The notes beneath the pieces were generated by a model. That model was given only the letters and a program-made list of their open reading frames with translations, had not been told where the DNA came from and made no database searches. The position numbers and the translations under genes are program-made. This document shows positions 1 to 64,000 of a stretch of DNA of 64,000 nucleotides, one piece after another (the stretch's first letter is position 1; each line of letters opens with the position of its first letter). Source of the DNA: Ignavibacteriota bacterium (GTDB lineage: Bacteria > Bacteroidota > Ignavibacteria > UBA10030 > UBA6906); the NCBI GenBank assembly GCA_963702445.1, contig CAVPCZ010000012.1:193199-257198 (forward strand). The letters are read 5' to 3'.

Positions 1-874
1 ATCCCGTCAGTCCGCCCACCTTCCACGAGGCCACCAGGTCATCCACGATGTCCGCATAATCGCTGGCGGTATAGACGCCGATGTGCTGTGCCACCCTGGA
101 GAAACGGGTGAACAGCAGATCGTCCTGACCGTCATACATGAGCACCGCAGGCATCGTGATCTTCTTTTTCATCATCGCCGCAAATGCGCGGACGGCGCCG
201 GCGGGGTCAAGGACGAACACCTGCTCCATGAAGAGCTTGTACGCCTTTTCATGCCGGGCTTCATCACCGGCAATGACACCGCAGATGGTATGCAGGGAGT
301 CCTCCCCCGCCTTCTTCGCCATCGTGGCCACATTCCGGTGTGAGATCTTTGTGGCCCGTTCCTGGAAGGAGGTGTACACAAAACCGAGATACGGATCGTT
401 TTCCGTCTGGGGATCGAATCCCCGGTTGAGGAGATGGTGGATTGTCGTTTCCACCGCGCGCATGTTCACCCTGCCGCTGAAGGTGAGGTAGCGGTTGAGG
501 AGATCTCCATGGCGGTTTTCTTCGGCGGTCCATCCCCTGCTCCACCGGGCCCAGGGATCATCGCTTGTGCCGGTCGGATCCGTGAGTCCCTGCAGCCGGT
601 TCAACCAGGTCTGGTAAGTCGGCAGGGCCTCTTCCGTAACCATGTCGCCGACGAGAACGGCCAGTAAATCCTCCGGCAGCGCACGCGCCCGTTCGCGCAG
701 TGCCGTCAGGCGTTCGATCCATCCATCCCCTTGCAGGTCGGGCAAAAAGTCCGACGGCTGCCAGCTCTCCGCAACCGGCTTCAGCAGCGTGCCGATGTGC
801 CCGCTGACAAACCCCCGCATGCTCTGAACCACTTCGATGTGTTTCTCGATCGACATCGGTGCACCCTCCTCCAT
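1..874 (-). CDS. Soluble diiron acyl-[acyl-carrier-protein] desaturase, N-terminal ~291 aa (C-terminus lies beyond the window edge)
   Basis: Absent from the supplied ORF track because it is open at the window edge. Minus-strand translation from ATG 874 (alternative ATG 856) gives [46 protein letters not shown]...[18 protein letters not shown]...[21 protein letters not shown]. KPVExxWQPxDFLP, EENRHGD and QERATxISH are hallmark motifs of the stearoyl-ACP desaturase (DesA) family. I checked the frame at two places in the DNA. Confidence 0.85.
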
Positions 875-916
875 GTCCGCACAATGTACAATATTCCCGC
901 CAATCCTCCAAGATTC

Positions 917-948
917 AAAAAAAAGCCCCGCTCGTGAGCGGGGCTTTT
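917..948 (-). terminator. Rho-independent terminator just downstream of the helicase gene (flanked by A8 and T4, so possibly bidirectional)
   Basis: aaaaaaaa-GCCCCGC-tcgtga-GCGGGGC-tttt. Read on the minus strand, a 7-bp GC stem is followed by T8 directly after the helicase stop at 952. Confidence 0.75.
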
Positions 949-951
949 CCC

Positions 952-2280
952 TCAGTAGTTGCGCCATCCGGAGGTCTTGTGGCCCGGGGAGGATGGGGAC
1001 CTCTTCCGGTCAGGTCTTTTTGTCTTTCCTGTACCATCGCGCTGCGGTTTCCGGCCCGAAGGGCGCGGCTGAGCATGCGTTCGCGCGGGAGCACTGCTGT
1101 GCGCATGGACGGATGCGTCGGGTCTTCCGCCATGTTCCGGCACAGGGGGAGTGAAGCCGGGATATTTCTGGACGGGAAACTTTTTTCCGACGAACTGTTC
1201 AATGCGCTTGAGGTGCAGCTGGTCCTCGCGGCCGACGAAGGTAATGGCGTCGCCGTTCGCACCGGCTCGTCCCGTCCGGCCGATCCGGTGAATGTAATCC
1301 TCCGCATAGTGGGGGATATCATAGTTGATGACGTGCGAGATACCGGTGACATCGATGCCGCGGGCGGCGATGTCCGTCGCCACGAGCACGCGGTATGTCC
1401 CCTGCTTGAATCCCTCCAGTGCGCGTTCGCGCTGCGCCTGCGTGCGGTTTGAATGGATGGCGACCGAGGTGATCTGCTTCCGTTCGAGACGCTTGCAGAT
1501 CTTGTCGGCCCCGTGCTTGGTGCGCGAGAAGATGAGCACAGACTGCATTTCCTCCCTGTCCAGGGCGTAGAAGAGCAGATCCATCTTCGCATCCTGGGAC
1601 GCGGAATAGAAATGCTGGACAATCGTTTCGACCGGATTGCGGCGTTCGCCCACTTCCACCGTTTGCGGATCCCGCAACACGAGCGCGGCCAGCGCGTTGA
1701 TTTCCCGGGAAAGCGTGGCGGAGAAGAGGAGCGTCTGCCGTTCGGCGGGCATCGCATCGATGATTTTCCGGACATCGCGGATGAACCCCATATCCAGCAT
1801 TCTGTCCGCTTCGTCCAGAACCAGGGTCTGGATGCGCGAGAGATCGATGCTGCGCCGCTGCATATGATCCAGGAGCCGCCCCGGGGTGGCAACGATGATA
1901 TCCGCGCCGCGGCGGAGGAGTGTGAGCTGCTTGTCCATGCTCACGCCCCCGTAGATGGAGACGGAGCGGAGCGTCAGAAAGCGTCCATAGGTGGCGACCG
2001 CGGTTTGCACCTGCTGCGCAAGTTCCCGCGTGGGAGTCAGCACCAGCGCCCGGGGATGACGTTCGCGCTTCCCGGCGACTTCTTGCTGCGAAAGACGCTG
2101 GAGCAATGGAAGCACAAAGGCGGCTGTTTTGCCTGTGCCGGTTTGCGCACAGCCGATAATGTCCTTGCCGGCAAGGGCCGGCTGGATGGCGAGCGTCTGG
2201 ATGGGAGTCGGCACGGTGTATCCCGCAGCGCGTACTCCTTGCATGATACGGTCGGAGAGACCGAGTTTGGTAAAGCCCAT
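952..2280 (-). CDS. rhlE: DEAD-box ATP-dependent RNA helicase (RhlE-like) with a basic C-terminal tail
   Basis: Q-motif region GYTVPTPIQ, motif [12 protein letters not shown], Ia [39 protein letters not shown]. The ATG at 2280 gives the conserved N-terminus MGFTKLGL. The ORF-track start at 2361 adds 27 non-conserved residues. Confidence 0.93.
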
Positions 2281-2555
2281 GAAACAACCCTTGAAATAAT
2301 GGAGAAAACCGTGAACCGCCGCGGCACGCAACATTGCGTGCAGGCGATCCTGCACAACCATACAGGTGATGGGAAGCGAAAGGAGGGCGGTGAAAAAACC
2401 TAGCGTTTCGTCATCGGAAAGCGACTTTCAAACGTCCGCTTCCGATACATGGAGACCGGTTGCGGAATGCCTGTCCGCCTTGCGGCGAACTGCTGGTTTG
2501 CAGTGCTCTACGGTACCGTTTTTTCCGGTCAATTCCTAATCCGGCCCGGGAGGCA

Positions 2556-3560
2556 TCAGCGCCAGGCGTCAAACACCGCTTGCACGTTTTCGCTTGAGTT
2601 GTCCTTCCCCCACTCGCACTGCGCAATCACACCGCCCTTTCCGTTGTCCAGCGCCGCGCGCACCCGCTGCACGGCGTTCTGCACATCACCCGTCGTGCCG
2701 TAGGGAAGAATCTGCTGCCTGTCGATCTCCCCCCAGAAGGTCACCTTGCCCCGGTATCTCCGTCCGAGTTCTTCAATGTTCATGCAGAAGAGCTGTGAGT
2801 TGAGGGCATCAACGCCGACTTCAATCAGATCGCCGTAGATGGCCTCGATATTCCCGTCCGAGTGGAAGAAGACAAATTTCCCGGCTGCGTGGATGATGTC
2901 GCAGTAGGCCTTGTAGAGAGGCTTGAATATGGCCCGCCACATATCCGGACTTATAAGGAGCGCGGTGTTGGAACCCCAGTCATCCATAAGGGCGACCGCG
3001 TCCACATTGCTGCGCGCCCACCGGGCCACATCTTCCAGATAATATTCGTGCACCATCGCGATGAGCGTCCGCACCTCGGCGGTGTCATAGGCAAGATCGA
3101 TGTAGAGATTCTCGGTGCCGCGGAGAAACTGCAGGCGTTCAAACGGCCGCGCACAGACACCCGACGTCATGAACTTCTCACTCGCTTCACACGCCCGGTT
3201 GATGTACTCCCAGTCACGTGAACGGAGAAATTCACGCGGCGGCCGGAAGTGCGGCAGATGTTCCCAGCTTTCCAGGACGGGGTGTTTGACCTCGCCGATA
3301 ACCCCCGGTTCGCCGACCTGCCAGACACTCCCCCATTCATCCGTATAGGTGCCGGGACGGGAAAGCTTCTGCAGATCCTGGTCGTCCGACCCGGGACTCA
3401 ATTCTGGACGTCCGAAGTCAATCGGGTAGCGGTCAAGCAGGGCGTCCAGCTCTGCTTTCCGGAAGAGGGAGACATACGGCAGAACCCACAGATCGCGCGC
3501 CGCACGGTCGGGTTGTGCAAAGGTGAGGGTCGAGCGGACCCGTTCGCGGGAAGTCATCAT
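2556..3560 (-). CDS. Uroporphyrinogen decarboxylase (URO-D/MtaA-like) family protein, specific function unknown
   Basis: The 334-aa ORF has the overall pattern of URO-D-fold proteins ([21 protein letters not shown]). Family-level recognition only. Confidence 0.6.
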
Positions 3561-3745
3561 TGGTCGGTCATCTCGCTTTCGCTACTTTGCGTCCATTGGC
3601 ACATACAAGATATACCGGATTCTCCCGAGTGTCAACAGCCTCCCCGATTTTGCATGCTGTGGAAAAATCCTGTACATTCATTCAGAAACCGGGTGTGCGG
3701 GTGCACCACCCTCCCCGGATCATACATCAACGAAGGAAAGCTTCC

Positions 3746-4492
3746 ATGAAAAAGGTCGTGCTCCTCCGCCACGGCGAAAGCACCTGGAACAAGGAAAACC
3801 GGTTTACAGGATGGACCGATGTGGGGCTCAGCGAAAAAGGTCTGCTTGAGGCACACGAGGCCGGCCGGACCCTGAAGAAGGAAGGATTCGTCTTCGACGT
3901 TGCATTCACATCGGTTCTCACGCGGGCCATTAAGACACTCTGGATATCGCTGGAGGAGCTGGACCAGATGTGGATTCCGGTCCTCCATCACTGGCGCCTT
4001 AACGAGCGTCACTACGGGGCACTCCAGGGCTTGAACAAGGCGGAAACCGCCGAAAAGCACGGAATGGACCAGGTAAAAATCTGGCGGCGGAGTTACGACA
4101 TCCCGCCTCCGGCACTGACCCCGGAGGATCCGCGCTATCCCGGCAAGGACCCACGCTACGCCGGGCTCACCGGCCGTGATCTCCCCCTGACCGAGTCGCT
4201 CAAAGACACCGTCGCCCGGTTTCTTCCGCACTGGCACGACACGATTGCGCCGGCCGTGACGAGCGGCAGGCGGGTGCTGATCGCGGCGCACGGGAACAGC
4301 CTGCGGGCGCTGGTGAAATACCTGGACAACGTCTCCGATCAGGATATCGTCGAGCTGAACATTCCTACGGGCATTCCGCTGGTCTACGAACTGGACGACA
4401 CCCTGAAGCCCCTCCGGCACTACTATCTCGGCGACCAGGCCGCGATTGCAGCCGCGGCAAAAGCCGTTGCGGACCAGACAAAGAAGAAGTGA
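3746..4492 (+). CDS. gpmA: 2,3-bisphosphoglycerate-dependent phosphoglycerate mutase
   Basis: [21 protein letters not shown] (RHGE catalytic His motif), [19 protein letters not shown]. The ATG at 3746 gives the canonical N-terminus [12 protein letters not shown]. The upstream part of the ORF-track frame is non-conserved. Confidence 0.95.
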
Positions 4493-4511
4493 CCCGGGTA
4501 ACCCGGCGTGA

Positions 4512-5750
4512 TCATCCGGCCCGGAGTGTTCTTCCGGGCCGGTCCTGTTCAGAGGCAAAGCCCAGTTTCCGTTCCGCAACAAGAAAGTACGGGATGGCAA
4601 ATCCCGCAAGCGCCGCGGCAGAACCGAAGGCAACCACAAATCCGTATTGTTCTATCAGCAGGCCGGTAACCATCGAGCCGCTCCCGATTCCCGTGTCAAA
4701 GGCCGAGAGGACGCTGCCGAATGCGGCGCCGCGCCGGTCTTCGGGCACGTGCTCGATCACATAGGCGGAGTAGGCCGGATAGGTGTTCCCCACACCCGCA
4801 CCATAGACAATCGCCGCGATGACCAGCATGCTCGCAGAGCTTCCCACGGCGAGCAGGAGCATCCCCAGGAAGATCAGTCCGAGGCAGGGAAGAATTATCC
4901 GCCGGTGTCCTATCCGGTCGGCCAGCACACCGGAAAAGGGGCGTGTCACGAGAATCACCACCGCCATAACGGTGAAGAACAAACCCGCCGGGTGAATACC
5001 CTGTGCCCGGGCATACACCGCCGCGAAACTCGTAATTCCGCCGTGTCCCACCGCGTAAAGAAAGAGCGCACCCGAAAGACCCAGCACGCGCCATTCGATG
5101 AGATCACGGAACCGGGGAAGAGCCGGCGGCGCGGAGGATTGCCGGACGGGTTCAGGAAGCAGGAATGCAACACAGGCCATCAGCACATTCAGCAGGGCGA
5201 TAGACGCGCAGACCCATCCCCACCCGAATTCGTATATCCAGAGACCCAGGGGTGGAGCGGCCGCAATAGCAAGAATGCTGGACATCCCCCAGTAGCCGAT
5301 GCCCTCCGCACGCCGGTGCGGCGGAATGATGTCACTGATATAGGCGGACGATGCGGAGAGCAGGCCGGACCAGAATATCCCGTGGAACACCACCAGCACG
5401 AGAGGGACTTCCACGTTCGTGCTCACTCCATATCCAGCGGCGAAGACAATCTGTGCCACACTGCAGATGAGAAGCATGCGCCGCCTTCCAAGACGATCCG
5501 CCAGACCGCCGGTCACGGGAGCCGACAGCGCCGAAGCATAGGTGAGAAATCCGAGAAAAAGACCGGCCGTGAACTTGGTGCCTCCCAGGTCCATCATCCG
5601 GAACGGCGCTGTCGGGAAGAGCTGGAAGGCCGAAAGGAAAACGGTGAATGTGAAAAGACACATCACGAAGAAGCGGGGAGTGAACAGCCGGTCATCCCGG
5701 GGAGAGGTCCCGGCACCGGGGGTTGCGCGTGAGGGCGATTCACCGCTCAT
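4512..5750 (-). CDS. MFS transporter
   Basis: About 12 hydrophobic segments. MFS loop 2-3 signature GGLADRLGRRRML and a second copy, GVLADRIGHRRI, in the C-terminal half. The start overlaps the upstream stop by ATGA (5747-5750). Confidence 0.85.
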   Translation of the reverse strand: MSGESPSRATPGAGTSPRDDRLFTPRFFVMCLFTFTVFLSAFQLFPTAPFRMMDLGGTKFTAGLFLGFLTYASALSAPVTGGLADRLGRRRMLLICSVAQIVFAAGYGVSTNVEVPLVLVVFHGIFWSGLLSASSAYISDIIPPHRRAEGIGYWGMSSILAIAAAPPLGLWIYEFGWGWVCASIALLNVLMACVAFLLPEPVRQSSAPPALPRFRDLIEWRVLGLSGALFLYAVGHGGITSFAAVYARAQGIHPAGLFFTVMAVVILVTRPFSGVLADRIGHRRIILPCLGLIFLGMLLLAVGSSASMLVIAAIVYGAGVGNTYPAYSAYVIEHVPEDRRGAAFGSVLSAFDTGIGSGSMVTGLLIEQYGFVVAFGSAAALAGFAIPYFLVAERKLGFASEQDRPGRTLRAG

Positions 5751-7249
5751 GGGGTATCGAGCGAAGAGCTCATCGGGGGCAACACGGGCACATTTCCGTG
5801 CCGGTACACCGCCGTCGACGCGAGGATCTTCTTCAGCATTCTGACAGCGGCCAGGACGTGCGGTCCTTTGTTAAGCATCACGCAGTCGGCTCTTCCGGCC
5901 TGGGCCGCATCCAGGACCTCCGCCCGCGAGGGAATCCCCTTCCTGGTCAGTTTTTCCAGAACCTGCGTGGCAATGAATACCGGCATGTGCGCGGCCCCGG
6001 CACACATGAGGATTTCTTCCTGGATGCGCGCCAGCTGTTCCCATCCGCATTCCACCGCGAGATCGCCGCGCGCGATGAGCAGCCCGGTTGCCGGACGCCG
6101 CATTGCCGCCATAACGATGGCAGTCAGACGGCGGTAGGCCTGCTGTGTCTCTATCTTCACTACGACGCCGAGGTGCCCGCCATGTATCCGTCGCAGTGCG
6201 GCGTGCAGGGCGTGAACGTCATCCGGGCCGTGGACAAATGAGAGGCTGACAATGTCGGCATGTTCGGCGACGAAATGCAGGTGACGCAGGTCAGCCCGGG
6301 TGAGCCCGGCGGGAAGGCGGCGGGTCATCGGAAGATTGATCCCTTTGTCCGCCCGCAGGTTTGCAGAAACACCTGCCGTGCGGAGGATTTTTACGTGCAT
6401 CGTTCCGGGAGAGACGCTCTGAACCACGCCCTCAATGATTCCGTCATCAAAGAAGATGGGATCACCGCTCCGCACACAGGAGAAGATCCCGGGAAAAGAG
6501 CACGAAATGTGGCCCGGCCGGAGACAGCGGCCGCGGCGGTCCTCCACCGCGCGTGCACCCGGAAGGGGTACGCGGTGGATCACCAGTTCGTCTCCGGGTT
6601 TGAGGGGGATTCTCTCCTGCCGCCGGCCGCCGGAGGTCTGGGCGATCGGCCCGGTGCGCACTTTGGGGCCGCCCAGATCCATCAGCACCCGGCACGGGCG
6701 TCCCGTCCGGCGGGACGCATTCCTCACCTGTGATATCAGCGGCTTCCATGTCTCCGGGCCACCCATCGCACAATTGATCCGCACCACGTTCATCCCCCCG
6801 GTCATCAGCGCCGCGATACGTCCCGGGTCTTCCAGGATGTCATCCGGGAGGGTCACCATGATGCGCGTTCCCTTCACGCGTCGCCCGCCGAAGAGATCCG
6901 CGGTATGCTGCGCGCGCAATGCGTTGGCCCGGCGGACCGAAAGATGGGCAGGGCCGGTTTCCGGTTTCACGCCGAGAGTGAGCTGCAGGAGGTGCCGGAT
7001 ATTCCGCACTGTGGCTTCCACGTGGGAAACGGCATTCCCGGGGGATGAAATACCCAGTTCTTCAAGGCGTTGCTGCATCTGCCGCATATCCTGCTCGCGC
7101 AGGGCGACGTACGCAAGGAGATTCCGTGCGCTTTCTGCATATGACGGATGCACACCCTTCAAAATCCGGGCGTGCCGGCGCTCGAGTTGTGCCGTCCTCT
7201 CCAGAATGCGTTCCAGGCGGCTGAGTATGGTTGTGGTTCCAGGCATCAT
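5747..7249 (-). CDS. Pyruvate-kinase-family protein with a ~125-aa N-terminal helical extension and no C-terminal regulatory domain
   Basis: PK barrel motifs are present: RIMVTLP, GMNVVRINCAMG, MDLGGPKVRTG, KGINLP, DIVSLSFV, VVKIETQQA, IARGDLAVECG, PVFIATQVLE, PSRAEVLD. The protein ends right after the barrel (MLNKGPH...). Confidence 0.7.
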   Translation of the reverse strand: MMPGTTTILSRLERILERTAQLERRHARILKGVHPSYAESARNLLAYVALREQDMRQMQQRLEELGISSPGNAVSHVEATVRNIRHLLQLTLGVKPETGPAHLSVRRANALRAQHTADLFGGRRVKGTRIMVTLPDDILEDPGRIAALMTGGMNVVRINCAMGGPETWKPLISQVRNASRRTGRPCRVLMDLGGPKVRTGPIAQTSGGRRQERIPLKPGDELVIHRVPLPGARAVEDRRGRCLRPGHISCSFPGIFSCVRSGDPIFFDDGIIEGVVQSVSPGTMHVKILRTAGVSANLRADKGINLPMTRRLPAGLTRADLRHLHFVAEHADIVSLSFVHGPDDVHALHAALRRIHGGHLGVVVKIETQQAYRRLTAIVMAAMRRPATGLLIARGDLAVECGWEQLARIQEEILMCAGAAHMPVFIATQVLEKLTRKGIPSRAEVLDAAQAGRADCVMLNKGPHVLAAVRMLKKILASTAVYRHGNVPVLPPMSSSLDTP

Positions 7250-7303
7250 GGGTGGAGATCCGGGTGAAGGTCGATGCGGAAAAAGAACGGCGGCAGGCGG
7301 GGA

Positions 7304-8707
7304 CTACACCGTCCGCGAGAAGACCGGTTTTGTTCCGGTCATCTTCTCAAGGTAGGCATCGAAGCACATGGCGATGTTGCGCAGCAGCAGCCGTCCCGAT
7401 CCGACGATGGAGATGCGTTCATCCGACAGCTCCACCAGCCCGTCGACCTGCAGGGGGCGGAGGGCGGCAAGGGAAGAGGCAAAGTACTCCTCGAAACGGA
7501 TGCCGAATTTCCGCTCAACGGAAGGGATATGCAGATCGAGATCGCACATCAATCGCATGATCACATGCTTGCGGATGTGGTCATCCTCCGTCATCCGGTA
7601 CCCGATGTGTGTGGCAAGCCGGCCCCCATCGAGTGCCCCGTAGTATTCGGGAAGCTGTTTGGCATTCTGTGCGTACACATCCCGGAAGTGGCTGATCGAC
7701 GACATGCCGAAGCCGTACAGATCCGCGCCGGAGCGGGTGGAATACCCCTGGAAATTCCTGTAGAGCGTCCGTTCCGCGCGTGCGACGGCCAGTTCGTCAT
7801 CCGGTTTCGCAAAGTGATCCATGCCGATGTACTCGTAGCCGCTGGACGTCAGCAGCTCAATGGCCATCTTCAGTATTTCCAGCTTCTGTTCCGGGGACGG
7901 GAGGTCATCCTGATTGACCAGTTTCTGGTGCGGCTTGAGCCAGGGAACATGTGCATAGTTGAACACCGCAATGCGGTCGGGATTGTACGAGATGACCGTC
8001 CGGATGGTCTTTTCAAATGATGCGACCGTCTGGTGCGGGAGGCCGTACATCAGATCGAGGTTGATGCCGTTGAATCCGAGCTCGCGCGCCCAGAGGTACA
8101 CCTGGCGTGACACCCATTCCGGCTGGATCCGGTTCACCGCCGTCTGTACCTGCAGTTCAAAATCCTGCACTCCCATGCTCATGCGGTTGAATCCCGCATC
8201 GCGGAGCGCCTCCATGTGGGTCCGGTCAAGTTCGCGGGGATCCACCTCGACGCTTGCCTCGGCATCCGGCGCAAAACGGAACGCCTCCCGGAAAGCCCCG
8301 GCGATATCGAGGATTTGCGCAGGCGACAGGTGGGTGGGCGTGCCGCCGCCCCAGTGCAACTGCGTGACCCGCCGCCCCGGGGCGATCAGCGGAGCGACAA
8401 GCGCGATTTCCTTTTTGAGGTATTCAAGGTATTCCTCGATCCGCCGGCGGTCGCGCGTGACCAGCATGGTGCAGCCGCAAAAATAGCAGAGCGTGTCACA
8501 AAAGGGAAAATGGACGTACAGGGAAATATCCGAAACCACACCGGGGGAATTTGTTGCAGCAATTTCGCTCTGGAAGTCACCGGCACCGAACGTGGGCTGG
8601 AAGACCGGAGCGGTCGGATAACTGGTATACCGCGGTCCCGGCCGGTCGTATTTTTGAAGAAGGCGGATATCAATGTTCGAGAACGGGCGTCCCATGTATT
8701 CCTCCAT
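7304..8707 (-). CDS. hemN: Oxygen-independent coproporphyrinogen III oxidase (radical SAM)
   Basis: N-terminal YDRPGPRYTSYPTAP and the radical-SAM cluster motif YVHFPFCDTLCYFCGC. The length and C-terminal HemN domain fit. Start taken at ATG 8707 (alternative 8695); the ORF-track start at 8827 adds non-conserved sequence. Confidence 0.9.
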   Translation of the reverse strand: MEEYMGRPFSNIDIRLLQKYDRPGPRYTSYPTAPVFQPTFGAGDFQSEIAATNSPGVVSDISLYVHFPFCDTLCYFCGCTMLVTRDRRRIEEYLEYLKKEIALVAPLIAPGRRVTQLHWGGGTPTHLSPAQILDIAGAFREAFRFAPDAEASVEVDPRELDRTHMEALRDAGFNRMSMGVQDFELQVQTAVNRIQPEWVSRQVYLWARELGFNGINLDLMYGLPHQTVASFEKTIRTVISYNPDRIAVFNYAHVPWLKPHQKLVNQDDLPSPEQKLEILKMAIELLTSSGYEYIGMDHFAKPDDELAVARAERTLYRNFQGYSTRSGADLYGFGMSSISHFRDVYAQNAKQLPEYYGALDGGRLATHIGYRMTEDDHIRKHVIMRLMCDLDLHIPSVERKFGIRFEEYFASSLAALRPLQVDGLVELSDERISIVGSGRLLLRNIAMCFDAYLEKMTGTKPVFSRTV

Positions 8708-8763
8708 CACATTGAATAACGTAGCGAGATTCGCGCGGAATTGCAACCCTCGCCCGTGTCGCG

Positions 8764-9228
8764 CTACTGCACCATGATGGTGGGACTCACCTCGACAATC
8801 GAGGCGATGGAATTCGCCACGAGGCAATGCTTCTCCGCCTCGCGCAGTATATCATGGACCTCCGATTCTGCGACCGAGCTGCAAACGGCGATGGTCGGGA
8901 AGATGACAATACGCGTGAACCGGTAGTCACCCTCGACATACTCCAGAACGCCGTTTGCATGACTGCGGTAACTCAGTATGGAGATGTTCCGCCTCTCTGC
9001 AAACGCCAGGAAGGTGTTCATGTGGCACATCTCCACCGACCCCACGAACATCTCTTCCGGTGTCCAGGCGTTTCGTTCGCCTTTGAACTCGGGCGGACTG
9101 GATATCCGGATGGTGGGTTTTCCTTCGGAGGAAAGTGTCCCGGACCGTCCTTCGATCCACACCGTGCTGGTCTTGTACGTGAAGGACTTGGTCCGGAGAG
9201 CTGTCTGTCGGGTTGTTTCCATGGTCAT
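8764..9228 (-). CDS. OsmC/Ohr-family peroxiredoxin-like protein
   Basis: The 154-aa size and pattern match the OsmC family (PEEMFVGSVEMCHMNTF ... EKHCLVANS, the two conserved Cys regions). ATGA overlap with the leuD-like stop. Confidence 0.7.
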   Translation of the reverse strand: MTMETTRQTALRTKSFTYKTSTVWIEGRSGTLSSEGKPTIRISSPPEFKGERNAWTPEEMFVGSVEMCHMNTFLAFAERRNISILSYRSHANGVLEYVEGDYRFTRIVIFPTIAVCSSVAESEVHDILREAEKHCLVANSIASIVEVSPTIMVQ

Positions 9229-9731
9229 GTCGTTGGGGCGTGCGCGCGCTGCAGAAGGCGTTTCCGGGTATACGCAATGAGGCCGCCGGCGTCGAGAATC
9301 GCCTGCCGGGCGGGGGGCAACGGCTCGATATGCGCCGAGGATCCCGTCGTGGTATTGATGATCCTGTCCTTTTCGACCACCAGATCATCCCCCTCGCCGG
9401 CCGTCAGATCGGGCGCCACAACCAGAGGCAGACCGAGGTTGATGGCGTTCTGGAGAAAGATCCGGGCGATGCTCTTCGCGACAATGGTGAGCCCGTGTCC
9501 CTTGAGCGTGGAGACGGCCTGTTCCCGGGATGAACCGCAGCCGAAGTTGCTGCCGGCGAGGATGATACTGCCCGGCGGGATCTGCTTCGCCTTCAACTTC
9601 CCGTTCAGGACGGCATCGTCTGCAAAGGCAAACTGCGGCGTTTCAGAAGGCAGGACTGTGGCCATATAACGGCCCGGATAGATGACGTCCGTGGAGATGT
9701 CATCGCCTATGCAATAGACAACCTGCGCCAT
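9225..9731 (-). CDS. Aconitase-superfamily dehydratase small subunit (LeuD/HacB type, short ~165-aa form)
   Basis: DISTDVIYPGRY and GSNFGCGSSREQA are the swivel-domain motifs of LeuD-like subunits. Confidence 0.85.
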   Translation of the reverse strand: MAQVVYCIGDDISTDVIYPGRYMATVLPSETPQFAFADDAVLNGKLKAKQIPPGSIILAGSNFGCGSSREQAVSTLKGHGLTIVAKSIARIFLQNAINLGLPLVVAPDLTAGEGDDLVVEKDRIINTTTGSSAHIEPLPPARQAILDAGGLIAYTRKRLLQRAHAPTT

Positions 9732-9733
9732 GA

Positions 9734-11026
9734 TTACGCGTCTCCTTTCCTCGGGTCGGTGATCATGCCCGTGAGTGCAGACGCCGCAGCGACCGCGGGT
9801 GAGCAGAGAAAGACTTCCGATTGGGGGTTTCCCATCCGGCCTTTGAAATTCCGGTTTGTGGTGGACAGCGCCACTTCTCCGTCGCCGAGCGCGCCTTCAT
9901 GGACACCGAGACAGGGGCCGCAGCCGGGATTCATCACCACGGCGCCCGCGCGCATGAGATCGGCGATATATCCCTGTTCGAGCGCACGCTGGTAGATCCG
10001 GCCCGAGGCGGGAAAAACCAGCATGCGTGTTTCCCGGGCGACCTTTTTCCCGCGCACAATATCCGCTGCGGTGGCAATATCGTCCAGCCTGCCGTTGGTA
10101 CACGATCCGATCACCACCTGGTTGACGCGTTTGCCGAGCACCTGGCCCACCGGCTTGACATTGTCCACCGTGTGCGGACAGGCCACCTGGGGCTCCAGGG
10201 TCGAGACATCGATCGGGATCACCTTTTCATACACGGCATCCGGATCCGGAAGCACCGGGTCGACCGGATCCTTCACTCCCGCTTCTTCGCGGAGATAGTG
10301 AAGTGTTTCCCGGTCGGCGGGAACGATGCCGGAGGTCGCGCCGGCTTCCACGGACATGTTGCAGATCACGAGACGCCCGGAGGTCGGCATCGCGTCGATT
10401 GTTTCCCCGTGAAACTCAATCACGCGGAAATTCGCGCCCTGTGCCGTAAGCAGACCGATCAGATGAAGAATCAAATCCTTGGGTCCGACCATGGGCCTGA
10501 ACGATCCGCGAACCTCAATCTTGATCGTGGCGGGCACTTCCACATTGACCGCGTGCCCCAGCGTCCAGACGCTGGCCATCTCTGTGGCGCCGATGCCGAA
10601 GGCAAAAGCCCCGAGAGCCCCATGGCTCGTGGTGTGGGAGTCCGTTCCGACAACCACCGCGCCGGGACGGACGTAGCCGCTTTCGGGCAGGATCTGGTGG
10701 CAGATTCCGCCGAGGTCTCCGCGGATGTCGTGAAACTTGCTTATCGTATGGCGCGCAACAAAATCGCGCACTTTCTTCTGGTTCGTGGCGGTTTTCGGCG
10801 ATTCCGCGGGCACCCGGTGGTCGAAAATGATGGCGACCCGCGAGGAATCCCACACCTTCGGCTCGAGCCCGGTGTCCCTGTAGATTTCGAGAAACTGATT
10901 GATCACCAGCGCGGCATTCTCATGCGACATCGCCAGATCCACCTTCGGCTCCAGCACGTCGCCGGCCCGGACAGAGTGCAGACCGCTTGCGCGGGCCAGG
11001 ATTTTTTCAACAACGGTCATGCCCAT
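9734..11026 (-). CDS. Aconitase-superfamily dehydratase large subunit (LeuC/HacA type)
   Basis: VGTDSHTTSHGALGAFAFGIG, GSCTNGRLDD and NRNFKGRMG are the Fe-S cluster Cys-containing motifs of isopropylmalate and homoaconitate dehydratases. Confidence 0.88.
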   Translation of the reverse strand: MGMTVVEKILARASGLHSVRAGDVLEPKVDLAMSHENAALVINQFLEIYRDTGLEPKVWDSSRVAIIFDHRVPAESPKTATNQKKVRDFVARHTISKFHDIRGDLGGICHQILPESGYVRPGAVVVGTDSHTTSHGALGAFAFGIGATEMASVWTLGHAVNVEVPATIKIEVRGSFRPMVGPKDLILHLIGLLTAQGANFRVIEFHGETIDAMPTSGRLVICNMSVEAGATSGIVPADRETLHYLREEAGVKDPVDPVLPDPDAVYEKVIPIDVSTLEPQVACPHTVDNVKPVGQVLGKRVNQVVIGSCTNGRLDDIATAADIVRGKKVARETRMLVFPASGRIYQRALEQGYIADLMRAGAVVMNPGCGPCLGVHEGALGDGEVALSTTNRNFKGRMGNPQSEVFLCSPAVAAASALTGMITDPRKGDA

Positions 11027-11044
11027 GGTGGTCCTTTGATGTTC

Positions 11045-12238
11045 CTAGACGATCTTCTGTTGTTTCAGTTCCGCCACCTGTTCAGGAGAATAGCCCAGCT
11101 TCCCGAGCACCTCCGCGGTGTGCTCTCCCAGTGCGGGCGGCGGGGTCGACACCACGCCCGGCGTCTTCTCGAATTTTGCGGTCAGATTGAAGAGCGGAAT
11201 GTCACCGATGCCGTCCGCATGCACCGTGGCGAAGGTCTCGCGGTGCGCCACCTGCGCCTGAACCATCGCCTGGTGGAGTGTGAGGATGGCGCCCGAAGGC
11301 ACATCGCGCCCGTTCAGCGCTGCCACCCAGTAGGCGGTCTCCTGCTCTTTGAGTTTCGCCTCCAGCAGCGGCGTGAGGGCCTTCCTGTTCTTCTTCCGTG
11401 TATCGCGCTCCTGAAACCGCGGGTCGGTCTTCAGTCCGGGAACGCCCAGGACGTCGGCCACCGCTTCCCATTGTTCCTGTTTGTTGGCAGCGATATTGAT
11501 GAACCCGTCTTTCGTGGTGAAGACACCGGAGGGTGCCGCGGTGAAGTTGTCGTTTCCCATCAGCACCGGTTGCTGGCCGCCGATCATCAGGTTGGCCACC
11601 ACCCATCCCATCAGCGGCATGATCGAATCGAGCAGCGCCACATCGATCGCCTGTCCTTCGCCGGACCGTTCACGCCAGTAGAGCGCGGCCATGATCGCAA
11701 AGGCGGCGTTGAGTCCCCCGACGGTGTCGCACACCGGAAATCCGGCGCGCAGGGGACTCAGCCGTTCATCGCCGTTGATCGCCATTTCGCCGCTCAGTCC
11801 CTGGATGATCTGGTCGTATGCGGGCTTGAGCGCATCGGGGCCCGTCTGTCCGAAGCCCGAAATTCCGCAGTACACGAGGCGGGGGTTGATGGCGCGAAGC
11901 ACGTTGTACCCCAACCCGAGCCGCCCCATCACATCGGGGCGGAAGTTCTCGACGACCACATCGGCGCTGCCGGCCAGTTTCTTGAAGATGTCTTTGCCTT
12001 CGGGGGCTTTCAGATTGAGCGTCAGCGACTTCTTGTTGGCGTTCTGCGCAAGAAAGCTGGTGCCCATGAGCATCCTGTTGTATTCCGGCACGCATCCGAG
12101 TTTCCGGGCGAGGTCGCCGTCGGTCGGATTTTCCACTTTGATCACCTCCGCGCCCAGGAGCGCGAGGTGCAGCGTCGCAAACGGGCCCGAAAGCACGTTC
12201 GTCAGGTCCAGCACGGTGATTCCCTGAAGGAGTTTCAT
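11045..12238 (-). CDS. Family III (CaiB/BaiF) CoA-transferase
   Basis: N-terminal LQGITVLDLTNVLSGPFATLHLALLGAEVIKVE, and a catalytic-Asp region typical of family III transferases (LSGEMAINGD...). Confidence 0.85.
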   Translation of the reverse strand: MKLLQGITVLDLTNVLSGPFATLHLALLGAEVIKVENPTDGDLARKLGCVPEYNRMLMGTSFLAQNANKKSLTLNLKAPEGKDIFKKLAGSADVVVENFRPDVMGRLGLGYNVLRAINPRLVYCGISGFGQTGPDALKPAYDQIIQGLSGEMAINGDERLSPLRAGFPVCDTVGGLNAAFAIMAALYWRERSGEGQAIDVALLDSIMPLMGWVVANLMIGGQQPVLMGNDNFTAAPSGVFTTKDGFINIAANKQEQWEAVADVLGVPGLKTDPRFQERDTRKKNRKALTPLLEAKLKEQETAYWVAALNGRDVPSGAILTLHQAMVQAQVAHRETFATVHADGIGDIPLFNLTAKFEKTPGVVSTPPPALGEHTAEVLGKLGYSPEQVAELKQQKIV

Positions 12239-13158
12239 GTATGGCGTCCGTGGGGGATCCCCCCCGTTTTGTATACCGTTCCCGGCATGTCACGCTGGAA
12301 CCATTCCGCGAAGCTGTGCGCCACATCGAGAAGTCCGTGCAGGTGCACGTCGTTCCTGATTCCCATGCGCTGCCACATATGCACGAGGTCCTCCGTGCAG
12401 ACGTTGCCTCCCGCGACTTTGGTGAACGGGCAGCCGCCGAGGCCGGCAATGGACGACTCAAATGTGCTCACCCCGGCCGACATCGCGGCGTGGCAATTCG
12501 CCAGGCCCATGCCGTAGGTGTTGTGGAAGTGGCAGGCCAGCTCGAGGCTGTCGTCGACAGCCAGCACGGATTCGTACATGCGTTTCACCCGGTCGGGTGA
12601 TGCATGGCCTGCGGTATCGGCAAGGCTGATCTGGCGGAGGCCCGCGCCGGCGTACCGCCGGACGATTTCGAGAACCCGGTCCTGCGGCACCGCCCCTTCG
12701 AACCCGCACCCGAAAGCGGACTGGACCGACACCTGCACCTGTTTCTTCTCCGCGATCGCCCGCTGTGCGGTGGCGATGATCCGTTCCGTCGCGTCGGCGA
12801 CGGACATACCGGTGTTTTTCATGCTGTGGGTTTCGCTGGCGGACACGCCGAGGCAGTACATCTGCACGCCGCAGGCAAGACCGCGCTCCAGTCCCTTCTC
12901 ATTCAGCACGAGTGCCGAGAGGATCACCCCCGGCGGGACGGCGTTCGGTGCCGAGAGGATCTGAAAGAGACGGTCGGTGTCCGCCATTTGCGGCACTTTG
13001 ACCGGGTGCACAAAGGAACCGACCTGGATGATATCGACCCCGGTGGCGGCGAGGGCGCGGATCCACTCCGTTTTCTGTTCCGTCGGAACGGTCTGCTTTT
13101 CCATCTGCAGCCCGTCCCGGAGTCCGACTTCATGCAGAATCCGTGTCCCCGTACTCAT
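12235..13158 (-). CDS. HMG-CoA-lyase-family (DRE-TIM) acyl-CoA lyase
   Basis: HEVGLRDGLQ, GSFVHPVKVPQMAD, HFHNTYGMG and GLGGCPFTKVAGGNVCTEDLV closely follow the HMG-CoA lyase pattern. The ATG at 13158 overlaps the upstream stop by ATGA; I reject the 124-aa N-terminal extension in the ORF track. Confidence 0.85.
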   Translation of the reverse strand: MSTGTRILHEVGLRDGLQMEKQTVPTEQKTEWIRALAATGVDIIQVGSFVHPVKVPQMADTDRLFQILSAPNAVPPGVILSALVLNEKGLERGLACGVQMYCLGVSASETHSMKNTGMSVADATERIIATAQRAIAEKKQVQVSVQSAFGCGFEGAVPQDRVLEIVRRYAGAGLRQISLADTAGHASPDRVKRMYESVLAVDDSLELACHFHNTYGMGLANCHAAMSAGVSTFESSIAGLGGCPFTKVAGGNVCTEDLVHMWQRMGIRNDVHLHGLLDVAHSFAEWFQRDMPGTVYKTGGIPHGRHT

Positions 13159-14273
13159 AGCCGGTCCGCGATGGCCTCCGCCATCTCCATGGTGCTGTTG
13201 CCGCCCCCCATGTCGTAGGTCCGGATCCGCCCTTCCTTGATCACCGCTGCCGTTGCCTGTTCGATTCGCGTCCCCTTCTCCGTCTCGCCGAGCCAGTCCA
13301 GCATCATCTTTGCGGCCAGAATTGTGGCGATGGGATTCACCTTGTACTGGCCCGCGTATTTGGGCGCGGAGCCGTGTGAGGGTTCGAAGACCGCAAGGCG
13401 GTGACCGATATTGCCCGAACACCCGAAGCCGAGTCCGCCGACCATCTGGGCCGCAAGATCCGAGATGATATCCCCATAGAGATTCGGCGCGACAAGCACG
13501 TCGTAGCTGAAAGGGTTCTTGAGGAGCCACATGCAGATGGCATCCACGTTGGCTTCGTCGAAATGGATTTCCGGGTATTCACGCGCGACTTTCTTCGCCT
13601 CGTCCAGGAACAGTCCGTCCGTTGCGCGGACGACATTGGCTTTGTGGACGATCGTCACCTTGCGGCGATGGAATTTTCTGGCGAACTCGAACGCCGCGCG
13701 CACGATGCGGTCGGATCCCCGTTTCGTGTTGATCTTGCAGGATACCGCGTACTGGTCACCCGCAAGATCCCGGAACGCCCCGAAGGGTTTCGAAAGCCTG
13801 ACAAGCACCTCGGAGAGTTCCCTGGGGACGGGGTTGAATTCCACCCCGGCGTACAGGTCTTCCGTATTCTCGCGGAACACGACGAGGTTGATGCCGTCTT
13901 TCAGGTTCAGCGGGTTGCCCCCGTACGCCTTGCAGGGCCGCAGGCAGATATACAGATCGAACATCTGCCGCATGCGGACGATCGGCGACCGGTAGATCAG
14001 TCCTTTCCCCTGGAGATCCGGCACCAGTTCGCTTTCCGCCGCCTTCACGGGCTTTGACGTGATTGCGCCGAACATGGCCGCGTTGACCCGGCGCAGGAGC
14101 TCAATGGTGCGCTGGGGAAACGCATCACCTTCCTTGCACCAGAACTCCCATCCGATGTCGCCGTGGATATATTCGGCATCCAGCTGAATCCTGTCGAGGA
14201 CGACACGTGTGGCGTCCATGACATCTTTCCCGATGCCGTCCCCCGGCAGCCAGGCGATCGTGTATTTGCTCAT
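13155..14273 (-). CDS. Isocitrate/isopropylmalate/homoisocitrate dehydrogenase-family beta-decarboxylating dehydrogenase (IDH-like loop)
   Basis: LPGDGIGKDV, YRSPIVRMRQMFDLYICLRPC (closer to the IDH xRSLNVALRQ/DLYxCLRP pattern than to LeuB), VFRENTEDLY, NLYGDIISDL. Confidence 0.85.
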   Translation of the reverse strand: MSKYTIAWLPGDGIGKDVMDATRVVLDRIQLDAEYIHGDIGWEFWCKEGDAFPQRTIELLRRVNAAMFGAITSKPVKAAESELVPDLQGKGLIYRSPIVRMRQMFDLYICLRPCKAYGGNPLNLKDGINLVVFRENTEDLYAGVEFNPVPRELSEVLVRLSKPFGAFRDLAGDQYAVSCKINTKRGSDRIVRAAFEFARKFHRRKVTIVHKANVVRATDGLFLDEAKKVAREYPEIHFDEANVDAICMWLLKNPFSYDVLVAPNLYGDIISDLAAQMVGGLGFGCSGNIGHRLAVFEPSHGSAPKYAGQYKVNPIATILAAKMMLDWLGETEKGTRIEQATAAVIKEGRIRTYDMGGGNSTMEMAEAIADRL

Positions 14274-14303
14274 CGTGGTCCGTTTGCTCCGTATTTGTTC
14301 CGG

Positions 14304-14555
14304 TCAGTCCGCCATTCCCGTCTCCAGGTCCCTCTGGAGCTGCAATTCGTCGAGTTCTTTCCGGAGGGTGTCGGCATGCCCCTGTTCCATGGCGGCCAGC
14401 CCGAGGAGCATGCGTTGTGTATGGGCATTTCCCGCATGGTCGGCGGCAAGCCGATAATACTCGCGCGCCTCCACCTCGTCGGCGATGGCCAGCTCGAGGA
14501 TGTCCTGCAGGGACATATCGTTCCAGTTAAGCTTGTCGTGCGGTGGGTGTGCCAT
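14304..14555 (-). CDS. Small ferritin-like/rubrerythrin-type two-helix protein
   Basis: The 83-aa ORF has ELAIADEVEAREYY and AAMEQGHADTL (E...E and ExxH spacing as in diiron four-helix-bundle halves). Weak, motif-level call. Confidence 0.4.
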   Translation of the reverse strand: MAHPPHDKLNWNDMSLQDILELAIADEVEAREYYRLAADHAGNAHTQRMLLGLAAMEQGHADTLRKELDELQLQRDLETGMAD

Positions 14556-14558
14556 GGG

Positions 14559-14807
14559 TCATGCGAAGCTGTCGTTGATTCGGTTTGTCACATTGAGCTT
14601 CACGAGAAGAATTTCGCGCTTCTCGCGCAGGAGCCGCAACCCTCTCTCCCTCTCGGCGATCAGGGTTTCGAGGAGCTCCTTCACATCGGGGTAGTCGCAC
14701 CGGGAGGCATACCCTCGGTACTCCTGAATCGTCTGTTCCTCCCGATGTTCGGCCACTTCCAGTGCGTTACAGAGCCCGTTGCACGAATGCACGCATTGGG
14801 AATCCAT
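14559..14807 (-). CDS. Small hypothetical protein, Cys-rich N-terminus plus a helical ExxH-like segment
   Basis: The 82-aa ORF sits 3 nt upstream of the previous small ORF. It contains CVHSCNGLCNALEVAEHREEQTIQEY. Its coding status is supported only by position in the operon and by its charged, non-shadow-like composition. Confidence 0.35.
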   Translation of the reverse strand: MDSQCVHSCNGLCNALEVAEHREEQTIQEYRGYASRCDYPDVKELLETLIAERERGLRLLREKREILLVKLNVTNRINDSFA

Positions 14808-14875
14808 ACGTTCTCCTCGCTCTTCTGTCTGTCTCTCTCCCTGCCGGCCACGTGTCCGGCCCGCGGCGCTTCCGC

Positions 14876-15427
14876 TCAGGCCATTGCCGGCGACCCGGCC
14901 AGCTCGATACCTCTCCGCAACGCCTGTTCATTGAGGGGAAGCAGGTGATGGTACCGTTCGGGGAGCACTTTGTGCATCGCCTTCATGATGGAGTCGATAT
15001 CCACCACGTGCGTACGTTCAATGAAGGCGCCCAGCACGATCATATTCAGGACTTTGGTATTCTTCATTTTCACCGCTTCTTCACCCGCGGCGATCGGGAC
15101 AATCCGTATGTCCGTACGGGTGGGCGGCGCGATGATGCTCGTGGAATCGTACAGCAGGACCCCGCCGGGCTTCACCGCTTTTTCGAACTTCTCCAGCGAG
15201 GGCTGGTTCAGCGCGATCACCGTGTCGAAGACCGTCACAATCGGCGAGCTGATGCGGGAGTCCGAAACAATGACGATGCAATTGGCCGTGCCCCCCCGCA
15301 TTTCTGGTCCGTACGACGGCATCCAGGTGACTTCCTTCTTCTCAATCATGCCGGCGTATCCCAGAGCCATCCCCATGGAGAGGACCCCCTGTCCGCCAAA
15401 CCCGGCGATCAAAAGTTCATGCGTCAT
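14876..15427 (-). CDS. 2-oxoacid:ferredoxin oxidoreductase, gamma subunit
   Basis: The N-terminus LLIAGFGGQGVLSMG and the ~180-aa size are typical of Kor/Por/Vor gamma subunits. Confidence 0.88.
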   Translation of the reverse strand: MTHELLIAGFGGQGVLSMGMALGYAGMIEKKEVTWMPSYGPEMRGGTANCIVIVSDSRISSPIVTVFDTVIALNQPSLEKFEKAVKPGGVLLYDSTSIIAPPTRTDIRIVPIAAGEEAVKMKNTKVLNMIVLGAFIERTHVVDIDSIMKAMHKVLPERYHHLLPLNEQALRRGIELAGSPAMA

Positions 15428-15471
15428 GATGTTGTCCTTGCCATTCGTCGTTCAGCGGTGATGATCCGTGC

Positions 15472-16257
15472 TTATTTTGGCGTGCGGAGATCACCGGTCG
15501 GGTAGAGCGGCAACATATTCTCGACGAGCCACTTGTTCGACTGTACCGGCGTCATTTTCCATCCGGAGGGGCAGTTGGACACCACCTCCACGAAACATGT
15601 TCCTTTGTGTTCTTTCTGGTACTGGAACGATTTCGTAATCGCCTTCTTCAGCTGGCGCACCGCGTTGGGCGTGTGGACCGTCTGGCGTGTCACGTAGGCC
15701 ACTCCCGGCAGCAGGGCGATCATGTCGGCGATCTTCAGGGGGAACCCCGCCGTTTCCACAGTGCGCCCTTCGGGTGACGTGGACGTCTTCATCCCCAGCA
15801 GGCTGGTGGGCGCCATCTGTCCGCCGGTCATGCCGTAGATGCCATTGTTGATGAACAGCATGAGGATGTTTTCCCCGCGATTGCAGGTGTGGATGGTTTC
15901 GGCGGTCCCTATCGCGGCGAGATCACCGTCACCCTGATAGGAAAAGACATACCGGTCCGGCAGGAGACGTTTCACGGCGGTGGCCACCGCGCTGGCGCGC
16001 CCGTGGGCGGCTTCCTGCATGTCAATGTTCATATAGTGATAGGCAAACACGGAGCAGCCGACAGGTGCGACACCGATGGTGCGCTCCGCGATCTGCAGTT
16101 CGTCGAGCACTTCCATAAGCACGCGGTGGACGACGCTGTGTCCGCACCCCGGACAGTAGTGAAAGCGCGCATCGGTCAGCGTGTCGGGTCTTTCGTACAC
16201 ACATTCCATCGCTTCCGTCTCACCTGCGGCCGGTTCCTGAACGAGTTCCTGTGCCAT
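15472..16257 (-). CDS. 2-oxoacid:ferredoxin oxidoreductase, beta (TPP-binding) subunit
   Basis: YCPGCGHS and the TPP motif SYQGDGDLAAIG...NNGIYGMTGGQ. The ATG at 16257 lies immediately after the alpha-subunit stop. Confidence 0.9.
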   Translation of the reverse strand: MAQELVQEPAAGETEAMECVYERPDTLTDARFHYCPGCGHSVVHRVLMEVLDELQIAERTIGVAPVGCSVFAYHYMNIDMQEAAHGRASAVATAVKRLLPDRYVFSYQGDGDLAAIGTAETIHTCNRGENILMLFINNGIYGMTGGQMAPTSLLGMKTSTSPEGRTVETAGFPLKIADMIALLPGVAYVTRQTVHTPNAVRQLKKAITKSFQYQKEHKGTCFVEVVSNCPSGWKMTPVQSNKWLVENMLPLYPTGDLRTPK

Positions 16258-16258
16258 G

Positions 16259-17353
16259 TCAGTTCGCCTCCACGGGGTGTTGCACACTGCGTATCGCCAG
16301 CCGGTCGAGGGCCGTCACCACTTCCTCGGGGGATGGGATGACGCCCCCCATACGGCCGGTAAAATGCACCGGAGCGCGTCCTTCAACGGCGAGACGGACA
16401 TCCTCCACCATCTGACCCGCATTCATTTCCACCACGAGCACACCGCGGAGCCGGCCGGCGAGTGCGCGCAGCACATCGGACGGATAGGGCCAGAGCGTGA
16501 TCGGACGAAGGAGGCCGACTTTCTTCCCCCCGGCGCGGGCCAGCTCCACAGCGCGGTGGGCAATGCGCGCGGCAAGCCCGAATGCGACGATCAGGTATTC
16601 CGCATCGTCGGCTTCAACGAGTTCATACCGCACCTCGCGTGCCGCGATCGTGCGGAATTTCTCCTGGAGCCTGAGGTTGACCTGTTCCATCTGTTCGGCC
16701 AGCATATGCAGCGAGGTGATAACATTCGGCGCGCGGTCCTTCGGTTTGCCGGTGGTCGCCCAGGGTTTGGGCGGAATATGGTCCGCCGGTGTGTAGTCGT
16801 GGTATTCGACCTTTTCCATCATCTGTCCCAGAGCGCCGTCGGAGAGTATCAGGACAGGCGTGCGATACCGGTCGGCCAGATCAAATCCATCAAAGACAAA
16901 ATCCGCCATTTCCTGCACACTGGAGGGCGCAAGCACCACGAGATTATAGTCACCGTGGCCGCCTCCCTTGACGGCCTGAAAATAATCGCCCTGCGAAGAC
17001 TGGATGGTGCCGAGTCCGGGTCCGCCGCGGCTCACGTTCACCAGCAGACAGGGCACCTCCGCGGCGGCGATGTAGGAGATCCCTTCCTGCATAAGGCTGA
17101 ACCCGGGACTGGAGGAAGAGGTCATCACGCGTGCACCGGCGCCGCCGGCGCCGTACACCATATTGATGGACGCCACTTCACTTTCCGCCTGCAGGACAAT
17201 CATCCCCCGCTTTCGTCCCTCGTCGGTGAGGTACTCGAGAATTTCGGATTGTGGCGTGATGGGATAGCCAAAATAGGCCTGGCAGCCGGCGCGGATTGCC
17301 GCTTCCGCCAGCGCCTCGTTGCCTTTCATGAGTCTGATGTCACCCACGGTCAT
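16259..17353 (-). CDS. 2-oxoacid:ferredoxin oxidoreductase, alpha subunit
   Basis: [30 protein letters not shown] is the conserved N-terminus of OFOR alpha subunits. Confidence 0.9.
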
Positions 17354-17652
17354 TTCCTTTCATCGGCAATGGTCACCGTAATGTTCTCAGTCACATTGGT
17401 GATACGCGCGACGGGCACCTTTTCCTTCTTCTTTGTTTCGCGGTACACGGTAATGACGGCATCCGGACACACCAGCGCACAGTTGGTGCACCCCGTGCAG
17501 TTATCCTGGATCAGGACCGCATAGTGGTAGCCCTGCGCGTTGATCTTCGGCGATAATTGCAGACTCCCCTGCGGGCACGCTTCGATGCAGAGCTCACAGC
17601 CTTTGCAGGTATCAACATCGAACTTCACTTTTCCTTTGGCCATCGACTCCAC
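17350..17652 (-). CDS. 2-oxoacid:ferredoxin oxidoreductase, delta subunit (2x[4Fe-4S] ferredoxin)
   Basis: Two CxxCxxCxxxCP motifs ([12 protein letters not shown] and [12 protein letters not shown]). ATGA overlap with the alpha subunit. Confidence 0.85.
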
Positions 17653-17697
17653 TCCTCGCTGTCTATGTCATGGGGACGGCACCGGCGGAGCCCGCCC

Positions 17698-19026
17698 TTA
17701 CCGGGTGCTGTCGAGTGAATGTTGAAGATCGGTGATGATGTCCTCCGGCTTCTCCAGTCCGATGGCAAGCCGCACACCGCCGGGATCCATGCCGTTGGCG
17801 ACCTGTTCTTCGGCGGGAATTGCCGAGTGGGTCATTGACCCGGGATGTTCAATCAGGGTGCGGATATTGCCGAGGCTCACCGCGAGGGTCACGCAATACG
17901 CTTCCTGCGCGATGTGATTGATGAAGCGTTCGGCCCGTTTGAGTGCATCCGGCGGGTTGGCGCCCTTCATCACAAAATAGATCATCGAACCGGGCGCAAA
18001 GTTGCCGTCGAAGTCCCGCATCTGCCGCCGGGCAAGTTCGGCCTGGGGGAACGACGGAAGACCCGGGTAGCAGACGGATTCGATTTCCGGACGCTGCTGC
18101 AGAAATTCCGCGACCACCTGTGCGGTCACCTGCATCTGGCGCATGCGGGTAGCAAGCGAGGGAAGACCCACCACGAGGACGGGCCATGCGCTCTTTGCCG
18201 ACAGCACGCCGCCAAAGTCCTTCCGGTACAGCATCAGCTGATCGTAGCTCCACCGCGGGCCGATCACCACCCCGCCGATATCCGTTCCGAAGCCGCCGAT
18301 GGCTTTGGTGAGTGAATGCACCACAAAGTCGATGCCCAGAGAAATCGGCCGCTGGCAGAAGGGCGTCGCGAAGGTGCTGTCGACCACCGTGTAGATGCGG
18401 TCTTCGGGAGCGCGCCCGGCATTCGCCTGTAGGGCGATATCCGCAATCCGCTTCAGATCGGTCAGGCCCATGGTGGGATTGACCGGCGATTCCATATAGA
18501 GAACGCGCGTGTTGCGGGTGATGGCTTTTGCCACCTCATCCGGCTTGAGAAAGTCGACGAACTTCACGCCGATTTTGAGGCGTGGATACCAGTTCATCAG
18601 CAGCGAATAGGTGCAACCGTACAGCGTGCGGTGCGCCACGATTTCACTTCCGGTCCCGGTAAGGGTTCCCAGTACACCGGAGATGGCGGCCATACCGCTG
18701 GCAAACGCCACGGCAATATCGCCCCCCTCGGCGTACGCCAGGTTCTCCTCGAGCATGTCCTTGTTCGGTTCCCCCAGACGGTCATAGATATAGATGGGGG
18801 CCTTCGTCTTGACATTCACCTCGTCGCTGCGATGCGCGAACTCCGTGAAACCCTGTGCCCCCCGCTGGGCGCTGTCAAGCCGGAATGTTGCCGAGGCGGA
18901 AATCGGCGGCAAGAGATGATGACTGTAATCCCAGAGAGGGTCGTCCATCCGGCCGTAGATCAGGTGGGCTTCCACCGAATGCCGGTGTGCTTCCTTCTTG
19001 GGCGGTGTGGTGTGTTCTGGCTTCAT
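17698..19026 (-). CDS. Cys/Met-metabolism PLP-dependent enzyme (methionine gamma-lyase, cystathionine or O-acylhomoserine sulfhydrylase family)
   Basis: Family pattern YxRxxNP-like segments and the PLP-lysine motif HSLTKAIGGFGTDIGG. Substrate not assignable from the sequence. Confidence 0.78.
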   Translation of the reverse strand: MKPEHTTPPKKEAHRHSVEAHLIYGRMDDPLWDYSHHLLPPISASATFRLDSAQRGAQGFTEFAHRSDEVNVKTKAPIYIYDRLGEPNKDMLEENLAYAEGGDIAVAFASGMAAISGVLGTLTGTGSEIVAHRTLYGCTYSLLMNWYPRLKIGVKFVDFLKPDEVAKAITRNTRVLYMESPVNPTMGLTDLKRIADIALQANAGRAPEDRIYTVVDSTFATPFCQRPISLGIDFVVHSLTKAIGGFGTDIGGVVIGPRWSYDQLMLYRKDFGGVLSAKSAWPVLVVGLPSLATRMRQMQVTAQVVAEFLQQRPEIESVCYPGLPSFPQAELARRQMRDFDGNFAPGSMIYFVMKGANPPDALKRAERFINHIAQEAYCVTLAVSLGNIRTLIEHPGSMTHSAIPAEEQVANGMDPGGVRLAIGLEKPEDIITDLQHSLDSTR

Positions 19027-20096
19027 CGGATATACTCTCCATGCTCCTGGCGCGGTAAGAGAAATTCATTGATGGGACGACGCGGAGTCGGCACCGGCTC
19101 CGCCAGTGAATACCCGATTCTCAGCAACAGTTGGGGCCAGACATGCAACCCGAGAAGTCTCTTGAGTTCAAGGCGCAGGGCGGGAACCTGCACAGGCATG
19201 TTGAAGTAGCTGTGCTGGATCCCTTCCGCGGTCAGCAGAAGGAGCATCCGTTCCAGGAATTCCCCCGCCGAAAGCCAGTGGGGAACGGTGTCCTCGCCGG
19301 CAATGGTGATCAGGCCGGGAGCATCAACGCAGAGGTTCTTGTCATGTGCGGCACGCAGTTTTCCCGGATCAATCATGCGGGTCGCCCGGGGCACGAACGG
19401 AGCCACGTTTTCATCAATACCCGCCACTTCTCCCCTCATGCCGTCGGGCTGAGCGCTGTCGCCGGACCGGAGCCACTCCGCCACATCGCGGCGGTACGCC
19501 GGATCCGCCAGAAGCAGGCGATCGGCCTGTGCCACCAGGCCGGCAACGGCATCGTTCAATTTTCCGTCGGTGGACGCAGACACGACGGTCTCCCCGGAGA
19601 CGGCCAGATCCTGCACCTGACGGATGACCGACGAGGGGACCCGGGAAACCAGAAAAGGTTTCCTGTTCGTACGCCTCCGGGTCAACTGGGGAAAGAGGGC
19701 GCTCAGTCCGGCACCGCCGTGGACCGATGCTTCGCCCGGCAGGAGGTTGACGAACGCCAGGGGTTCTTCGCTCGATCCGCTCTGGTTGTACACCACCTCG
19801 CATCCGAAGTCGAAAAAGGCGGCGGCAACCCGGAGATTCATGACCGCGGCGCCGATGCTCATCAGGAGCTCACGCCCGGCAGGATCGGCAACCGGCAGAC
19901 GGCGCGTATAATCCCCGTAGAGTTCCACACCCTCAACACTGACCCGGAAATGCCAGGGTTGTGTGTTGAAGGTGGACGGCGCAAGCACGGCGTAACGGAG
20001 CAGAAACAGAAACTGCTCCTCCACGCCCCCCTCCGCCGGAAACTGTCCCGCTGACGGCAACGTGTACGGTCTGCCCGTGGTAACCACCGGTTTCAC
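19023..20096 (-). CDS. Acg-type tandem nitroreductase-fold protein
   Basis: The 357-aa size, RYAVLAPSTFNTQPWHFRV and a second nitroreductase-like half match the Acg/putative NAD(P)H nitroreductase family. Confidence 0.6.
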   Translation of the reverse strand: MKPVVTTGRPYTLPSAGQFPAEGGVEEQFLFLLRYAVLAPSTFNTQPWHFRVSVEGVELYGDYTRRLPVADPAGRELLMSIGAAVMNLRVAAAFFDFGCEVVYNQSGSSEEPLAFVNLLPGEASVHGGAGLSALFPQLTRRRTNRKPFLVSRVPSSVIRQVQDLAVSGETVVSASTDGKLNDAVAGLVAQADRLLLADPAYRRDVAEWLRSGDSAQPDGMRGEVAGIDENVAPFVPRATRMIDPGKLRAAHDKNLCVDAPGLITIAGEDTVPHWLSAGEFLERMLLLLTAEGIQHSYFNMPVQVPALRLELKRLLGLHVWPQLLLRIGYSLAEPVPTPRRPINEFLLPRQEHGEYIR

Positions 20097-20350
20097 TTCA
20101 GAACCCGGACGAGATCAGGGTTATCCGTGGCTATGGCGTCCACCGGACAGTCTTCGGCCGCTTCACGCATGTACTCCTCTTCTTCCGCTGTTTGCGGCTG
20201 GCGGCTGACAAAGTACCTGTTCGACGATTTCTCAAAATCGAAATTGTCCGGCGCAATGGAGGCGCAGTAGGCGCATCCGTCGCACTCTTCGGTGGTAAAG
20301 AATTTGCCCGAGACGTTTTGCGGCAGCCGTCGTGTCGGTTCGGCGCTCAT
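20093..20350 (-). CDS. Small single-cluster ferredoxin
   Basis: CDGCAYCASIAP ... DCPVDAI pattern. The ATG at 20350 overlaps the haem-lyase stop by ATGA (the ORF-track start at 20365 is also possible). Confidence 0.6.
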   Translation of the reverse strand: MSAEPTRRLPQNVSGKFFTTEECDGCAYCASIAPDNFDFEKSSNRYFVSRQPQTAEEEEYMREAAEDCPVDAIATDNPDLVRVLK

Positions 20351-22581
20351 TGTTTCTCCCTCCATCGTTTCACTATTGCCAGGACAAAGCCCGTCATCAT
20401 CAACACCGTTCCACCCCAGAGGAGGTTGATAAACGGTTTCACACTCGCTTCCACCATCAATATCTCCGGGCTCGGGGTCCCGCCGCCGGCCTGCGTGAGG
20501 CCGAGCACGATGCTCGAGGACGTCGAACCCATGCCCGCGTTCACCCTGAGCAGTCGCACCTCCCCGCCCAGCAGCCGTGAGGGAAGTGCCTCCTGCGCCG
20601 GCGTTCCATCGGCCGCGTAGGTCATCAGCGGGGCCAGCTGTTCCCGTTCATTATCCTTCTGCACGTCGATCACCGCGGCGATGCGCATACCTCCCGCCCC
20701 CATTGCCGCACCCGGGGTCCCGTGGGAACCCATATCGAACCGGTTGAAGGTGATCTGTGCTCCGCCCGCTTCCGACGCGACGCCCTTCACCAGGTTGAGT
20801 TCGACCGTCCGGCCTCCCTCCCTGGGAGGCTCAAGAGACATCGGGGAGATATAGAAATCCCTGAAGGCAAAGGACGAGATGTCCGGATTCCTCATGATCC
20901 CCTGTGAGCCCGCCTCAAACATGACCGGGGACAGCGTGAAGACCTTCCCGTTTCCCTCCGCCCGGACACGGAACACATACTTGTCGTCCGCCGTGACCGA
21001 AAACCCTTCATACGTCAGCGTGTGTCCGAGAGCCGGCACGGGTTGTTCCCGGGGGAGCTGGAACTGCTCCGTCGAACTGTACTTCCCCGTGGAAACAACG
21101 CCGAGCAGAAAGAGTGCGAGACCCATATGGGCCACTTTGCCGCCGTGCAGCAGGATGCCGCCTTTGATGTTGGTGAGCACGATATCCACGTTGACGAACA
21201 GCGCAAACACGGCCGTGAAGACCAGTGCCGCAGTGGAACCCTCGCGCATCCCGGCGACATAGAGAATAAGGGTCACCGCAAACGCCGCGATGAGAGCCCG
21301 GAGGGATTGGCGCGAGGTGAGCCGGACATCCTGTTCTTCCCATTGCGTGTACAGGCTGATGCCGATGAGCAGCGCCATCATGATGACAAGGGGAAGATTG
21401 GTGGCGTCGTAGAATGCGGGTTCGACCCGGGTGGTGGAGAATATCGGCAGGCTGGTCCCGAAAAGGATGACAACCGCGCTGAGCAGGAGGGCAACCGCCC
21501 CGGCGGCAAGCGCAGTTTCGCGCGTGAGCCAGCCGCTTGTTGCACCGTCCGCCGCGAGGGATTTCCATCGGAAGGCCAGCAGGCCGAATCCGGAAAGTGC
21601 AATAAGAGAGAGAAATGCGAGCAGGAGCCAGTACACGGCGGAACCGGGATCGGTGAAGGCATGCACGGAGGCGTCGCCGAGTATGCCGCTGCGGGTCAGA
21701 AACGTGCTATAGATCACCAGGAAGAACGAGACAATGGCGAGTGTCACGTTTGTGCGCGGGTATCTGCCGGTACGGCGTTCCACAAGCATCGTGTGCACCA
21801 GCGCGATGCCTGTGAGCCAGGGAATGAGCGAGGAGTTTTCCACCGGATCCCAGCCCCAGTAACCGCCCCACCCCAGAACACCATACGCCCAGTATGCGCC
21901 GAGCATGATGCCCAGTCCGAGCACAGTCACCGCGAACAGGATCCAGGGCAGACCTTGCTGTGAAAGAAGTGTCCGGCGACCCGTCCAGAGGCCCGCCAGC
22001 GCCTGGCTGAAGGGCGCGGCCATTGCGGCAAATCCCAGAAAGAGGACCGGGGGATGAATCACCATCCAGAAATTCTGCAGGAGAGGATTCAGCCCGCGTC
22101 CGTCGGGGGGGATCTGTCCGGGAGGAATCTGCGGCCACATCTCCCACACCGGGCGGAAGGGGGACTTCGCAACGACAATGAGCAGAAGCATCGACTGGAC
22201 AAACAGAAACACGGTCATCACCCCGGATTCGCTGCCATGCTTCCGCCCGTACGAAGCGAGCAGGAGAGCAATCAGTGCCGAGCAGAGCGCCCAGAAGAGG
22301 AAGCTTCCCTCCTGGCCTGCATAAAAGCTGGACAGGAGGAAGTGCAGCGGCAGCGTGCTGTCGCTGTACCCGTAGACGTAGCCGTTGGTGAAGTCATTTC
22401 GCAAAAGGAGCGCCGTCAACAACGCCGATGCAAGCAGGATGAGAAGTGAACTGAGGTACAGGAGGGCTCGCGGTTGCGAAAGACGACCCCCTTTTGTGGA
22501 GGCAGCGCGAAGGTACCCGAGCGCTGAGAAGAGGGATGCAAAGAGCGCAAGGATGATGAACCAGTGTCCAAGAACAGTCAT
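20347..22581 (-). CDS. CcmF/NrfE-family cytochrome c haem lyase (744 aa, polytopic)
   Basis: WWD domain GAYWAYGVLGWGGYWGWDPVENSSLIPWL matches the CcmF/NrfE signature (WAYxELGWGGxWxWDPVEN). Many TM segments and a CcmF-like C-terminal domain. Confidence 0.85.
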   Translation of the reverse strand: MTVLGHWFIILALFASLFSALGYLRAASTKGGRLSQPRALLYLSSLLILLASALLTALLLRNDFTNGYVYGYSDSTLPLHFLLSSFYAGQEGSFLFWALCSALIALLLASYGRKHGSESGVMTVFLFVQSMLLLIVVAKSPFRPVWEMWPQIPPGQIPPDGRGLNPLLQNFWMVIHPPVLFLGFAAMAAPFSQALAGLWTGRRTLLSQQGLPWILFAVTVLGLGIMLGAYWAYGVLGWGGYWGWDPVENSSLIPWLTGIALVHTMLVERRTGRYPRTNVTLAIVSFFLVIYSTFLTRSGILGDASVHAFTDPGSAVYWLLLAFLSLIALSGFGLLAFRWKSLAADGATSGWLTRETALAAGAVALLLSAVVILFGTSLPIFSTTRVEPAFYDATNLPLVIMMALLIGISLYTQWEEQDVRLTSRQSLRALIAAFAVTLILYVAGMREGSTAALVFTAVFALFVNVDIVLTNIKGGILLHGGKVAHMGLALFLLGVVSTGKYSSTEQFQLPREQPVPALGHTLTYEGFSVTADDKYVFRVRAEGNGKVFTLSPVMFEAGSQGIMRNPDISSFAFRDFYISPMSLEPPREGGRTVELNLVKGVASEAGGAQITFNRFDMGSHGTPGAAMGAGGMRIAAVIDVQKDNEREQLAPLMTYAADGTPAQEALPSRLLGGEVRLLRVNAGMGSTSSSIVLGLTQAGGGTPSPEILMVEASVKPFINLLWGGTVLMMTGFVLAIVKRWREKQ

Positions 22582-22616
22582 TCAGTCTCCGAAAGTGTGT
22601 TGCGGCTAAATGAGGG

Positions 22617-22631
22617 TCAACATGCGTGCCA
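22617..22631 (-). promoter_or_regulatory. Sigma-54-type -24/-12 promoter candidate upstream of the haem-lyase gene
   Basis: The minus strand reads TGGCACGCATGTTGA. The -24 TGGCACG is perfect with correct N4 spacing, and the -12 is TTGA instead of TTGC. A GGAG sits 7 nt before the ATG at 22581. Confidence 0.5.
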
Positions 22632-22710
22632 TGGAAATCCCCTTGAAAACCACGAAAATCACGTTCTGGAAGCCGTTTTAAGGGTTTCCTATCGTGTAAG
22701 AACCAGGGTG

Positions 22711-22728
22711 TTTCCAATACCTGGGAAT
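22711..22728. promoter_or_regulatory. Inverted repeat TTTCC-N8-GGAAT, candidate enhancer (UAS) for the sigma-54 activator
   Basis: tttcc aatacctg ggaat, centred ~90 bp upstream of the -24 GG at 22629-22630. The same half-sites, spacing and distance occur at 35233-35250. Confidence 0.45.
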
Positions 22729-22743
22729 TGGTTTGCAGGAGTG

Positions 22744-22780
22744 CAAAAAAAGCTCCCGGCCCTTTTAGGGGGGGCCGGGA
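22744..22780 (-). terminator. Rho-independent terminator ending the cytochrome operon
   Basis: On the minus strand, CCCGGCCC-cccctaaaa-GGGCCGGG is followed by AGCTTTTTTTG. It lies 63 nt downstream of the lipoprotein cytochrome stop at 22843. Confidence 0.65.
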
Positions 22781-22842
22781 TTGCAGAAGGATGGCTTTTC
22801 TCCGTCTCAGCGGCGGTATGGTGAAGGTCTTCGATGACGGGG

Positions 22843-24246
22843 CTAGAAGCTCCGCTCGGTATTGAAGGCGTTTACTTTGCCGTTGATGTGTTTGGTCTTG
22901 TCGATGATATTGCCGGAGCCGTTGACGACTCCGGGGTGACAGTTGACGCAGCTGGTGAGCGTCGCGGATGTATGGCCGGCCGGAGGCAGGCCGTGACAGC
23001 TTCCGCATGCGCCGTCGGTGCTTCCGCCGTTCCAGGATGGTGCGAAGTTCGTCCCCGCCATCACGCTATCCGTGAAGGCGAACGAGAAGGAAGATGTGGC
23101 GCGCGAAAGACGCCAGGCCCCATGGCAGTATGTATTGCTGCACTTGAATGTTGTGGTGCCGTAGGCCGGAACCGGCAGGTAGTTCCCGCCGGTTCCGGTG
23201 GCAAGACGCGCCAGCGTATCCCGGAACACGACTTCGGCCGGCAATTGTGTGTCAACGTGCCCGGGGGGGAACGTCTGGGCGGGCACCAGATGGCATTCGG
23301 CACATTTCACGGATTTGCCCAGGTTTCCGGAGACAAGATGCTTCTGATGCGCCCCGATGGCGTGAACGACGGGCGGATTGTCCTGTGAATCCCCCAGGAC
23401 AGTCTTGGGCGGTGCGGCGGAGAGAGCATCGCCCGAGGCGGCGCGGAACTGACCGTGACACGTGTTACAGGCTTCAGGGGATTTCGGCGTGCCGCCGGCA
23501 TCGGCATGGCAGGGAACAGTGGAACAGCTCACATTCACCACCGGACCGCCGGTATACGATGCGCCGTGACAGGTTTTGCATTGCGCCAGGGGATACCCCT
23601 TACTCAGCAGATAGCCGGGATGTCCTGACGATGCCTGGAAGACGGTGTGCGGATAGGAAGCATGGCAGGTGAAGCATGATACACCGCTTGTTCCACCGGT
23701 ATAATTCTCACCATGGCACGCGGCGCATTCCGTCAGCTGCCAGTTCTTTCCTTTCAGGTAGCGGCCGTGAGACGCCGTTGATGCGGGATTGCCCCATCCG
23801 GTGCGGTGGGGATACGAAGCATGGCAGGTGTAGCAGGAAACACCGCTTGTGCCGCCCGAGAAATCCGCGCCGTGACAGGCGGCGCAATCGTCCAGCGTCC
23901 CCATGTCCAGGCGCAGGAACTTCCCATGGAACGTCGTCGCGGCTGTATCCACCCAGCCGGGTTTGTGCGGATAGGACGTGTGACAGCCGTAGCACGAAAC
24001 GCCGCTCGTGCCTCCCGAATAGGCCTTCGAATGGCACGACACGCAGTCCGTGTTCTCGTACTGCGGTCCCGACAGTACGGTGCCGTGAAAGGCCGGAGAG
24101 GCGGGATCATTCCAGCCGGTCTCATGAATGCCCTGCGGGGCCATGGGAGCGGGAAGATCTTGTTTCAGCTCGCTGCAGGCCCCGAGCAGCAATGCCGTCG
24201 TGAGCAGAGCGAACGTCGCCGGAAATCGATGAAAGTGTACGCGCAT
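22843..24246 (-). CDS. Multihaem c-type cytochrome lipoprotein, 13 haem motifs (11 CxxCH + 2 CxxxxCH)
   Basis: Lipobox ALLLGAC at residues 18-24. CxxCH x11, plus CSTVPCH (23506-23526) and CSNTYCH (23122-23142), both verified from the DNA. The C-terminal CxxxxCH...CxxCH pairing resembles the Geobacter-type C4xCH/C2xCH domain. Confidence 0.88.
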   Translation of the reverse strand: MRVHFHRFPATFALLTTALLLGACSELKQDLPAPMAPQGIHETGWNDPASPAFHGTVLSGPQYENTDCVSCHSKAYSGGTSGVSCYGCHTSYPHKPGWVDTAATTFHGKFLRLDMGTLDDCAACHGADFSGGTSGVSCYTCHASYPHRTGWGNPASTASHGRYLKGKNWQLTECAACHGENYTGGTSGVSCFTCHASYPHTVFQASSGHPGYLLSKGYPLAQCKTCHGASYTGGPVVNVSCSTVPCHADAGGTPKSPEACNTCHGQFRAASGDALSAAPPKTVLGDSQDNPPVVHAIGAHQKHLVSGNLGKSVKCAECHLVPAQTFPPGHVDTQLPAEVVFRDTLARLATGTGGNYLPVPAYGTTTFKCSNTYCHGAWRLSRATSSFSFAFTDSVMAGTNFAPSWNGGSTDGACGSCHGLPPAGHTSATLTSCVNCHPGVVNGSGNIIDKTKHINGKVNAFNTERSF

Positions 24247-24262
24247 GGGTCCTCCGCCCTCC

Positions 24263-25465
24263 TTAGCCGTGACAGTAACCGCAGAAGTTTCTTCCCTTCA
24301 CGCCATCGGGTCGGGCATTCAGGTCTGTGTGACAGTTGAAGCATGTGGCCCCGGCACTGGTATGCCAGGGTCCGTGCTCATCCTTCAAAAAAGAACCGGG
24401 ATGTGTGCGCGGGTCGGTTCCCCGTATGCCGTCGGCGTCAACATGACAGGTGACGCATACCGGATCGTTGCCCTGCGTGTCGTGGCAGCTCACACAGCTC
24501 TCGATATCGCGCCGCGCGAGGGTTGCATGGGTACCGCCGCCGCTGCCGACACCGATGGTGGCAAACCCCGCCCCCAGGTGCCAGGCCGGCGTGAACGCCT
24601 GCGAGGTGATGTTGTCGCCCGTCGCATGACATTCCGCGCAGAATTCCTGCTGCGAATGGCAGCCGTAGCAGTCGGCGCTCTTCGACTTCGCATCGATGCC
24701 ATGGGTGAACCGGTAGTTCATGTCGTGTGCGAGCTGCAGGCTCATCTGTTGCGAGCCGTTTCCCGGAAACGTCCGCGGGGTGGGATCGGCCATCAGGGCG
24801 CCCTGGCCGAACTGCGCCAGCGCGGCGGGGGCATGACACTCGGCACAGAACGTCTGTGTGTGGCAGGTGGAGCAGCTGGTTTCCAGTGCTCCGACCCGGG
24901 TCAGCTGCTTGTGCTCCTTTTTGAAGTTTCCCACCAGGTGGTCGGGTGGAACGAGCTGCACAAAGCTGGTATGACACGCCTCACACGCGTTGGTCACCTT
25001 CCGGTCGTTGTGGCAGGTGTTGCAGGTCGCCATCGAAGGCATGTGTTTCGGTGCAGCGTAATCGGCCTCTTCGAGTCCGGCATGGCAGGTCGTGCACTGG
25101 ACGTCTTTCTGTGAAACATGCCGTTCATGGGAGAAGAGCAGCTCGCGCACGGCGGGAGCGGCAGGCTGGATATTGTCGGGATCCAGATGGCAGTAGCTGC
25201 ACTGGTTGCCCAGCTGCTCCTCGTGGCAGGACTGACAGTTGTCGTGGCCCGCACGGAGATTGTCGGACGCCAGTTTGCTTGTGGCTGCCGGGTGGCAGTT
25301 TTCGCACGCCACGCCGGCGTCGGCGATATGCGTCTTGTGGGAGAACTTCAGCTGCTTGTTGTCGGCCCGGTCGGGCCACCCGTTCCGGAGGGCGGGTTTG
25401 TGGGCGACCGCGGTGATCAGCCCGGCGGCAACAATGAGCAGGAAAACCAGATAACGGCGGATCAT
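24263..25465 (-). CDS. Periplasmic 14-haem c-type cytochrome
   Basis: N-terminal signal or anchor (MIRRYLVFLLIVAAGLITAVA) and 14 CxxCH motifs in 400 aa. The start overlaps the beta-barrel stop by ATGA (25462-25465). Confidence 0.9.
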   Translation of the reverse strand: MIRRYLVFLLIVAAGLITAVAHKPALRNGWPDRADNKQLKFSHKTHIADAGVACENCHPAATSKLASDNLRAGHDNCQSCHEEQLGNQCSYCHLDPDNIQPAAPAVRELLFSHERHVSQKDVQCTTCHAGLEEADYAAPKHMPSMATCNTCHNDRKVTNACEACHTSFVQLVPPDHLVGNFKKEHKQLTRVGALETSCSTCHTQTFCAECHAPAALAQFGQGALMADPTPRTFPGNGSQQMSLQLAHDMNYRFTHGIDAKSKSADCYGCHSQQEFCAECHATGDNITSQAFTPAWHLGAGFATIGVGSGGGTHATLARRDIESCVSCHDTQGNDPVCVTCHVDADGIRGTDPRTHPGSFLKDEHGPWHTSAGATCFNCHTDLNARPDGVKGRNFCGYCHG

Positions 25466-26772
25466 TGTGCGCCCTCCCCTTTGAAGATGGACAGCCGTTG
25501 CGCGAACCAGTACATCAGCTTCACCTGCAGGCGCAGATCACGCTGGGAGATTTTGTTCGTCAACCATTGCCCCTGCACGTCGAAGGAGAACGCCTGTGTG
25601 GGGCGGACGATCGCGCCGAGCAGCACCGACAGGGCGTTATCGCGTGAGCTTTCTTTGCTCAGGCGGTAGGATGCATACGAAAGCCCGGCGGTCGGGATCA
25701 CGGTCCGGCCGAAGAACGGGTACGATCCCTGGAGGCTGACCGACTGCAATTCTCCTGCATAGCCGTCGCTGCCGGTATACGCGAGGCTGCCGTAGCCGTT
25801 GTTCACGCCCACGCTCCAGCGCGTGCTCTGCTCGTCGGTATAGCTGACGCTCGCCACCCGGGCGAAGGCGCGGAGGAGGGGGGTAAAACCGTACTCCACG
25901 CCTCCCTCGATTTCATTCACCGCATTGGCGACAAACGCCGAGAATATGGAGTTGTACGAGAGTCGCGGCGCGCGGTGAATGTAGTCCGCGGTCAGGGACA
26001 GCGCCTCGGTCACGTACACCCGCGCACCGCCCTGTGCCCGTGCGGTGCGGGATCCGGCGAAGTCATAATCGTACCTTCCGTACGCGGAGAAGCGGCCGGC
26101 ATATTCGTACCGTGCTTCCGCACTGGCCACTTCCTGGGCCGGCGAATCGTTTGCGATATAGTACGACACCGGGGCAAACGAGGTATCGCGCGCGCGGACG
26201 GTCCAGTACGGGTCTCGCTCCTCGTGCCGGTTCATGTAGCTCAGGCCGATGCGTGCGCCCGGCAGGAGTGTTGTCACCACCTGCCCGCCGAAGTGGTAGT
26301 TGTCGTGCAGGTTTTCCCGGACACCCGTGAAGTCCGGGCTGACCGTTGAGCCGGCAAAACCCGTCACCGTCACCTTCTGCTGGAGAAATCGTGCGCGGGC
26401 GAGAAATCCGTCTATCGTCCCGACTCCTGCGCCTGCATACACCGCCTGCCGTCCGACGTTCAGGTCAAGTACCTTGCCGATGTTGGCCCAGGTCAGGTAG
26501 AGGTTATAGAAGCGCACGCGCCCGACGTCGCCGAAGTCCCCGGCCAGATTGGCCGCCCCCTGGATGAAGGTGTTCACGGAAACGTCGCCCTGCGTCATGG
26601 AAAGCTGGATATTCTGGAAGGCGCGAATGCGCTGGTGGGACACGCCCACCGTATCGAACTGTTCCCAGCCGTAGAAGGATGTCGCCAGACGTCCCGTCAC
26701 CAGCTGCGCGGGCGCGCCGGCGACGCAGACCAGAATCAGCAGGGCGAGGGGGAGAGAGCGTGGTGTCTTCAT
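25462..26772 (-). CDS. Predicted outer-membrane beta-barrel (porin-like) protein of a porin-cytochrome module
   Basis: Signal peptide MKTPRSLPLALLILVCVAGAPAQ from ATG 26772. The remaining ~410 aa show alternating hydrophobic/polar strands rich in Y/G/S/T/R with no Cys and no haem motif, and an aromatic-rich C-terminal region (LMYWF). Barrel call by composition and pattern only. Confidence 0.65.
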   Translation of the reverse strand: MKTPRSLPLALLILVCVAGAPAQLVTGRLATSFYGWEQFDTVGVSHQRIRAFQNIQLSMTQGDVSVNTFIQGAANLAGDFGDVGRVRFYNLYLTWANIGKVLDLNVGRQAVYAGAGVGTIDGFLARARFLQQKVTVTGFAGSTVSPDFTGVRENLHDNYHFGGQVVTTLLPGARIGLSYMNRHEERDPYWTVRARDTSFAPVSYYIANDSPAQEVASAEARYEYAGRFSAYGRYDYDFAGSRTARAQGGARVYVTEALSLTADYIHRAPRLSYNSIFSAFVANAVNEIEGGVEYGFTPLLRAFARVASVSYTDEQSTRWSVGVNNGYGSLAYTGSDGYAGELQSVSLQGSYPFFGRTVIPTAGLSYASYRLSKESSRDNALSVLLGAIVRPTQAFSFDVQGQWLTNKISQRDLRLQVKLMYWFAQRLSIFKGEGAQ

Positions 26773-26816
26773 ACACAGTTCCCTTTTGTTGCCGCCTCTT
26801 CGAAAGGTGTACCCGT

Positions 26817-28316
26817 TCAGAGACCGGAATGGCATTCGACGCAGTTGGTCTCCTGCCATGCATCGCCGATATCCTCGGGGTGCTGGAACGGAAGTCCGGC
26901 CACGGTGAGCGTCTGCGGCACGGGATCCGTCCCCTGATACAGAATCGTATGACAGCTGTTACAGTCCTTGCTGATGCGCTTCCCGTCCGCGCTCACATGT
27001 TTCCCGTCATGGCAGCGAAAACAGCCGAGGTCTGTCATATGGCCGATATGGCTCGGGTAGGCGCTCCAGCGTACATTCATGAGGGGAAAGAAGTTCTTCC
27101 GGTATTGCGCAACAAGCTCCTGTCCGGCCGCGAGAATGCGCGCTCCTTCGGTGGCGGCCACCTGCGGATACTCGCGTTCATAGTAGGCGCGCAGCAGGTG
27201 CGGTATGCTGTCCGCCGCTTCCCCGGCTGTGGTATAGGGACGTTTCAGCAGATCCATTGCTGTTTCACGGACACGCGGCAGCGAGGGGCTTATCGTTCCG
27301 CGCGTCAGGCTCCGGTCCACGATGCGGGCGGGGGGAAGATAAATGTGGGATGGGCGGTTGTGGCAATCCATGCAATCCATGCGCGACCACTCCCCACTCC
27401 GCAGGCCGGCGGTGTCCGCCGGCATTTCTTCGGCGGCATACTCGGTGACCGTACCCGTGCGTTGATCTCTGACGCGAACCAGGGGGATCGACTGACGGAG
27501 GGAATCCACGGCAACGTACGTCACTTCATTGGCGGGGTTCACGTGCCAGTGGATGCCGTTGGCGGGTCCCCGTTCTTCATTCCCGCCGCCGATTTTCATC
27601 AGCAGCGCGAGAGTCCACCGGGTGTTCGCTTCATCGGACTTGAAATAGGTGTTGACGTATTTCTTTTCCCCGGCGAAATGGGACGGCCAGTGGCACTGCT
27701 CACAGGTTTCCCGGGCGGGGCGCAGGTTCTTGATGGGGGTAGGGATCGGCCGGGGGTACACGTTGGCAAGCACGGCGTACACCTGGTACGCCCCGGAAAG
27801 TTTGGACTTGACATACCATCCGGCACCCGAGCCGACGTGGCAGTCAACACACTTGACCCGTGCGTGCGGCGAGTTCAGGTAGGCCGTATACTCCGGTTCC
27901 ATAACATCATGACAGGTTGCGCCGCAGAAGGGCACCGATTCCGTCCACTCAAACGTCCGGTAACTCCCGTACGCCGTGAAGAGCAGGACAACGGCCGTCA
28001 CCCCGGCGAAGAGCGCAAGTGCGGACCGGTGATGCGGCACGCCGAGGTCGATCGTGAGGACCTTTTTACTCGCCGGCCGGCCGGCACGCAGACGCCGCCG
28101 CTCCCGTACCGCTCCCACAGGGATCATCAGCAGCCCCAGCAGCAACGGCACCGGCAGGGCGATATACGAGATGATCCCGATGTACGCCGGCGCGTTTTCC
28201 TGCACCATCTCCACCATGGTGAGAAACAGAATCGTCAGAAGGCACGCGCTCGCCAGGGCTGCCCCCACAATACTTATGGGGTTGTAGAAAATCTCCGGGA
28301 GCTTTCTTTTTTTCAT
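26817..28316 (-). CDS. Membrane-anchored heptahaem c-type cytochrome (NapC/NirT-like region; ImcH-like architecture)
   Basis: Three N-terminal hydrophobic segments are followed by FCGATCHDVM (CxxxCH, 27909-27926, checked in the DNA) and six CxxCH motifs. The 499-aa length and layout match the description of the Geobacter inner-membrane quinol oxidase ImcH. Confidence 0.75.
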   Translation of the reverse strand: MKKRKLPEIFYNPISIVGAALASACLLTILFLTMVEMVQENAPAYIGIISYIALPVPLLLGLLMIPVGAVRERRRLRAGRPASKKVLTIDLGVPHHRSALALFAGVTAVVLLFTAYGSYRTFEWTESVPFCGATCHDVMEPEYTAYLNSPHARVKCVDCHVGSGAGWYVKSKLSGAYQVYAVLANVYPRPIPTPIKNLRPARETCEQCHWPSHFAGEKKYVNTYFKSDEANTRWTLALLMKIGGGNEERGPANGIHWHVNPANEVTYVAVDSLRQSIPLVRVRDQRTGTVTEYAAEEMPADTAGLRSGEWSRMDCMDCHNRPSHIYLPPARIVDRSLTRGTISPSLPRVRETAMDLLKRPYTTAGEAADSIPHLLRAYYEREYPQVAATEGARILAAGQELVAQYRKNFFPLMNVRWSAYPSHIGHMTDLGCFRCHDGKHVSADGKRISKDCNSCHTILYQGTDPVPQTLTVAGLPFQHPEDIGDAWQETNCVECHSGL

Positions 28317-28443
28317 CGTATGGAAAGGTGGATGCGGGGCATCGGGCAGGAGACGGGACCGGCCGGTTCGGCGCGGTCCCGCGTACCCGTCGTCTGTTTC
28401 GGTTTACTTCTTGGGAAGCTTGTGCGCGATTTTCGCCCACCAC

Positions 28444-28944
28444 TCATCGTACTTGAAACCCTTTGAACGTCGGGCTTCCGGCGTTGTGGCAGGTTTCGCA
28501 CGTCTTCTTTGCCGCATCACCTGTCACGAGACCGGCCTCGACGGCCTTCGCCTTGTTTTCGGCCTTCGTATGCAGCGTCTTGAAGCCGGATGCCGCACCG
28601 TGGCACGCTTCGCAGGTGACACCTTCCTTCATGTCGAAGGTCTTCTCTACATTGGCGGCGGTTCCACCACCGGCCACATGGCATTTCAGGCACTCGGGGC
28701 TTTCGGCCGGCGGTTTGGCAAGACCCTTTTCCTTGCCGATCTTCTTGGCCGCTTCGCCCTCCAGGGTCTTGTACGCCCCGGCGTGCGCGGTTTTGGCCCA
28801 GATCGTGAACGCCTCTCCCTTGTCCTTCGCCTTGTGACACATGGCGCAGGTTTTGGTGCCCACGAATTTGTTCTCCGCCACCGCTGTGCCACCGCACAAC
28901 ATCAGCGCAACGGCGAACAGAAGGACCACACAGGCTGTTTTCAT
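28444..28944 (-). CDS. Small periplasmic tetrahaem cytochrome c
   Basis: Signal peptide MKTACVVLLFAVALMLCGGTAVA and four CxxCH motifs (CAMCH, CLKCH, CEACH, CETCH) in 166 aa. GGGAGGAAG precedes the ATG. Confidence 0.88.
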   Translation of the reverse strand: MKTACVVLLFAVALMLCGGTAVAENKFVGTKTCAMCHKAKDKGEAFTIWAKTAHAGAYKTLEGEAAKKIGKEKGLAKPPAESPECLKCHVAGGGTAANVEKTFDMKEGVTCEACHGAASGFKTLHTKAENKAKAVEAGLVTGDAAKKTCETCHNAGSPTFKGFQVR

Positions 28945-29008
28945 TTACGGCTTCCTCCCAGAAATGATGGATGATCAGAAATGTACACGAAAACAATACA
29001 AGATGCCA

Positions 29009-29863
29009 CTACTGGTATGCAAACACCATTGCATAGATGATCCATACGACGATGCTGAAGCCGGTACCCAGGGCCGTCCATGCGAACACCCGGATTGCCC
29101 TGATGACGATCGCCGGATAGGGTTCCGCCAGGCGCGACTCCAGTTCGCCGGATGCCGCCACCGATGCGTATTCGGCGGGTTTGTCCATCTTCAACTCCTC
29201 CACCGGCATCCGTCCGGTGAAGATGACCATATCCATCGGAAATTTTTCCGGGCGCAGGTGGGTGTTGAAAAAGTGGATGGTGAAGATGAACCCGGTGGCC
29301 AGCAATGCCTCGTCACTGTGTATGATCGTCGCCACGTTGATCATCCAGCCCGGGAACAGCTGCGTGAAGAATTCAGGGAACCAGAGAGTGAAGCCGGTCG
29401 ACCCGATCACCACCATCCCCCAGAAGACCGCGAAATAGTCGAACTTCTCCCAGTAGGTCCACCGGCCGAATTCCGGGCGGGGCCCCATACCCAGAAACCA
29501 TTTCACGGATGCAACGAACTGGTGCAGATCGGTTTTCGTCGGCAGCATGGTGTCGGGACCGAACAGGAGACCCTTCCAGCCGCCGATTCCCCGCCGCTTC
29601 CGCCGGAACAGGTCCACGATGTGGACCAGGAACACGCCCACCATGATGGTGGCCGCAAACCGGTGGAAATAACCGGCGGTCTCATACCCGCCGAAGAGGT
29701 GGGAGAGAAACGACGCCCAGCCGGTATAGGAAAACTTCAGAGTCATTCCCGTCAGTGCCAGGCTCAAAAAACTGACGATCATCAGGATATGCAGGATCCG
29801 GTTGAGCCGTGTAAACCGGACGTACTGGCGTTCGTTGCTGTTATCCACTGTGCTGTGCTCCAT
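29009..29863 (-). CDS. Cytochrome b subunit (HydC/FdnI-like, polytopic)
   Basis: YVRFTRLNRILHILMIVSFLSLALTGMTL aligns with YLRMTLGERIQHGTLLVSFITLVLTGFAL in the C-terminal domain of the 31858-33993 protein. It has conserved His in TM helices and 4-5 TM segments. Start uncertain: ATG 29863 or GTG 29929, both overlapping the upstream gene. Confidence 0.78.
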   Translation of the reverse strand: MEHSTVDNSNERQYVRFTRLNRILHILMIVSFLSLALTGMTLKFSYTGWASFLSHLFGGYETAGYFHRFAATIMVGVFLVHIVDLFRRKRRGIGGWKGLLFGPDTMLPTKTDLHQFVASVKWFLGMGPRPEFGRWTYWEKFDYFAVFWGMVVIGSTGFTLWFPEFFTQLFPGWMINVATIIHSDEALLATGFIFTIHFFNTHLRPEKFPMDMVIFTGRMPVEELKMDKPAEYASVAASGELESRLAEPYPAIVIRAIRVFAWTALGTGFSIVVWIIYAMVFAYQ

Positions 29864-31853
29864 CTTCCTGGGTTGTTCCTTCCGCCGGGCCCGGAGGCGG
29901 TGGTGTCTGCTCCGCACGTCTGCGTTCACGCTGCCAGCGCAGGGCCCTGGGCAGCCAGAGCAACGTGTGAATGCCGCTCACCACAAATGTGACGACCAGC
30001 AAACCGGTCATTCCCCAGAAGGTCCAGAAGAGCCAGGGATATTTTGCCGGATCATGATGCGTCGCATGGGTAAGGTAGCCCGCAAAGCGCCGGTTTGCCC
30101 CCGGATGGCACTGCTGGCATGTAGCGACAACATTCTCGCGGCTGAGATGTGACCGCGGGTCGGCGATGGGCAGGATGTCATGTGCGCCGTGACAGCTGTA
30201 GCATTGTGCCGTTTTGGTGTAGCCGAGTTGCGACACTTTTCCGTGATACGTGTCGAAGTACGTCTTCGCAATCGCCTCGTGGCATCGGCCGCACTGGTTC
30301 ATAATCGTGAGCTTGAACCCCTCCTCGTCGGCGCGGCGGATCGTATGGGCGCTGTGGCAGTCGTCGCACACCGGCAGCTGCTTCGTGGTCTTCCCGATCT
30401 GGGAAACGTGCACGCTGCGGGCAAATTGTTCCTCCACCCCGTGATGGCACCGTCCGCACGTGGAGGGGACATTGCGCGGATTGATGCTGGAGAGTGTATC
30501 GGCGCGCGGAAGAACCCTGTGCGCCGTGTGGCAACTCGTGCATGTCGCCGTCACCGTTAATCCACCGCGGGACAGCCCCTTGCCGTGGGTGCTTTCACGG
30601 TAATGCTCGACAATCTGATGTTGATCGCCTGTGTACCGCACGGCCGCTTTCTGGCCTTCACGATGGCAACGCGCACAGAGGGCCGGAATATTGGTGGGAA
30701 ACGTGGAGGAAGCGGGCTGGGTCTTGCCGAGAATGCCGTGCGTGCCGTGGCATTCCTTGCATGTCGGCGCATTGGGATCGTTCCGCACGAAGAGCTGTCC
30801 GTGCGTGCTCTGGAGGTATTCCCGGCCGACTTCCGCATGACAGGATGCGCAATCGACACGCTGGGTGATGGTCTGGCAGGGCCGCTCCTTCGCCGCATTC
30901 ACACCGGCATGGCACTGGCTGCAGGAGATCTTTGCGTGCCGTGAGCCCGCCAGATGTCCGGGTGTCACGGCCATGGACCGGCCGTCCCTGGCCGAAACAA
31001 GATCCGCCCTGGCGTGGCACCGCAGGCAATCCCGGTCGGCCATTCCCTGGTCGTAGAATACCTTTCGTACCTTGTGCGGCTGGTGACAATCCACGCATGC
31101 CGGCAGCATATGGGCCTCTTTTTCCCACAGCTCCCCCTTGATCACCTTTCTATGCACACTCTCGATCTGTGCGTGACATTTTGTGCATGTTGCCGCGATG
31201 TTCCTGCGGGCGATGGATGACGCCGGATCCGTGTGCGGAAGAATGGAGTGGGCGGTGTGGCAGGATGCGCAGGTTGCCGACACGATGAGACCTTTTTTCA
31301 GCAGGCCTTCGCCGTGGATGCTCTCGGAGAAATTCTCCAGGATATGATCCTGATGGATCGTCCGCTGCCGGGCGACGGGTGCGCCTTCCTGGTGGCATTT
31401 GCCGCAGAGGAACGGCACCTGCAGGGGCGACACCGGAGAACGCGCATCGGTGACTTTTGCGATGGCGTGGTTTCCGTGGCAATCGGCGCAACGGGGCGCG
31501 AGCGGATCCCCCCGCCCGGCGGCCTTCCCGTGCAGCGAACGGGTGTGCAGTGCGGACTCCGTGCCATGACAATCGGCGCACACCGCAGGTGCAAGGTCTT
31601 CTTCGTGCGGCAATTCCTTCCCCGCAAGATCGGCGTGACAAGCGACGCAGGGAACATCCGCATGGACCGACCCGGCGAATTTCTTCTGGTCCACGAACAT
31701 CGGCACCGTTTTTCCGCGCTTCGTCCCCGTCAGCGCCCTGTCCTCGTGGCAGGCGAGGCAATCGGTGGACTCCTGGGCCCTCGCCCTCCCCGCACAGATC
31801 AGTGCGGCAGCGGCGAGAATCAGGATCCTTGAAAACGCACGGCGGGCGGTCAT
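29841..31853 (-). CDS. 19-haem c-type cytochrome with signal peptide and one C-terminal TM anchor
   Basis: Signal peptide MTARRAFSRILILAAAALICAGRARAQ from ATG 31853, 19 CxxCH motifs, and a C-terminal helix YPWLFWTFWGMTGLLVVTFVVSGIHTLLWL followed by a basic tail. Confidence 0.88.
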   Translation of the reverse strand: MTARRAFSRILILAAAALICAGRARAQESTDCLACHEDRALTGTKRGKTVPMFVDQKKFAGSVHADVPCVACHADLAGKELPHEEDLAPAVCADCHGTESALHTRSLHGKAAGRGDPLAPRCADCHGNHAIAKVTDARSPVSPLQVPFLCGKCHQEGAPVARQRTIHQDHILENFSESIHGEGLLKKGLIVSATCASCHTAHSILPHTDPASSIARRNIAATCTKCHAQIESVHRKVIKGELWEKEAHMLPACVDCHQPHKVRKVFYDQGMADRDCLRCHARADLVSARDGRSMAVTPGHLAGSRHAKISCSQCHAGVNAAKERPCQTITQRVDCASCHAEVGREYLQSTHGQLFVRNDPNAPTCKECHGTHGILGKTQPASSTFPTNIPALCARCHREGQKAAVRYTGDQHQIVEHYRESTHGKGLSRGGLTVTATCTSCHTAHRVLPRADTLSSINPRNVPSTCGRCHHGVEEQFARSVHVSQIGKTTKQLPVCDDCHSAHTIRRADEEGFKLTIMNQCGRCHEAIAKTYFDTYHGKVSQLGYTKTAQCYSCHGAHDILPIADPRSHLSRENVVATCQQCHPGANRRFAGYLTHATHHDPAKYPWLFWTFWGMTGLLVVTFVVSGIHTLLWLPRALRWQRERRRAEQTPPPPGPAEGTTQEDGAQHSG

Positions 31854-31857
31854 GTGC

Positions 31858-33993
31858 TTACACCTTCTCCTCTTTGGGTTCTTCAGAATGCTGCCGGCGT
31901 CTGTACGTCTCCAGCTCAAGAGGATGTTCCTCCTCCATCTCTTCTTCCGTCAGCGTACCCTTCCAGAACGCCAGGTTGATCGGGTAGGTATCGGGGTTGA
32001 AGATCACAAAATAGAAATGCCAGACGATGATGGCGAGTGTGGCGAGCCAGGCTTCATAATAGTGCACCGTACGTGCAACATCCCACCAGAGTTTCGTGAG
32101 AAGGCCCAGGAAGATGTTGTCGAACCAGAGAATGACCCCCGTCAGACCCATAACACCCGTTCCCCAGACCAGCGCCCAGTACTCGCTCTTTTCTATGTAG
32201 CTGAAACGGCCGAATTTGGGTTTGTCCGGTGAGATGCCGAAGTTGTACTTCAGGACATTCAGCGCGTCAAACAGATCCTGCCGCCGGGGCAGAAGGTCCC
32301 GGAGCAGTTCTTTGCCGCGGGGGACAAAGAAGAGATACCAGAGGTGGTAGAGACTCGCGGCAACCATGGCCACGGCGGCGATACGGTGCAGGATGCCCCG
32401 CAGTTCAAACATCCACGGACTGACACTGCGTATCGGCGCCACCCACCAGGCATCCGGATACCGGAGGGCGAACCCCGTCAGGACGAGCGTGATAAAACTG
32501 ACGAGCAGTGTACCGTGCTGGATCCGTTCGCCGAGGGTCATGCGGAGATAGAGCCGGTGTGCGGTGTGTTTGCGGGGCAGTTCCCCCCGGCGGTACTGGA
32601 GCTGCCGCCGGGACTTCTTGACAAAGTCCAGCAGATTATGGACAAACATGCCGCCGATCAGCACCACAATCAATACGATATATCCGTTTGAAACGAAATA
32701 TAGCACGCCGTCATGTCCGGATGTGGCGATGACGTGCACCGAACCACGCGTGAAATTCGTGTTCGCGCCGGGATGGCAGGTCCCGCACGTCCTGGTCAGG
32801 TTGTCGGGGTGAATGCGCGAAGAGGGATCCGTTGACGGTTTGATATCATGCACGCCATGGCAGCTTGCACAGTTGGCGACCTCCACCGATCCTGCACGCT
32901 GGGCAAGACCGTGGAAGCTGTCCTCAAAACTCTGGAAGCGGTCACCCGCCAACCCGTACTTTTGCGTCAGCTTAACGGAGCCATGACAGGGAGAGCACAC
33001 CTGCGAGGAGACGTTTGCCGCCGCGACCGGTGAACGGGCGTCTTGCGGCGAAAGAATATTGTGTTCACCGTGACAGTCCGTGCAGGTGGGCGATGCCGTT
33101 ACGCCTCCGGCGAGCGCCTGGCCATGAATGCTTCCGGCGTATTGTGCGCGCGTTTCGCCGTGGCATTTCCCACAGGTACCGGCGATGTTCCTCTTGGCGA
33201 CGGAGGAGGTCGGGTTCGACCCCTTCTTCATGGTGTGGCTGCCGTGACAATCCGTGCAGGCGGCCGCGGAATCGTTGCCCGCCTTGACGGCCTGCCCGTG
33301 CACGCTCTTTTCGTAGCTGGAGACGAAGCCCGCGGAAGGACCGACCCGTTCGCGCACTTCGGGTTTGTCCAGGTGGCAGCTCAGGCACATTCTGGCCTGG
33401 TGTCCGTGGGCCGTGGTGGAACTGCTGTCCCGGGCGGACTGTACTGCATGCTCGCCGTGACAGTCGATGCAGCTGGGCGCACCTTTGACCCCCCGGACGA
33501 GCGCAAGACCGTGGTCAGACTGAAGGAACCGGACGTTGATATCTCCGTGGCATTTTGCACAAATGCCCTCGGCAAACGCAGCCCGGTGCACCGGCTCCTG
33601 GTCCGTCACCCTTTTGACGGAATGCGCCGTGTGACAATCCGCGCACGAGGCGGCGGGACGGTTTCCTTTGACGCTCCGCCCGTGCACGCTCTTTGCAAAA
33701 TCGCTGAACTGATCACCCTCGTGACAGTTCAGGCATTTCACCGGAGTGATCTTCGCCTTATGAGGAAGTTCGGAAGGTTTGAACCCTTCATGACATCCCA
33801 CGCAGCCCAGCGCACTGTGGGCTGAGGAGGCGAACCCTTTGCCTTCGACAAACAGGGAGATCGTCCTCCCCTTCTTCGTCATCGACAAGGAGGCGTCGCT
33901 GTGGCACATGAGGCAATCTTCATCAGATTGCGCCGGCACAAAGGGGGGAAACAGCAATCCCCCCAGTATCAGGGTCATGACGTGTTTCAGCAC
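31858..33993 (-). CDS. Fusion of a 13-haem periplasmic c-type cytochrome with a HydC/FdnI-like cytochrome b membrane domain (CbcL-like)
   Basis: 13 CxxCH motifs are followed by about five TM helices with conserved His. Start taken at GTG 33993 (GGAGAGAAGC upstream, signal peptide LKHVMTLILGGLLFPPFVPAQS); ATG 33978 is possible. ATG 34146 lies upstream of the predicted promoter, so I reject it. Confidence 0.85.
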   Translation of the reverse strand: MLKHVMTLILGGLLFPPFVPAQSDEDCLMCHSDASLSMTKKGRTISLFVEGKGFASSAHSALGCVGCHEGFKPSELPHKAKITPVKCLNCHEGDQFSDFAKSVHGRSVKGNRPAASCADCHTAHSVKRVTDQEPVHRAAFAEGICAKCHGDINVRFLQSDHGLALVRGVKGAPSCIDCHGEHAVQSARDSSSTTAHGHQARMCLSCHLDKPEVRERVGPSAGFVSSYEKSVHGQAVKAGNDSAAACTDCHGSHTMKKGSNPTSSVAKRNIAGTCGKCHGETRAQYAGSIHGQALAGGVTASPTCTDCHGEHNILSPQDARSPVAAANVSSQVCSPCHGSVKLTQKYGLAGDRFQSFEDSFHGLAQRAGSVEVANCASCHGVHDIKPSTDPSSRIHPDNLTRTCGTCHPGANTNFTRGSVHVIATSGHDGVLYFVSNGYIVLIVVLIGGMFVHNLLDFVKKSRRQLQYRRGELPRKHTAHRLYLRMTLGERIQHGTLLVSFITLVLTGFALRYPDAWWVAPIRSVSPWMFELRGILHRIAAVAMVAASLYHLWYLFFVPRGKELLRDLLPRRQDLFDALNVLKYNFGISPDKPKFGRFSYIEKSEYWALVWGTGVMGLTGVILWFDNIFLGLLTKLWWDVARTVHYYEAWLATLAIIVWHFYFVIFNPDTYPINLAFWKGTLTEEEMEEEHPLELETYRRRQHSEEPKEEKV

Positions 33994-34119
33994 GCTTCTC
34001 TCCGGAATCAGACTACCAATGGATATAAGGGGGTCAATCAACATGCCAAGGTTCGATCGTTGAAATTGTTGAAATTTGCCACATCTTCGATCGACACTCA
34101 CTGTCTTTTTTCCCAAAAA

Positions 34120-34136
34120 TGCGATATTGGTGCCGG
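34120..34136 (-). promoter_or_regulatory. Sigma-54-type -24/-12 promoter candidate upstream of the CbcL-like gene
   Basis: The minus strand reads CCGGCACCAATATCGCA, with GG-N10-GC spacing exact (GGCAC ... TCGCA against the consensus TGGCACG-N4-TTGCW). It lies 38 nt after the receiver-gene stop. Confidence 0.45.
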
Positions 34137-34173
34137 AGATTTGCACACCTGGGAAAAGGGTGTCGGGGTGGGA

Positions 34174-34656
34174 TTAGGAAAGGCCTGCGAGGAGATCTTC
34201 CACCCTTTTCGAGATTTGTGCGATCTCAAAGGGCTTATAAAAGACGGAATCTACATGCTCACGGATGGCCCGGTCGAGATTCACCTCCCTGGAATTATAG
34301 ACATACAGGAGGATAATCGGCAGTGTGTGGTTGGCCCCCCGCAACCCATCCAGCCGCTCGATGAGCTTCTCCGAGGGAACCGCATCCACCATGACAAGGT
34401 TTGCGGAATAGTCCGCCGCAAGGCGGTCGAGCATTCCCAGATTCGTTGTCGTGATGACATTATACCTGTCCTGAAACAGCATGGAGAGACTGAAGCAGAA
34501 GTTCAGGTCAGGGCTGTACAGCAGGATCGTCTTCTTGTTTTCACCGACATCCGTATCGGGTGCCCGTGCGTCCTTCCGGTGTTCGGCTTCGCCGTGGTGT
34601 GTTTTCACCGTATATCCTCGGTTCGTGTCACCGCAGATGGAGTTCCTTTTCGACAT
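34174..34656 (-). CDS. Single-domain receiver (CheY-like) protein with a degenerate acidic pocket
   Basis: KKTILLYSPD ... ANLVMVDA ... PIILLYVY ... YKPF follows the REC beta1/beta3/beta4/beta5 pattern, but SPD replaces DD and Tyr replaces the beta4 Ser/Thr. Alternative GTG start at 34608 (GAGGA 6 nt upstream) would remove the 29-nt overlap with uspA. Confidence 0.6.
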   Translation of the reverse strand: MSKRNSICGDTNRGYTVKTHHGEAEHRKDARAPDTDVGENKKTILLYSPDLNFCFSLSMLFQDRYNVITTTNLGMLDRLAADYSANLVMVDAVPSEKLIERLDGLRGANHTLPIILLYVYNSREVNLDRAIREHVDSVFYKPFEIAQISKRVEDLLAGLS

Positions 34657-35104
34657 CCTCTTTTTGAAGGATGTTTTCGCGGAACGGGTGCGGCTTGACG
34701 GTCAACACGGGGATTCCGGAAGATCGGACGATCCGTTCGGCGACGCTGCCCAGAAGCATGTGGCGCAACCCCGTCCGGCCATGCGTGGCAATCACAATCA
34801 GATCGATTCCCTCCTGCTCGGCGAACCGGCGGATCTCCTCCGCGGCTTCCCCTTTTTTCACGACCAGTGCAATACGTGTTTCCGCCGGCACATGGGCATG
34901 CGCGAATTCTTCGAGACTTCTTCTTGCCTCTTCCTCATTCCTCGGATGACCCTCTCTTCCGAGGAACCCTTCCCGGCCATCGACCACATGAAGCAGGAAC
35001 AGGCGGGATGTATACAGGGTGCCGAAGGACGTGGCGTACTCCACGGCTGCCAGCGAGAAGTCAGAAAGGTCGGTGGTGACGAGTATTTTCTTCAGGAAGA
35101 CCAT
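34628..35104 (-). CDS. Universal stress protein (UspA family)
   Basis: KKILVTTDLSDFS ... LFLLHVV ... IDLIVIATHGRTGLRHMLLGSVAERIVRSSGIPVLTV (ATP-binding G-2x-G-9x-G(S/T) type motif). Confidence 0.88.
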   Translation of the reverse strand: MVFLKKILVTTDLSDFSLAAVEYATSFGTLYTSRLFLLHVVDGREGFLGREGHPRNEEEARRSLEEFAHAHVPAETRIALVVKKGEAAEEIRRFAEQEGIDLIVIATHGRTGLRHMLLGSVAERIVRSSGIPVLTVKPHPFRENILQKEDVEKELHLR

Positions 35105-35137
35105 CGTTATGACTCCCGTTGTCCTTACGGGAGTTTT

Positions 35138-35152
35138 TCAAGAGTTGTGCCA
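35138..35152 (-). promoter_or_regulatory. Sigma-54-type -24/-12 promoter candidate upstream of uspA
   Basis: The minus strand reads TGGCACAACTCTTGA: TGGCAC, correct spacing, and a -12 of TTGA as at 22617-22631. It lies ~35 nt upstream of the uspA ATG, with GGGAG as a possible SD. Confidence 0.5.
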
Positions 35153-35232
35153 ACAACGTGGGGGGGGTGCCGGGGCGGAGAGGCCGAAAAATCCCCGTTT
35201 TTGGCTGAAGAAGGGTACTCCCGGCACCCGGG

Positions 35233-35250
35233 TTTCCGAATTGTGGGAAA
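35233..35250. promoter_or_regulatory. Inverted repeat TTTCC-N8-GGAAA, candidate enhancer (UAS) for the adjacent sigma-54 activator
   Basis: tttcc gaattgtg ggaaa, centred ~91 bp upstream of the -24 GG at 35150-35151 and 17 nt downstream of the activator gene stop. Matches the repeat at 22711-22728. Confidence 0.45.
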
Positions 35251-35266
35251 GCAGGCTATGAAATTC

Positions 35267-36631
35267 CTAACCCTGCGAAGGGATATTCAGCTCTTCGATC
35301 TTCCGGTAGAGGGATGAGAGGCTGATACGCAGGGCCTTGGCGGTCAACTCCTTGTTGTACTGGTTGGACCGGAGGACGTGACTGATATACTGCCGCTCGA
35401 ATTCATCCACCGCGTCTTTCATCGACCGGCGCGCATCGAATGCATAAACCGCATCGGTGCGCTGATCGAACAGCGTCGGCAGCTCTCTCTTGGTCAGGAT
35501 AGTCCCCTCCGAAAAGATCACCGCCCGTTCGATGACGTTTTCCAACTCCCGGATCTCACCCTTCCAGGTGTGCGCCATCAGGCATTTCATGACCTCGTTG
35601 TCCACGCCGCGGACATCCTTGTTCATTTCCTTGGCATGCTTTGCCACGAAATGATTCACGAGCATCGGAATATCATCGACACGTTCGGAGAGAGAGGGGA
35701 GCGTCAGCTCGACGATATTCAACCGGTAGAACAGATCCTCCCGGTAGCGGCCCTCTTCCACTTCCTTTGCGAGGTTCTTGTTTGTGGATGCGATAATCCG
35801 CACATCCACGGACATGGGCATTGAGGTGCCGACGGGGGTAATCTCTTTCAGTTCAATCGCCCTCAACAACTTCACCTGCAAGTGAAGGGGGATTTCGCTC
35901 ACCTCATCGAGGAAGAGACTCCCGCCGTCCGCGGCCTTGAAGAACCCCTCCTTGTCCATGGAGGCACCGGTGAAGGCACCGCGTTTATGCCCGAACAGTT
36001 CGCTCTCGAACAGATTTTCCACGATCGCGCCGCAGTTGATCGGGACAAACGCCCGGCCGGCACGATGGCTGCTGAAGTGGATCGCCCGGGCGACCAGTTC
36101 CTTCCCCGTCCCGCTTTTCCCGTTGATAAGCACTGTTCCGTCGGTGACCGCCACCTTTTTGATGGTATCGAACACCCGCTGCATGGCCGGACTCTGTCCG
36201 ACGATCTCGTCGAAGTTGTACTGCCGGTGCAGCTCACCCCGCAACAGCCGGTTTTCCAGACTCACGCGCCGGGTCGCCAGGAGGCGGTTCACCTTCACGA
36301 GCAGTTCATCGAACTCGACCGGTTTGAGGATGTAGTCGACGGCACCCTTGCGCAGTGCGGCGATTGCGGTGTCGATGGACCCGTATGCCGTGATGATCAT
36401 CACCAGCGTTTCGGGGCTAACGGCGGCGACCTGTTCCAGCAGCTCGATCCCTTTCATCTCGGGCATCTCGAGATCCGTGATCACCAGATCGAAGGACTGC
36501 TCCCGGATCAGGTCGAGGGCGAGCTTTCCGTTTGCCGCTTCGCGGACCGTGAAACCCTCTTTGGTCAGGACGAAGGAGAGGGATTCGCGAATGATCTCTT
36601 CATCATCCACGATCAGAATCGTATCAGCCAT
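35267..36631 (-). CDS. Sigma-54-dependent response regulator (NtrC family: REC + AAA+ + Fis-type HTH)
   Basis: REC: ILIVDDEE ... DLVITDLEMPEMKG. AAA+: INGKSGTGKE, ESELFGHKRGAFTGA (GAFTGA loop), and an RxDLYYRL-like EDLFYRLN. C-terminal HTH: NKELTAKALRISLSSLYRKI. The ATG at 36631 follows the kinase stop. Confidence 0.92.
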   Translation of the reverse strand: MADTILIVDDEEIIRESLSFVLTKEGFTVREAANGKLALDLIREQSFDLVITDLEMPEMKGIELLEQVAAVSPETLVMIITAYGSIDTAIAALRKGAVDYILKPVEFDELLVKVNRLLATRRVSLENRLLRGELHRQYNFDEIVGQSPAMQRVFDTIKKVAVTDGTVLINGKSGTGKELVARAIHFSSHRAGRAFVPINCGAIVENLFESELFGHKRGAFTGASMDKEGFFKAADGGSLFLDEVSEIPLHLQVKLLRAIELKEITPVGTSMPMSVDVRIIASTNKNLAKEVEEGRYREDLFYRLNIVELTLPSLSERVDDIPMLVNHFVAKHAKEMNKDVRGVDNEVMKCLMAHTWKGEIRELENVIERAVIFSEGTILTKRELPTLFDQRTDAVYAFDARRSMKDAVDEFERQYISHVLRSNQYNKELTAKALRISLSSLYRKIEELNIPSQG

Positions 36632-38048
36632 GCCGGTATTCCTTGGGATTGAGGGGGAGGGTGACGCAGAAGGAGGTTCCTTTCCCCCGCTCGCTGCGCA
36701 CGGTGATGTCACCGCGGAAACTCCGGACAATGCCGTAACTCACCCAGAGCCCCAGCCCGGTTCCCTCCCCGACGCGTTTTGTCGTGAAAAACGGCTCAAA
36801 CACTTTCGCCAGATGTTCGCTGGTGATGCCGCTGCCGTCATCGGTAATGCGGACCCGGATCCACTCATCATCACGTTCGAAGTCGGTCGTGATCGTTCCG
36901 CGCTTCCCCTGCAGCGCATCGACCGCATTCAGAAGAATGTTGATAAACACCTGGGCGATCTGATCGGGGACGAGGGAAAGGAGAGGAATCTGGTGCCGCA
37001 CGTGGGTATAGAAGGTCACCTCTTTCGCTTTCTTGCCCATCTTCACGATCTCGACGGAATCCGTCAGCAGTTTGACGATGTCCGTGGGCTGGATCTGGTA
37101 GTTGGAGGGCCGGGAAAAATCCACCAGATCACGGATGATCTTGGTGATCCTGTGCACCTGGGACTGGACCAGTCCGAGTTTGTCGCGCGCGAACTCGTCG
37201 TTGATCGTGCGTTGCAGCACCTGCACGATGGAAGAGATGGACGTAAGCGGGTTTCCCACTTCGTGGGCGATGCCCGCGGCGAGGGTCCCGATGCTCTCCA
37301 TCTTCTGGGAATGCATCAGCTGCTGTTCCAGGGCCTTTTGCTCGGTCACGTCGCGGTGTGAACCCAGATACCCCACCACCCGGCCGTCGCCTTCGATGAT
37401 CGGGGAGATGAGCAGCTGCGTATACAGGGGCTGGCCGTCCTTCCGGCGGTTTTCGATTTCGCCGTTCCAGACCTTCCCCGCGCTGATGGTGGACCAGACA
37501 CGCTCCCAGAACTCCTTCGCGTATTTCTTGCTGGATATGACGCTCGGATTGTTCCCGATCAGCTCTTCTTTCGCGTATCCGGTTGCGCGCTCGAACGCGG
37601 GATTGACATAAATCATCCGTCCCATCGCGTCGGTGATTTGAATCGGATTCACCGTGAAGTGCACCACGTTGGAAAACCGGAGGAGGTCCAGCTCTTTCTG
37701 TTTGGATTCAGAAATATCCCTTGCGGTGATGAACACCACCGTCCGGCCGTTTTCCTCGATCCGGCGGATGAACAGGAGTGCGTCCACCGGGTTTCCGGCG
37801 GACTGACGGAAACGCACTTCGCCTCCGGTGAAGCCGTTGCCGGAGGTGACGGATGAGAAGGCGGGGCGTGGGGAATCGGAGGTCAGCAGGGATGAAAACG
37901 GAATGGTCCCGTTAAGGACGACCGGAAGGCCGGTTACTTCCCGCGCCCTGCTGTTGCAGTCGATGAGCTTGAGGTCCTCGGACACTACGAAACACATGTC
38001 GGGGACCACATCCAACACCCGCTGGAGTATATTGAGAGGAACAGGCAT
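36624..38048 (-). CDS. Cytoplasmic PAS-domain sensor histidine kinase
   Basis: No TM segment and two PAS-like regions (one with the typical MIYVNPAFERATGYAKEELIG). H-box AAGIAHEVGNPL, N-box NILLNAVDA, G-boxes DDGSGI and GTGLGL. Confidence 0.9.
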   Translation of the reverse strand: MPVPLNILQRVLDVVPDMCFVVSEDLKLIDCNSRAREVTGLPVVLNGTIPFSSLLTSDSPRPAFSSVTSGNGFTGGEVRFRQSAGNPVDALLFIRRIEENGRTVVFITARDISESKQKELDLLRFSNVVHFTVNPIQITDAMGRMIYVNPAFERATGYAKEELIGNNPSVISSKKYAKEFWERVWSTISAGKVWNGEIENRRKDGQPLYTQLLISPIIEGDGRVVGYLGSHRDVTEQKALEQQLMHSQKMESIGTLAAGIAHEVGNPLTSISSIVQVLQRTINDEFARDKLGLVQSQVHRITKIIRDLVDFSRPSNYQIQPTDIVKLLTDSVEIVKMGKKAKEVTFYTHVRHQIPLLSLVPDQIAQVFINILLNAVDALQGKRGTITTDFERDDEWIRVRITDDGSGITSEHLAKVFEPFFTTKRVGEGTGLGLWVSYGIVRSFRGDITVRSERGKGTSFCVTLPLNPKEYRHG

Positions 38049-38156
38049 ACGGCAGAGTGATTCAATATACCAAATTGCCGGAGGATATTCAAAGACAGAG
38101 CCGCGGGAGAGAGCACGCTCCCCCCCGCGGCCCGGCGGGCGGCGGCAACTTCCGGA

Positions 38157-39437
38157 TCAGGTTCCGGCGCTGTAGTCCTCGTTGTATTTGACCTGCTCCG
38201 GCGTCAGGCGGTCGATCTTGATGCCGCTTGTCGCGAGTTTCACGCGTGCGATTTCCTGGTCCTGTTCGACCGAGATGTCGTGCACGGTGTTGTCGAGGCG
38301 GATCCCCTTTTTGTGAAGCTCCACCAGGCGGAGTTGTGACATAAACTGGTTGGCGAAGGACATATCCATCACTTCCGAAGGGTGTCCTTCGGCGGCCGCA
38401 AGGTTCACCAGGCGTCCCTGGGCCAGCAGATAGATCCGGCGTCCGTCTTTGGTGACGTATTCTTCATTGTTCTGCCGGATCTCCCGTTTGCCTTTTGTCA
38501 CGGCGGTCAGATCGGGAATATTGATCTCACAGTCGTAGTGTCCGGTGTTCGACACGATGGCGCCGTCCTTCATGACCTGGAAATGCCGCTTCACGATGAC
38601 GTCTTTCACCCCGGTAGCGGTGACGAAGATGTCGCCGACCTTCGCGGCATCGTCCATCTTCATGACGCGGAAGCCTTCCAGCGTGGCCTTCAGAGCGGCG
38701 GTGGGTTTCACTTCGGTGACGATCACATTGGCACCGAGTCCTTTTGCCCGCAAGGCCACGCCGCGGCCGCAGTGGCCGAACCCGGCCACGACGACGTTCT
38801 TCCCGGCGAAGAGCACGCTCGTCGCGCGCAGGATGCCGTCAAGCGTGGACTGACCGGTCCCGTACACATTGTCAAAATCCCACTTTGTTTCGGCGTCGTT
38901 GACCGCGATCACCGGGTAGCGCAGCGCGCCGTCCGCAGCCATGGAACGAAGACGGTGGACGCCGGTGGTGGTTTCTTCCGTGCCTCCCAGAACGTACTTC
39001 TGCGCGAACTCGGGATGGTTCTTGTGGATGGTGAAGATCAGATCCGCCCCGTCATCCAGCGTGAGGTTGGGATGGAAGCGGAGGGTTTGCTCGATGCACC
39101 AGTAGAATTCCTTCACGTTCATGCCGTGCCACGCGAAGATGGAAACCTTCTGCGCTGCAAGCGCGGCGGCGACCGCATCGTTGGTGGAGAGGGGGTTACA
39201 GCCGCTCCAGCTGACTTCGGCGCCCGCGGCGACGAAGGTCTTCACAAGCACGGCGGTTTCTTTGGTCACGTGCAGGCACCCCGCGATCCGGTACCCCTTG
39301 AACGGTTTGGTTTTGCGGTATTTTTCCTGCAGGGCCATCAACACGGGCATGCGGGATTCGGCCCACTCGACGAGTCGCGAGCCCTCCGCCGCCATCGACA
39401 GATCCCGCACTTTGAAAAAACCTGGTTTCTGATTCAT
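38157..39437 (-). CDS. ahcY: Adenosylhomocysteinase
   Basis: CLHVTKETAVL, SCNPLSTND, the NAD-binding VAGFGHCGRGVA, and GHYDCEI are all AhcY hallmarks. Confidence 0.95.
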   Translation of the reverse strand: MNQKPGFFKVRDLSMAAEGSRLVEWAESRMPVLMALQEKYRKTKPFKGYRIAGCLHVTKETAVLVKTFVAAGAEVSWSGCNPLSTNDAVAAALAAQKVSIFAWHGMNVKEFYWCIEQTLRFHPNLTLDDGADLIFTIHKNHPEFAQKYVLGGTEETTTGVHRLRSMAADGALRYPVIAVNDAETKWDFDNVYGTGQSTLDGILRATSVLFAGKNVVVAGFGHCGRGVALRAKGLGANVIVTEVKPTAALKATLEGFRVMKMDDAAKVGDIFVTATGVKDVIVKRHFQVMKDGAIVSNTGHYDCEINIPDLTAVTKGKREIRQNNEEYVTKDGRRIYLLAQGRLVNLAAAEGHPSEVMDMSFANQFMSQLRLVELHKKGIRLDNTVHDISVEQDQEIARVKLATSGIKIDRLTPEQVKYNEDYSAGT

Positions 39438-39479
39438 AGTATCCTTCGGGTGAATGTGTGAGGTACGTGCAATGTCCGG

Positions 39480-40622
39480 TTATTTGATCGCCTTCAGAAG
39501 GGTGTCCACGATGTCCAGCTTCTCCCAGGTGAAGTCCTTGTCGTTCCGTCCGAAGTGGCCGTAGGCCGCGGTTTTTCTGTAGATCGGGCGGAGCAGATTG
39601 AGGCGTTTGATGATCCCCCGCGGGGTCATGTCGATTTCCTTCATGACCACCTTCGCCAGTTCCATGTCCGGGATGCGGCCGGTGCCGTAGGTGTTCACGT
39701 GGATCGAGACCGGATCGGCCACCCCGATGGCATAGGCGACCTGGATCAGGCATTCGTCGGCCAGCCCGGAGGCCACCAGGTTTTTGGCCAGATGCCGTGT
39801 GGCGTATGCGGCGCTGCGGTCCACCTTGGAGGGATCCTTCCCGGAGAACGCCCCGCCGCCGTGGGGTGCGCGGCCGCCATAGGTGTCCACGATAATCTTC
39901 CGCCCGGTGAGGCCGGTGTCGCCGTGCGGCCCGCCGATTTCAAACCGGCCGGTCGGATTGACATGAATGACGGTGTTCTTGTCCAGCATCCCGGCGGGGA
40001 TGATCTTCCGGATCACGTGCTGGATCACATCCTCGCGGATTTTCTTCTGGGTGGCATCCGGATCATGCTGTGTGGAGATCACCACCGTGTGCACCCGGAC
40101 CGGCTGCCGGCCATGGTACTCGATCGTCACCTGCGACTTTGCGTCGGGACGCAGGTACGGCATCAGTTTTGGTTCCTTCTTGCGGATGTCCGCCAGGCGT
40201 TTCACCAGCTTGTGCGCAAACATGATGGGCATGGGCATATATTCGGGCGTCTCGTTTGACGCATACCCGAACATCATCCCCTGATCCCCGGCACCACCCG
40301 TATCCACGCCCCGCGCAATGTCCGGGGACTGGGAGTGGATGGCGGAGATCACGGAACAGGATTCGGAGTCGAACCGGTAATCGGCCTTGGTGTACCCGAT
40401 CTCCCGGATGACGCGCCGCACCACATCCTGGACTTCGATGTATGCTTTGGTGGTGATTTCGCCTCCCACAAATGCCAGACCGGTGGTCACGAAGCTTTCG
40501 CAGGCAACGCGGGAAAGTTTGTCCTGCTCCAGAATGGCATCCAGAACAGCGTCCGAAATCTGATCGCACACCTTGTCGGGGTGCCCCTCAGAGACGGATT
40601 CGGAGGTAAACAGATAGGACAT
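39480..40622 (-). CDS. metK: S-adenosylmethionine synthase
   Basis: [56 protein letters not shown]. Confidence 0.97.
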
Positions 40623-40660
40623 GATGAACCTCGGTTGTGATCGGAATTGGTGAACGATGG

Positions 40661-41638
40661 TCAGAACATTTCAATTTCGGATGAATCCCCGACGTTAAAG
40701 CGTTTGTAGCTGCCCCTGACGACGGCAGCATTGCCGATGATCGAGTTTTCGAGCAGGACGCGGCTGACGCGCGCATGGGAGCCGATAATGGTGTTTCGCA
40801 GCACCGACTCACTGATTTCCGCCGCGTCGCCCACCGTGGTGTTCGGCCCGATAACGCAGTTGGAGAGCACGGCATTCGGCGCAATGTAGACCGGTTCGGT
40901 AATGACCACCCCGTCGATCGGCCGGAACGTGGAGTGTTTCTGAAGCAGCGCGCGATTTGTTGAGAGCAACGTCTCCGGTTTGCCGCAGTCGTACCAGCCC
41001 TCCACGTGAAAGGTCTCCATGGTTTCGCCGCGGTCGATCATCATCTGGAGCACATCGGTGAGCTGATACTCGCCTTTCGTGCGGATGTCGTTCGACACCA
41101 CCTCGTCAAGGCAGACCCGCAACAACGGGGTGTTGTGAATGTGGTACAGCCCGACCACGGCCAGGTTGCTCGTCGGCTTTTCGGGTTTCTCCACAAGGCG
41201 TGTGATGAACCCGCTGGACGTTTCCGCGACACCGAACCGGCGGGGATCCTCCACCGTCTTCACCCCCAGGGCCGTCACGGGCCGCTTCAGCACGGGGCGG
41301 AGATCCACGTCAAAAATCGTGTCACCGAGGATAATGAGAACCGGATCCTTGCCGAGTGCGTGACGCGCGGTATAGATGGCGTGGCCCAGACCGAGCGGCA
41401 TTTCCTGCTCGGCAAAAGTGACAGGGAAATGCGGGTACGCCGCGCGGACATACTCCATGATCTTGTCGCCCATGTGCCCCACGACGATGGTCGCGTCGGT
41501 CACTCCTTCGGCGATAATCTTGTCCAGGATATGACCGAGAATCGGTTTCCCCGCAACGTTCAGAAGAACCTTCGGGTGGGTAAACGTGTGCGGGCGGAGC
41601 CTGGTTCCTATTCCCGCAACTGGTATGATGGCATGCAT
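40661..41638 (-). CDS. Sugar-phosphate nucleotidyltransferase with a C-terminal left-handed beta-helix
   Basis: [18 protein letters not shown] (GxGTRLxP) from ATG 41638. The C-terminal hexapeptide-like repeats include [11 protein letters not shown] and IIGSHARV. Sugar specificity not assignable. Confidence 0.75.
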
Positions 41639-41830
41639 AGGTTCGCTTTCGGGTTCAGAAAAACATTGAAACGTACGGAACTCCCGTACGAGAAGCAACA
41701 CGGGCGGGTCTTTGTGTGATGCCCGTCACAGCACCCCGGAGCCGCCGCACGCATCCTCGCCGTTTGATATTCTGCGGGCAAATCGTTATCATTTCGGCAA
41801 GCGAACCCGTCTCATTCTCCACCAACCTTC

Positions 41831-42889
41831 ATGCCCAGAGAAGTCCCTCCGCGCGCAACGAGCGCCAGGAAAGCGCAGCACGTCGATCTGGTGATCCGGA
41901 AAGACGTCGCTTTCCGCACGAAGCGAACCGGCCTCGCGCGGTGGGAATTCGTGCACAATGCTCTTCCTGAACTGGACTTCGCGGAGATCGATCCTTCGAC
42001 CCGCTTTCTGGGCCGCCCGCTTGCGCTCCCCCTGATGATCTCCTGCATGACCGGCGGCTATCCGGGCGCCCTGCAGATCAACCGGGATCTTGCGGCCGTG
42101 TGCCAGGAGTTCGGCATCGCCATGGGCGTCGGCAGCCAGAGGCAGGCCCTGGAGGATTCGACGTATCATAGAACATTCTCCATCGTGCGGAAGACCGCCC
42201 CCACGATTCCCGTCGTAGGGAACATCGGCGCTCCGGAGGTGGCCGCACTGAAGGATGCCGGCCCTGTGCTCAGGCTCGCCGAGTTGATTGAAGCCGACGC
42301 CTTCGCTGTCCATCTTAACCCCCTTCAGGAACTCCTGCAGGTGGAGGGCAGCCCGCGTTTTCGGGGGGTACTGGCCGGCATCGCTCTGCTGGTCCGTCAA
42401 CTGCCCGTACCGGTGATCGTGAAAGAAATCGGCGCCGGTCTCTCGGCGGACGTCATCCGCCGCCTGCTCGACGCCGGGGTGCGGTACGTCGATGTTGCCG
42501 GGGCCGGCGGAACCAGCTGGGCGGGAGTGGAAATACTCCGTCGGACAAAGCACCCGTCCGCGGGATTATTCTGGGACTGGGGCTTCCCGACTGCGGAGGC
42601 GGTGCGTGACGCGGCGGCAGTACGCCGGCACGGCACTCCGTTCACGTTGATTGCTTCCGGCGGGATGACCTCCGGCCTCGACGCGGCGAAGTGCCTGGCG
42701 CTCGGCGCGGATCTCGTTGCTTCCGCGCGGCCGATGCTCAAGGCTCTCATGACCGGCAGGAAGCCGGCCCTCCGCCGCCTGATGGAGGCATGGTCTTGGG
42801 AACTGCGCAGCACCATGTTTCTTACGGGATGCCGCACGATCGCGGATCTCGGAAACGCATCCATGCACGAGCGCCCGGAGGGCGTATGA
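41831..42889 (+). CDS. fni: Type 2 (FMN-dependent) isopentenyl-diphosphate delta-isomerase
   Basis: PLMISCMTGG, MGVGSQR, VIVKEIGAGLS and VDVAGAGGTSWA are IDI-2 motifs. Confidence 0.85.
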   Translation: MPREVPPRATSARKAQHVDLVIRKDVAFRTKRTGLARWEFVHNALPELDFAEIDPSTRFLGRPLALPLMISCMTGGYPGALQINRDLAAVCQEFGIAMGVGSQRQALEDSTYHRTFSIVRKTAPTIPVVGNIGAPEVAALKDAGPVLRLAELIEADAFAVHLNPLQELLQVEGSPRFRGVLAGIALLVRQLPVPVIVKEIGAGLSADVIRRLLDAGVRYVDVAGAGGTSWAGVEILRRTKHPSAGLFWDWGFPTAEAVRDAAAVRRHGTPFTLIASGGMTSGLDAAKCLALGADLVASARPMLKALMTGRKPALRRLMEAWSWELRSTMFLTGCRTIADLGNASMHERPEGV

Positions 42890-43899
42890 ACCGGCACTTC
42901 GACAGACGGTACGACCGGTTGCGGCAGAGGGTGGACCGGCGACTCGCGACGATGGCCCTGCACGGGGCACCGGACGAGCTGCATCGGGCCTGCCGGTACG
43001 TTCTCACGGGCGGAGGCAAGCGCCTGCGTGCGATCCTTGTGCTTCTCTCCGCCGAGGCGGTCGGCGGGAGAGCGCATCGGGCACTGGATGCGGCGGCGGC
43101 GGTCGAGATCATGCACAATTTTACGCTGGTCCATGATGACGTGATGGATCACGCCCGGACGCGGCGGGGCCGTCCCACGGTCCACGTGCGATGGAATCTC
43201 AACACGGCCCTGCTGACGGGCGATACGCTTCTTGCGGTCGCCTACAAGAGCCTGTTGCACACGCCGCATGTTGCCGGCTGCGGAATTGTCCGCCTCTTCA
43301 CGCAGGGCGTGATCGATGTCTGCGAAGGACAGGCGCTGGACATGGAGTATGAGAAACGGGACAACGTTTCCGTTCGCGAGTACTTCACGATGATCGAAAA
43401 GAAGACGGGCCGCCTCATTTCAACGGCCACGGAACTCGGCGCCCTCATCGGCGGCGGCACAGCGGGACAGGCACGGGCACTGCACAGGTTCGGCCATTAC
43501 CTGGGCAGAGCCTTCCAGCTCCAGGATGACCTGCTGGATGTGTTCGGCAGCGAGGAGGAGCTGGGCAAGACCATTGGCGGGGACATTATCGAAGGGAAAC
43601 GGACATTCCTTCTGCTCACCGCCCTGGAGCGGGCCCGGGGAAGTGACCGGCGGTTGCTGCAGAGGGTGGCGCGGCGGAGCACGGGGCGGGCAGGAACACC
43701 CTCCACCGCCAGGGCGCGCCGGGCCTTCGTCGCCCGTGTGCGCGATCTCTACGCCGCGTACGGTGTGATCGACGAAACCCGGCGCCTGGTGGGCCGGAAC
43801 ACGCACCGTGCGCTCGCCCTTCTTTCCACGCTGCCGGCCTCTCCCGCACGGGACATGCTGGCCTGGCTCTCCGACAAGCTGATCCACCGTGCTTCCTGA
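42886..43899 (+). CDS. Polyprenyl diphosphate synthase (trans-IPPS; chain length not assignable)
   Basis: GGKRLRA, first DDxxD in MHNFTLVHDDVMDHARTRRG, second in FQLQDDLLD. The ATG at 42886 overlaps the fni stop by ATGA. Confidence 0.85.
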   Translation: MNRHFDRRYDRLRQRVDRRLATMALHGAPDELHRACRYVLTGGGKRLRAILVLLSAEAVGGRAHRALDAAAAVEIMHNFTLVHDDVMDHARTRRGRPTVHVRWNLNTALLTGDTLLAVAYKSLLHTPHVAGCGIVRLFTQGVIDVCEGQALDMEYEKRDNVSVREYFTMIEKKTGRLISTATELGALIGGGTAGQARALHRFGHYLGRAFQLQDDLLDVFGSEEELGKTIGGDIIEGKRTFLLLTALERARGSDRRLLQRVARRSTGRAGTPSTARARRAFVARVRDLYAAYGVIDETRRLVGRNTHRALALLSTLPASPARDMLAWLSDKLIHRAS

Positions 43900-43907
43900 G
43901 CACCCTC

Positions 43908-44174
43908 ATGATTGAGTGCACGGTCACCATCGTGAACACCCGCGGCCTCCACACACGGCCGGCCGCCGCCCTGGTGAAAACAGCGGCGAAGTTCCGTGCC
44001 GAATTCTTTATCCTGAAGAACAGCTTCGAAATCAACGGCAAGAGCATTATCGGCGTCATGACCCTCGCCGCCGAGCAGGGGTCGACCCTCACGCTCAAGT
44101 TCAACGGCCCCGACGAAGAACAGGCCGCCGCCGCGGTGGTGGATCTCTTCGAACGGGGATTTGATGAGAACTGA
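43908..44174 (+). CDS. ptsH: Phosphocarrier protein HPr
   Basis: The 88-aa protein has the active-site region NTRGLHTRPAA (His15 context) and the GKSIIGVMTL Ser46 region. Confidence 0.9.
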   Translation: MIECTVTIVNTRGLHTRPAAALVKTAAKFRAEFFILKNSFEINGKSIIGVMTLAAEQGSTLTLKFNGPDEEQAAAAVVDLFERGFDEN

Positions 44175-44175
44175 C

Positions 44176-45939
44176 ATGACAGAAACCCAGCGACCGACGG
44201 AAGAACAGATCCTGAAGGGCATCGCCGCCGCCCCGGGCATTGCCATCGGTGCGGCGTACCTGTACACCAAACACATCCCCCGCGTGCAGGCAAGGACCAT
44301 TGCACCGGAAGAAGTCCCGGCGGAAATCGAGCGCCTGCACACGGCAAACGCACGCTCCGAGAAGGAACTCCGGAAAATTCTCGCGTTCGCCGAACAGAAG
44401 CTCGGATCGGAGAGCGCGACCATCTTTGAAGCCCAGATCATGATCCTCTCGGATGCGATTCTGATGGGCACCATCGAAGCGCGCATCAGGGGCGAACTGA
44501 CCAATGCCGAAGCCGTGGTCTCCGACGAGATCAGCAAATACAAGCATCTGATGCTCGCCGCGCAGGACGATTACATGCACGAACGGGCGCACGACGTGGA
44601 CGACGTGATGAACCGGATCATCCGGAACATCCAGGATCAGAGACTGTACTCGCGTCTCGACGGGGCCTCCATTATCATCTCCGAAACCCTGGCCCCGGCA
44701 GACACGGTCGTCTTCAGCCGGAACCAGGTTCTCGGTTATGCCACGGACCTCGGCGGGGTGACATCGCACGCCGCGCTGCTCTCCCGCTCTCTCAAGATTC
44801 CCGCCGTCGTCGGCCTGCGGAGTGCGACGAAACAGATCCAGACGGGCGACCTGATTGCGATCGACGGCTATGCGGGCACGGTGATCTTCAACCCGTCGCC
44901 CGAAACCCTGCGAGTCCTGGAGGAAAAGGCGGAGAGGTTCCGTCAGTTTGAGCTGCGTCTGACGGGGATCGCGGGCCTGCCCGCCGAGACGCTCGACCAT
45001 AAACGGATCGAACTCTCTTCGAACATCGAATTCGAGGAGGAGATTGAATTTGCGAAGGAAAGGGGGTCGGAGGGCATCGGCCTCTTTCGCACGGAGGGCC
45101 AGCTGATCGGCCGGCCGGACTATCCGAGCGAGGAAGAACAGGCCGCGCTCTACACGCACATCGCCGACACCGTGTTCCCGCATCCGGTGATCTTCCGGAC
45201 GTTCGACGTCGGCGGTGACAAGCTCACTCCGGACGCCCACCATGAGGAAAATCCGTTCCTGGGATGGCGGGGGATCCGCGTCCTGCTCGATCGCCCGGAG
45301 ATTTTCCTCAATCAGCTCCGTGCCGTCCTCCGGGCGAGCACGCGGCGTAATGTGCGCATCATGTTCCCCATGGTCGCCACGCTGAGCGAGGTACAGAAGG
45401 CCCGGACGTTTTTCCGCCAGGCCCAGGAGGAGTTGCGCCGGCTCGGCATACCGTTTGACCAGAAAATGAAGATCGGGGTCATGATCGAAGTCCCCGCCGC
45501 CGCACTGGTCGCCGAACAGATCGCGGCAGAAGTGGATTTCCTGAGCATCGGGACCAATGATCTCATCCAGTACCTGATGGCGGTCGACCGCGGCAACGAT
45601 TCGGTCGCACCGCTCTTTCAGCCGTTCAACCCGGCCGTACTCCGCACCATCAAACACATCATTGATGCGGCGCACAAACGGGGCATCCAGGCGGGGATGT
45701 GCGGCGAGATGGCCGGCGATCCGCTCGCCACGGTGCTGCTTGTGGGCATGGGGCTGGATGAATTCAGCGTCGTGCCGCCCGTCCTGCCCGAAATCAAAAA
45801 GATCATCCGCTCCATCAAGGCCAAGGATGCCCGGCGGGTCGCCGACAAAGTGCTGGGGATGCACTATGAGGCCGAGATCCGGGAGTACCTCTCCACGATC
45901 ACAAAAGACAAAGTGCCCGAGATACCCTTCGAAGACTGA
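44176..45939 (+). CDS. ptsI: Phosphoenolpyruvate-protein phosphotransferase (PTS enzyme I)
   Basis: GIAAAPGIAIG, phospho-His region GGVTSHAALLSRSLKIPAVVG, and C-terminal FLSIGTNDLIQY. ATG 44176 follows the HPr stop; ATG 44161 is an overlapping alternative. Confidence 0.9.
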   Translation: MTETQRPTEEQILKGIAAAPGIAIGAAYLYTKHIPRVQARTIAPEEVPAEIERLHTANARSEKELRKILAFAEQKLGSESATIFEAQIMILSDAILMGTIEARIRGELTNAEAVVSDEISKYKHLMLAAQDDYMHERAHDVDDVMNRIIRNIQDQRLYSRLDGASIIISETLAPADTVVFSRNQVLGYATDLGGVTSHAALLSRSLKIPAVVGLRSATKQIQTGDLIAIDGYAGTVIFNPSPETLRVLEEKAERFRQFELRLTGIAGLPAETLDHKRIELSSNIEFEEEIEFAKERGSEGIGLFRTEGQLIGRPDYPSEEEQAALYTHIADTVFPHPVIFRTFDVGGDKLTPDAHHEENPFLGWRGIRVLLDRPEIFLNQLRAVLRASTRRNVRIMFPMVATLSEVQKARTFFRQAQEELRRLGIPFDQKMKIGVMIEVPAAALVAEQIAAEVDFLSIGTNDLIQYLMAVDRGNDSVAPLFQPFNPAVLRTIKHIIDAAHKRGIQAGMCGEMAGDPLATVLLVGMGLDEFSVVPPVLPEIKKIIRSIKAKDARRVADKVLGMHYEAEIREYLSTITKDKVPEIPFED

Positions 45940-45962
45940 CCGCCACATCACCAGGACAAGGA

Positions 45963-47018
45963 ATGCCCATGACGCCCGAAGACATCAGCCGCATCGACCG
46001 TTCCAACATGTTCTCCCTCCTCCGGGATTTTCCCGCACAGGCGCGTGAGGCGCTGATCATCGGCACCAACGCCGACATCCGGCTGCGCACAGCGGGAATC
46101 CGTCATATCGTGGTGTGCGGCCTTGGCGGCTCGGCGATCGGCGGCGATCTGCTGCGCAGCTATCTCGCAACGGACCTGCGCATCCCCTTTTCCGTCAACC
46201 GCATGTATACGCTGCCGAAGTATGTGGGCCCGGACACGCTTGTGATCATCTCCAGCTACTCCGGAAACACGGAAGAAACCAATGCGGCCCACCGGGAAGC
46301 GCTGAAGCGCAAGGCGAAGATCCTGTGCATCTCTTCCAACGGCGCAACGGAAAAACTCGCCTCACGCGCACATTCACCGTTCATCAAGATCCCGGGGGGC
46401 CTCCCGCCGCGCGCCGCCCTTGCGTACTCCTTCTTCCCGCTTCTGCTCACCCTGACGCGGCTCGGGTTCATCAAGAACAAGCAGAAAGAGATCAAAGAGA
46501 CCCTTGCCCTTCTCGACGCAAAGGCAGGCCTGTACACTTCGTCCGATCAAACAGCCAACCCCGCATACCTTCTGGCCGAACGCCTGAAGCACCGGATCAT
46601 TATCTGCTATTCCTCCACCGAACGTTTTGACACCGTCAACACCCGCTGGCGCGGGCAGATCGCGGAAAACGGCAAGAGCCTCGCCTTCGGGCATGTACTC
46701 CCCGAGATGAATCATAACGAACTCGTGGGATGGAAGGTCCTGGAACGGGAAATGCGCGAGATGCAGGTGATCTTCCTGCGCGACAGGGAGGATCATCCGC
46801 GCGTGCAGATGCGCATGGGGATCACCGGCGAAGTGCTCGCCCGATATACCGACCGCGTGACGGAGGTGTGGAGCGAAGGGGACGGACTTCTTGCACGCCT
46901 GTTCTCGCTGATCTACCTCGGCGACTGGGTGAGTTACTACCTCGCCATTCTTCACGGCGAAGACCCGACGCCCGTGGCGGTCATTGACTATCTGAAAACC
47001 TCCCTGGCACGGCAATGA
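45963..47018 (+). CDS. Bifunctional phosphoglucose/phosphomannose isomerase (SIS-domain PGI/PMI)
   Basis: IVVCGLGGSAIGGDLL, ISSYSGNTEET and the C-terminal EMNHNELVGW pattern are typical of the archaeal/bacterial PGI/PMI family. Confidence 0.78.
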   Translation: MPMTPEDISRIDRSNMFSLLRDFPAQAREALIIGTNADIRLRTAGIRHIVVCGLGGSAIGGDLLRSYLATDLRIPFSVNRMYTLPKYVGPDTLVIISSYSGNTEETNAAHREALKRKAKILCISSNGATEKLASRAHSPFIKIPGGLPPRAALAYSFFPLLLTLTRLGFIKNKQKEIKETLALLDAKAGLYTSSDQTANPAYLLAERLKHRIIICYSSTERFDTVNTRWRGQIAENGKSLAFGHVLPEMNHNELVGWKVLEREMREMQVIFLRDREDHPRVQMRMGITGEVLARYTDRVTEVWSEGDGLLARLFSLIYLGDWVSYYLAILHGEDPTPVAVIDYLKTSLARQ

Positions 47019-47139
47019 TGCGCGAAAAGAAAATCGCCGTTGCGGTCGCCCTCGTCACCCTCGCCCTCATTCTTGCCGTCACGGTGTTCAGGAACGGGAC
47101 TTCCTGGTAAGTAGTCTCCAATAGCCTCCGCTTGATGGG

Positions 47140-49978
47140 ATGGTGATGACGGGTCGCGCGGTCCGAATCCTCGTAGTCCTCGGTGCACTCCTGGCGTGTT
47201 CCGCCACGGTCCATGCCCAGTTTTTCTCCTTTGGCCGCAACAAGGTCCAGTACACGGCATTCGAGTGGCATGTCCTCAAAACCGAGCACTTCGATATCTA
47301 TTATTACACGGAGATGAAGGACCTGGCCGAACGCGGCGCGTTCTTCGCCGAAGAGGCCTACCGTCATCTCGAAACACGATTCAACCATTCGCTCAACACC
47401 CGCGTTCCGCTGATTCTCTACAGCTCCCCGCTGCACTTTCAACAGACCAATACGATCGGCGGGTTCATCCCCGAGGGCGTGGGGGGGTTCTTCGAATTCC
47501 TCAAAGGACGCGTCGTCATCCCTTCCGACGGTTCCACCGCGCAATTCCGCCACGTGATCCGGCACGAGCTGGTCCATGTGTTCATGCACAGCAAGGTCAG
47601 CCGTGTGCTCGGGGACCACAGGAAAACGCAGGACCGGTACCCCCCGCTCTGGTTTGTGGAAGGACTCGCCGAATTCTGGTCCACGGAGTGGGATGCCCAG
47701 GCCGAGATGGTCATGCGCGATGCCGTGATGAATGATATCGTCGTCGGTCTCGAAGACATGGGGCGTATCTACGGCTCGTTCCTCATGTACAAGGAAGGTC
47801 AGAACGTCCTCCAGCATATCGCCCGCCGGTACGGTGAAGAAAAAATCCTCCTGTTGCTCGAAAACTTCTGGAAGGAAGCCTCCTTCAGCGACGTTCTCAA
47901 GATCACCATCGGGAAGAACTTCAAGGAATTCGACGAGGAATGGCTTTACGCGCTGAAAAAGGAATACTATCCCCTCCTTTCCCGCGCAGACGCGCCAAGC
48001 CAGGCCGCCCGCATGATCACCATGGAAGGATTCAACATGAAACCGGTGGTGTTTGAGCACGACACCACTTCCGACGTGTATTTCATAGGCAACCGCACGG
48101 GGTACACCGGTGTATACCGGAAATCGCTCAGGGAAAGAGACCCGGAGGCGCCCGCCACGAACATCATCCAGGGCGAACGGACTGACGAATTCGAAGCGTT
48201 CCACCCGTTCCGGACCCGGATAGATATCTCCCGACTCGGGATCCTCGCCCTCTCCACCAAGAGCGGTGAGCACGATGCGTTGCACCTCTACGATATTGTG
48301 GAGAACGAGGTGGTGGAAACCTTCCGCTTTTCCCAGCTGGTGAGCATCGGCTCCACGAGCTGGGCTCCGGACGGCAAACGACTCGCCTTTTCTGCAATCG
48401 ACAAGGCGGGGAACAACGATCTGTACCTGCTCGACACCGAAACCCGGGAACTGAACCGGCTCACCAACGACTCCTATGACGACCGCGATCCTGCATGGTC
48501 GCCCGCAGGTGACCGGATCGCCTTCAGCTCCGATCGGACCCCGTACGGAAAAGACGGGATCTACAATCTGTTTCTGTACGATATCCCCTCGGGGAGGATT
48601 GAGTATCTGACCTTCGGCAAAGAGAACGCCGGATCACCCGCCTGGTCGCGCGACGGCAGGTTTCTCGCCTTTACTTCGGACGCCGGAGGCACGAATGATA
48701 TCTGGATCATGGAGACAGGAACGAAACACCCCGGAGGGATGCGGACGATGACGCGCGTGACCAGTTTTGTCACCTCGGCGTTCGATCCGGCGTGGACATC
48801 CTCCGGTGATCTCGTGTTCACGGCCTTTGAGAAGTTCAGCTTCCGGCTCCAGGTCATCCCCAACGTGCTGGCCGTACGGGACACATCAACGGACATCCGG
48901 GTTGTGGATCTGTACGCAAAAGAGAAACCATGGGAACCGAAGAGCCTCGGAGGGATATCCGAACTCCAGAGGCTCCGCTACCGGGGAGAGTACAGCCTGG
49001 ATGTCGCACAGAGCGCAATCTCGACCGACCCGGTATTCGGGACATCCGGAGGAGCCTTCGTGGCGCTCAGTGACCTGCTGGGGGATGAGCAGTACTACTT
49101 CCTTCTCTATAATACCGCCCAGTCACAGGACGAGCTTCTGTCCAGCTTCAACATCGCCATTTCCCGGATTTCACTCGCCCGGCGGACAAGCTACGCATAC
49201 GGCATTTACCGGTTTACGGGACGGCAGTATGACCTGACATCGCGGGAAGAGTATTACTACGAAAGGGTGTTCGGGGGCTATTTTGCCCTCAGTTATCCCC
49301 TCACCAAGTTCCAGCGGATTGAAACCGGCATGAGCCTGAGCAATTCCAACCGGGAAGTTGACGGGACAATCGAAGAACGCAGGGCCCTCCTCCTGTCGAA
49401 CTCGGTCGCCTTCACACACGACAATTCGCTCTGGGGGCCGAGCGGCCCCCTGGACGGCCGCCGGTTCAGTCTCACGCTTGCCTACACATCTGACATCCAG
49501 TATTCCAACGTCAATTATTTTTCCATCATCGGCGACTACCGGAACTACCTCCGGCTCGGCCGGCGCAGCACATTCGCCTCCCGTTTCTGGGTTTTCTACA
49601 ATGACGGCAAGGAATCCCGGCGGTTTGTCATGGGCGGAAGCTGGGACCTCCGCGGGATTCGACCGGTGGAGCATCCGTGGCGAAAAACTCTGGCTGATGA
49701 GTCACGAACTGCGGTTTCCGTTCATCGACGAGCTGACCGTTCGCTTCCCGTTTATAGGATTGAGCTTTTTCGCGTTTCGCGGCGCGCTGTTCTTTGACGC
49801 CGGATCTGCATGGGATGATGCCTACCGGGAAACTCTGGGCAGCGTCGGCGGCGGGCTGCGGCTGAACCTGGGAGGCTATCTGGTCCTCCGGTACGATGTC
49901 GGCAAGCGGATTGAAAACAATTTCAACCGCTTCCAGAGCGGCATTTTCCACCAGTTCTTCTTCGGATGGGACTTTTGA
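47140..49978 (+). pseudogene. HExxH peptidase-like + PD40/TolB-like propeller + Omp85-type beta-barrel outer-membrane protein, interrupted by an apparent 1-nt frameshift near 49654-49657
   Basis: Signal peptide MVMTGRAVRILVVLGALLACSATVHAQ, the HELVH motif, and PD40-like repeats (WAPDGKRLAFSA, AWSPAGDRIAFSS, AWSRDGRFLAFTS). Frame 1 reads sensibly up to GGSWDLRG, then degenerates and stops at 49797. Frame 2 picks up FDRWSIRGEKLWLMSHELRFPF... and ends in the canonical Omp85 terminus FFFGWDF at 49978. Confidence 0.75.
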
Positions 49979-51129
49979 GAACCCGGACGTGCATAACCGC
50001 AATTCTTCTCGTCGCAACGGCGATCACCGGATGCGGCGGCCTCCGCCTTTCTACGCCGCTGCGCGTCCGCGAGGGAGACTTCTTCATGTACGGCCGATCC
50101 CGGGAGCGTATGAATCGTCTCCCTGGCCTGATCGCCCCGCCCCTCACGCTGGAATGGACGCAGGACCTGACCGCCGGCATCGGGGACGGATCCCCGGTCC
50201 TCGTGGACAGCGTTCTTTTCGTCGGAAATCTGCGTGGTGAGCTCTACGCCCTCAACGCCCGCACGGGCACACGGATGGGGTGGATCTCACTCGGGAACGC
50301 CATCCAGGGAACCCCGCTCATCGACGGCAACCTGGCTATCGTGGCCCTTTCCGGACCGCGTGAAGCGCTGGTGGCCTATGATCTCCTCGAGGGAAGAGTG
50401 CGTTGGAAGCAAATACTGGGAGACATGCAGGTGTCGCCGCTGTTGATTGACACACGGGTGTACACGGCAAACACCTCCGGAACCTTCTTCTGCGTCGAAC
50501 GCGCGACCGGTGAGGTACGATGGACGTTTGACCTCCCCGGCAACACGACGCTGAAAGGCATCCGGTCCACACCGGCAGGAACCGACAGCGGCGTCGTGTT
50601 CGGCGCGGATGATGGAGCCGTGTATCATCTGGATGCGGTGACAGGAAAGCTCCGATGGCGGATCGCGGGCAATGCGGCGATCCAGGCACCGGTCGTGATT
50701 TCCCGGAACACCGCCTTCGTGACCACACTCCGCGGCACCATCATGGCCATGGATATCACCTCCGGCACAGTCCGCTGGACAGGCGAAACCGGCCATCCGG
50801 TTTTCGGACCGCTTGTCGTCGATTCCATCCGTGCAGTGGTGGGCACCACGGGGGGACGGGTACTTGCGTTCAACAGCAGCTCGGGCGCGCTGCTCTGGTC
50901 GTGCGACCTCCAATCGCCGGTCAACTCCGGGCTGCTGGGAAGCGATTCCGTGTTGTACGTCGGCACGCTCAAGAAGGAACTGGTGGCCCTGCGTGCCGTT
51001 GACGGGATGGTGCTCTGGCGGGATGCAGTCCCGGGCAGGATCAAGACCACACCTGTCAGCGGAATCCGCCGGATCTTCGTGGCTACGGATGAGCGTTTGA
51101 TACTCTCCTACCGGGAGAGCGGACAATGA
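49966..51129 (+). CDS. PQQ-like beta-propeller repeat lipoprotein (BamB-like)
   Basis: Lipobox AITGCGG, with repeated motifs of the type G.LYALNARTG ... W seen in PQQ/BamB propellers (VYHLDAVTGKLRW, IMAMDITSGTVRW, VLAFNSSSGALLW, LVALRAVDGMVLW). Confidence 0.65.
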   Translation: MGLLRTRTCITAILLVATAITGCGGLRLSTPLRVREGDFFMYGRSRERMNRLPGLIAPPLTLEWTQDLTAGIGDGSPVLVDSVLFVGNLRGELYALNARTGTRMGWISLGNAIQGTPLIDGNLAIVALSGPREALVAYDLLEGRVRWKQILGDMQVSPLLIDTRVYTANTSGTFFCVERATGEVRWTFDLPGNTTLKGIRSTPAGTDSGVVFGADDGAVYHLDAVTGKLRWRIAGNAAIQAPVVISRNTAFVTTLRGTIMAMDITSGTVRWTGETGHPVFGPLVVDSIRAVVGTTGGRVLAFNSSSGALLWSCDLQSPVNSGLLGSDSVLYVGTLKKELVALRAVDGMVLWRDAVPGRIKTTPVSGIRRIFVATDERLILSYRESGQ

Positions 51130-51902
51130 CCGTGAGGGCGATCATCGTGGCGCTGCTGTTTGCGGCGGGCGCGGGTCATGCCCGGCAGGACGTTGCAGCC
51201 GGCAGGCTGGAAATCCGCTCCGACGTGGACAGTGCGCTCGTCGTGATTGACGGCACGTTCGTCGGCCGGACGCCTTATGTGACGGATTCACTCCCGCCGG
51301 GCGTGTACCGGATACGCGTGCTTCATCCGGACATCACCGGCTGGCTGGCCGCGGTCGTCACAGACACTGTCCGGATCTCCGCCGGGGAATCACGAACGCT
51401 CCTGTTCCCTCTCCGGCCCCACCTGCAGGTCTACTCCTCACCCGGGGAAGCGGGTGTGTACACCAACGGTGCTCTGGCCGGTCTCACGCCGTTGCTCATG
51501 AGCCCGGAACGTCTGTCGGATGACTCCCTGCTGATATTGAAAAAAGCAGGATATGCGGATGCGCAGGTGGACCCGCGGGACGCGGTTGAGGGCATACTCA
51601 GGGTCCCGCTCATCCCCGACAGGAACGCACTCCCTGCAGGAATCTCGCCGTTTTTGCCGGAAACGGGCGGTCTTGACTCGCGGGCGACCCGGCTCTACAT
51701 GAGCGCGGCCGCAACGATCGTCTCGGGCGTTTTTGCCGCCTATTTCAAAACCCTCGCAGACGACCGGCAGCTGCAATACCTGAAGACGGGTGATGCGTCG
51801 ATGCTGGTCCAGCGCCACCGGTATGACATCTCCGCGGCGATCGCGCTCCTGACAGCCCAGGCCACCTTCGTTCTTTTCTCTTACCTGCTCCTCGGGGACT
51901 GA
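51126..51902 (+). CDS. PEGA-domain protein with a C-terminal TM helix
   Basis: Signal peptide; two PEGA-like modules (ALVVIDGTFVGRTPYV..LPPGVYRIRV and AGVYTNGALAGLTPLL); ATGA overlap with the upstream gene. Confidence 0.6.
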   Translation: MTVRAIIVALLFAAGAGHARQDVAAGRLEIRSDVDSALVVIDGTFVGRTPYVTDSLPPGVYRIRVLHPDITGWLAAVVTDTVRISAGESRTLLFPLRPHLQVYSSPGEAGVYTNGALAGLTPLLMSPERLSDDSLLILKKAGYADAQVDPRDAVEGILRVPLIPDRNALPAGISPFLPETGGLDSRATRLYMSAAATIVSGVFAAYFKTLADDRQLQYLKTGDASMLVQRHRYDISAAIALLTAQATFVLFSYLLLGD

Positions 51903-52031
51903 TCCGGTTCGTGCGGCGCCCGGATGTGCCGTACATTCCCGCACCTTGACTTTCATGCCGGGGGAGTCTATATTTCTGTATTACGAGCTATTGTCTCGCC
52001 ATAACGGTAAACACACAATGCGGCCTTGTCG

Positions 52032-52715
52032 ATGAAGGACGACCTGGAATTCCTGAAGAACGTCCCGATCCTCAGCGATCTTGAGCCGATGGATCTTGAA
52101 ACCATCGCGAAAGTCGGGGTTCGCAAGAAATACAAAAAGGGGAGCATTATTCTGCTGGAGGAAGAGGCGGGAGCGGCCCTTTTTGTGATCGTCACGGGCA
52201 AGGTGAAAATTGTGCGGATGGATGACGACGGACGGGAAGTGATTCTCTCCATCCTCGGGGAAAGCGATTTCTTCGGAGAGATGGCGATACTGGATGGGCT
52301 CGCGCGTTCGGCCAGTGTTGTCGCCACCACCAAATCCGAACTCTTCATGATTCACCGGCGGGACTTTCTGAAGCTTCTGCACGATTTCCCCTCGGTGGCC
52401 ATCGCCCTCCTCAAAGAACTCACCCTGCGCCTGCGTAAGGCGGACGCCATGATCAAGAGCCTCTCGCTGAAAGATGCGGCGGGGCGTGTCTCGAACGTTG
52501 TCCTGCAGCTTGCAGACGATATCGGCAAGATCCGCAAGGGGCGTGTGGAAATCGATGAGCTCCCCCTGCAGCAGGACCTTGCCAATATGGCGGGGACATC
52601 GCGCGAGACGATTTCACGGATGATTCACTCGTTTATTCGCGAAGGACATATCGAAATTGAGAGGGGGAAGTTGATCATTAACGATTATGAGAAGTTCAAA
52701 AGCAGGTACCTGTAA
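52032..52715 (+). CDS. Crp/Fnr-family transcriptional regulator
   Basis: cNMP-binding fold (ALFVIVTGKVKI ... GESDFFGEMAILDG..RSASV) and a C-terminal HTH (QDLANMAGTSRETISRMI). ATG 52032; the ORF-track TTG at 52026 is 2 codons upstream. Confidence 0.88.
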   Translation: MKDDLEFLKNVPILSDLEPMDLETIAKVGVRKKYKKGSIILLEEEAGAALFVIVTGKVKIVRMDDDGREVILSILGESDFFGEMAILDGLARSASVVATTKSELFMIHRRDFLKLLHDFPSVAIALLKELTLRLRKADAMIKSLSLKDAAGRVSNVVLQLADDIGKIRKGRVEIDELPLQQDLANMAGTSRETISRMIHSFIREGHIEIERGKLIINDYEKFKSRYL

Positions 52716-52750
52716 GCCTTTCTCCGTTCTTTTACCTCCCGACGCGGTGT

Positions 52751-53578
52751 ATGGATGAGCGGGCTGATCTGCACATCCACACCACCTACTCCGACGGCGC
52801 GTTTTCTGCCGGGGCGGTTGTCGCTCGCGCGCGACAGGCAGGTTTAACCTGCATCGCCATTACCGACCACGATCATGTCGGTGCGATCGGCGAAGCCAGG
52901 GCAGCAGGCACGCAGCTGGGCATTGAAGTGATTGCGGGGGTCGAACTCAGCACAACCCTTGCACAGCACGATGTGCACCTCCTCGGGTATTTCCTCGACC
53001 CGGCCTACCCGCCCCTGCAGGAGTATCTTGCATCCATGCGCGCTGAACGAATGCGACGTGCGAAGCGGATGGTGGAGAAGCTGAACGGGATGTCTGTGCC
53101 GCTGACCATGCACGCTGTTCTGCACCAGGCGGGTGGTGCCGCGGTGGGGCGTCCCCATATCGCCACCGCGCTCGCCGCAGCCGGACTGACGGAATCGTAC
53201 CACGAGGCGTTTTCCCGGTACATCGGCTTTGGCCGGCCGGCCTACGAAGAGAAACTGACGATGGCGCCACGGGAGGCAATCCGGCTGATCGCCGAGTCGG
53301 GCGGGGTTTCCTGCATCGCCCATCCCGGCGCCACGGTGCCGGATACACTGTTGCGCGAGTTGATTCATGCCGGCGTGGACGGCATCGAGATCGTCCATCC
53401 ATCACACACGCCCGGGCAGACCGCATATTACCGGGCCATCGCCGAAGCGTACTTCCTCCTGACATGCGGCGGATCGGACTTTCACGGCGGCGGCAGGAGC
53501 GATGAGGAAGCCCTGGGGAGGTACGCGATTCCCCTGGATGATGTGAGAACCATAGAACGGCGGGCAAAGCAACGCTGA
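52751..53578 (+). CDS. PHP-domain metal-dependent phosphoesterase (TrpH/YciV-like)
   Basis: ADLHIHTTYSDG, ITDHD, and C-terminal GGSDFHG. Confidence 0.82.
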   Translation: MDERADLHIHTTYSDGAFSAGAVVARARQAGLTCIAITDHDHVGAIGEARAAGTQLGIEVIAGVELSTTLAQHDVHLLGYFLDPAYPPLQEYLASMRAERMRRAKRMVEKLNGMSVPLTMHAVLHQAGGAAVGRPHIATALAAAGLTESYHEAFSRYIGFGRPAYEEKLTMAPREAIRLIAESGGVSCIAHPGATVPDTLLRELIHAGVDGIEIVHPSHTPGQTAYYRAIAEAYFLLTCGGSDFHGGGRSDEEALGRYAIPLDDVRTIERRAKQR

Positions 53579-53680
53579 ACCGCCACAAATCGCCGCAGGC
53601 AACCGGCCCGGCACGCCGCCGGAGCACACCGGTGCTCGGAAACGGTAGTGCCGGGACGGCTCACAGAAGGAGCTCCACGC

Positions 53681-54151
53681 ATGAAGACTGTTCAGGGAAC
53701 CCTGAGCGCGGCCGGGCGCACGTTCGGCATTGTTGTCAGCCGGTTTAACAGCCTCGCCACCACTCAGCTGCTCGATGGCGCCGTGGACTGTCTGTTGCGT
53801 CACGGCGGAACGGATGACGCTCTCACCGTTGTCTATGTGCCGGGTGCATTTGAACTCCCCCAGGCCGCACTGCAGCTGGCACATGCCGGCCGTGTCGATG
53901 CAATCATCTGCCTGGGCTGCGTGATCCGCGGTGCCACACCGCACTTCGACTACATCGCCGGCGAAGTAACGCGCGGTGTCGGTGCGGTTGCCCTTCAGAC
54001 AGGTGTTCCCATGACCTTCGGTGTCCTTACCACCGACAGCCTGGAGCAGGCCCTCGAACGGGCCGGCGCAAAGGGGGGCAACAAAGGATGGGATGCCGCC
54101 ATGAGCGCCATGGAACTTCTCCACGTCTGCACACAACTTAAAACCAGGTAG
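53681..54151 (+). CDS. ribH: 6,7-dimethyl-8-ribityllumazine synthase
   Basis: FGIVVSRFN, VPGAFELP and GCVIRGATPHFDYI. The ATG at 53681 is preceded by GAAGGAG. Confidence 0.92.
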   Translation: MKTVQGTLSAAGRTFGIVVSRFNSLATTQLLDGAVDCLLRHGGTDDALTVVYVPGAFELPQAALQLAHAGRVDAIICLGCVIRGATPHFDYIAGEVTRGVGAVALQTGVPMTFGVLTTDSLEQALERAGAKGGNKGWDAAMSAMELLHVCTQLKTR

Positions 54152-54178
54152 GAAGAAGAAGCGAGGGCGGAGAAGAGG

Positions 54179-56449
54179 ATGATGAAGCGCGGTTGGCAGG
54201 CCTGTGCTGTGCTGCTCCTGGCGCCGTGGTGTGCGCTTGCGGCCACCGGGACGTGGAAGAATTTCACCTCCATGAAGGACGTTCGCGGGGTGGTCCGCGA
54301 CGGGTCCTCCTTCTGGGCGGCAAGTTCCGGAGGCCTTTTCCGCTGGAACACACAGGCGGACGATTTCCTCCTGCTCACCAACGCCGAGGGGCTCCGCAAC
54401 ATCGACCTGACCGCGGTCTACATCGACGGTGCGGGCGACGTCTGGAGCGGCAGCACCAACGGCGTCCTCCATGTCTACACCCCCTCCACCGGCGCGATCC
54501 GCCCCATCCTCGACATCGCCACCGCAAACCAGACGAACAAGAGAATCAATGCCATTATCGTCCAGGGAGATACCGCCCTGATATGCACGGAGTTCGGCTT
54601 GAGCGTGTTCAGGATTGCCCGCTTTGAATTTGGCGACACCTACTCCCGCTTCGGGTCCGTACCCGCCGCCACGCGTACATCGGTGCTCTCGGCGGTGATG
54701 CACAATGGCAGGCTCTACGCGTGTATCTCCGACGGGCAGACGGTCAACAACGTGGCCGTCGCCAATCTTAGCAACCCGAACCTCCTTCCACCGGAGTCGT
54801 GGACGCTCCAGACCGTCGGGCAACCGGGATTTGTCCCCCGCACATTGACGGTCTTCAATGGCAGACTGTATGCAGGTACCACGGGGGGCCTCTACTACGA
54901 AGACGGGGGCACCTGGATTCCCGTGGCCGGACTCTCCGGCAAGTCCATTCTCGCCTCCACGGGGACGGCAACAGCCCTGTATCTGACCACCGTCGCGCGT
55001 GAGGTCTATGCGGTCTCCGCACAGAATACTGCAACACCCTTCGGCACAACGCTCCCCTATGCACCCAATTCAATCACGACGGATGCGCAGGGACTCCCCG
55101 TCGTGGGTTCGACAAACGGCGGGCTCCTGACCGGCGGCAGCCCCTGGATTTCCCACGTGCCCAATGGACCCGATGCCAACCAGTTCCTGAGCCTGGTCGT
55201 GGATCCCGACGGCGTACTCTGGTGCGGTTCCGGCGATGTCTCCGGCCGCGGCCTGTACCGGTACGACGGGTCGACCTGGACAACGTTTACCACCGTTAAC
55301 AGCACCCTTCCGACGAACGATGTCCACCGGATGTCGGTGGCGTGTGATGGAGCGGTGTGGGCCAGCACATACGGCCGGGGCACCGTGGAGCTGCTTCCGG
55401 GCAGCACGCGGATCGATTCGTCGCGCATCTTCGGCCGCAACGTCGGCATGATGGGCATTTCCAATGACACGAACTACGTGGTGGTGAGCAACGTGGTGTG
55501 CGACGGCCGGGGCAATGCCTGGATGAGCGTCGTGCTTGCGGCGGACAAAAACCTGCTCGTCACGCGCCGCGCTGACGGAACATGGAAAACCATCCCCGTG
55601 TCGATCAGCGGCATCAAGTTGACCAACCTGATGGACCGCCCCGTGGACCGGTGCCTCGCGGTCGACGCCTTTGACAACCTCTGGGCGACCGTGCGCGATG
55701 GGGCATTCCGGGGTCTCATAAGCCTGGGGAATGCCGGCGCGCTTGACAGCACCGCGGCGTTTCATATCACGACCGCGAACGGGCTGCCCAGCAACGAGGT
55801 GAAGACGATCGTGGTGGATCGGGACAACGATATCTGGGTCGGAACAGACCGCGGCATCTCGATCATTCTCGATCCTTCGAATCCGACCCGCAAGGACGCC
55901 ATCGCCCTTTATAAACCCCTGAATGGATTGGTGATCAACACCATTGCGGTGGATCCGCTGAATCAGAAATGGGTCGGCACCACGGAGGGGGTTTTCCTGC
56001 TGTCCCCGGACGGTACGCAAACACTCGCATCGTACACCGTGGAAAACACGCAGGGGAAGGTCATCGACAACGATGTGAAGACCATCGGGGTCGATAAGAA
56101 AACAGGGACCGTATACTTCGGGACAACGTACGGCATGGCAAGCCTGACAACGGCCGCAGCGGCGCCAAAGGCCTCGTTCGACGTCCTCACCCTGTATCCC
56201 AACCCGTTTTTGGTCCCCACCGGCACGCCGCTGACCGTCAGCGGACTCGTGGAGAACGCGAGTTTGAAGATTGTCGCCATTGACGGCCGGGTGGTGCGGG
56301 ACATCAAGTCACCGGGAGGCCTCGTCGGATTCTGGGACGGCAAGGATAGCGGGGGAACATTCGTCCCGTCCGGCGTGTATCTCGTCATTGCTTCGGCCGA
56401 AGACGGAAGCACCGTGGCCATTGGAAAGATTGCAGTCATCAAGCAGTAG
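54179..56449 (+). CDS. Secreted beta-propeller repeat protein (two-component-regulator-propeller type) with a T9SS C-terminal sorting domain
   Basis: Signal peptide MMKRGWQACAVLLLAPWCALA and many repeats of the type G.W.GT..GL. The C-terminal ~80 aa (LTLYPNPF ... SGVYLV ... KIAVIK) match type A Por/T9SS sorting domains. Confidence 0.72.
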   Translation: MMKRGWQACAVLLLAPWCALAATGTWKNFTSMKDVRGVVRDGSSFWAASSGGLFRWNTQADDFLLLTNAEGLRNIDLTAVYIDGAGDVWSGSTNGVLHVYTPSTGAIRPILDIATANQTNKRINAIIVQGDTALICTEFGLSVFRIARFEFGDTYSRFGSVPAATRTSVLSAVMHNGRLYACISDGQTVNNVAVANLSNPNLLPPESWTLQTVGQPGFVPRTLTVFNGRLYAGTTGGLYYEDGGTWIPVAGLSGKSILASTGTATALYLTTVAREVYAVSAQNTATPFGTTLPYAPNSITTDAQGLPVVGSTNGGLLTGGSPWISHVPNGPDANQFLSLVVDPDGVLWCGSGDVSGRGLYRYDGSTWTTFTTVNSTLPTNDVHRMSVACDGAVWASTYGRGTVELLPGSTRIDSSRIFGRNVGMMGISNDTNYVVVSNVVCDGRGNAWMSVVLAADKNLLVTRRADGTWKTIPVSISGIKLTNLMDRPVDRCLAVDAFDNLWATVRDGAFRGLISLGNAGALDSTAAFHITTANGLPSNEVKTIVVDRDNDIWVGTDRGISIILDPSNPTRKDAIALYKPLNGLVINTIAVDPLNQKWVGTTEGVFLLSPDGTQTLASYTVENTQGKVIDNDVKTIGVDKKTGTVYFGTTYGMASLTTAAAAPKASFDVLTLYPNPFLVPTGTPLTVSGLVENASLKIVAIDGRVVRDIKSPGGLVGFWDGKDSGGTFVPSGVYLVIASAEDGSTVAIGKIAVIKQ

Positions 56450-56518
56450 CAGCGCACGCGCCGCCCCAGGGGGGCGGGCGGAACGGTATACTCACCATTC
56501 CCCTACAAGGAGGAGACT

Positions 56519-56785
56519 TTGGAGAACGACGGCTACAAGGATGAAATCTTTACAAAACGCGTGAGGGCGGGAAAACGGACCTATTTCTTTGATGTCAAGT
56601 CGACGAAGTCGGAGAAGGACTTCTACATTACCATCACCGAGAGCAAGCGCGTGGGTGATGACGAATACGAGAAGCACAAGATTTTCCTCTACAAAGAGGA
56701 TTTCGAGAAATTCCGGGAAGCGCTCGCCGAGACGGTTGAACACGTTCAGACACAGCTGCTGGAACACGCCGAAGTGGTCCACTAG
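56519..56785 (+). CDS. DUF3276 (Pur-alpha-like nucleic-acid-binding) protein
   Basis: IFTKRVRAGKRTYFFDVKSTKSEKDFYITITESKR is the PUR-repeat-like pattern of this FCB-typical family. TTG start with AAGGAGG 5 nt upstream. Confidence 0.6.
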   Translation: MENDGYKDEIFTKRVRAGKRTYFFDVKSTKSEKDFYITITESKRVGDDEYEKHKIFLYKEDFEKFREALAETVEHVQTQLLEHAEVVH

Positions 56786-56883
56786 GCCCCGTTTCAGGAC
56801 CGACCCGGAGATTTCCTACGGGCACCCCCCCGGTGCCGTTGCGCAGTGGTTTCCACCCCCGGAACCGGAGCAGGCTGCAGGCC

Positions 56884-56912
56884 TTGACTCTGAGGGAATT
56901 TCTGGGTATACT
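56884..56912 (+). promoter_or_regulatory. Sigma-70-type promoter candidate for the yceD-rpmF-plsX-fab operon
   Basis: TTGACT (56884-56889), a 17-nt spacer, then TATACT (56907-56912), ~70 nt upstream of the yceD ATG. Caveat: FCB-group housekeeping promoters can differ from the E. coli consensus. Confidence 0.45.
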
Positions 56913-56980
56913 GTCATACTTTTTGAGTTCGGTTTGACAATGGGGCCCTGAAGCCCCATTTGAGCGTCTGGTGGAGGAAG

Positions 56981-57487
56981 ATGAAGATACAGATCGGGGG
57001 GCTCTCCGAGGGGCTTCACCGGTATCAGTTTCAAGAGCAGGCCGCGACCCTGGCTCTCGGTGACCAGTTTTCGGACATGGTCGATATTGACGCGGCTTTG
57101 CAGAGAAACGGACGGCAGCTCTACCTGAACGCGTCCGTCCGCGCGACGGGATCATTTCTCTGTGACCGCTGTGCGGCGCCCTTCACGCTTCCCCTGCGCA
57201 CGACGTACCAGATGTACTACGTGCAGGACGAAACTGACGCCGGGGACATCGACCCTGCTGAAGTGCAGGTCATTCCTCCGGGTCTGTCGAGTATCGATCT
57301 TGCCGAAGATGTCCGGCAAATGGTCCTGCTTGCCGTACCGCTCAAGCTGCTCTGCCGCGACGACTGCAGGGGTCTGTGCACGTCATGCGGGGCGGACCTG
57401 AACACGGGGCAATGCACATGCCTGCAGGAGCCCGCGGACACCCGCTGGGAAGCGTTGCGCGGCTTCACCGACGAAACAAGCAACTGA
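56981..57487 (+). CDS. yceD: YceD/DUF177-family protein (large ribosomal subunit accumulation protein)
   Basis: It sits directly upstream of rpmF. It has the C-terminal CRDDCRGLCTSCGADLN Cys cluster and an internal CDRC, both typical of DUF177. ATG 56981 preferred over the GTG at 56960. Confidence 0.78.
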   Translation: MKIQIGGLSEGLHRYQFQEQAATLALGDQFSDMVDIDAALQRNGRQLYLNASVRATGSFLCDRCAAPFTLPLRTTYQMYYVQDETDAGDIDPAEVQVIPPGLSSIDLAEDVRQMVLLAVPLKLLCRDDCRGLCTSCGADLNTGQCTCLQEPADTRWEALRGFTDETSN

Positions 57488-57520
57488 GCGAGACTATCAG
57501 AAGGTAAGGAGTACACGACC

Positions 57521-57703
57521 ATGCCGAATCCGAAACGCCGCCATTCGAAGACCCGCGGGCGCAAGCGCCGGACCCATTACAAAGCGACCGCGCCGGCTTC
57601 CGCCGAATGCCCGAATTGCCACACACACAAACTGCCCCACCGGGCATGTCCGAATTGCGGGTACTACAACGGCCGATCCATCGTTGTGCCCAAAGCTTCC
57701 TAA
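57521..57703 (+). CDS. rpmF: 50S ribosomal protein L32
   Basis: [21 protein letters not shown] and the zinc-ribbon CPNC...CPNCG. Confidence 0.96.
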
Positions 57704-57742
57704 CGTAACCGCCGTCACGCTACACGCACGTCCGGCTGTCTC

Positions 57743-58786
57743 TTGAACTCCCGGCATACGTATATCACCGTTGCGGTGGACGCAATGGGCGGGGATTTTG
57801 CTCCCGCGCATGTCATTGCAGGCGCCCGCGGGGCTCTCCAGGAGTCCGGAGAACGGTTACGCCTCGTCTTCGTCGGCCCGGAGGACATTCTTCGCGCCGC
57901 GATCCGTGACCAGGGCCGCGCAAAGGGAGGAAACGCACTCCCCGAACATCTGTACTCCATCGTGCACGCTCCCGAGGTCATCGACATGCACGACCTCCCG
58001 ACCGCCGCGCTGAAGACCAAACGTCTTTCTTCTATCGCCGTCGCCCTCCAGTTGCACCGGGACGGGAAAGCGGACGCATTTATCAGCGCGGGCAACACCG
58101 GCGCCGTGCTCTCCGCCGGCACACTGATTCTCGGACGCATCAAGGGCGTCGGCCGTCCCACGATCGGGGCACTCGTGCCCACCGCCAGCGCCCCGTGCCT
58201 GCTGGTTGACGCCGGCGCCAACGTCGATTGCCGTCCGCAGCACCTGCTGGAATTCGGTGTAATGGGTTCGATCTACGTCTCCGCCATGCGCGGAATACCC
58301 TCCCCGCGTGTGGGTCTGCTCAGCATCGGCGAAGAAGACTCCAAAGGCAATGAAGTGAGCCTTGCGGCGCTGAAACTCCTCCGCGCAAGCCCTCTGCATT
58401 TTGTCGGGAACGTCGAGGGACGTGACGTGCTGAGCGGAGATCTCGACGTTGTCGTCTGCGACGGCTTCGTGGGGAACATCCTCCTCAAGTTCGGAGAGAG
58501 CGTTCCCGGCTTTCTCAAAGCGAAATTCAAGGCCCTCGCGGCGGGCTCCCCGTGGAATTCGATGATCGGCCTGCTCGCCCGCAGCGCGCTCAGGCGCGTC
58601 ATGAAACCGCTCGACTACCAGGAAACCGGGGGGGTGCCGCTCCTCGGCGTCAACGGCGTTGTCATTATCGGCCACGGCAAGTCGTCCCCCCTGGCTTTCA
58701 CCAATATGATCCATAAGGCTGAAGAAACGGTGCGGAAGGGCGTCAACATGCATATTCAGAAATCACTCGCGAAGATCGATGCCTAA
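57743..58786 (+). CDS. plsX: Phosphate acyltransferase PlsX
   Basis: ITVAVDAMGGDFAP and the family-wide pattern (DAGANVD, GDLDVVVCDGFVGN). TTG start; no in-frame ATG precedes the conserved N-terminus. Confidence 0.9.
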   Translation: MNSRHTYITVAVDAMGGDFAPAHVIAGARGALQESGERLRLVFVGPEDILRAAIRDQGRAKGGNALPEHLYSIVHAPEVIDMHDLPTAALKTKRLSSIAVALQLHRDGKADAFISAGNTGAVLSAGTLILGRIKGVGRPTIGALVPTASAPCLLVDAGANVDCRPQHLLEFGVMGSIYVSAMRGIPSPRVGLLSIGEEDSKGNEVSLAALKLLRASPLHFVGNVEGRDVLSGDLDVVVCDGFVGNILLKFGESVPGFLKAKFKALAAGSPWNSMIGLLARSALRRVMKPLDYQETGGVPLLGVNGVVIIGHGKSSPLAFTNMIHKAEETVRKGVNMHIQKSLAKIDA

Positions 58787-59783
58787 GCGGACAGCAACTA
58801 TCACAGCGGTCGGTCACTACGTCCCGGAAAAAATCCTCTCCAACCGCGACCTCGAGACCATGGTCGACACCACGGATGAATGGATTCGCACGCGCACGGG
58901 TATCAGCGAACGGCGGATTCTCGAAAAGGGGGCCACGTCGGACATGGGTGCCCGGGCGGTACAGGATCTGCTGAACAAGCGCGGTATTGCCGCCGATGCG
59001 ATCGATCTGATCATCACGGCAACCGTGACACCCGACATGTTTTTCCCGGCGACATCCTGCCTGATTCAGGAAAAAGTCCAGGCAAAGCGGGCCTGGGGCT
59101 TCGATCTCTCGGCGGCCTGCTCGGGCTTCCTGTTCGCGCTCGTCACCGGGGCCCAGTTCATCGAAAGCGGCGCGCATAAGCGCGTCGTGGTCGTCGGGGC
59201 GGACAAGATGAGTTCGATCACCGACTACACGGACCGGAACAACTGCATCCTCTTTGGCGACGCCGCAGCTGCAGTTTTGCTCGAGCCATGCGAAGACGGT
59301 TCGGCGGGCATCCTCGACCAGATCCTCCGGTGCGACGGCTCCGGCGAACCTGCGCTCCACATGCGCGGGAGCGGCAGTCTGAATCCCCCAACCCACGAGA
59401 CGGTCGACAAGAAACTCCACTTCCTGTATCAGGATGGCAAGGCGGTCTTTAAAGTGGCCGTGGTCGGAATGGCGGATGTCTCGGTGGAAATCCTTGAGCG
59501 CAACAACCTGACCGGCAAGGACATCGACTGGCTGGTTCCTCACCAGGCGAATCTCCGGATTATCGATGCCACCGCCGCACGCATGGGGCTCGACAAATCC
59601 AGGGTCATGATCAACATCGACCGGTACGGCAACACCACCGCCGCAACGATCCCTCTGTGCCTTTCGGAGTGGTGGCAGAAGGGAAAGCTCCGCAAAGGCC
59701 AGCAGATCGTCCTTGCGGCGTTCGGAGCCGGATACACGTGGGGCTCCGTGCTGATCCGCTGGTCCGCGGAAAACATCTCCTGA
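58779..59783 (+). CDS. fabH: 3-oxoacyl-ACP synthase III
   Basis: Active-site AACSGF, VPHQANLRII and GNTTAATIPL. Confidence 0.93.
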   Translation: MPKRTATITAVGHYVPEKILSNRDLETMVDTTDEWIRTRTGISERRILEKGATSDMGARAVQDLLNKRGIAADAIDLIITATVTPDMFFPATSCLIQEKVQAKRAWGFDLSAACSGFLFALVTGAQFIESGAHKRVVVVGADKMSSITDYTDRNNCILFGDAAAAVLLEPCEDGSAGILDQILRCDGSGEPALHMRGSGSLNPPTHETVDKKLHFLYQDGKAVFKVAVVGMADVSVEILERNNLTGKDIDWLVPHQANLRIIDATAARMGLDKSRVMINIDRYGNTTAATIPLCLSEWWQKGKLRKGQQIVLAAFGAGYTWGSVLIRWSAENIS

Positions 59784-59791
59784 CATCCACC

Positions 59792-60715
59792 ATGCCGACA
59801 ATCGCTTTCATCTTTCCGGGTCAGGGTGCCCAGTACGTGGGCATGGCCCGCGACTTTTTCGAGCAGGATGCCCGTGCCCGCACAATGATGGAGAGTGCTG
59901 ACCGGATTATCGGCGCACCGCTCAGCAGGATATGTTTTGAAGGCCCCGAGGAAGAATTGCGCCAGACGCGGAATACCCAGCCCGCGATCTTCCTGCACAG
60001 CATGGTCGCCGCCAGCCTGCTCACCCACGCGACCCCGGCGATGGTGGCCGGACACTCCCTGGGGGAATACTCCGCACTGGTGGTTTCAGGCGCGCTTGCC
60101 TTCGAAGACGGTCTCCGTCTTGTCCGGCTGCGCGGTGAACTGATGCAGCAGGCAGGCGAACAGCAACCCGGGACAATGGCCGCCCTTGTCGGGCTCAGCC
60201 CGGAGGTCACCGAAGAGCTCTGCCGCGAGGCATCCGCTGCGGGTATCGTGCAACCGGCGAATTTCAACTCGCCGGGACAGATCGTCATTTCCGGTTCGGT
60301 CGAAGGAGTCCGGAAGGCCATGGAACTGGCCCGAACCAGAGGTGCAAAAATGGCAAAGGAACTCGTGGTGAGTGGCGCGTTCCATTCCCCGCTTATGGAA
60401 AGTGCCCGCCGGGGGCTCAAGGAGGTGCTGGACCGGACGACAATCCGGGACGCCCGGATCCCGGTCTACGCGAACGTCACCGCCGAACCCGTCACGGAGG
60501 CTGCCGTCATAAGAGACCTCCTCTACCGGCAGCTCACGAGCCCCGTGCGCTGGGAGCAGACGGTCCACAATATGCTTCGCGATGGTGCCACGGATTTCGT
60601 CGAAATCGGACCGGGAAAGGTCCTCCAGGGATTGGTGAAGCGAACGGATGCATCGGTTCGGACAGCCGGCTTTGACAAGTTTGCCGACATTCTCAAGGCG
60701 AGGGACGCACAGTGA
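59792..60715 (+). CDS. fabD: Malonyl-CoA:ACP transacylase
   Basis: IAFIFPGQGAQYVGM, NTQPAIF and GHSLGEYSAL. ATG 59792; the ORF-track extension overlaps fabH and is non-conserved. Confidence 0.93.
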   Translation: MPTIAFIFPGQGAQYVGMARDFFEQDARARTMMESADRIIGAPLSRICFEGPEEELRQTRNTQPAIFLHSMVAASLLTHATPAMVAGHSLGEYSALVVSGALAFEDGLRLVRLRGELMQQAGEQQPGTMAALVGLSPEVTEELCREASAAGIVQPANFNSPGQIVISGSVEGVRKAMELARTRGAKMAKELVVSGAFHSPLMESARRGLKEVLDRTTIRDARIPVYANVTAEPVTEAAVIRDLLYRQLTSPVRWEQTVHNMLRDGATDFVEIGPGKVLQGLVKRTDASVRTAGFDKFADILKARDAQ

Positions 60716-61320
60716 GCGGGAATTCTGCATTGCGGGTGAATCAGTACACCTTTTCGGATGAACTGTTCTCAGAGGGATTCCCGGAAGGCGGCGGACCCTG
60801 TAAATGCACATCCGTCTGCTGCGAAGGGGGCGTGTACGCCGATATTGCCGAACGGGACCGGATTCTGAAGTTCCAGGACTTCATCAGGGAGCAGATGGAT
60901 GCCACGCAACCCCGGGATCCTGCTCACTGGTTCGAGCCTTCGGACCATGAGGACGCGGATTTTGCGTCGGGACGATGCATCGGAACCGAAGAATACAACG
61001 GCAAGTGCGCATTCCTGGACAGCAAAGGGAGATGCTCCATTCAGGTCGCCGCCACGGCACAGGGGCTGGACCGCTGGGCCTGGAAACCCCTCTTTTGCAT
61101 CCTCTTTCCCATCGAGGTTTCCGGGAATATCGTGAATTATGATCCCATGCTCCGGGGCGAGCAACCCTGCTGCACGATCCAGCCCGACTTTGCGATCCCG
61201 CTCTTCCGTGCATGCCGGGATGAACTTGTTCACCTCCTCGGCAAGGAAGGGTATGACAGGCTTGAGGAGCATTATCGAAGCCGCGGACTTGCAAAAGAGG
61301 GAAGTTCTCGCAATATTTAG
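60712..61320 (+). CDS. DUF3109-like Cys-rich protein (YkgJ/CxxCxxCC-type putative Fe-S/Zn protein)
   Basis: CKCTSVCCEGG, GKCAFLDSKGRCSIQ and WKPLFCILFP. GTG start overlapping the fabD stop (GTGA). Confidence 0.5.
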   Translation: MSGNSALRVNQYTFSDELFSEGFPEGGGPCKCTSVCCEGGVYADIAERDRILKFQDFIREQMDATQPRDPAHWFEPSDHEDADFASGRCIGTEEYNGKCAFLDSKGRCSIQVAATAQGLDRWAWKPLFCILFPIEVSGNIVNYDPMLRGEQPCCTIQPDFAIPLFRACRDELVHLLGKEGYDRLEEHYRSRGLAKEGSSRNI

Positions 61321-61360
61321 GGTCGATACTCGCCCAACCAGACTCAGGAAATCCGAACGC

Positions 61361-62107
61361 ATGAATCTCCTTCAGGACCAGGTTGCACTTATTACCGGTG
61401 GCGCGCGCGGGATCGGCAGGGCCATTGCAAGGGAGTTTGTCGAAGAAGGCGCCCATGTGGCGATATTCGACAGGGCCTTCCCGGACGATTTTCCGGAGTT
61501 TGTGGCGTCGCTGCGGAAGAGCGGGCGGACGGTGATGGAGATATCGGTGGATATCACCAACGGCGCCGCGACAGAAAAGGCCTGTGACGAAGTGACCGCC
61601 GAGCTCGGCCGAATCGACATACTGGTGAACAATGCAGGCATCACGCGCGACAAGCTTCTGGTCAGGATGACCGACGATGAATGGGATGCCGTTCTGAACG
61701 TCAACCTCAAGGGCTCCTTCATCACCACCAGGGCCGTCGGCCGCATCATGATGCGCCAGAAGAAGGGAAAGATCATCAACGTCAGCTCCGTTGTCGGACT
61801 GATGGGCAATGTGGGGCAGGGCAACTATGCCTCTTCCAAAGCCGGCCTGATCGGACTCACGAAATCGGCGGCCAAGGAGTTCGCCCCCCGGAACATCACG
61901 GTCAATGCGATCGCCCCCGGGTTTGTGGAAACGGATATGACGGCGGTGCTGAGCGCGGAACACCGCGCGGCGTTCCTGAACGTGATCCCGCTGAAACGCG
62001 GCTGCAAGCCGGAAGAAGTGGCAGGCGTGGTGGTGTTCCTGGCGTCGCCCCGGGCCGACTACATCACCGGCCAGGTCCTCGCCATCGACGGGGGAATGAC
62101 GATGTAA
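61361..62107 (+). CDS. fabG: 3-oxoacyl-ACP reductase
   Basis: [23 protein letters not shown], the catalytic YASSKAG and the C-terminal [15 protein letters not shown] 61361. Confidence 0.93.
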
Positions 62108-62165
62108 GCAGGGTTGTGTCTTCATTGTTTTTCATGTTTTCCATCATCATACAGGAGGCTACGTC

Positions 62166-62402
62166 ATGGCAGACGTTGCGGCAAAGGTGAAAGAGATCAT
62201 CATGAACAAGCTCGGTGTTGACGACGGGCAGGTTACACCCGAAGCATCGTTTACGAACGATCTCGGTGCGGATTCCCTGGACACCGTTGAGCTGGTCATG
62301 GAATTCGAGAAGGCCTTCAACCTCCAGATTCCGGATGAAGACGCCGAAAAGATCGCATCGGTCGGCGATGCCATCAAGTATATCCAGTCGAAATCTGCCT
62401 GA
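62166..62402 (+). CDS. acpP: Acyl carrier protein
   Basis: The 78-aa protein has the phosphopantetheine site [16 protein letters not shown]. Confidence 0.97.
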
Positions 62403-62467
62403 CTCCACCCCTGCAATCCACCCCATTGCGGCCGGGAATTGACGAATCAACAGGATCAGAGGGGACG

Positions 62468-63718
62468 ATGATGAACGGGAAGCGCAGGGTTGTTGTCACC
62501 GGACTGGGCGCGCTCACGCCGATCGGTTTGAATGTCGACGACTTCTGGAAGAGTCTGATGAACGGCACCTCCGGTGCCGCCCCCATCACGTACTTCGACA
62601 CGGCGTTGTATGACACGCGTTTCGGGTGCGAGCTGAAGGGGTTCAAAGCGTCCGACTTCCTCGACCGGAAGACGGCGCAGCGTATGGATCCCTTTTCCCA
62701 GTACGCGGCGATTGCTTCCCACATGGCCGTCAGCGACGCCGCTCTGTCCGCGAAGGATGTCGATCCTGACCGCATTGGTGTGGTCTACGGCTCGGGGATT
62801 GGCGGAATGACGACGTACGACACCCAGTTTACGAACTACATGCAGGGTGGCCCGCGGCGCATCAGCCCGTTCTTTATCCCGATGCTTATCCCTGACATTG
62901 CCGCGGGAAACATTTCGATCAGATACGGGTTCAAGGGTCCGAATTACGCCACCGTCTCGGCATGTGCCACCGCATCACACGCGATCGGGGACGCATTCCG
63001 CATCATCCAGTATGGCGATGCCGACGCCATGGTGTGCGGCGGATCGGAAGCGCCCATCACCCCGATGGGACTGGGCGGGTTCAACAACCTCAAGGCGCTC
63101 TCCGGACGGAACGACGCGCCGGAACACGCCAGCCGGCCGTTTGACGCACAGCGTGACGGATTCGTTATGGGTGAAGGCGCGGGGGCGTTGGTTCTCGAAG
63201 AACTCGAGTTTGCCCTGAAACGCGGCGTGAAGATCTATGCGGAGATCGTCGGTCTCGGCTTCACCGGAGACGCACACCATATCACCGCCCCCCCCGAAGG
63301 CGGGGAGGGTGCCGTACGCTCCATGCGCAGGGCGGTGAAGGATTCCGGCATTTCACCCGGAGAGGTGGACTACATCAATGCCCACGGCACCTCCACACAA
63401 CTCAACGACACCAGCGAAACCCAGGCAATAAAGACCGTCTTCGGCGACCACGCCTACAGGATGCACATCAGCTCCACCAAGTCCATGACCGGCCACCTCC
63501 TCGGCGCCGCGGGGGCTGTCGAAGCCATTGCGGCAATCCTTGCCTGCAAGACGGACACCATACCTCCGACCATCAACTACGAATTCCCCGACCCCACCTG
63601 CGATCTGAACTACACACCGAACACCCCGGTGAAAGGGACCGTTCGCTACGCGTTGAGCAACACCTTCGGGTTCGGCGGGCACAACGCAACACTGATGTTC
63701 AAGAAATACCCCATGTGA
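62468..63718 (+). CDS. fabF: 3-oxoacyl-ACP synthase II
   Basis: [15 protein letters not shown], active-site [18 protein letters not shown] and [16 protein letters not shown] 62468. Confidence 0.95.
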
Positions 63719-63725
63719 GCCGGTT

Positions 63726-64000
63726 ATGCTGCGGGTAGGCAGCTTTTTTCAGACGATGTTCATCCGTTCCCGCGGCGTCACGCGGGATGAGAGTGACGCC
63801 CTCCCCGCGAATCTTGACCGCACCACCATCCGGAAGCTCGAACAGGTAATCGGATATCACATCCGCTGCCGTGACCTCTTTGCGCAGGCTCTCCTGCACC
63901 GTTCCTTTCCCCAGAAAAACGGTGGGGGCGGCATTTCCAACGAACGCCTCGAATTCCTCGGCGATTCCATTCTGAACCTGATCGTTGCGGAATATCTCTA
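63726..64000 (+). CDS. rnc: Ribonuclease III, N-terminal fragment (continues beyond the window)
   Basis: Not in the ORF track. Translation from ATG 63726 gives ...FAQALLHRSF....SNERLEFLGDSILNLIVAEYL, the RNase III signature, in the usual position after fabF. Confidence 0.85.
   Translation, partial: MLRVGSFFQTMFIRSRGVTRDESDALPANLDRTTIRKLEQVIGYHIRCRDLFAQALLHRSFPQKNGGGGISNERLEFLGDSILNLIVAEYL

Follow-up and report, generated by a model that had tools for sequence, protein, structure and literature searches.

Within extracellular electron transfer, the quinol oxidases of the inner membrane count among the steps that are less well characterised, and the genetic evidence on them comes mainly from Geobacter and Shewanella. 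In formate dehydrogenase-N, which also has a dihaem cytochrome b, the published structure has a single anchor helix that is supplied by the periplasmic electron-transfer subunit.

In Geobacter, CbcL is needed for respiring acceptors below about -0.1 V and is inactivated at higher potential. In the wider CbcL/MtoC/MtrH class, a periplasmic multihaem cytochrome c domain is wired to an FdnI-type dihaem cytochrome b, and a published survey gives a range of 3-23 CxxCH motifs for its members (PMC6295460).

The locus described here lies in a window of 64,000 nucleotides, contig CAVPCZ010000012.1 of an Ignavibacteriota bacterium, an organism known only from metagenomes. Coordinates are positions in this window, and every feature for which they are given is on the minus strand. 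An earlier note on this DNA had described two CbcL-like modules in tandem, one fused with 13 haems and one split with 19 haems; all three open reading frames are present and both haem counts proved exact.

A fused and a split CbcL-type unit

Gene A (31858..33993) encodes a bc-type cytochrome of 711 aa in which both parts are fused: a signal peptide and 13 CxxCH motifs come first, then the anchor helix TM1, then an FdnI-type dihaem b domain of four helices; the hydropathy scan gives five helices in total, without TM6. Its start is the GTG at 33993, with the ATG at 33978 as an alternative, while the long-ORF start at 34146 was rejected as an ORF extension that runs over a conserved promoter-like element. 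A Pfam match to PF01292 (Ni_hydr_CYTB) covers residues 535-717 of the long ORF (E 4.4e-13). Within the family, 12-13 haems are found in 121 of 122 sequences, and seven histidines of the membrane domain (residues 428-711; 31861..32712) are kept in all 122, namely H452 in TM1, H493 in TM2, H536 and H550 in TM3, H644 and H659 in TM5 and H690 in the tail. The AlphaFold2 model of this domain, at a confidence of only about 40-75 pLDDT, shows an FdnI fold, with FdnI (1KQF_C) as the best PDB match in Foldseek (E 3.2e-5, TM-score 0.71 normalised to the target). With both domains intact on a single polypeptide, A belongs to a distinct subfamily of 13 haems and five helices.

Gene B (29841..31853) encodes a 670-aa c-type cytochrome with a signal peptide and one C-terminal anchor helix. 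Its ORF holds exactly 19 CxxCH motifs, whether counted from 31853 or from 31919, the latter being an ORF extension that was rejected as a start. The same number is found in all 120 closest homologues, and an internal duplication of eight haems pairs residues 52-280 with 294-525 (40% identity, E 5e-52). The C-terminal helix, KYPWLFWTFWGMTGLLVVTFVVSGIHTLLWLPR (29946..30044), is the counterpart of CbcL TM1 and carries His629 (codon 29967-29969), invariant in a four-way alignment of A, B, a fused Ignavibacteria protein and Geomonas CbcL; the H.LLW motif is present in 106 of the 120 B homologues. Gene C (29009..29863), for which the start at 29929 was likewise rejected as an ORF extension, encodes a stand-alone dihaem cytochrome b of 284 aa (PF01292, E 2e-10) with zero CxxCH motifs. 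Its five helices correspond to CbcL TM2-TM6, bringing the hydropathy count for B and C together to six, and its ligand candidates H25, H67, H182 and H197 are kept in 87-88 of 88 representatives.

The two units, whose genes A and B are separated by 4 nt, had been aligned by eye in the earlier note, and formal BLASTP bears this out: the membrane part of A is 34% identical to C over 251 aa (E 3e-38), and the haem domains of A and B are 30% identical over 460 aa (E 3e-52), in an alignment that covers the previously paired domain ends with the CHPGAN...H motif and the membrane helix after it. Conservation of the haem-b ligands, which had been named as the point on which the proposal could fail, was also found. 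The FdnI/HydC family carries its four ligand histidines on helices 1, 2 and 4, the last of which holds two. In C, H25, H67, H182 and H197 match His18, His57, His155 and His169 of E. coli FdnI (1KQF_C), in an alignment of marginal similarity (E ~2e-3) and with a last-helix spacing of 15 residues versus 14 in FdnI. The equivalents in A are H493, H536, H644 and H659, where FdnI His18 and His57 were matched directly and the other two through the A-C alignment. The CbcBA preprint describes for CbcL a pattern of five helix histidines, one each in TM1, TM2 and TM3 and two in TM5; the four-way alignment shows them invariant, as do 122/122 A-type sequences and 87-88/88 C-type representatives.

As the CbcL reference we used the Geomonas propionica orthologue, standing in for GSU0274, with which its nine CxxCH positions are identical; Trichlorobacter thiogenes was also used. 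C is 47.7% identical to the Geomonas protein (E 3e-84) and B 30% (E 4e-37), while A aligns colinearly over 569 aa at 28% (E ~1e-61), in agreement with the proposal of two CbcL-like modules that differ in haem count and fusion state. Both units have the exported multihaem c domain of the class (13 CxxCH in A and 19 in B, after signal peptides) and its HydC/FdnI-type dihaem b domain (PF01292 in A and C). Its six helices are present in B and C together, but A lacks the C-terminal one and has five; b and c domains share one polypeptide in A, whereas in B/C they are split, a state derived from a fused form. Among the NCBIfam matches there was no CbcL- or ImcH-specific model, and all matches were below the curated cut-offs.

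Origin of the two units and of the split

In Ignavibacteria bacterium GWF2_33_9 (locus L079) the homologue is a fused 952-aa protein. B aligns with its residues 47-670 (53% identity over 624 aa), and C is 58% identical to residues 675-951, so that the break maps between residues 670 and 675. By alignment, B is the counterpart of the haem domain and TM1 of a fused CbcL-type protein. Since the break falls between helices 1 and 2, in the cytoplasmic TM1-TM2 linker, B retains the haem chain and TM1 with its invariant histidine, and C retains TM2-TM6 with the four canonical haem-b ligands. By analogy with the FdnH anchor helix packing on FdnI, B and C would have to reassemble in the membrane. At the junction, the stop of B and the start of C overlap by 23 nt (29841..29863), with C in the +1 frame.

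Comparison among homologues shows the B/C split to be real and to be a derived gene fission: 119 of the 120 proteins closest to B come without the b domain, while more distant relatives are fused. The split homologues, 119 of 120 clusters at 68-93% identity, end about 37 residues past the anchor helix without PF01292, and the fused outgroups are basal in a neighbour-joining tree without bootstrap. Judged from gene coordinates, the B/C junctions of relatives are +1-frame overlaps of 8-35 nt, while in L083 and L084 an in-frame TAA is followed by a 24-nt gap. Programmed frameshifting into a B-C fusion was rejected, as C lies in the +1 frame with its own ATG and no recognisable slippery site, and in L083 and L084 B and C share one frame, with the TAA between them.

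Two simpler accounts of the arrangement can be weighed against these data. A single base change within the 23-nt overlap would join the frames of B and C, and a close relative, P0292 in L082, has an intact fusion, which could suggest that what is truly one fused 19-haem gene only seems split through a frameshift error in assembly or sequencing, or is a pseudogene. We give this practically no credence and regard it as effectively refuted already, given that the 119 split clusters come from independent NCBI, ENA, JGI and Logan assemblies, that the junction varies among lineages yet stays split, and that C has its own ATG in every case; P0292 is described here as re-fused. The split form proposed earlier is thus real, although it is not an independent split design but the fission of a catalogued fused 19-haem Ignavibacteria CbcL homologue. 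Likewise, the adjacency of A and B on the same strand, only 4 nt apart, and their shared overall architecture might be taken as a recent tandem duplication with redundant function. This is very improbable, since the units are only 30-34% identical, A is without TM6 and has two invariant histidines of its own, H550 and H690, and the A-type b domains form a separate long-branch clade against about 90 CbcL-type representatives (again a neighbour-joining tree without bootstrap support). Furthermore, an A-type gene and a 19-haem gene already occur together in the distant L077, with an A-type protein 33% identical to A. The paralogy that had been noted therefore holds at 30-34% identity, but not as a recent duplication: by these comparisons A represents a distinct, older and more divergent paralogous clade, and the units are old paralogues.

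Gene neighbourhood and promoter-like elements

Downstream of C lie a tetrahaem c554-like periplasmic cytochrome (28444..28944; PF13435, E 8e-17) and an ImcH-like inner-membrane cytochrome (26817..28316; 499 aa, six CxxCH and one CxxxCH). The latter has three N-terminal helices near residues 14, 52 and 99, an NrfH/NapC match over residues 100-210 (a NapC/NirT/NrfH-like module), and haem motifs at 131 (CxxxCH), 156, 205, 315, 432, 452 and 492. Motifs and helices are placed as in PIU45462.1, an Ignavibacteriales ImcH homologue in Table S3 of PMC6295460, in support of its earlier reading as ImcH-like. It is followed by a putative porin-cytochrome module (22843..26859), composed of a beta-barrel candidate (25462-26859; weak Porin_O_P match, E 0.004), a 14-haem periplasmic cytochrome of 400 aa (24263-25465) and an 11-haem lipoprotein cytochrome (22843-24246). 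On the other side, a small receiver-like protein (34174-34656) and a Usp-family protein (34628-35104) stand between A and an NtrC-type sigma-54 response regulator (35267-36730) with a PAS histidine kinase (36624-38048), the latter two identified by Pfam.

The A-B-C core recurs in seven related loci (L001, L082-L087) and in part in the distant L077, where an A-type gene, a fused 19-haem gene and an ImcH-like gene follow in the same order. The order A, B, C, ImcH-like recurs as well, with the ImcH-like gene of L086 being a weak match cut by the locus end. The c554-like gene and the sigma-54 regulator are found in all seven loci except L087, which has no regulator within the locus. The kinase was seen in five loci: as a pair with the regulator at the same position in L001, L082, L083 and L084, where the Usp and receiver-like genes are also syntenic, and cut by the locus end in L086; L085 has the regulator only. 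In L083, L084, L085 and L087, a Rieske/cytochrome b unit comes next after the ImcH-like gene in place of the porin-cytochrome genes, so the link to an outer-membrane conduit is not universal.

Alignment of five orthologous intergenic regions revealed two sigma-54-like elements. The -24/-12 element TTGGCATGTTGATTGA (34034..34049) lies about 40 nt upstream of the start of A, and five loci share its core TGGCATG-N3-ATTGA unchanged amid diverging intergenic DNA; the second, TTGGCACAACTCTTGAA (35137..35153), lies upstream of the Usp gene, with a core that is also invariant in five loci. Both have TTGA where the consensus has TTGC. A plain scan of the window for the sigma-54 consensus with two mismatches gave 23 matches against 29 expected, with no signal above chance, and its match at 34120-34135 was rejected as not conserved. 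We infer from sequence that both elements function as promoters, with the PAS kinase and the NtrC-type regulator as candidate regulators of the operon. A, B/C and the ImcH-like gene all appear to be co-transcribed, and any switching among the three units would consequently act after transcription.

Proposed function

We consider it probable that A and the split B/C are anciently diverged CbcL-class units, and propose that they form a path from the quinone pool to an outer-membrane conduit. In each unit, menaquinol would be oxidised at the b domain, and electrons would cross the two b haems to the unit's own c-haem chain, from which the c554-like tetrahaem protein, a candidate periplasmic acceptor, and the porin-cytochrome module could carry them to an extracellular acceptor. 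The ImcH-like protein would constitute a third parallel exit from the quinone pool, and the genes would be expressed together from the sigma-54-type promoters under the adjacent kinase and regulator. That the three units may serve different acceptor potentials is proposed by analogy with Geobacter alone. Whether electron flow runs towards quinol oxidation or quinone reduction is not readable from the sequence.

Electron flow could also run in reverse, or in opposite directions in the two units, one oxidising quinol and the other reducing quinone, as in electron uptake by Fe(II) oxidation or in bidirectional exchange. Eight loci retain both divergent paralogues, which suggests that their roles are not redundant, and class homologues are listed in both Fe(III) reducers and Fe(II) oxidisers in PMC6295460; however, that paper reports homologues of ImcH, co-operonic here, only from Fe(III) reducers, cultivated Ignavibacteria are described as iron, arsenic and nitrate reducers, and the genes themselves bear no sign of direction, so that we rate this alternative as quite unlikely. 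A further alternative, that A, B/C and the ImcH-like protein depend on one another within a single supercomplex or serial chain instead of working in parallel, seems decidedly improbable: strict gene order, the tight or overlapping A-B and B-C junctions and the common promoter-like element upstream in five loci would fit such a chain, yet the b-haem ligands are complete in each unit, which also has a haem chain of its own, the Geobacter homologues work independently, and the 13.5 kb covered of L079 show the fused 19-haem gene with neither an A-type nor an ImcH-like gene. Returning to parallel CbcL-class units, an extended reading, which we regard as unlikely, is that the fixed co-transcribed block of A, split CbcL and ImcH-like protein forms a redox-potential gearbox gated after transcription, with the TM1 histidine acting in trans. 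If true, the split would show the fifth invariant histidine, that of TM1, acting from the cytochrome c subunit, and would offer a ready-made test of the five-histidine switching model proposed for CbcL.

The locus shows a widespread uncultured lineage keeping two divergent CbcL-class units and an ImcH-like protein as a conserved block, apparently under sigma-54 control. The CbcL class tolerates a cut between anchor helix TM1 and the four-helix b core, which puts a conserved candidate haem-ligand histidine on a different polypeptide. The split forms and the re-fused L082 relative represent natural split/fused pairs for tests of communication between b and c domains. In annotation, the split forms appear as 'hypothetical protein' and 'formate dehydrogenase cytochrome b subunit', and searches for a single fused CbcL are likely to miss or mis-score them.

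Comparison with known systems

The putative conduit recalls the Pcc cluster of Ignavibacterium album (IALB_1838-1840), where IALB_1838 has the same 400-aa, 14-haem format (PMC4245776), a likeness of format. The neighbouring gene is likened to ImcH (GSU3259) by motif description, through the published Ignavibacteriales motif map. A term search of the accessible ImcH and I. album Pcc literature returned no mention of the two upstream CbcL-type genes.

CbcBA of G. sulfurreducens (GSU0593-0594) likewise has a separate b subunit and a multihaem c subunit whose C-terminal anchor helix carries a candidate b-haem histidine, as His629 does in B, and a sigma-54-dependent regulator is adjacent, as here. 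On the other hand, CbcA has 7 haems versus 19 in B, and CbcB is reported to be without sequence homology to the CbcL b domain. C is unlikely to be of the CbcB lineage, as it is 48% identical to CbcL, from which CbcB is set apart by description; the likeness to CbcBA, with CbcB considered here as described, would be convergent, by way of fission. With formate dehydrogenase-N of E. coli (FdnI and the FdnH anchor helix, 1KQF) the locus shares the four-helix dihaem b fold and four ligand histidines, but the periplasmic partner there is an Fe-S/molybdopterin enzyme in place of a multihaem cytochrome c, and the presumed direction here is quinol oxidation.

Among the closest known forms are the fused 19-haem homologues OGU58019.1 of GWF2_33_9, Cabys_319 of Caldithrix abyssi and that of Bacteroidetes HGW-4, given in Table S2 of PMC6295460. 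B agrees in the spacing of its 19 motifs, and the pattern of helices is shared, but these are single polypeptides of 913-952 aa, whereas here the gene is cut after TM1; unlike here, the fused gene of L079 has no A-type or ImcH-like gene adjacent. CbcL (GSU0274) and its Desulfuromonadales orthologues share the signal peptide, N-terminal multihaem c domain, anchor helix, FdnI/HydC-type dihaem b domain and the five conserved helix histidines. C is 47-48% identical to the b domains of Geomonas and Trichlorobacter CbcL, and B and C together have six helices as CbcL does, while A has five and a b-domain identity to CbcL of only 27-29%. CbcL has 9 haems against 13 in A or 19 in B, is one polypeptide where B/C are two, and is encoded by a separate, constitutively expressed gene, whereas the genes here form one predicted sigma-54-type operon with the ImcH-like gene. 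The locus does not represent a new kind of system, but varies one known from Geobacter.

Architecture of the two cytochromes

Genes A, B and C are co-directional and all lie on the minus strand. Gene A (33993..31858) encodes a protein of 711 aa with a signal peptide, 13 CxxCH motifs and a strongly hydrophobic helix, followed by a PF01292 domain (E 4.4e-13; Ni_hydr_CYTB, the FdnI/HydC cytochrome b family of Pfam). Gene B (31853..29841), which starts 4 nt after the stop codon of A, encodes 670 aa; behind its signal peptide come 19 CxxCH motifs and, at the C-terminal end, one hydrophobic helix with an Arg-rich tail after it. Gene C (29863..29009), read in the +1 frame relative to B, shares its first 23 nt with the end of B, and its product of 284 aa has no CxxCH and matches PF01292 (E 2e-10). 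Longer ORF starts at 34146, 31919 and 29929 were rejected as mere extensions, the version from 34146 crossing a conserved promoter-like element.

The earlier note had proposed two CbcL-like modules, a fused one with 13 haems and a split one with 19, on the basis of alignments made by eye, and these were borne out by BLASTP. The membrane part of A and protein C are 34% identical over 251 residues (E 3e-38), while the haem domains of A and B share 30% over 460 residues (E 3e-52), in an alignment that spans the CHPGAN...H motif and continues into the anchor helix. In regard to the haem-b ligands, His18, His57, His155 and His169 of FdnI, the cytochrome b subunit of E. coli formate dehydrogenase-N (PDB 1KQF chain C), align with H25, H67, H182 and H197 of C. 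In A, the first two were matched directly and the other two via the alignment with C, so that all four positions are conserved in both proteins. They are also kept in 87-88 of the 88 full-coverage representatives of the C family, and H452, H493, H536, H550, H644, H659 and H690 are invariant in 122 A-type sequences. FdnI was the only significant PDB match of the AlphaFold2 model of A (E 3.2e-5, target-normalised TM-score 0.71), a model with a mean pLDDT of 70 and lower values in the membrane part. With significant similarity of the b domains and conserved ligands, together with the motif counts, the PF01292 matches and colinearity with Geomonas CbcL, the proposal stands: the locus encodes two CbcL-class bc cytochromes, each with a complete set of b-haem ligands, and one of them is split.

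The differences in haem number are due to modular repeats. Residues 52-280 and 294-525 of B are 40% identical (E 5e-52) and represent an internal duplication. Judging by motif spacing, what has been duplicated, compared with the 11-haem forms in the list of Zhong and Shi (PMC6295460), is an 8-haem unit, and this explains why B has 19 haems where these related proteins have 11. Internal 4-haem repeats were observed in A too.

Relationship to CbcL and position of the cut

Zhong and Shi 2018 (PMC6295460) mapped the motifs of CbcL/MtoC/MtrH homologues in their Table S2. According to that source, Geobacter CbcL (GSU0274) has 619 aa, six helices and nine CxxCH at 34, 57, 82, 105, 129, 158, 186, 229 and 257. 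It also lists two Ignavibacteria proteins (952 and 944 aa) with 19 motifs each, which are spaced as in B. With an alignment of CbcL-like representatives as the query, species-representative genomes yielded Geobacteraceae loci and the contig of Ignavibacteria bacterium GWF2_33_9 itself. The motif positions of a Geomonas propionica gene are exactly those of GSU0274. C shares 47.7% identity with Geomonas CbcL over 281 aa (E 3e-84), the haem domain and anchor of B 30% (E 4e-37), and A, which is colinear, 28% over 569 aa (E 1e-61), or 27% for its membrane domain alone (E 3e-25). Residues 23-645 of B correspond to residues 47-670 of the fused GWF2_33_9 protein with 53% identity, and residues 2-280 of C to its residues 675-951 with 58%; B and C together are thus that protein in two pieces. 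Other Ignavibacteria MAGs encode a CbcL of nine haems (L045 5359-7257, L048 5359-7251), which is 44.7-48% identical to C, has almost the motif spacing of Geobacter and lies among different genes, and the phylum therefore has at least three CbcL-class subtypes.

The site of the cut was located in a four-way alignment of A, the B tail plus C, the fused Ignavibacteria protein and Geomonas CbcL. The C-terminal helix of B (…MTGLLVVTFVVSGIHTLLWLPR) corresponds to helix 1 of CbcL (…MTGLLIGTFTVFWIHTLLWMIR), helices 2-6 lie on C, and the break falls in the non-conserved, positively charged linker after TM1, which the positive-inside rule predicts to be cytoplasmic. All four sequences share five invariant helix histidines, with a single one in each of TM1, TM2 and TM3 and a pair in TM5. 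Joshi et al. give this pattern for CbcL and speculate that it permits alternative b-haem ligation. In the split form, the TM1 histidine is His629 of B (codon 29967-29969), i.e., it resides on the cytochrome c subunit. Independent membrane insertion of each half is topologically possible: B would be exported through Sec and retained by a stop-transfer anchor, and C would be polytopic with its N terminus inside.

Origin of the split and of the tandem arrangement

Among the 120 closest B homologue clusters (68-93% identity, several data sources), all have 19 CxxCH, and 119 have 646-715 aa and lack PF01292. The H.LLW motif occurs in 106 of them, with a median tail of 37 residues beyond it. The only fused member is P0292 (949 aa, 8001-10850 of the related locus L082), in which the two parts are joined in frame by a short linker (…RKERETPPEGLTVETPDKGEQRQYLRF…) and whose locus otherwise shows the same operon. 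Neighbour joining of the haem domains puts five more distant 19-haem proteins, all fused, at the base of the tree (a Chlorobiota MAG, a Hydrogenedentota MAG, Ignavibacteria bacterium GWF2_33_9 and two further sources). The split sequences fall into a single clade, deep inside which P0292 is nested. The simplest reading of this tree would be one fission followed by a secondary refusion, and it is also possible that the P0292 fusion is an assembly error. An artefactual split is excluded by the variety of junctions across independent assemblies. As computed from gene coordinates, B and C overlap in the +1 frame by 23 nt in the window, 20 nt in L001, 17 nt in L085, 35 nt in L086 and 8 nt in L087, share a frame with one TAA codon and a 24-nt gap in L083 and L084, and are fused in L082. 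The b-domain tree places C with the fused proteins of 19 haems. Elsewhere in that family, stand-alone b proteins are scattered amid fused relatives, which suggests that the fusion state could be generally labile, and some of them may be gene fragments.

A recent duplication could have been another source of the A and B/C pair, and it is ruled out by the following observations. On a long branch, the A-type b domains cluster separately from about 90 CbcL-type representatives; they have five helices, without TM6, and the extra invariant histidines H550 and H690. Moreover, in the distant Chlorobiota locus L077, a 16-haem A-type gene is followed by a fused 19-haem gene and an ImcH-like gene. A is thus a separate, older paralogue, and the tandem arrangement predates the fission. 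The A-type protein of L077 (600-3065, 821 aa, 33% identical to A) also indicates that haem number varies inside this subfamily too, 12-13 haems being present in 121 of 122 sequences.

Gene neighbourhood and putative regulation

A, B and C form a conserved block with an ImcH-like protein. Downstream of C, on the same strand and with short gaps, lie genes for a c554-like tetrahaem protein, the ImcH-like protein, a beta-barrel candidate, 14-haem and 11-haem cytochromes and a CcmF-like protein. The ImcH-like protein has 499 aa, with three helices at its N-terminus, a NapC/NirT/NrfH-like module and seven haem motifs, whose positions agree with those that Zhong and Shi (PMC6295460, Table S3) give for the ImcH homologue of Ignavibacteriales. 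The 14-haem cytochrome of 400 aa has the format reported for IALB_1838 of the Ignavibacterium album Pcc cluster (PMC4245776). The 11-CxxCH cytochrome (22843-24246, minus strand) has a lipoprotein-type signal (LLLGAC) and additional CSTVPCH and CSNTYCH motifs matching a Geobacter CxxxxCH...CxxCH domain; counting these two, it may bind 13 haems. Adjoining the cluster downstream (19023-22581, minus strand) are the gene for the CcmF-like cytochrome c maturation protein (744 aa) and those for a small 4Fe-4S ferredoxin and a nitroreductase-like protein. Synteny of the CcmF-like gene in L001, L082, L085 and L087 suggests a dedicated haem lyase.

The order A-B-C recurs in L001 and L082-L087, each time followed by an ImcH-like gene, which in L086 is a weak match cut by the locus end. 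The c554-like gene is present in all seven loci, after C or upstream of A. The porin-cytochrome part is found in the window, L001 and L082; L083 (17496-20487), L084 (17506-20497), L085 (10550-13590) and L087 (10501-13498) instead carry, after the ImcH-like gene, a Rieske/cytochrome b unit of bc1/b6f type with a multihaem protein of about 490 aa, and their blocks would then contain a fourth unit that oxidises quinol. In L086, genes for both ETF subunits (beta and alpha) and for an acyl-CoA dehydrogenase separate the C orthologue from the ImcH-like gene (8876-12521), hinting at a link of fatty-acid oxidation to the quinone-linked block.

Upstream of A lie a PAS histidine kinase (seen also in L001, L082, L083, L084 and L086), an NtrC-type sigma-54 activator (seen in L001 and L082-L086, none in L087), a Usp protein and a small protein (34174-34656, minus strand). 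The latter, conserved between the Usp gene and A in L001, L082, L083 and L084, gave no match in a Pfam search and a weak match to an OmpR receiver domain only (E 1e-4). It resembles a receiver domain that stands alone and may be degenerate. Two -24/-12-like elements, TTGGCATGTTGATTGA upstream of A (34034-34049, minus strand) and TTGGCACAACTCTTGAA upstream of the Usp gene (35137-35153, minus strand), are invariant in five loci while the intergenic DNA around them diverges, and both are putative sigma-54 promoters. Just downstream of the regulator gene (35234-35249, minus strand), about 80 nt upstream of the element of the Usp gene, a near-palindromic block TTCCCACAATTCGGAA is conserved in 5/5 aligned loci and is a candidate activator binding site.

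Proposed function and comparison with known systems

From the family, menaquinol would be oxidised at the b domain, with electrons passing over two b haems to the periplasmic c-haem chain, then to a soluble tetrahaem carrier and, in the source organism, to a porin-cytochrome conduit. The idea of A, B/C and the ImcH-like protein each working at its own acceptor potential is no more than an analogy with Geobacter. Given their apparent co-transcription, such a division of labour would need post-transcriptional control, as has likewise been proposed in Geobacter for the constitutively expressed ImcH and CbcL. Alternatively, the units could operate in reverse or bidirectionally, or the three could be joined in one supercomplex.

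CbcL and ImcH homologues in Ignavibacteria, the fused 19-haem form included, have already been published (PMC6295460), as have Pcc clusters (PMC4245776, PMC7399161). A limited literature search yielded no description of a clade-wide fission of 19-haem CbcL at the TM1/TM2 loop, of a distinct five-helix, 13-haem A-type subfamily, or of a conserved block made up of A, B, C and an ImcH-like gene and apparently controlled by a sigma-54-type regulator. The comparative result is solid, and it describes a variant of the known CbcL-class system and not a new type of system. The layout of B and C resembles the arrangement of the FdnH anchor with FdnI and, superficially, that of CbcBA of Geobacter, whose BccR/sigma-54 control parallels the putative sigma-54 control of the block studied here.

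What the first reader, a model, noticed from the sequence alone, without database searches (positions are those of the whole stretch)
35138..35250. Sigma-54-like promoter plus an inverted repeat ~91 bp upstream, directly downstream of the sigma-54 activator gene
On the minus strand, TGGCACAACTCTTGA (35152-35138) fits the -24/-12 consensus TGGCACG-N4-TTGCW except for A in place of the final -12 C. It lies ~35 nt before the uspA ATG.

The inverted repeat TTTCC-gaattgtg-GGAAA (35233-35250) is centred ~91 bp upstream of the -24 GG. That distance is typical of bacterial enhancer-binding-protein sites. It lies only 17 nt after the stop of the NtrC-type activator gene.

This looks like the control point through which the PAS kinase and activator pair switches on the uspA/receiver unit, and possibly the cytochrome genes by read-through.
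Basis: partly seen in the sequence, partly recalled or inferred. Interest (0 to 1): 0.6.

Follow-up and report, generated by a model that had tools for sequence, protein, structure and literature searches.

The report
Conserved sigma-54 promoter with tandem enhancer sites
The flagged sequence is very probably a real sigma-54 promoter with two upstream activator-binding sites, one of three such units through which a kinase/activator pair appears to switch on a stress-protein gene, a multihaem-cytochrome operon and a haem-lyase gene in an uncultured Ignavibacteria-type bacterium. The design is a well-known one, seen here in a little-studied lineage.

Summary
Both observations are correct at the stated coordinates. 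TGGCACAACTCTTGA (35152..35138, minus strand) lies 33 nt before the usp ATG. The inverted repeat lies 91 bp upstream of the -24 GG.

Support is comparative only; no 5' end or binding was measured.
- In 28 orthologous loci (activator 67-96% identical) only these blocks are conserved. TTGA is invariant (2.00 bits), TGGCAC 1.90, the repeat 1.62, and the rest of the spacer 0.26-0.52.
- The "wrong" A at -12 is not a defect. It never varies here, and A is about as frequent as C at that position in this genome and phylum.
- The repeat is the proximal copy of a 16-bp palindrome, TTYSCA-N4-TGSRAA. A second copy 30 bp upstream overlaps the activator's stop codon.
- The same two-site-plus-promoter unit recurs before the CcmF-like gene (22747..22617) and, newly found, directly before the cytochrome operon (34155..34034). 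The cytochromes therefore do not depend on read-through.
- Genome-wide, only four tight pairs of such sites exist. All four sit 70-91 bp upstream of a -24/-12 motif.
- rpoN is present but carries two 1-nt indels in this assembly. Relatives and metagenome contigs lack them.

Verdict: a new member of a known kind.

The parts
35138..35152 (-). P1: sigma-54 type -24/-12 promoter TGGCACAACTCTTGA. The predicted start is near 35126, 22 nt before the usp ATG.
   Evidence: Sequence. TGGCAY-N5-TTGA sits at the equivalent place in all 28 aligned orthologous loci, with TTGA invariant. The start position is inferred from the usual 12-nt distance and was not measured.
35234..35249 (.). UAS-2, the proximal activator site TTCCCACAATTCGGAA. 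Its centre is 91 bp from the -24 GG.
   Evidence: It is conserved at 1.62 bits per column. It is the best hit in the whole 5.18-Mb genome for a matrix built from the orthologues, at 29.3 bits. Its distance to GG in orthologues clusters at 78-82, 90-93 and 98-100 bp.
35264..35279 (.). UAS-1, the distal activator site TTCGCAGGGTTAGGAA. It overlaps the last codons and the TAG stop of the activator gene. Its centre is 30 bp from UAS-2 and 121 bp from GG.
   Evidence: It has 1 mismatch to TTYSCA-N4-TGSRAA. It is present in 26 of 27 orthologous loci in which a promoter was found, mostly 29-31 bp from UAS-2. It is kept through a Ser-to-Leu codon change (TTCGCA to TTTGCA), and in L023 it survives as non-coding DNA.
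35187..35202 (-). A5-N6-T5 tract (AAAAACGGGGATTTTT) between the sites and the promoter. It may be an intrinsic bend or an architectural-protein site.
   Evidence: Only the T-run is moderately conserved, at 0.9-1.6 bits for 35190..35187. A similar AAAACGG...TTTTCG is at the same distance in P2. Its function is inferred.
35267..36631 (-). NtrC-family enhancer-binding protein (454 aa from the ATG at 36631): REC, AAA+ with GAFTGA, Fis-type HTH.
   Evidence: Pfam PF00072, PF00158 and PF02954. GAFTGA and Walker motifs were read. The ATG overlaps the kinase stop (ATGGCTGA). The best matches are AtoC/NtrC models, below their equivalog cut-offs, and Aquifex NtrC4/NtrC1 structures.
36624..38048 (-). Double-PAS histidine kinase, the presumed partner of the activator.
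   Evidence: Pfam PAS_8/PAS_9, HisKA and HATPase_c. A terminator-like hairpin (38133..38098) and a sigma-70-like promoter (38092..38064) precede it.
34628..35104 (-). usp (158 aa), the first gene behind P1.
   Evidence: Pfam PF00582, E = 3e-30. Metatranscriptome contigs of close relatives span usp and the next gene in one piece, for example 34436-35064.
34174..34656 (-). 160-aa divergent stand-alone receiver-like protein, the second gene behind P1.
   Evidence: There is no Pfam hit at E <= 0.001. Matches to receiver domains are weak: NCBIfam OmpR receiver part E = 1e-4 and PDB response regulators E = 0.05-0.3. It follows the activator in most of the 80 loci, with or without usp.
34034..34048 (-). 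P3: a second sigma-54 type promoter, TGGCATGTTGATTGA, directly before the CbcL-like multihaem cytochrome gene (starts at 33993 or 33978).
   Evidence: Sequence. TGGCAT-N5-TTGA (TTGG in one locus) lies 110-221 nt after the receiver-gene stop in 24 orthologous loci.
34110..34155 (.). Pair of activator sites of P3: TTCCCAGGTGTGCAAA (34155..34140) and ATCGCATTTTTGGGAA (34125..34110). Centres are 30 bp apart, 101 and 71 bp from GG.
   Evidence: The sites have 0 and 1 mismatch to the consensus. Both blocks are conserved in orthologues.
22617..22631 (-). P2: a third sigma-54 type promoter, TGGCACGCATGTTGA, 35 nt before the CcmF/NrfE-like gene (22581..20347).
   Evidence: It is conserved before the orthologous gene in five other genomes of the family.
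22712..22747 (.). Pair of activator sites of P2: TTTGCACTCCTGCAAA (22747..22732) and TTCCCAGGTATTGGAA (22727..22712). Centres are 20 bp apart, 110 and 90 bp from GG. The pair lies just after a terminator hairpin with a T-run (about 22778..22745).
   Evidence: The sites have 0 and 1 mismatch. The proximal site is the third-best genome-wide matrix hit. The proximal site is seen in the four relatives that could be read there; the distal site is evident only in the closer ones.

Best explanation
The stretch 35279..35138 (minus strand) is a complete sigma-54 control region.

Parts:
- RNA polymerase with sigma-54 binds TGGCAC-N5-TTGA (35152..35138) as a closed complex.
- The NtrC-family activator encoded just upstream binds two 16-bp palindromes of the type TTYSCA-N4-TGSRAA. 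These are UAS-1 (35279..35264, overlapping its own stop codon) and UAS-2 (35249..35234).
- The two sites are three helical turns apart. They lie 121 and 91 bp from the -24 GG.

Proposed sequence of events:
1. The double-PAS kinase phosphorylates the activator.
2. The activator assembles on the two sites and reaches the polymerase by DNA looping, perhaps helped by the A5/T5 tract near 35195.
3. ATP hydrolysis through its GAFTGA loop opens the promoter.
4. Transcription starts near 35126 and yields usp plus the receiver-like gene.

The same activator very probably also fires two sister units. P3 (34155..34034) precedes the quinol-dehydrogenase/porin-cytochrome operon. P2 (22747..22617) precedes a dedicated CcmF-like haem lyase. 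Together they form a small regulon for an extracellular-electron-transfer-type cytochrome chain.

Shown here: the sequences, their conservation, their recurrence, the spacing, and the presence of rpoN and of a GAFTGA activator. Inferred: who binds the sites, the signal, the start site, and dependence on RpoN.
For: 1. Promoter. The match is exact except for -12. It is present in every orthologous locus examined with the activator at least 67% identical. TTGA is invariant and TGGCAC nearly so, while the surrounding spacer is unconserved.

2. A at -12 is lineage-typical.
- In this genome, TGGCAY-N5-TTGN gives A 37, C 36, G 11, T 18. At control spacings N4, N6 and N7 the means are roughly A 10, C 14, G 4, T 12.
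- In 13 genomes of the family, TGGCAC-N5-TTGA occurs 178 times and TTGC 140 times.
- In 54 other genomes of the phylum the counts are 387 and 294.

3. Sites.
- UAS-2 is the top genome-wide hit of its matrix.
- Only four pairs of sites with at most 1 mismatch each lie 16-45 bp apart in 5.18 Mb, against about 0.15 expected from 159 such sites.
- All four pairs have a -24/-12 motif 70-91 bp downstream in the right orientation. Three of them are P1, P3 and P2 of this cluster.

4. Geometry.
- Site pairs are 20 or 30 bp apart.
- Distances from the sites to GG are 71, 90, 91, 101, 110 and 121 bp.
- In orthologues the proximal distance clusters at about 80, 91 and 99 bp.

5. DNA-level selection on UAS-1. 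It persists through a Ser/Leu change and, in one locus, as non-coding DNA.

6. Activator. It has REC, AAA+ with GAFTGA and HTH_8. Loci whose activator ends in ...ISLSSLYRK(I/L)EEL-N(I/V)P(S/L)QG carry the site. Loci with other recognition helices do not.

7. rpoN. It is present and intact in 11 of 12 relatives.

8. Expression. usp and the receiver gene lie on single metatranscriptome contigs of close relatives.
Against: - No 5' end, binding or rpoN dependence was measured.
- Metatranscriptome contigs of relatives also cover the spacer upstream of the predicted start (for example 34693-35247 and 35151-35393). Read-through from the activator gene, or DNA carry-over, therefore cannot be excluded and may contribute.
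- The canonical C at -12 is missing.
- The rpoN copy of this assembly is split by two 1-nt indels. If these are real, the system would be dead in this strain.
- The genome has about 18 sigma-54 activators, so assigning the sites to the adjacent one rests on adjacency and co-occurrence. Both are confounded by shared ancestry.
- The helical-phasing classes come from related, non-independent loci.
Confidence: 0.8

Rival explanations
1. The promoter is a real sigma-54 promoter, but the palindromes are bound by a different one of the roughly 18 enhancer-binding proteins. One candidate is the paralogue on contig C18, whose own upstream region carries similar sites. The adjacent activator would then act elsewhere.
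For: There are 18 strong PF00158 matches in the genome. Similar site pairs lie before a paralogous kinase/activator operon at C18:59411-59457.
Against: The sites sit immediately next to this activator gene in all close orthologues, and one site overlaps its stop codon. Site presence tracks this activator's HTH type. The C18 paralogue has a different recognition helix and a degenerate GAFTGA (GALQGV).
Confidence: 0.1
2. The inverted repeat acts as RNA: a 3' hairpin or terminator of the activator mRNA, not a protein-binding DNA site.
For: It lies 16 nt after the stop codon and can form a 5-bp stem.
Against: The predicted hairpin is weak (-4.9 kcal/mol) and has no following T-run. The arms never co-vary; they are simply invariant, while the loop varies. 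The same 16-mer recurs upstream of P2, after a genuine terminator, and upstream of P3. It keeps a fixed, helically phased distance to a -24/-12 motif.
Confidence: 0.03
3. TGGCAC-N5-TTGA is conserved but is not read by sigma-54. With no C at -12, it would be the operator of another factor, and usp would be transcribed from a housekeeping promoter or by read-through.
For: The -12 C of the published consensus TGGCAC-N5-TTGCW is absent. RNA contigs of relatives cover the spacer.
Against: No other conserved block that could serve as a -33/-7 or -35/-10 promoter exists between the sites and the ATG. The motif keeps the exact -24/-12 spacing and is over-represented only at that spacing. It co-occurs with enhancer-type sites 70-121 bp upstream and with a GAFTGA activator. 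The RpoN HTH (STISRV) and RpoN box (ARRTVAKYRE) are canonical.
Confidence: 0.05
4. It is a chance match with no function.
For: 5 of 100 shuffles of the window give two TGGCAC-N5-TTGM matches.
Against: The motif is invariant across 28 loci whose flanking spacer has diverged to near-random. The whole unit recurs three times in this cluster.
Confidence: 0.01

Closest known systems
NtrC at glnAp2 of enteric bacteria (two tandem dimer sites upstream of a sigma-54 promoter)
   Same: - A REC/AAA+/Fis-HTH activator with a GAFTGA loop.
- Two palindromic sites of about 16-17 bp, three helical turns apart, roughly 70-120 bp (here) upstream of a -24/-12 promoter.
- A partner histidine kinase gene in the same operon as the activator.
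The glnAp2 side of this comparison rests on my own knowledge of the system.
   Different: - The half-site is different (TTYSCA versus TGCACC).
- The sites lie closer to the promoter than at glnAp2.
- The -12 element is TTGA.
- The targets are a universal stress protein, a receiver protein, multihaem cytochromes and a haem lyase, not nitrogen assimilation.
- The protein scores below the NtrC and AtoC equivalog cut-offs.
AtoS/AtoC and the Aquifex aeolicus NtrC1/NtrC4 structures (best sequence matches)
   Same: These are the best matches: NCBIfam AtoC at 462 bits and AtoS at 268 bits, and PDB 4l4u/1ny5 at E = 1e-107 and 1e-101 over the full REC-AAA+-HTH length.
   Different: The scores are well below the curated equivalog cut-offs (714 and 646 bits), so this is not an AtoC/AtoS orthologue. 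The gene context is unrelated to acetoacetate metabolism.
RpoN-dependent control of electron-transfer components in Geobacter sulfurreducens (RpoN regulon, PilR-type activators)
   Same: Sigma-54 with enhancer-binding proteins governs genes for extracellular electron transfer in a metal-respiring bacterium. This rests on my own knowledge and was not checked in a paper here. The downstream genes here are CbcL-like, ImcH-like and porin-cytochrome types (earlier notes of this scan).
   Different: The phylum is different (Ignavibacteria-type). The activator and site are different. Here the regulator, its three promoters and a dedicated haem lyase are packaged in one 18-kb block.

Membership tests
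sigma-54 (-24/-12) promoter | GG at -24 within TGGCAC | tested here: met
   TGGCAC is at 35152..35147. It scores 1.90 bits per column over 28 orthologous loci.
sigma-54 (-24/-12) promoter | -12 element TTGC(W) exactly 5 nt after TGGCAC | tested here: inconclusive
   The spacing and TTG are met. The C at -12 is A. A is invariant in orthologues and about as common as C at this position in this genome and phylum. It therefore fits the lineage's own consensus but not the textbook one. Experimentally validated E. coli sigma-54 promoters that deviate at -12 are listed in PMC12316311.
sigma-54 (-24/-12) promoter | rpoN encoded in the genome | tested here: met
   PF04552 scores 188.7 bits at C20:131352-131825. 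The gene is split by two 1-nt indels in this assembly. It is intact (483-511 aa) in 11 of 12 relatives. Contigs of runs X8 and X10 lack both indels; those of X1 lack the first and do not cover the second.
sigma-54 (-24/-12) promoter | Transcription start about 12 nt downstream of the -12 element; activity requires RpoN and an activator | not testable with these tools
   Only unstranded metatranscriptome contigs of related strains were available. They show that usp is expressed but give no 5' end.
NtrC-family bacterial enhancer-binding protein | Receiver domain, AAA+ sigma-54 interaction domain with a GAFTGA loop, and a C-terminal Fis-type HTH | tested here: met
   PF00072, PF00158 (E = 8e-68), PF25601 and PF02954. 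...GHKRGAFTGA..., Walker A GKSGTGKE and Walker B LFLDE were read.
Enhancer (UAS) of an NtrC-type activator | Palindromic sites, usually in tandem, about 70-150 bp upstream of the promoter on a fixed helical face | tested here: met
   There are two 16-bp palindromes 30 bp apart, 91 and 121 bp from GG. The same layout occurs at P2 and P3. Distance classes in orthologues are about 80, 91 and 99 bp.
Enhancer (UAS) of an NtrC-type activator | Specific binding by the cognate activator | not testable with these tools
   The only support is adjacency, overlap with the activator's stop codon, and co-occurrence of site and HTH type.
AtoC / NtrC / ZraR equivalogs (NCBIfam) | Score above the curated equivalog cut-off | tested here: not met
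   AtoC 462 versus 714 bits, NtrC 397 versus 559, ZraR 392 versus 760. It is a family member, not an orthologue of any named regulator.

The most novel reading that the evidence does not exclude
Sigma-54 of the Ignavibacteria/Bacteroidota lineage may have a shifted or relaxed -12 specificity, with A at least as acceptable as the canonical C.

- In this regulon A is fixed at -12 in three promoters and in every orthologue examined.
- From my own knowledge of E. coli work, the -12 C helps keep the closed complex silent. A lineage that prefers TTGA might therefore set basal leakiness or activator dependence differently.
- This cluster would then be a self-contained sigma-54 switch, with sensor, activator, three promoters and a private haem lyase, for a whole extracellular-electron-transfer chain in a phylum where no such regulation has been described.
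Probability: 0.3. Interest if true: 0.6.

Novelty: new member of a known kind. Interest (0 to 1): 0.4.

Why it matters
- It gives a concrete, testable wiring diagram for how an uncultured Ignavibacteria-type bacterium turns on a CbcL/ImcH/porin-cytochrome electron-transfer chain. One two-component pair acts on three promoters with a defined 16-bp operator.
- It corrects gene-start and operon assumptions for the cytochrome genes, which have their own promoter.
- It shows that scans using the textbook TGGCAC-N5-TTGC motif would miss about half of the sigma-54 promoters in this lineage.

Tried and rejected
1. Mapping the start from public RNA data. Six metatranscriptome runs hold related sequence, but only as unstranded assembled contigs of strains 93-97% identical. 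Contig ends (35064, 35104 plus 8 nt, 35158, 35247) do not agree, so no start was obtained.

2. A 5'-UTR hairpin (35134..35127 pairing with 35119..35112, which covers the ribosome-binding site). It could silence read-through transcripts but not sigma-54 transcripts. It appears in only about 4 of the orthologues, with one apparent compensatory case, so it was not adopted.

3. The 10-bp inverted repeat GGGTGCCGGG/CCCGGCACCC (35165-35174 and 35220-35229). It is not conserved in orthologues and was dropped.

4. The GGCAC part is not conserved. Only TCGCA is, and that belongs to an activator site. The conserved promoter lies at 34048..34034.

5. A crude GC3-based coding/non-coding classifier, meant to sharpen the -12 base statistics. 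It misclassifies short genes such as usp, so only the coarse count is used.

6. The reversed-pattern control of the genome search. It is not comparable between TTGC and TTGA because their CpG content differs. I therefore rely on forward counts and spacing controls, not on the enrichment ratios.

7. Literature. No paper in the library mentions sigma-54 promoters of Ignavibacteria or a TTGA -12 element in Bacteroidota. Class-specific logos exist only in an online resource I could not read.

Full report
**Setting**

The window is C12:193199-257198 of a 5.18-Mb, 59% G+C genome. Its closest relatives are MAGs labelled Ignavibacteriota/Bacteroidota.

The relevant genes all lie on the minus strand:

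| Gene | Coordinates |
|---|---|
| Double-PAS histidine kinase | 38048..36624 |
| NtrC-family activator (REC, AAA+ with GAFTGA, Fis-type HTH) | 36631..35267 |
| usp | 35104..34628 |
| 160-aa divergent receiver-like protein | 34656..34174 |
| Ten cytochrome-chain genes | down to 22843 |
| CcmF-like gene | 22581..20347 |

- The activator most likely starts at the ATG 36631, which overlaps the kinase stop.
- The cytochrome chain comprises CbcL-like haem/cytochrome-b fusions, a NapC/NirT-like cytochrome, an unassigned 465-aa protein and MtrC-like multihaem proteins.
- A terminator follows at about 22778..22745, before the CcmF-like gene.

**The observation**

- TGGCACAACTCTTGA occupies 35152..35138, 33 nt before the usp ATG.
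- TTTCC-N8-GGAAA occupies 35250..35233. Its centre is 91 bp from the -24 GG, and it begins 16 nt after the activator's TAG.
- TGGCAC-N5-TTGM occurs twice in the window against 0.32 expected.

**Conservation**

A scan of one genome per species returned 80 loci with a related activator. The gene order activator, then usp (often present), then receiver-like gene is widespread.

Every locus whose activator is at least 67% identical, and in which the spacer could be read, carries TGGCAY-N5-TTGA after the activator stop.

In an alignment of 28 such spacers, only a few islands are conserved:

| Block | Mean information (bits per column, max 2) |
|---|---|
| TTGA | 2.00 (invariant) |
| TGGCAC | 1.90 |
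| 16-bp repeat | 1.62 |
| GAATT after the stop | 1.70 |
| All other spacer columns | 0.26-0.52 |

This is a classical phylogenetic footprint and excludes chance.

**The A at -12**

It is not a flaw.
- It never varies in the orthologues.
- In this genome TGGCAY-N5-TTGN gives A 37, C 36, G 11 and T 18. At spacings N4, N6 and N7 the means are about A 10, C 14, G 4 and T 12.
- In 13 genomes of the family, TGGCAC-N5-TTGA occurs 178 times and TTGC 140 times.
- In 54 further genomes of the phylum the counts are 387 and 294.
- The tool's reversed-pattern control is not comparable between the two patterns, because their CpG content differs. I claim only that A is at least as common as C. A crude own-genome count of non-coding hits gave C 23, A 18, T 12, G 4.
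- The RpoN HTH (STISRV) and RpoN box (ARRTVAKYRE) are canonical. No obvious residue change explains the preference.
- I found no paper describing it.

**The enhancer**

- A matrix built from the orthologous copies finds the P1 copy as the best hit in the whole genome, at 29.3 bits. The third-best hit lies 90 bp upstream of the window's other TGGCAC-N5-TTGA.
- A search for the degenerate palindrome finds 159 sites with at most 1 mismatch in 5.18 Mb. Only four pairs of such sites lie 16-45 bp apart, against about 0.15 expected. All four have a -24/-12 motif 70-91 bp downstream in the correct orientation.

Three of the four pairs are in this cluster:

| Unit | Distal site | Proximal site | Pair spacing (bp) | Distances to GG (bp) |
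|---|---|---|---|---|
| P1 | 35279..35264 | 35249..35234 | 30 | 121, 91 |
| P3 | 34155..34140 | 34125..34110 | 30 | 101, 71 |
| P2 | 22747..22732 | 22727..22712 | 20 | 110, 90 |

The fourth pair is at C16:78166/78197, before 4Fe-4S, cNMP-binding and FAD oxidoreductase genes. A weaker pair precedes a paralogous kinase/activator operon on C18.

Further points on the sites:
- The distal P1 site overlaps the activator's last codons and stop.
- It is kept in the orthologues although the encoded residue changes from Ser to Leu (TTCGCA to TTTGCA). In one locus it survives downstream of a shorter gene, which indicates selection on the DNA.
- The proximal-site-to-GG distance in orthologues falls into classes 78-82, 90-93 and 98-100 bp, with one locus at 85. 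These steps are about one helical turn.
- The arms never co-vary, and the predicted hairpin is weak (-4.9 kcal/mol) with no T-run. This is a protein-binding DNA site, not an RNA structure.

**Who binds the sites**

The adjacent activator is the obvious candidate. Close orthologues share the C-terminal ...ISLSSLYRK(I/L)EEL-N(I/V)P(S/L)QG and carry the sites. More distant homologues with other recognition helices do not. This co-occurrence is confounded by relatedness, and the genome holds about 18 activators. The assignment is therefore an inference.

**The cytochrome genes**

- That element is not conserved. Only its TCGCA is, and TCGCA is part of an activator site.
- The conserved promoter is TGGCATGTTGATTGA at 34048..34034. 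It is present in 24 orthologous loci together with both sites.
- The cytochrome operon therefore has its own promoter of the same class. Read-through from P1 remains possible, because no terminator separates the two.
- P2 and its proximal site are likewise conserved before the CcmF-like gene in other genera.

**rpoN**

The DNA-binding domain is found at C20:131352-131825, but the gene is split over two frames.
- Compared with the intact 511-aa gene of a congener (93% nt identity), this assembly lacks one base at about 130545 and has one extra base at about 131213. Both lie in short homopolymers.
- Eleven of twelve relatives have an intact 483-511-aa frame.
- Metagenome contigs carry the missing base (three runs, among them the probable source sample X1) and lack the extra base (X8 and X10; X1 does not cover it).
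- I read these as consensus errors, but this is not proven for the strain itself.

**Expression**

Metatranscriptome contigs of strains 93-97% identical show usp and the receiver gene on one contig (34436-35064). Other contigs cover the spacer upstream of the predicted start. They are unstranded assemblies and may contain DNA, so they neither map a start nor exclude read-through.

**Verdict**

It is a textbook-style sigma-54/enhancer unit, and so a new member of a known kind. Three features go beyond the textbook case: a lineage-typical TTGA at -12, a site that overlaps the regulator's own stop codon, and a compact three-promoter regulon for a multihaem electron-transfer chain.

Noticed in passing
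window 34067-34083 (minus strand); also C25:110466 and C16:78138 of the genome: A strongly conserved, partly palindromic block TGTGGCAAATTTCAACA (TGTKGC-N5-TCAACA) lies between the activator sites and the -24 element of P3, centred about 28 bp upstream of GG. It is conserved in about 20 orthologous loci. Its next-best genome hits also lie beside activator-type sites or TGGCAT-N5-TTGA motifs. It may be the site of a second regulator or of an architectural protein.
   Followed up: partly
genome contig C20:130374-131834 (locus L093): rpoN is split by a 1-nt deletion (about 130545) and a 1-nt insertion (about 131213) relative to the intact gene of a congener. Metagenome contigs from three runs lack the first indel and those from two of them lack the second. 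This suggests homopolymer consensus errors in this assembly, so other genes may be affected too.
   Followed up: yes
genome and phylum-wide: TGGCAC-N5-TTGA is at least as frequent as the canonical TGGCAC-N5-TTGC in this genome, in 13 genomes of its family and in 54 other genomes of the phylum. More distant homologous loci also show TTGT. Standard sigma-54 scans would under-call promoters here.
   Followed up: partly
genome C16:78166-78295: A fourth pair of activator-type sites (TTTGCACAATTGGGAA and TTCTCATCTCTGCGAA, 31 bp apart) lies 70 bp upstream of a weaker -24/-12 motif, TGGCATACCTTCTGT. It precedes genes for a 4Fe-4S protein, a cNMP-binding protein and an FAD/NAD oxidoreductase. These may be a further regulon member.
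   Followed up: partly
genome C18:59411-62545: Two activator-type sites 30 bp apart and a TGGCATGATTTGTGA motif precede a paralogous sensor kinase and an NtrC-type regulator. The kinase's extracytoplasmic part carries CxxCH-like motifs (CALCH). In the regulator the GAFTGA loop reads GALQGV. Cross-regulation between the two systems is possible.
   Followed up: no
window 38064-38133 (minus strand): A strong terminator-like hairpin (16 pairs) after the AdoHcy hydrolase gene is followed by TTGAAT-17-TATATT with an upstream TG, 16 nt before the kinase ATG. This is a plausible constitutive promoter for the kinase/activator operon, and no sigma-54 motif is present there.
   Followed up: no
window 35112-35134 (minus strand): An 8-bp hairpin, ACTCCCGT/ACGGGAGT, pairs the bases just upstream of the predicted start with the usp ribosome-binding site. 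It would exist only in read-through transcripts. It is conserved in only a few orthologues.
   Followed up: partly
window 34628-35104 (usp): The Usp protein carries G-x2-G-x9-G-S (GRTGLRHMLLGS), the ATP-binding signature of the UspFG/MJ0577 class (own knowledge of the motif). In more distant loci usp is absent, or it follows the receiver-like gene instead of preceding it.
   Followed up: no
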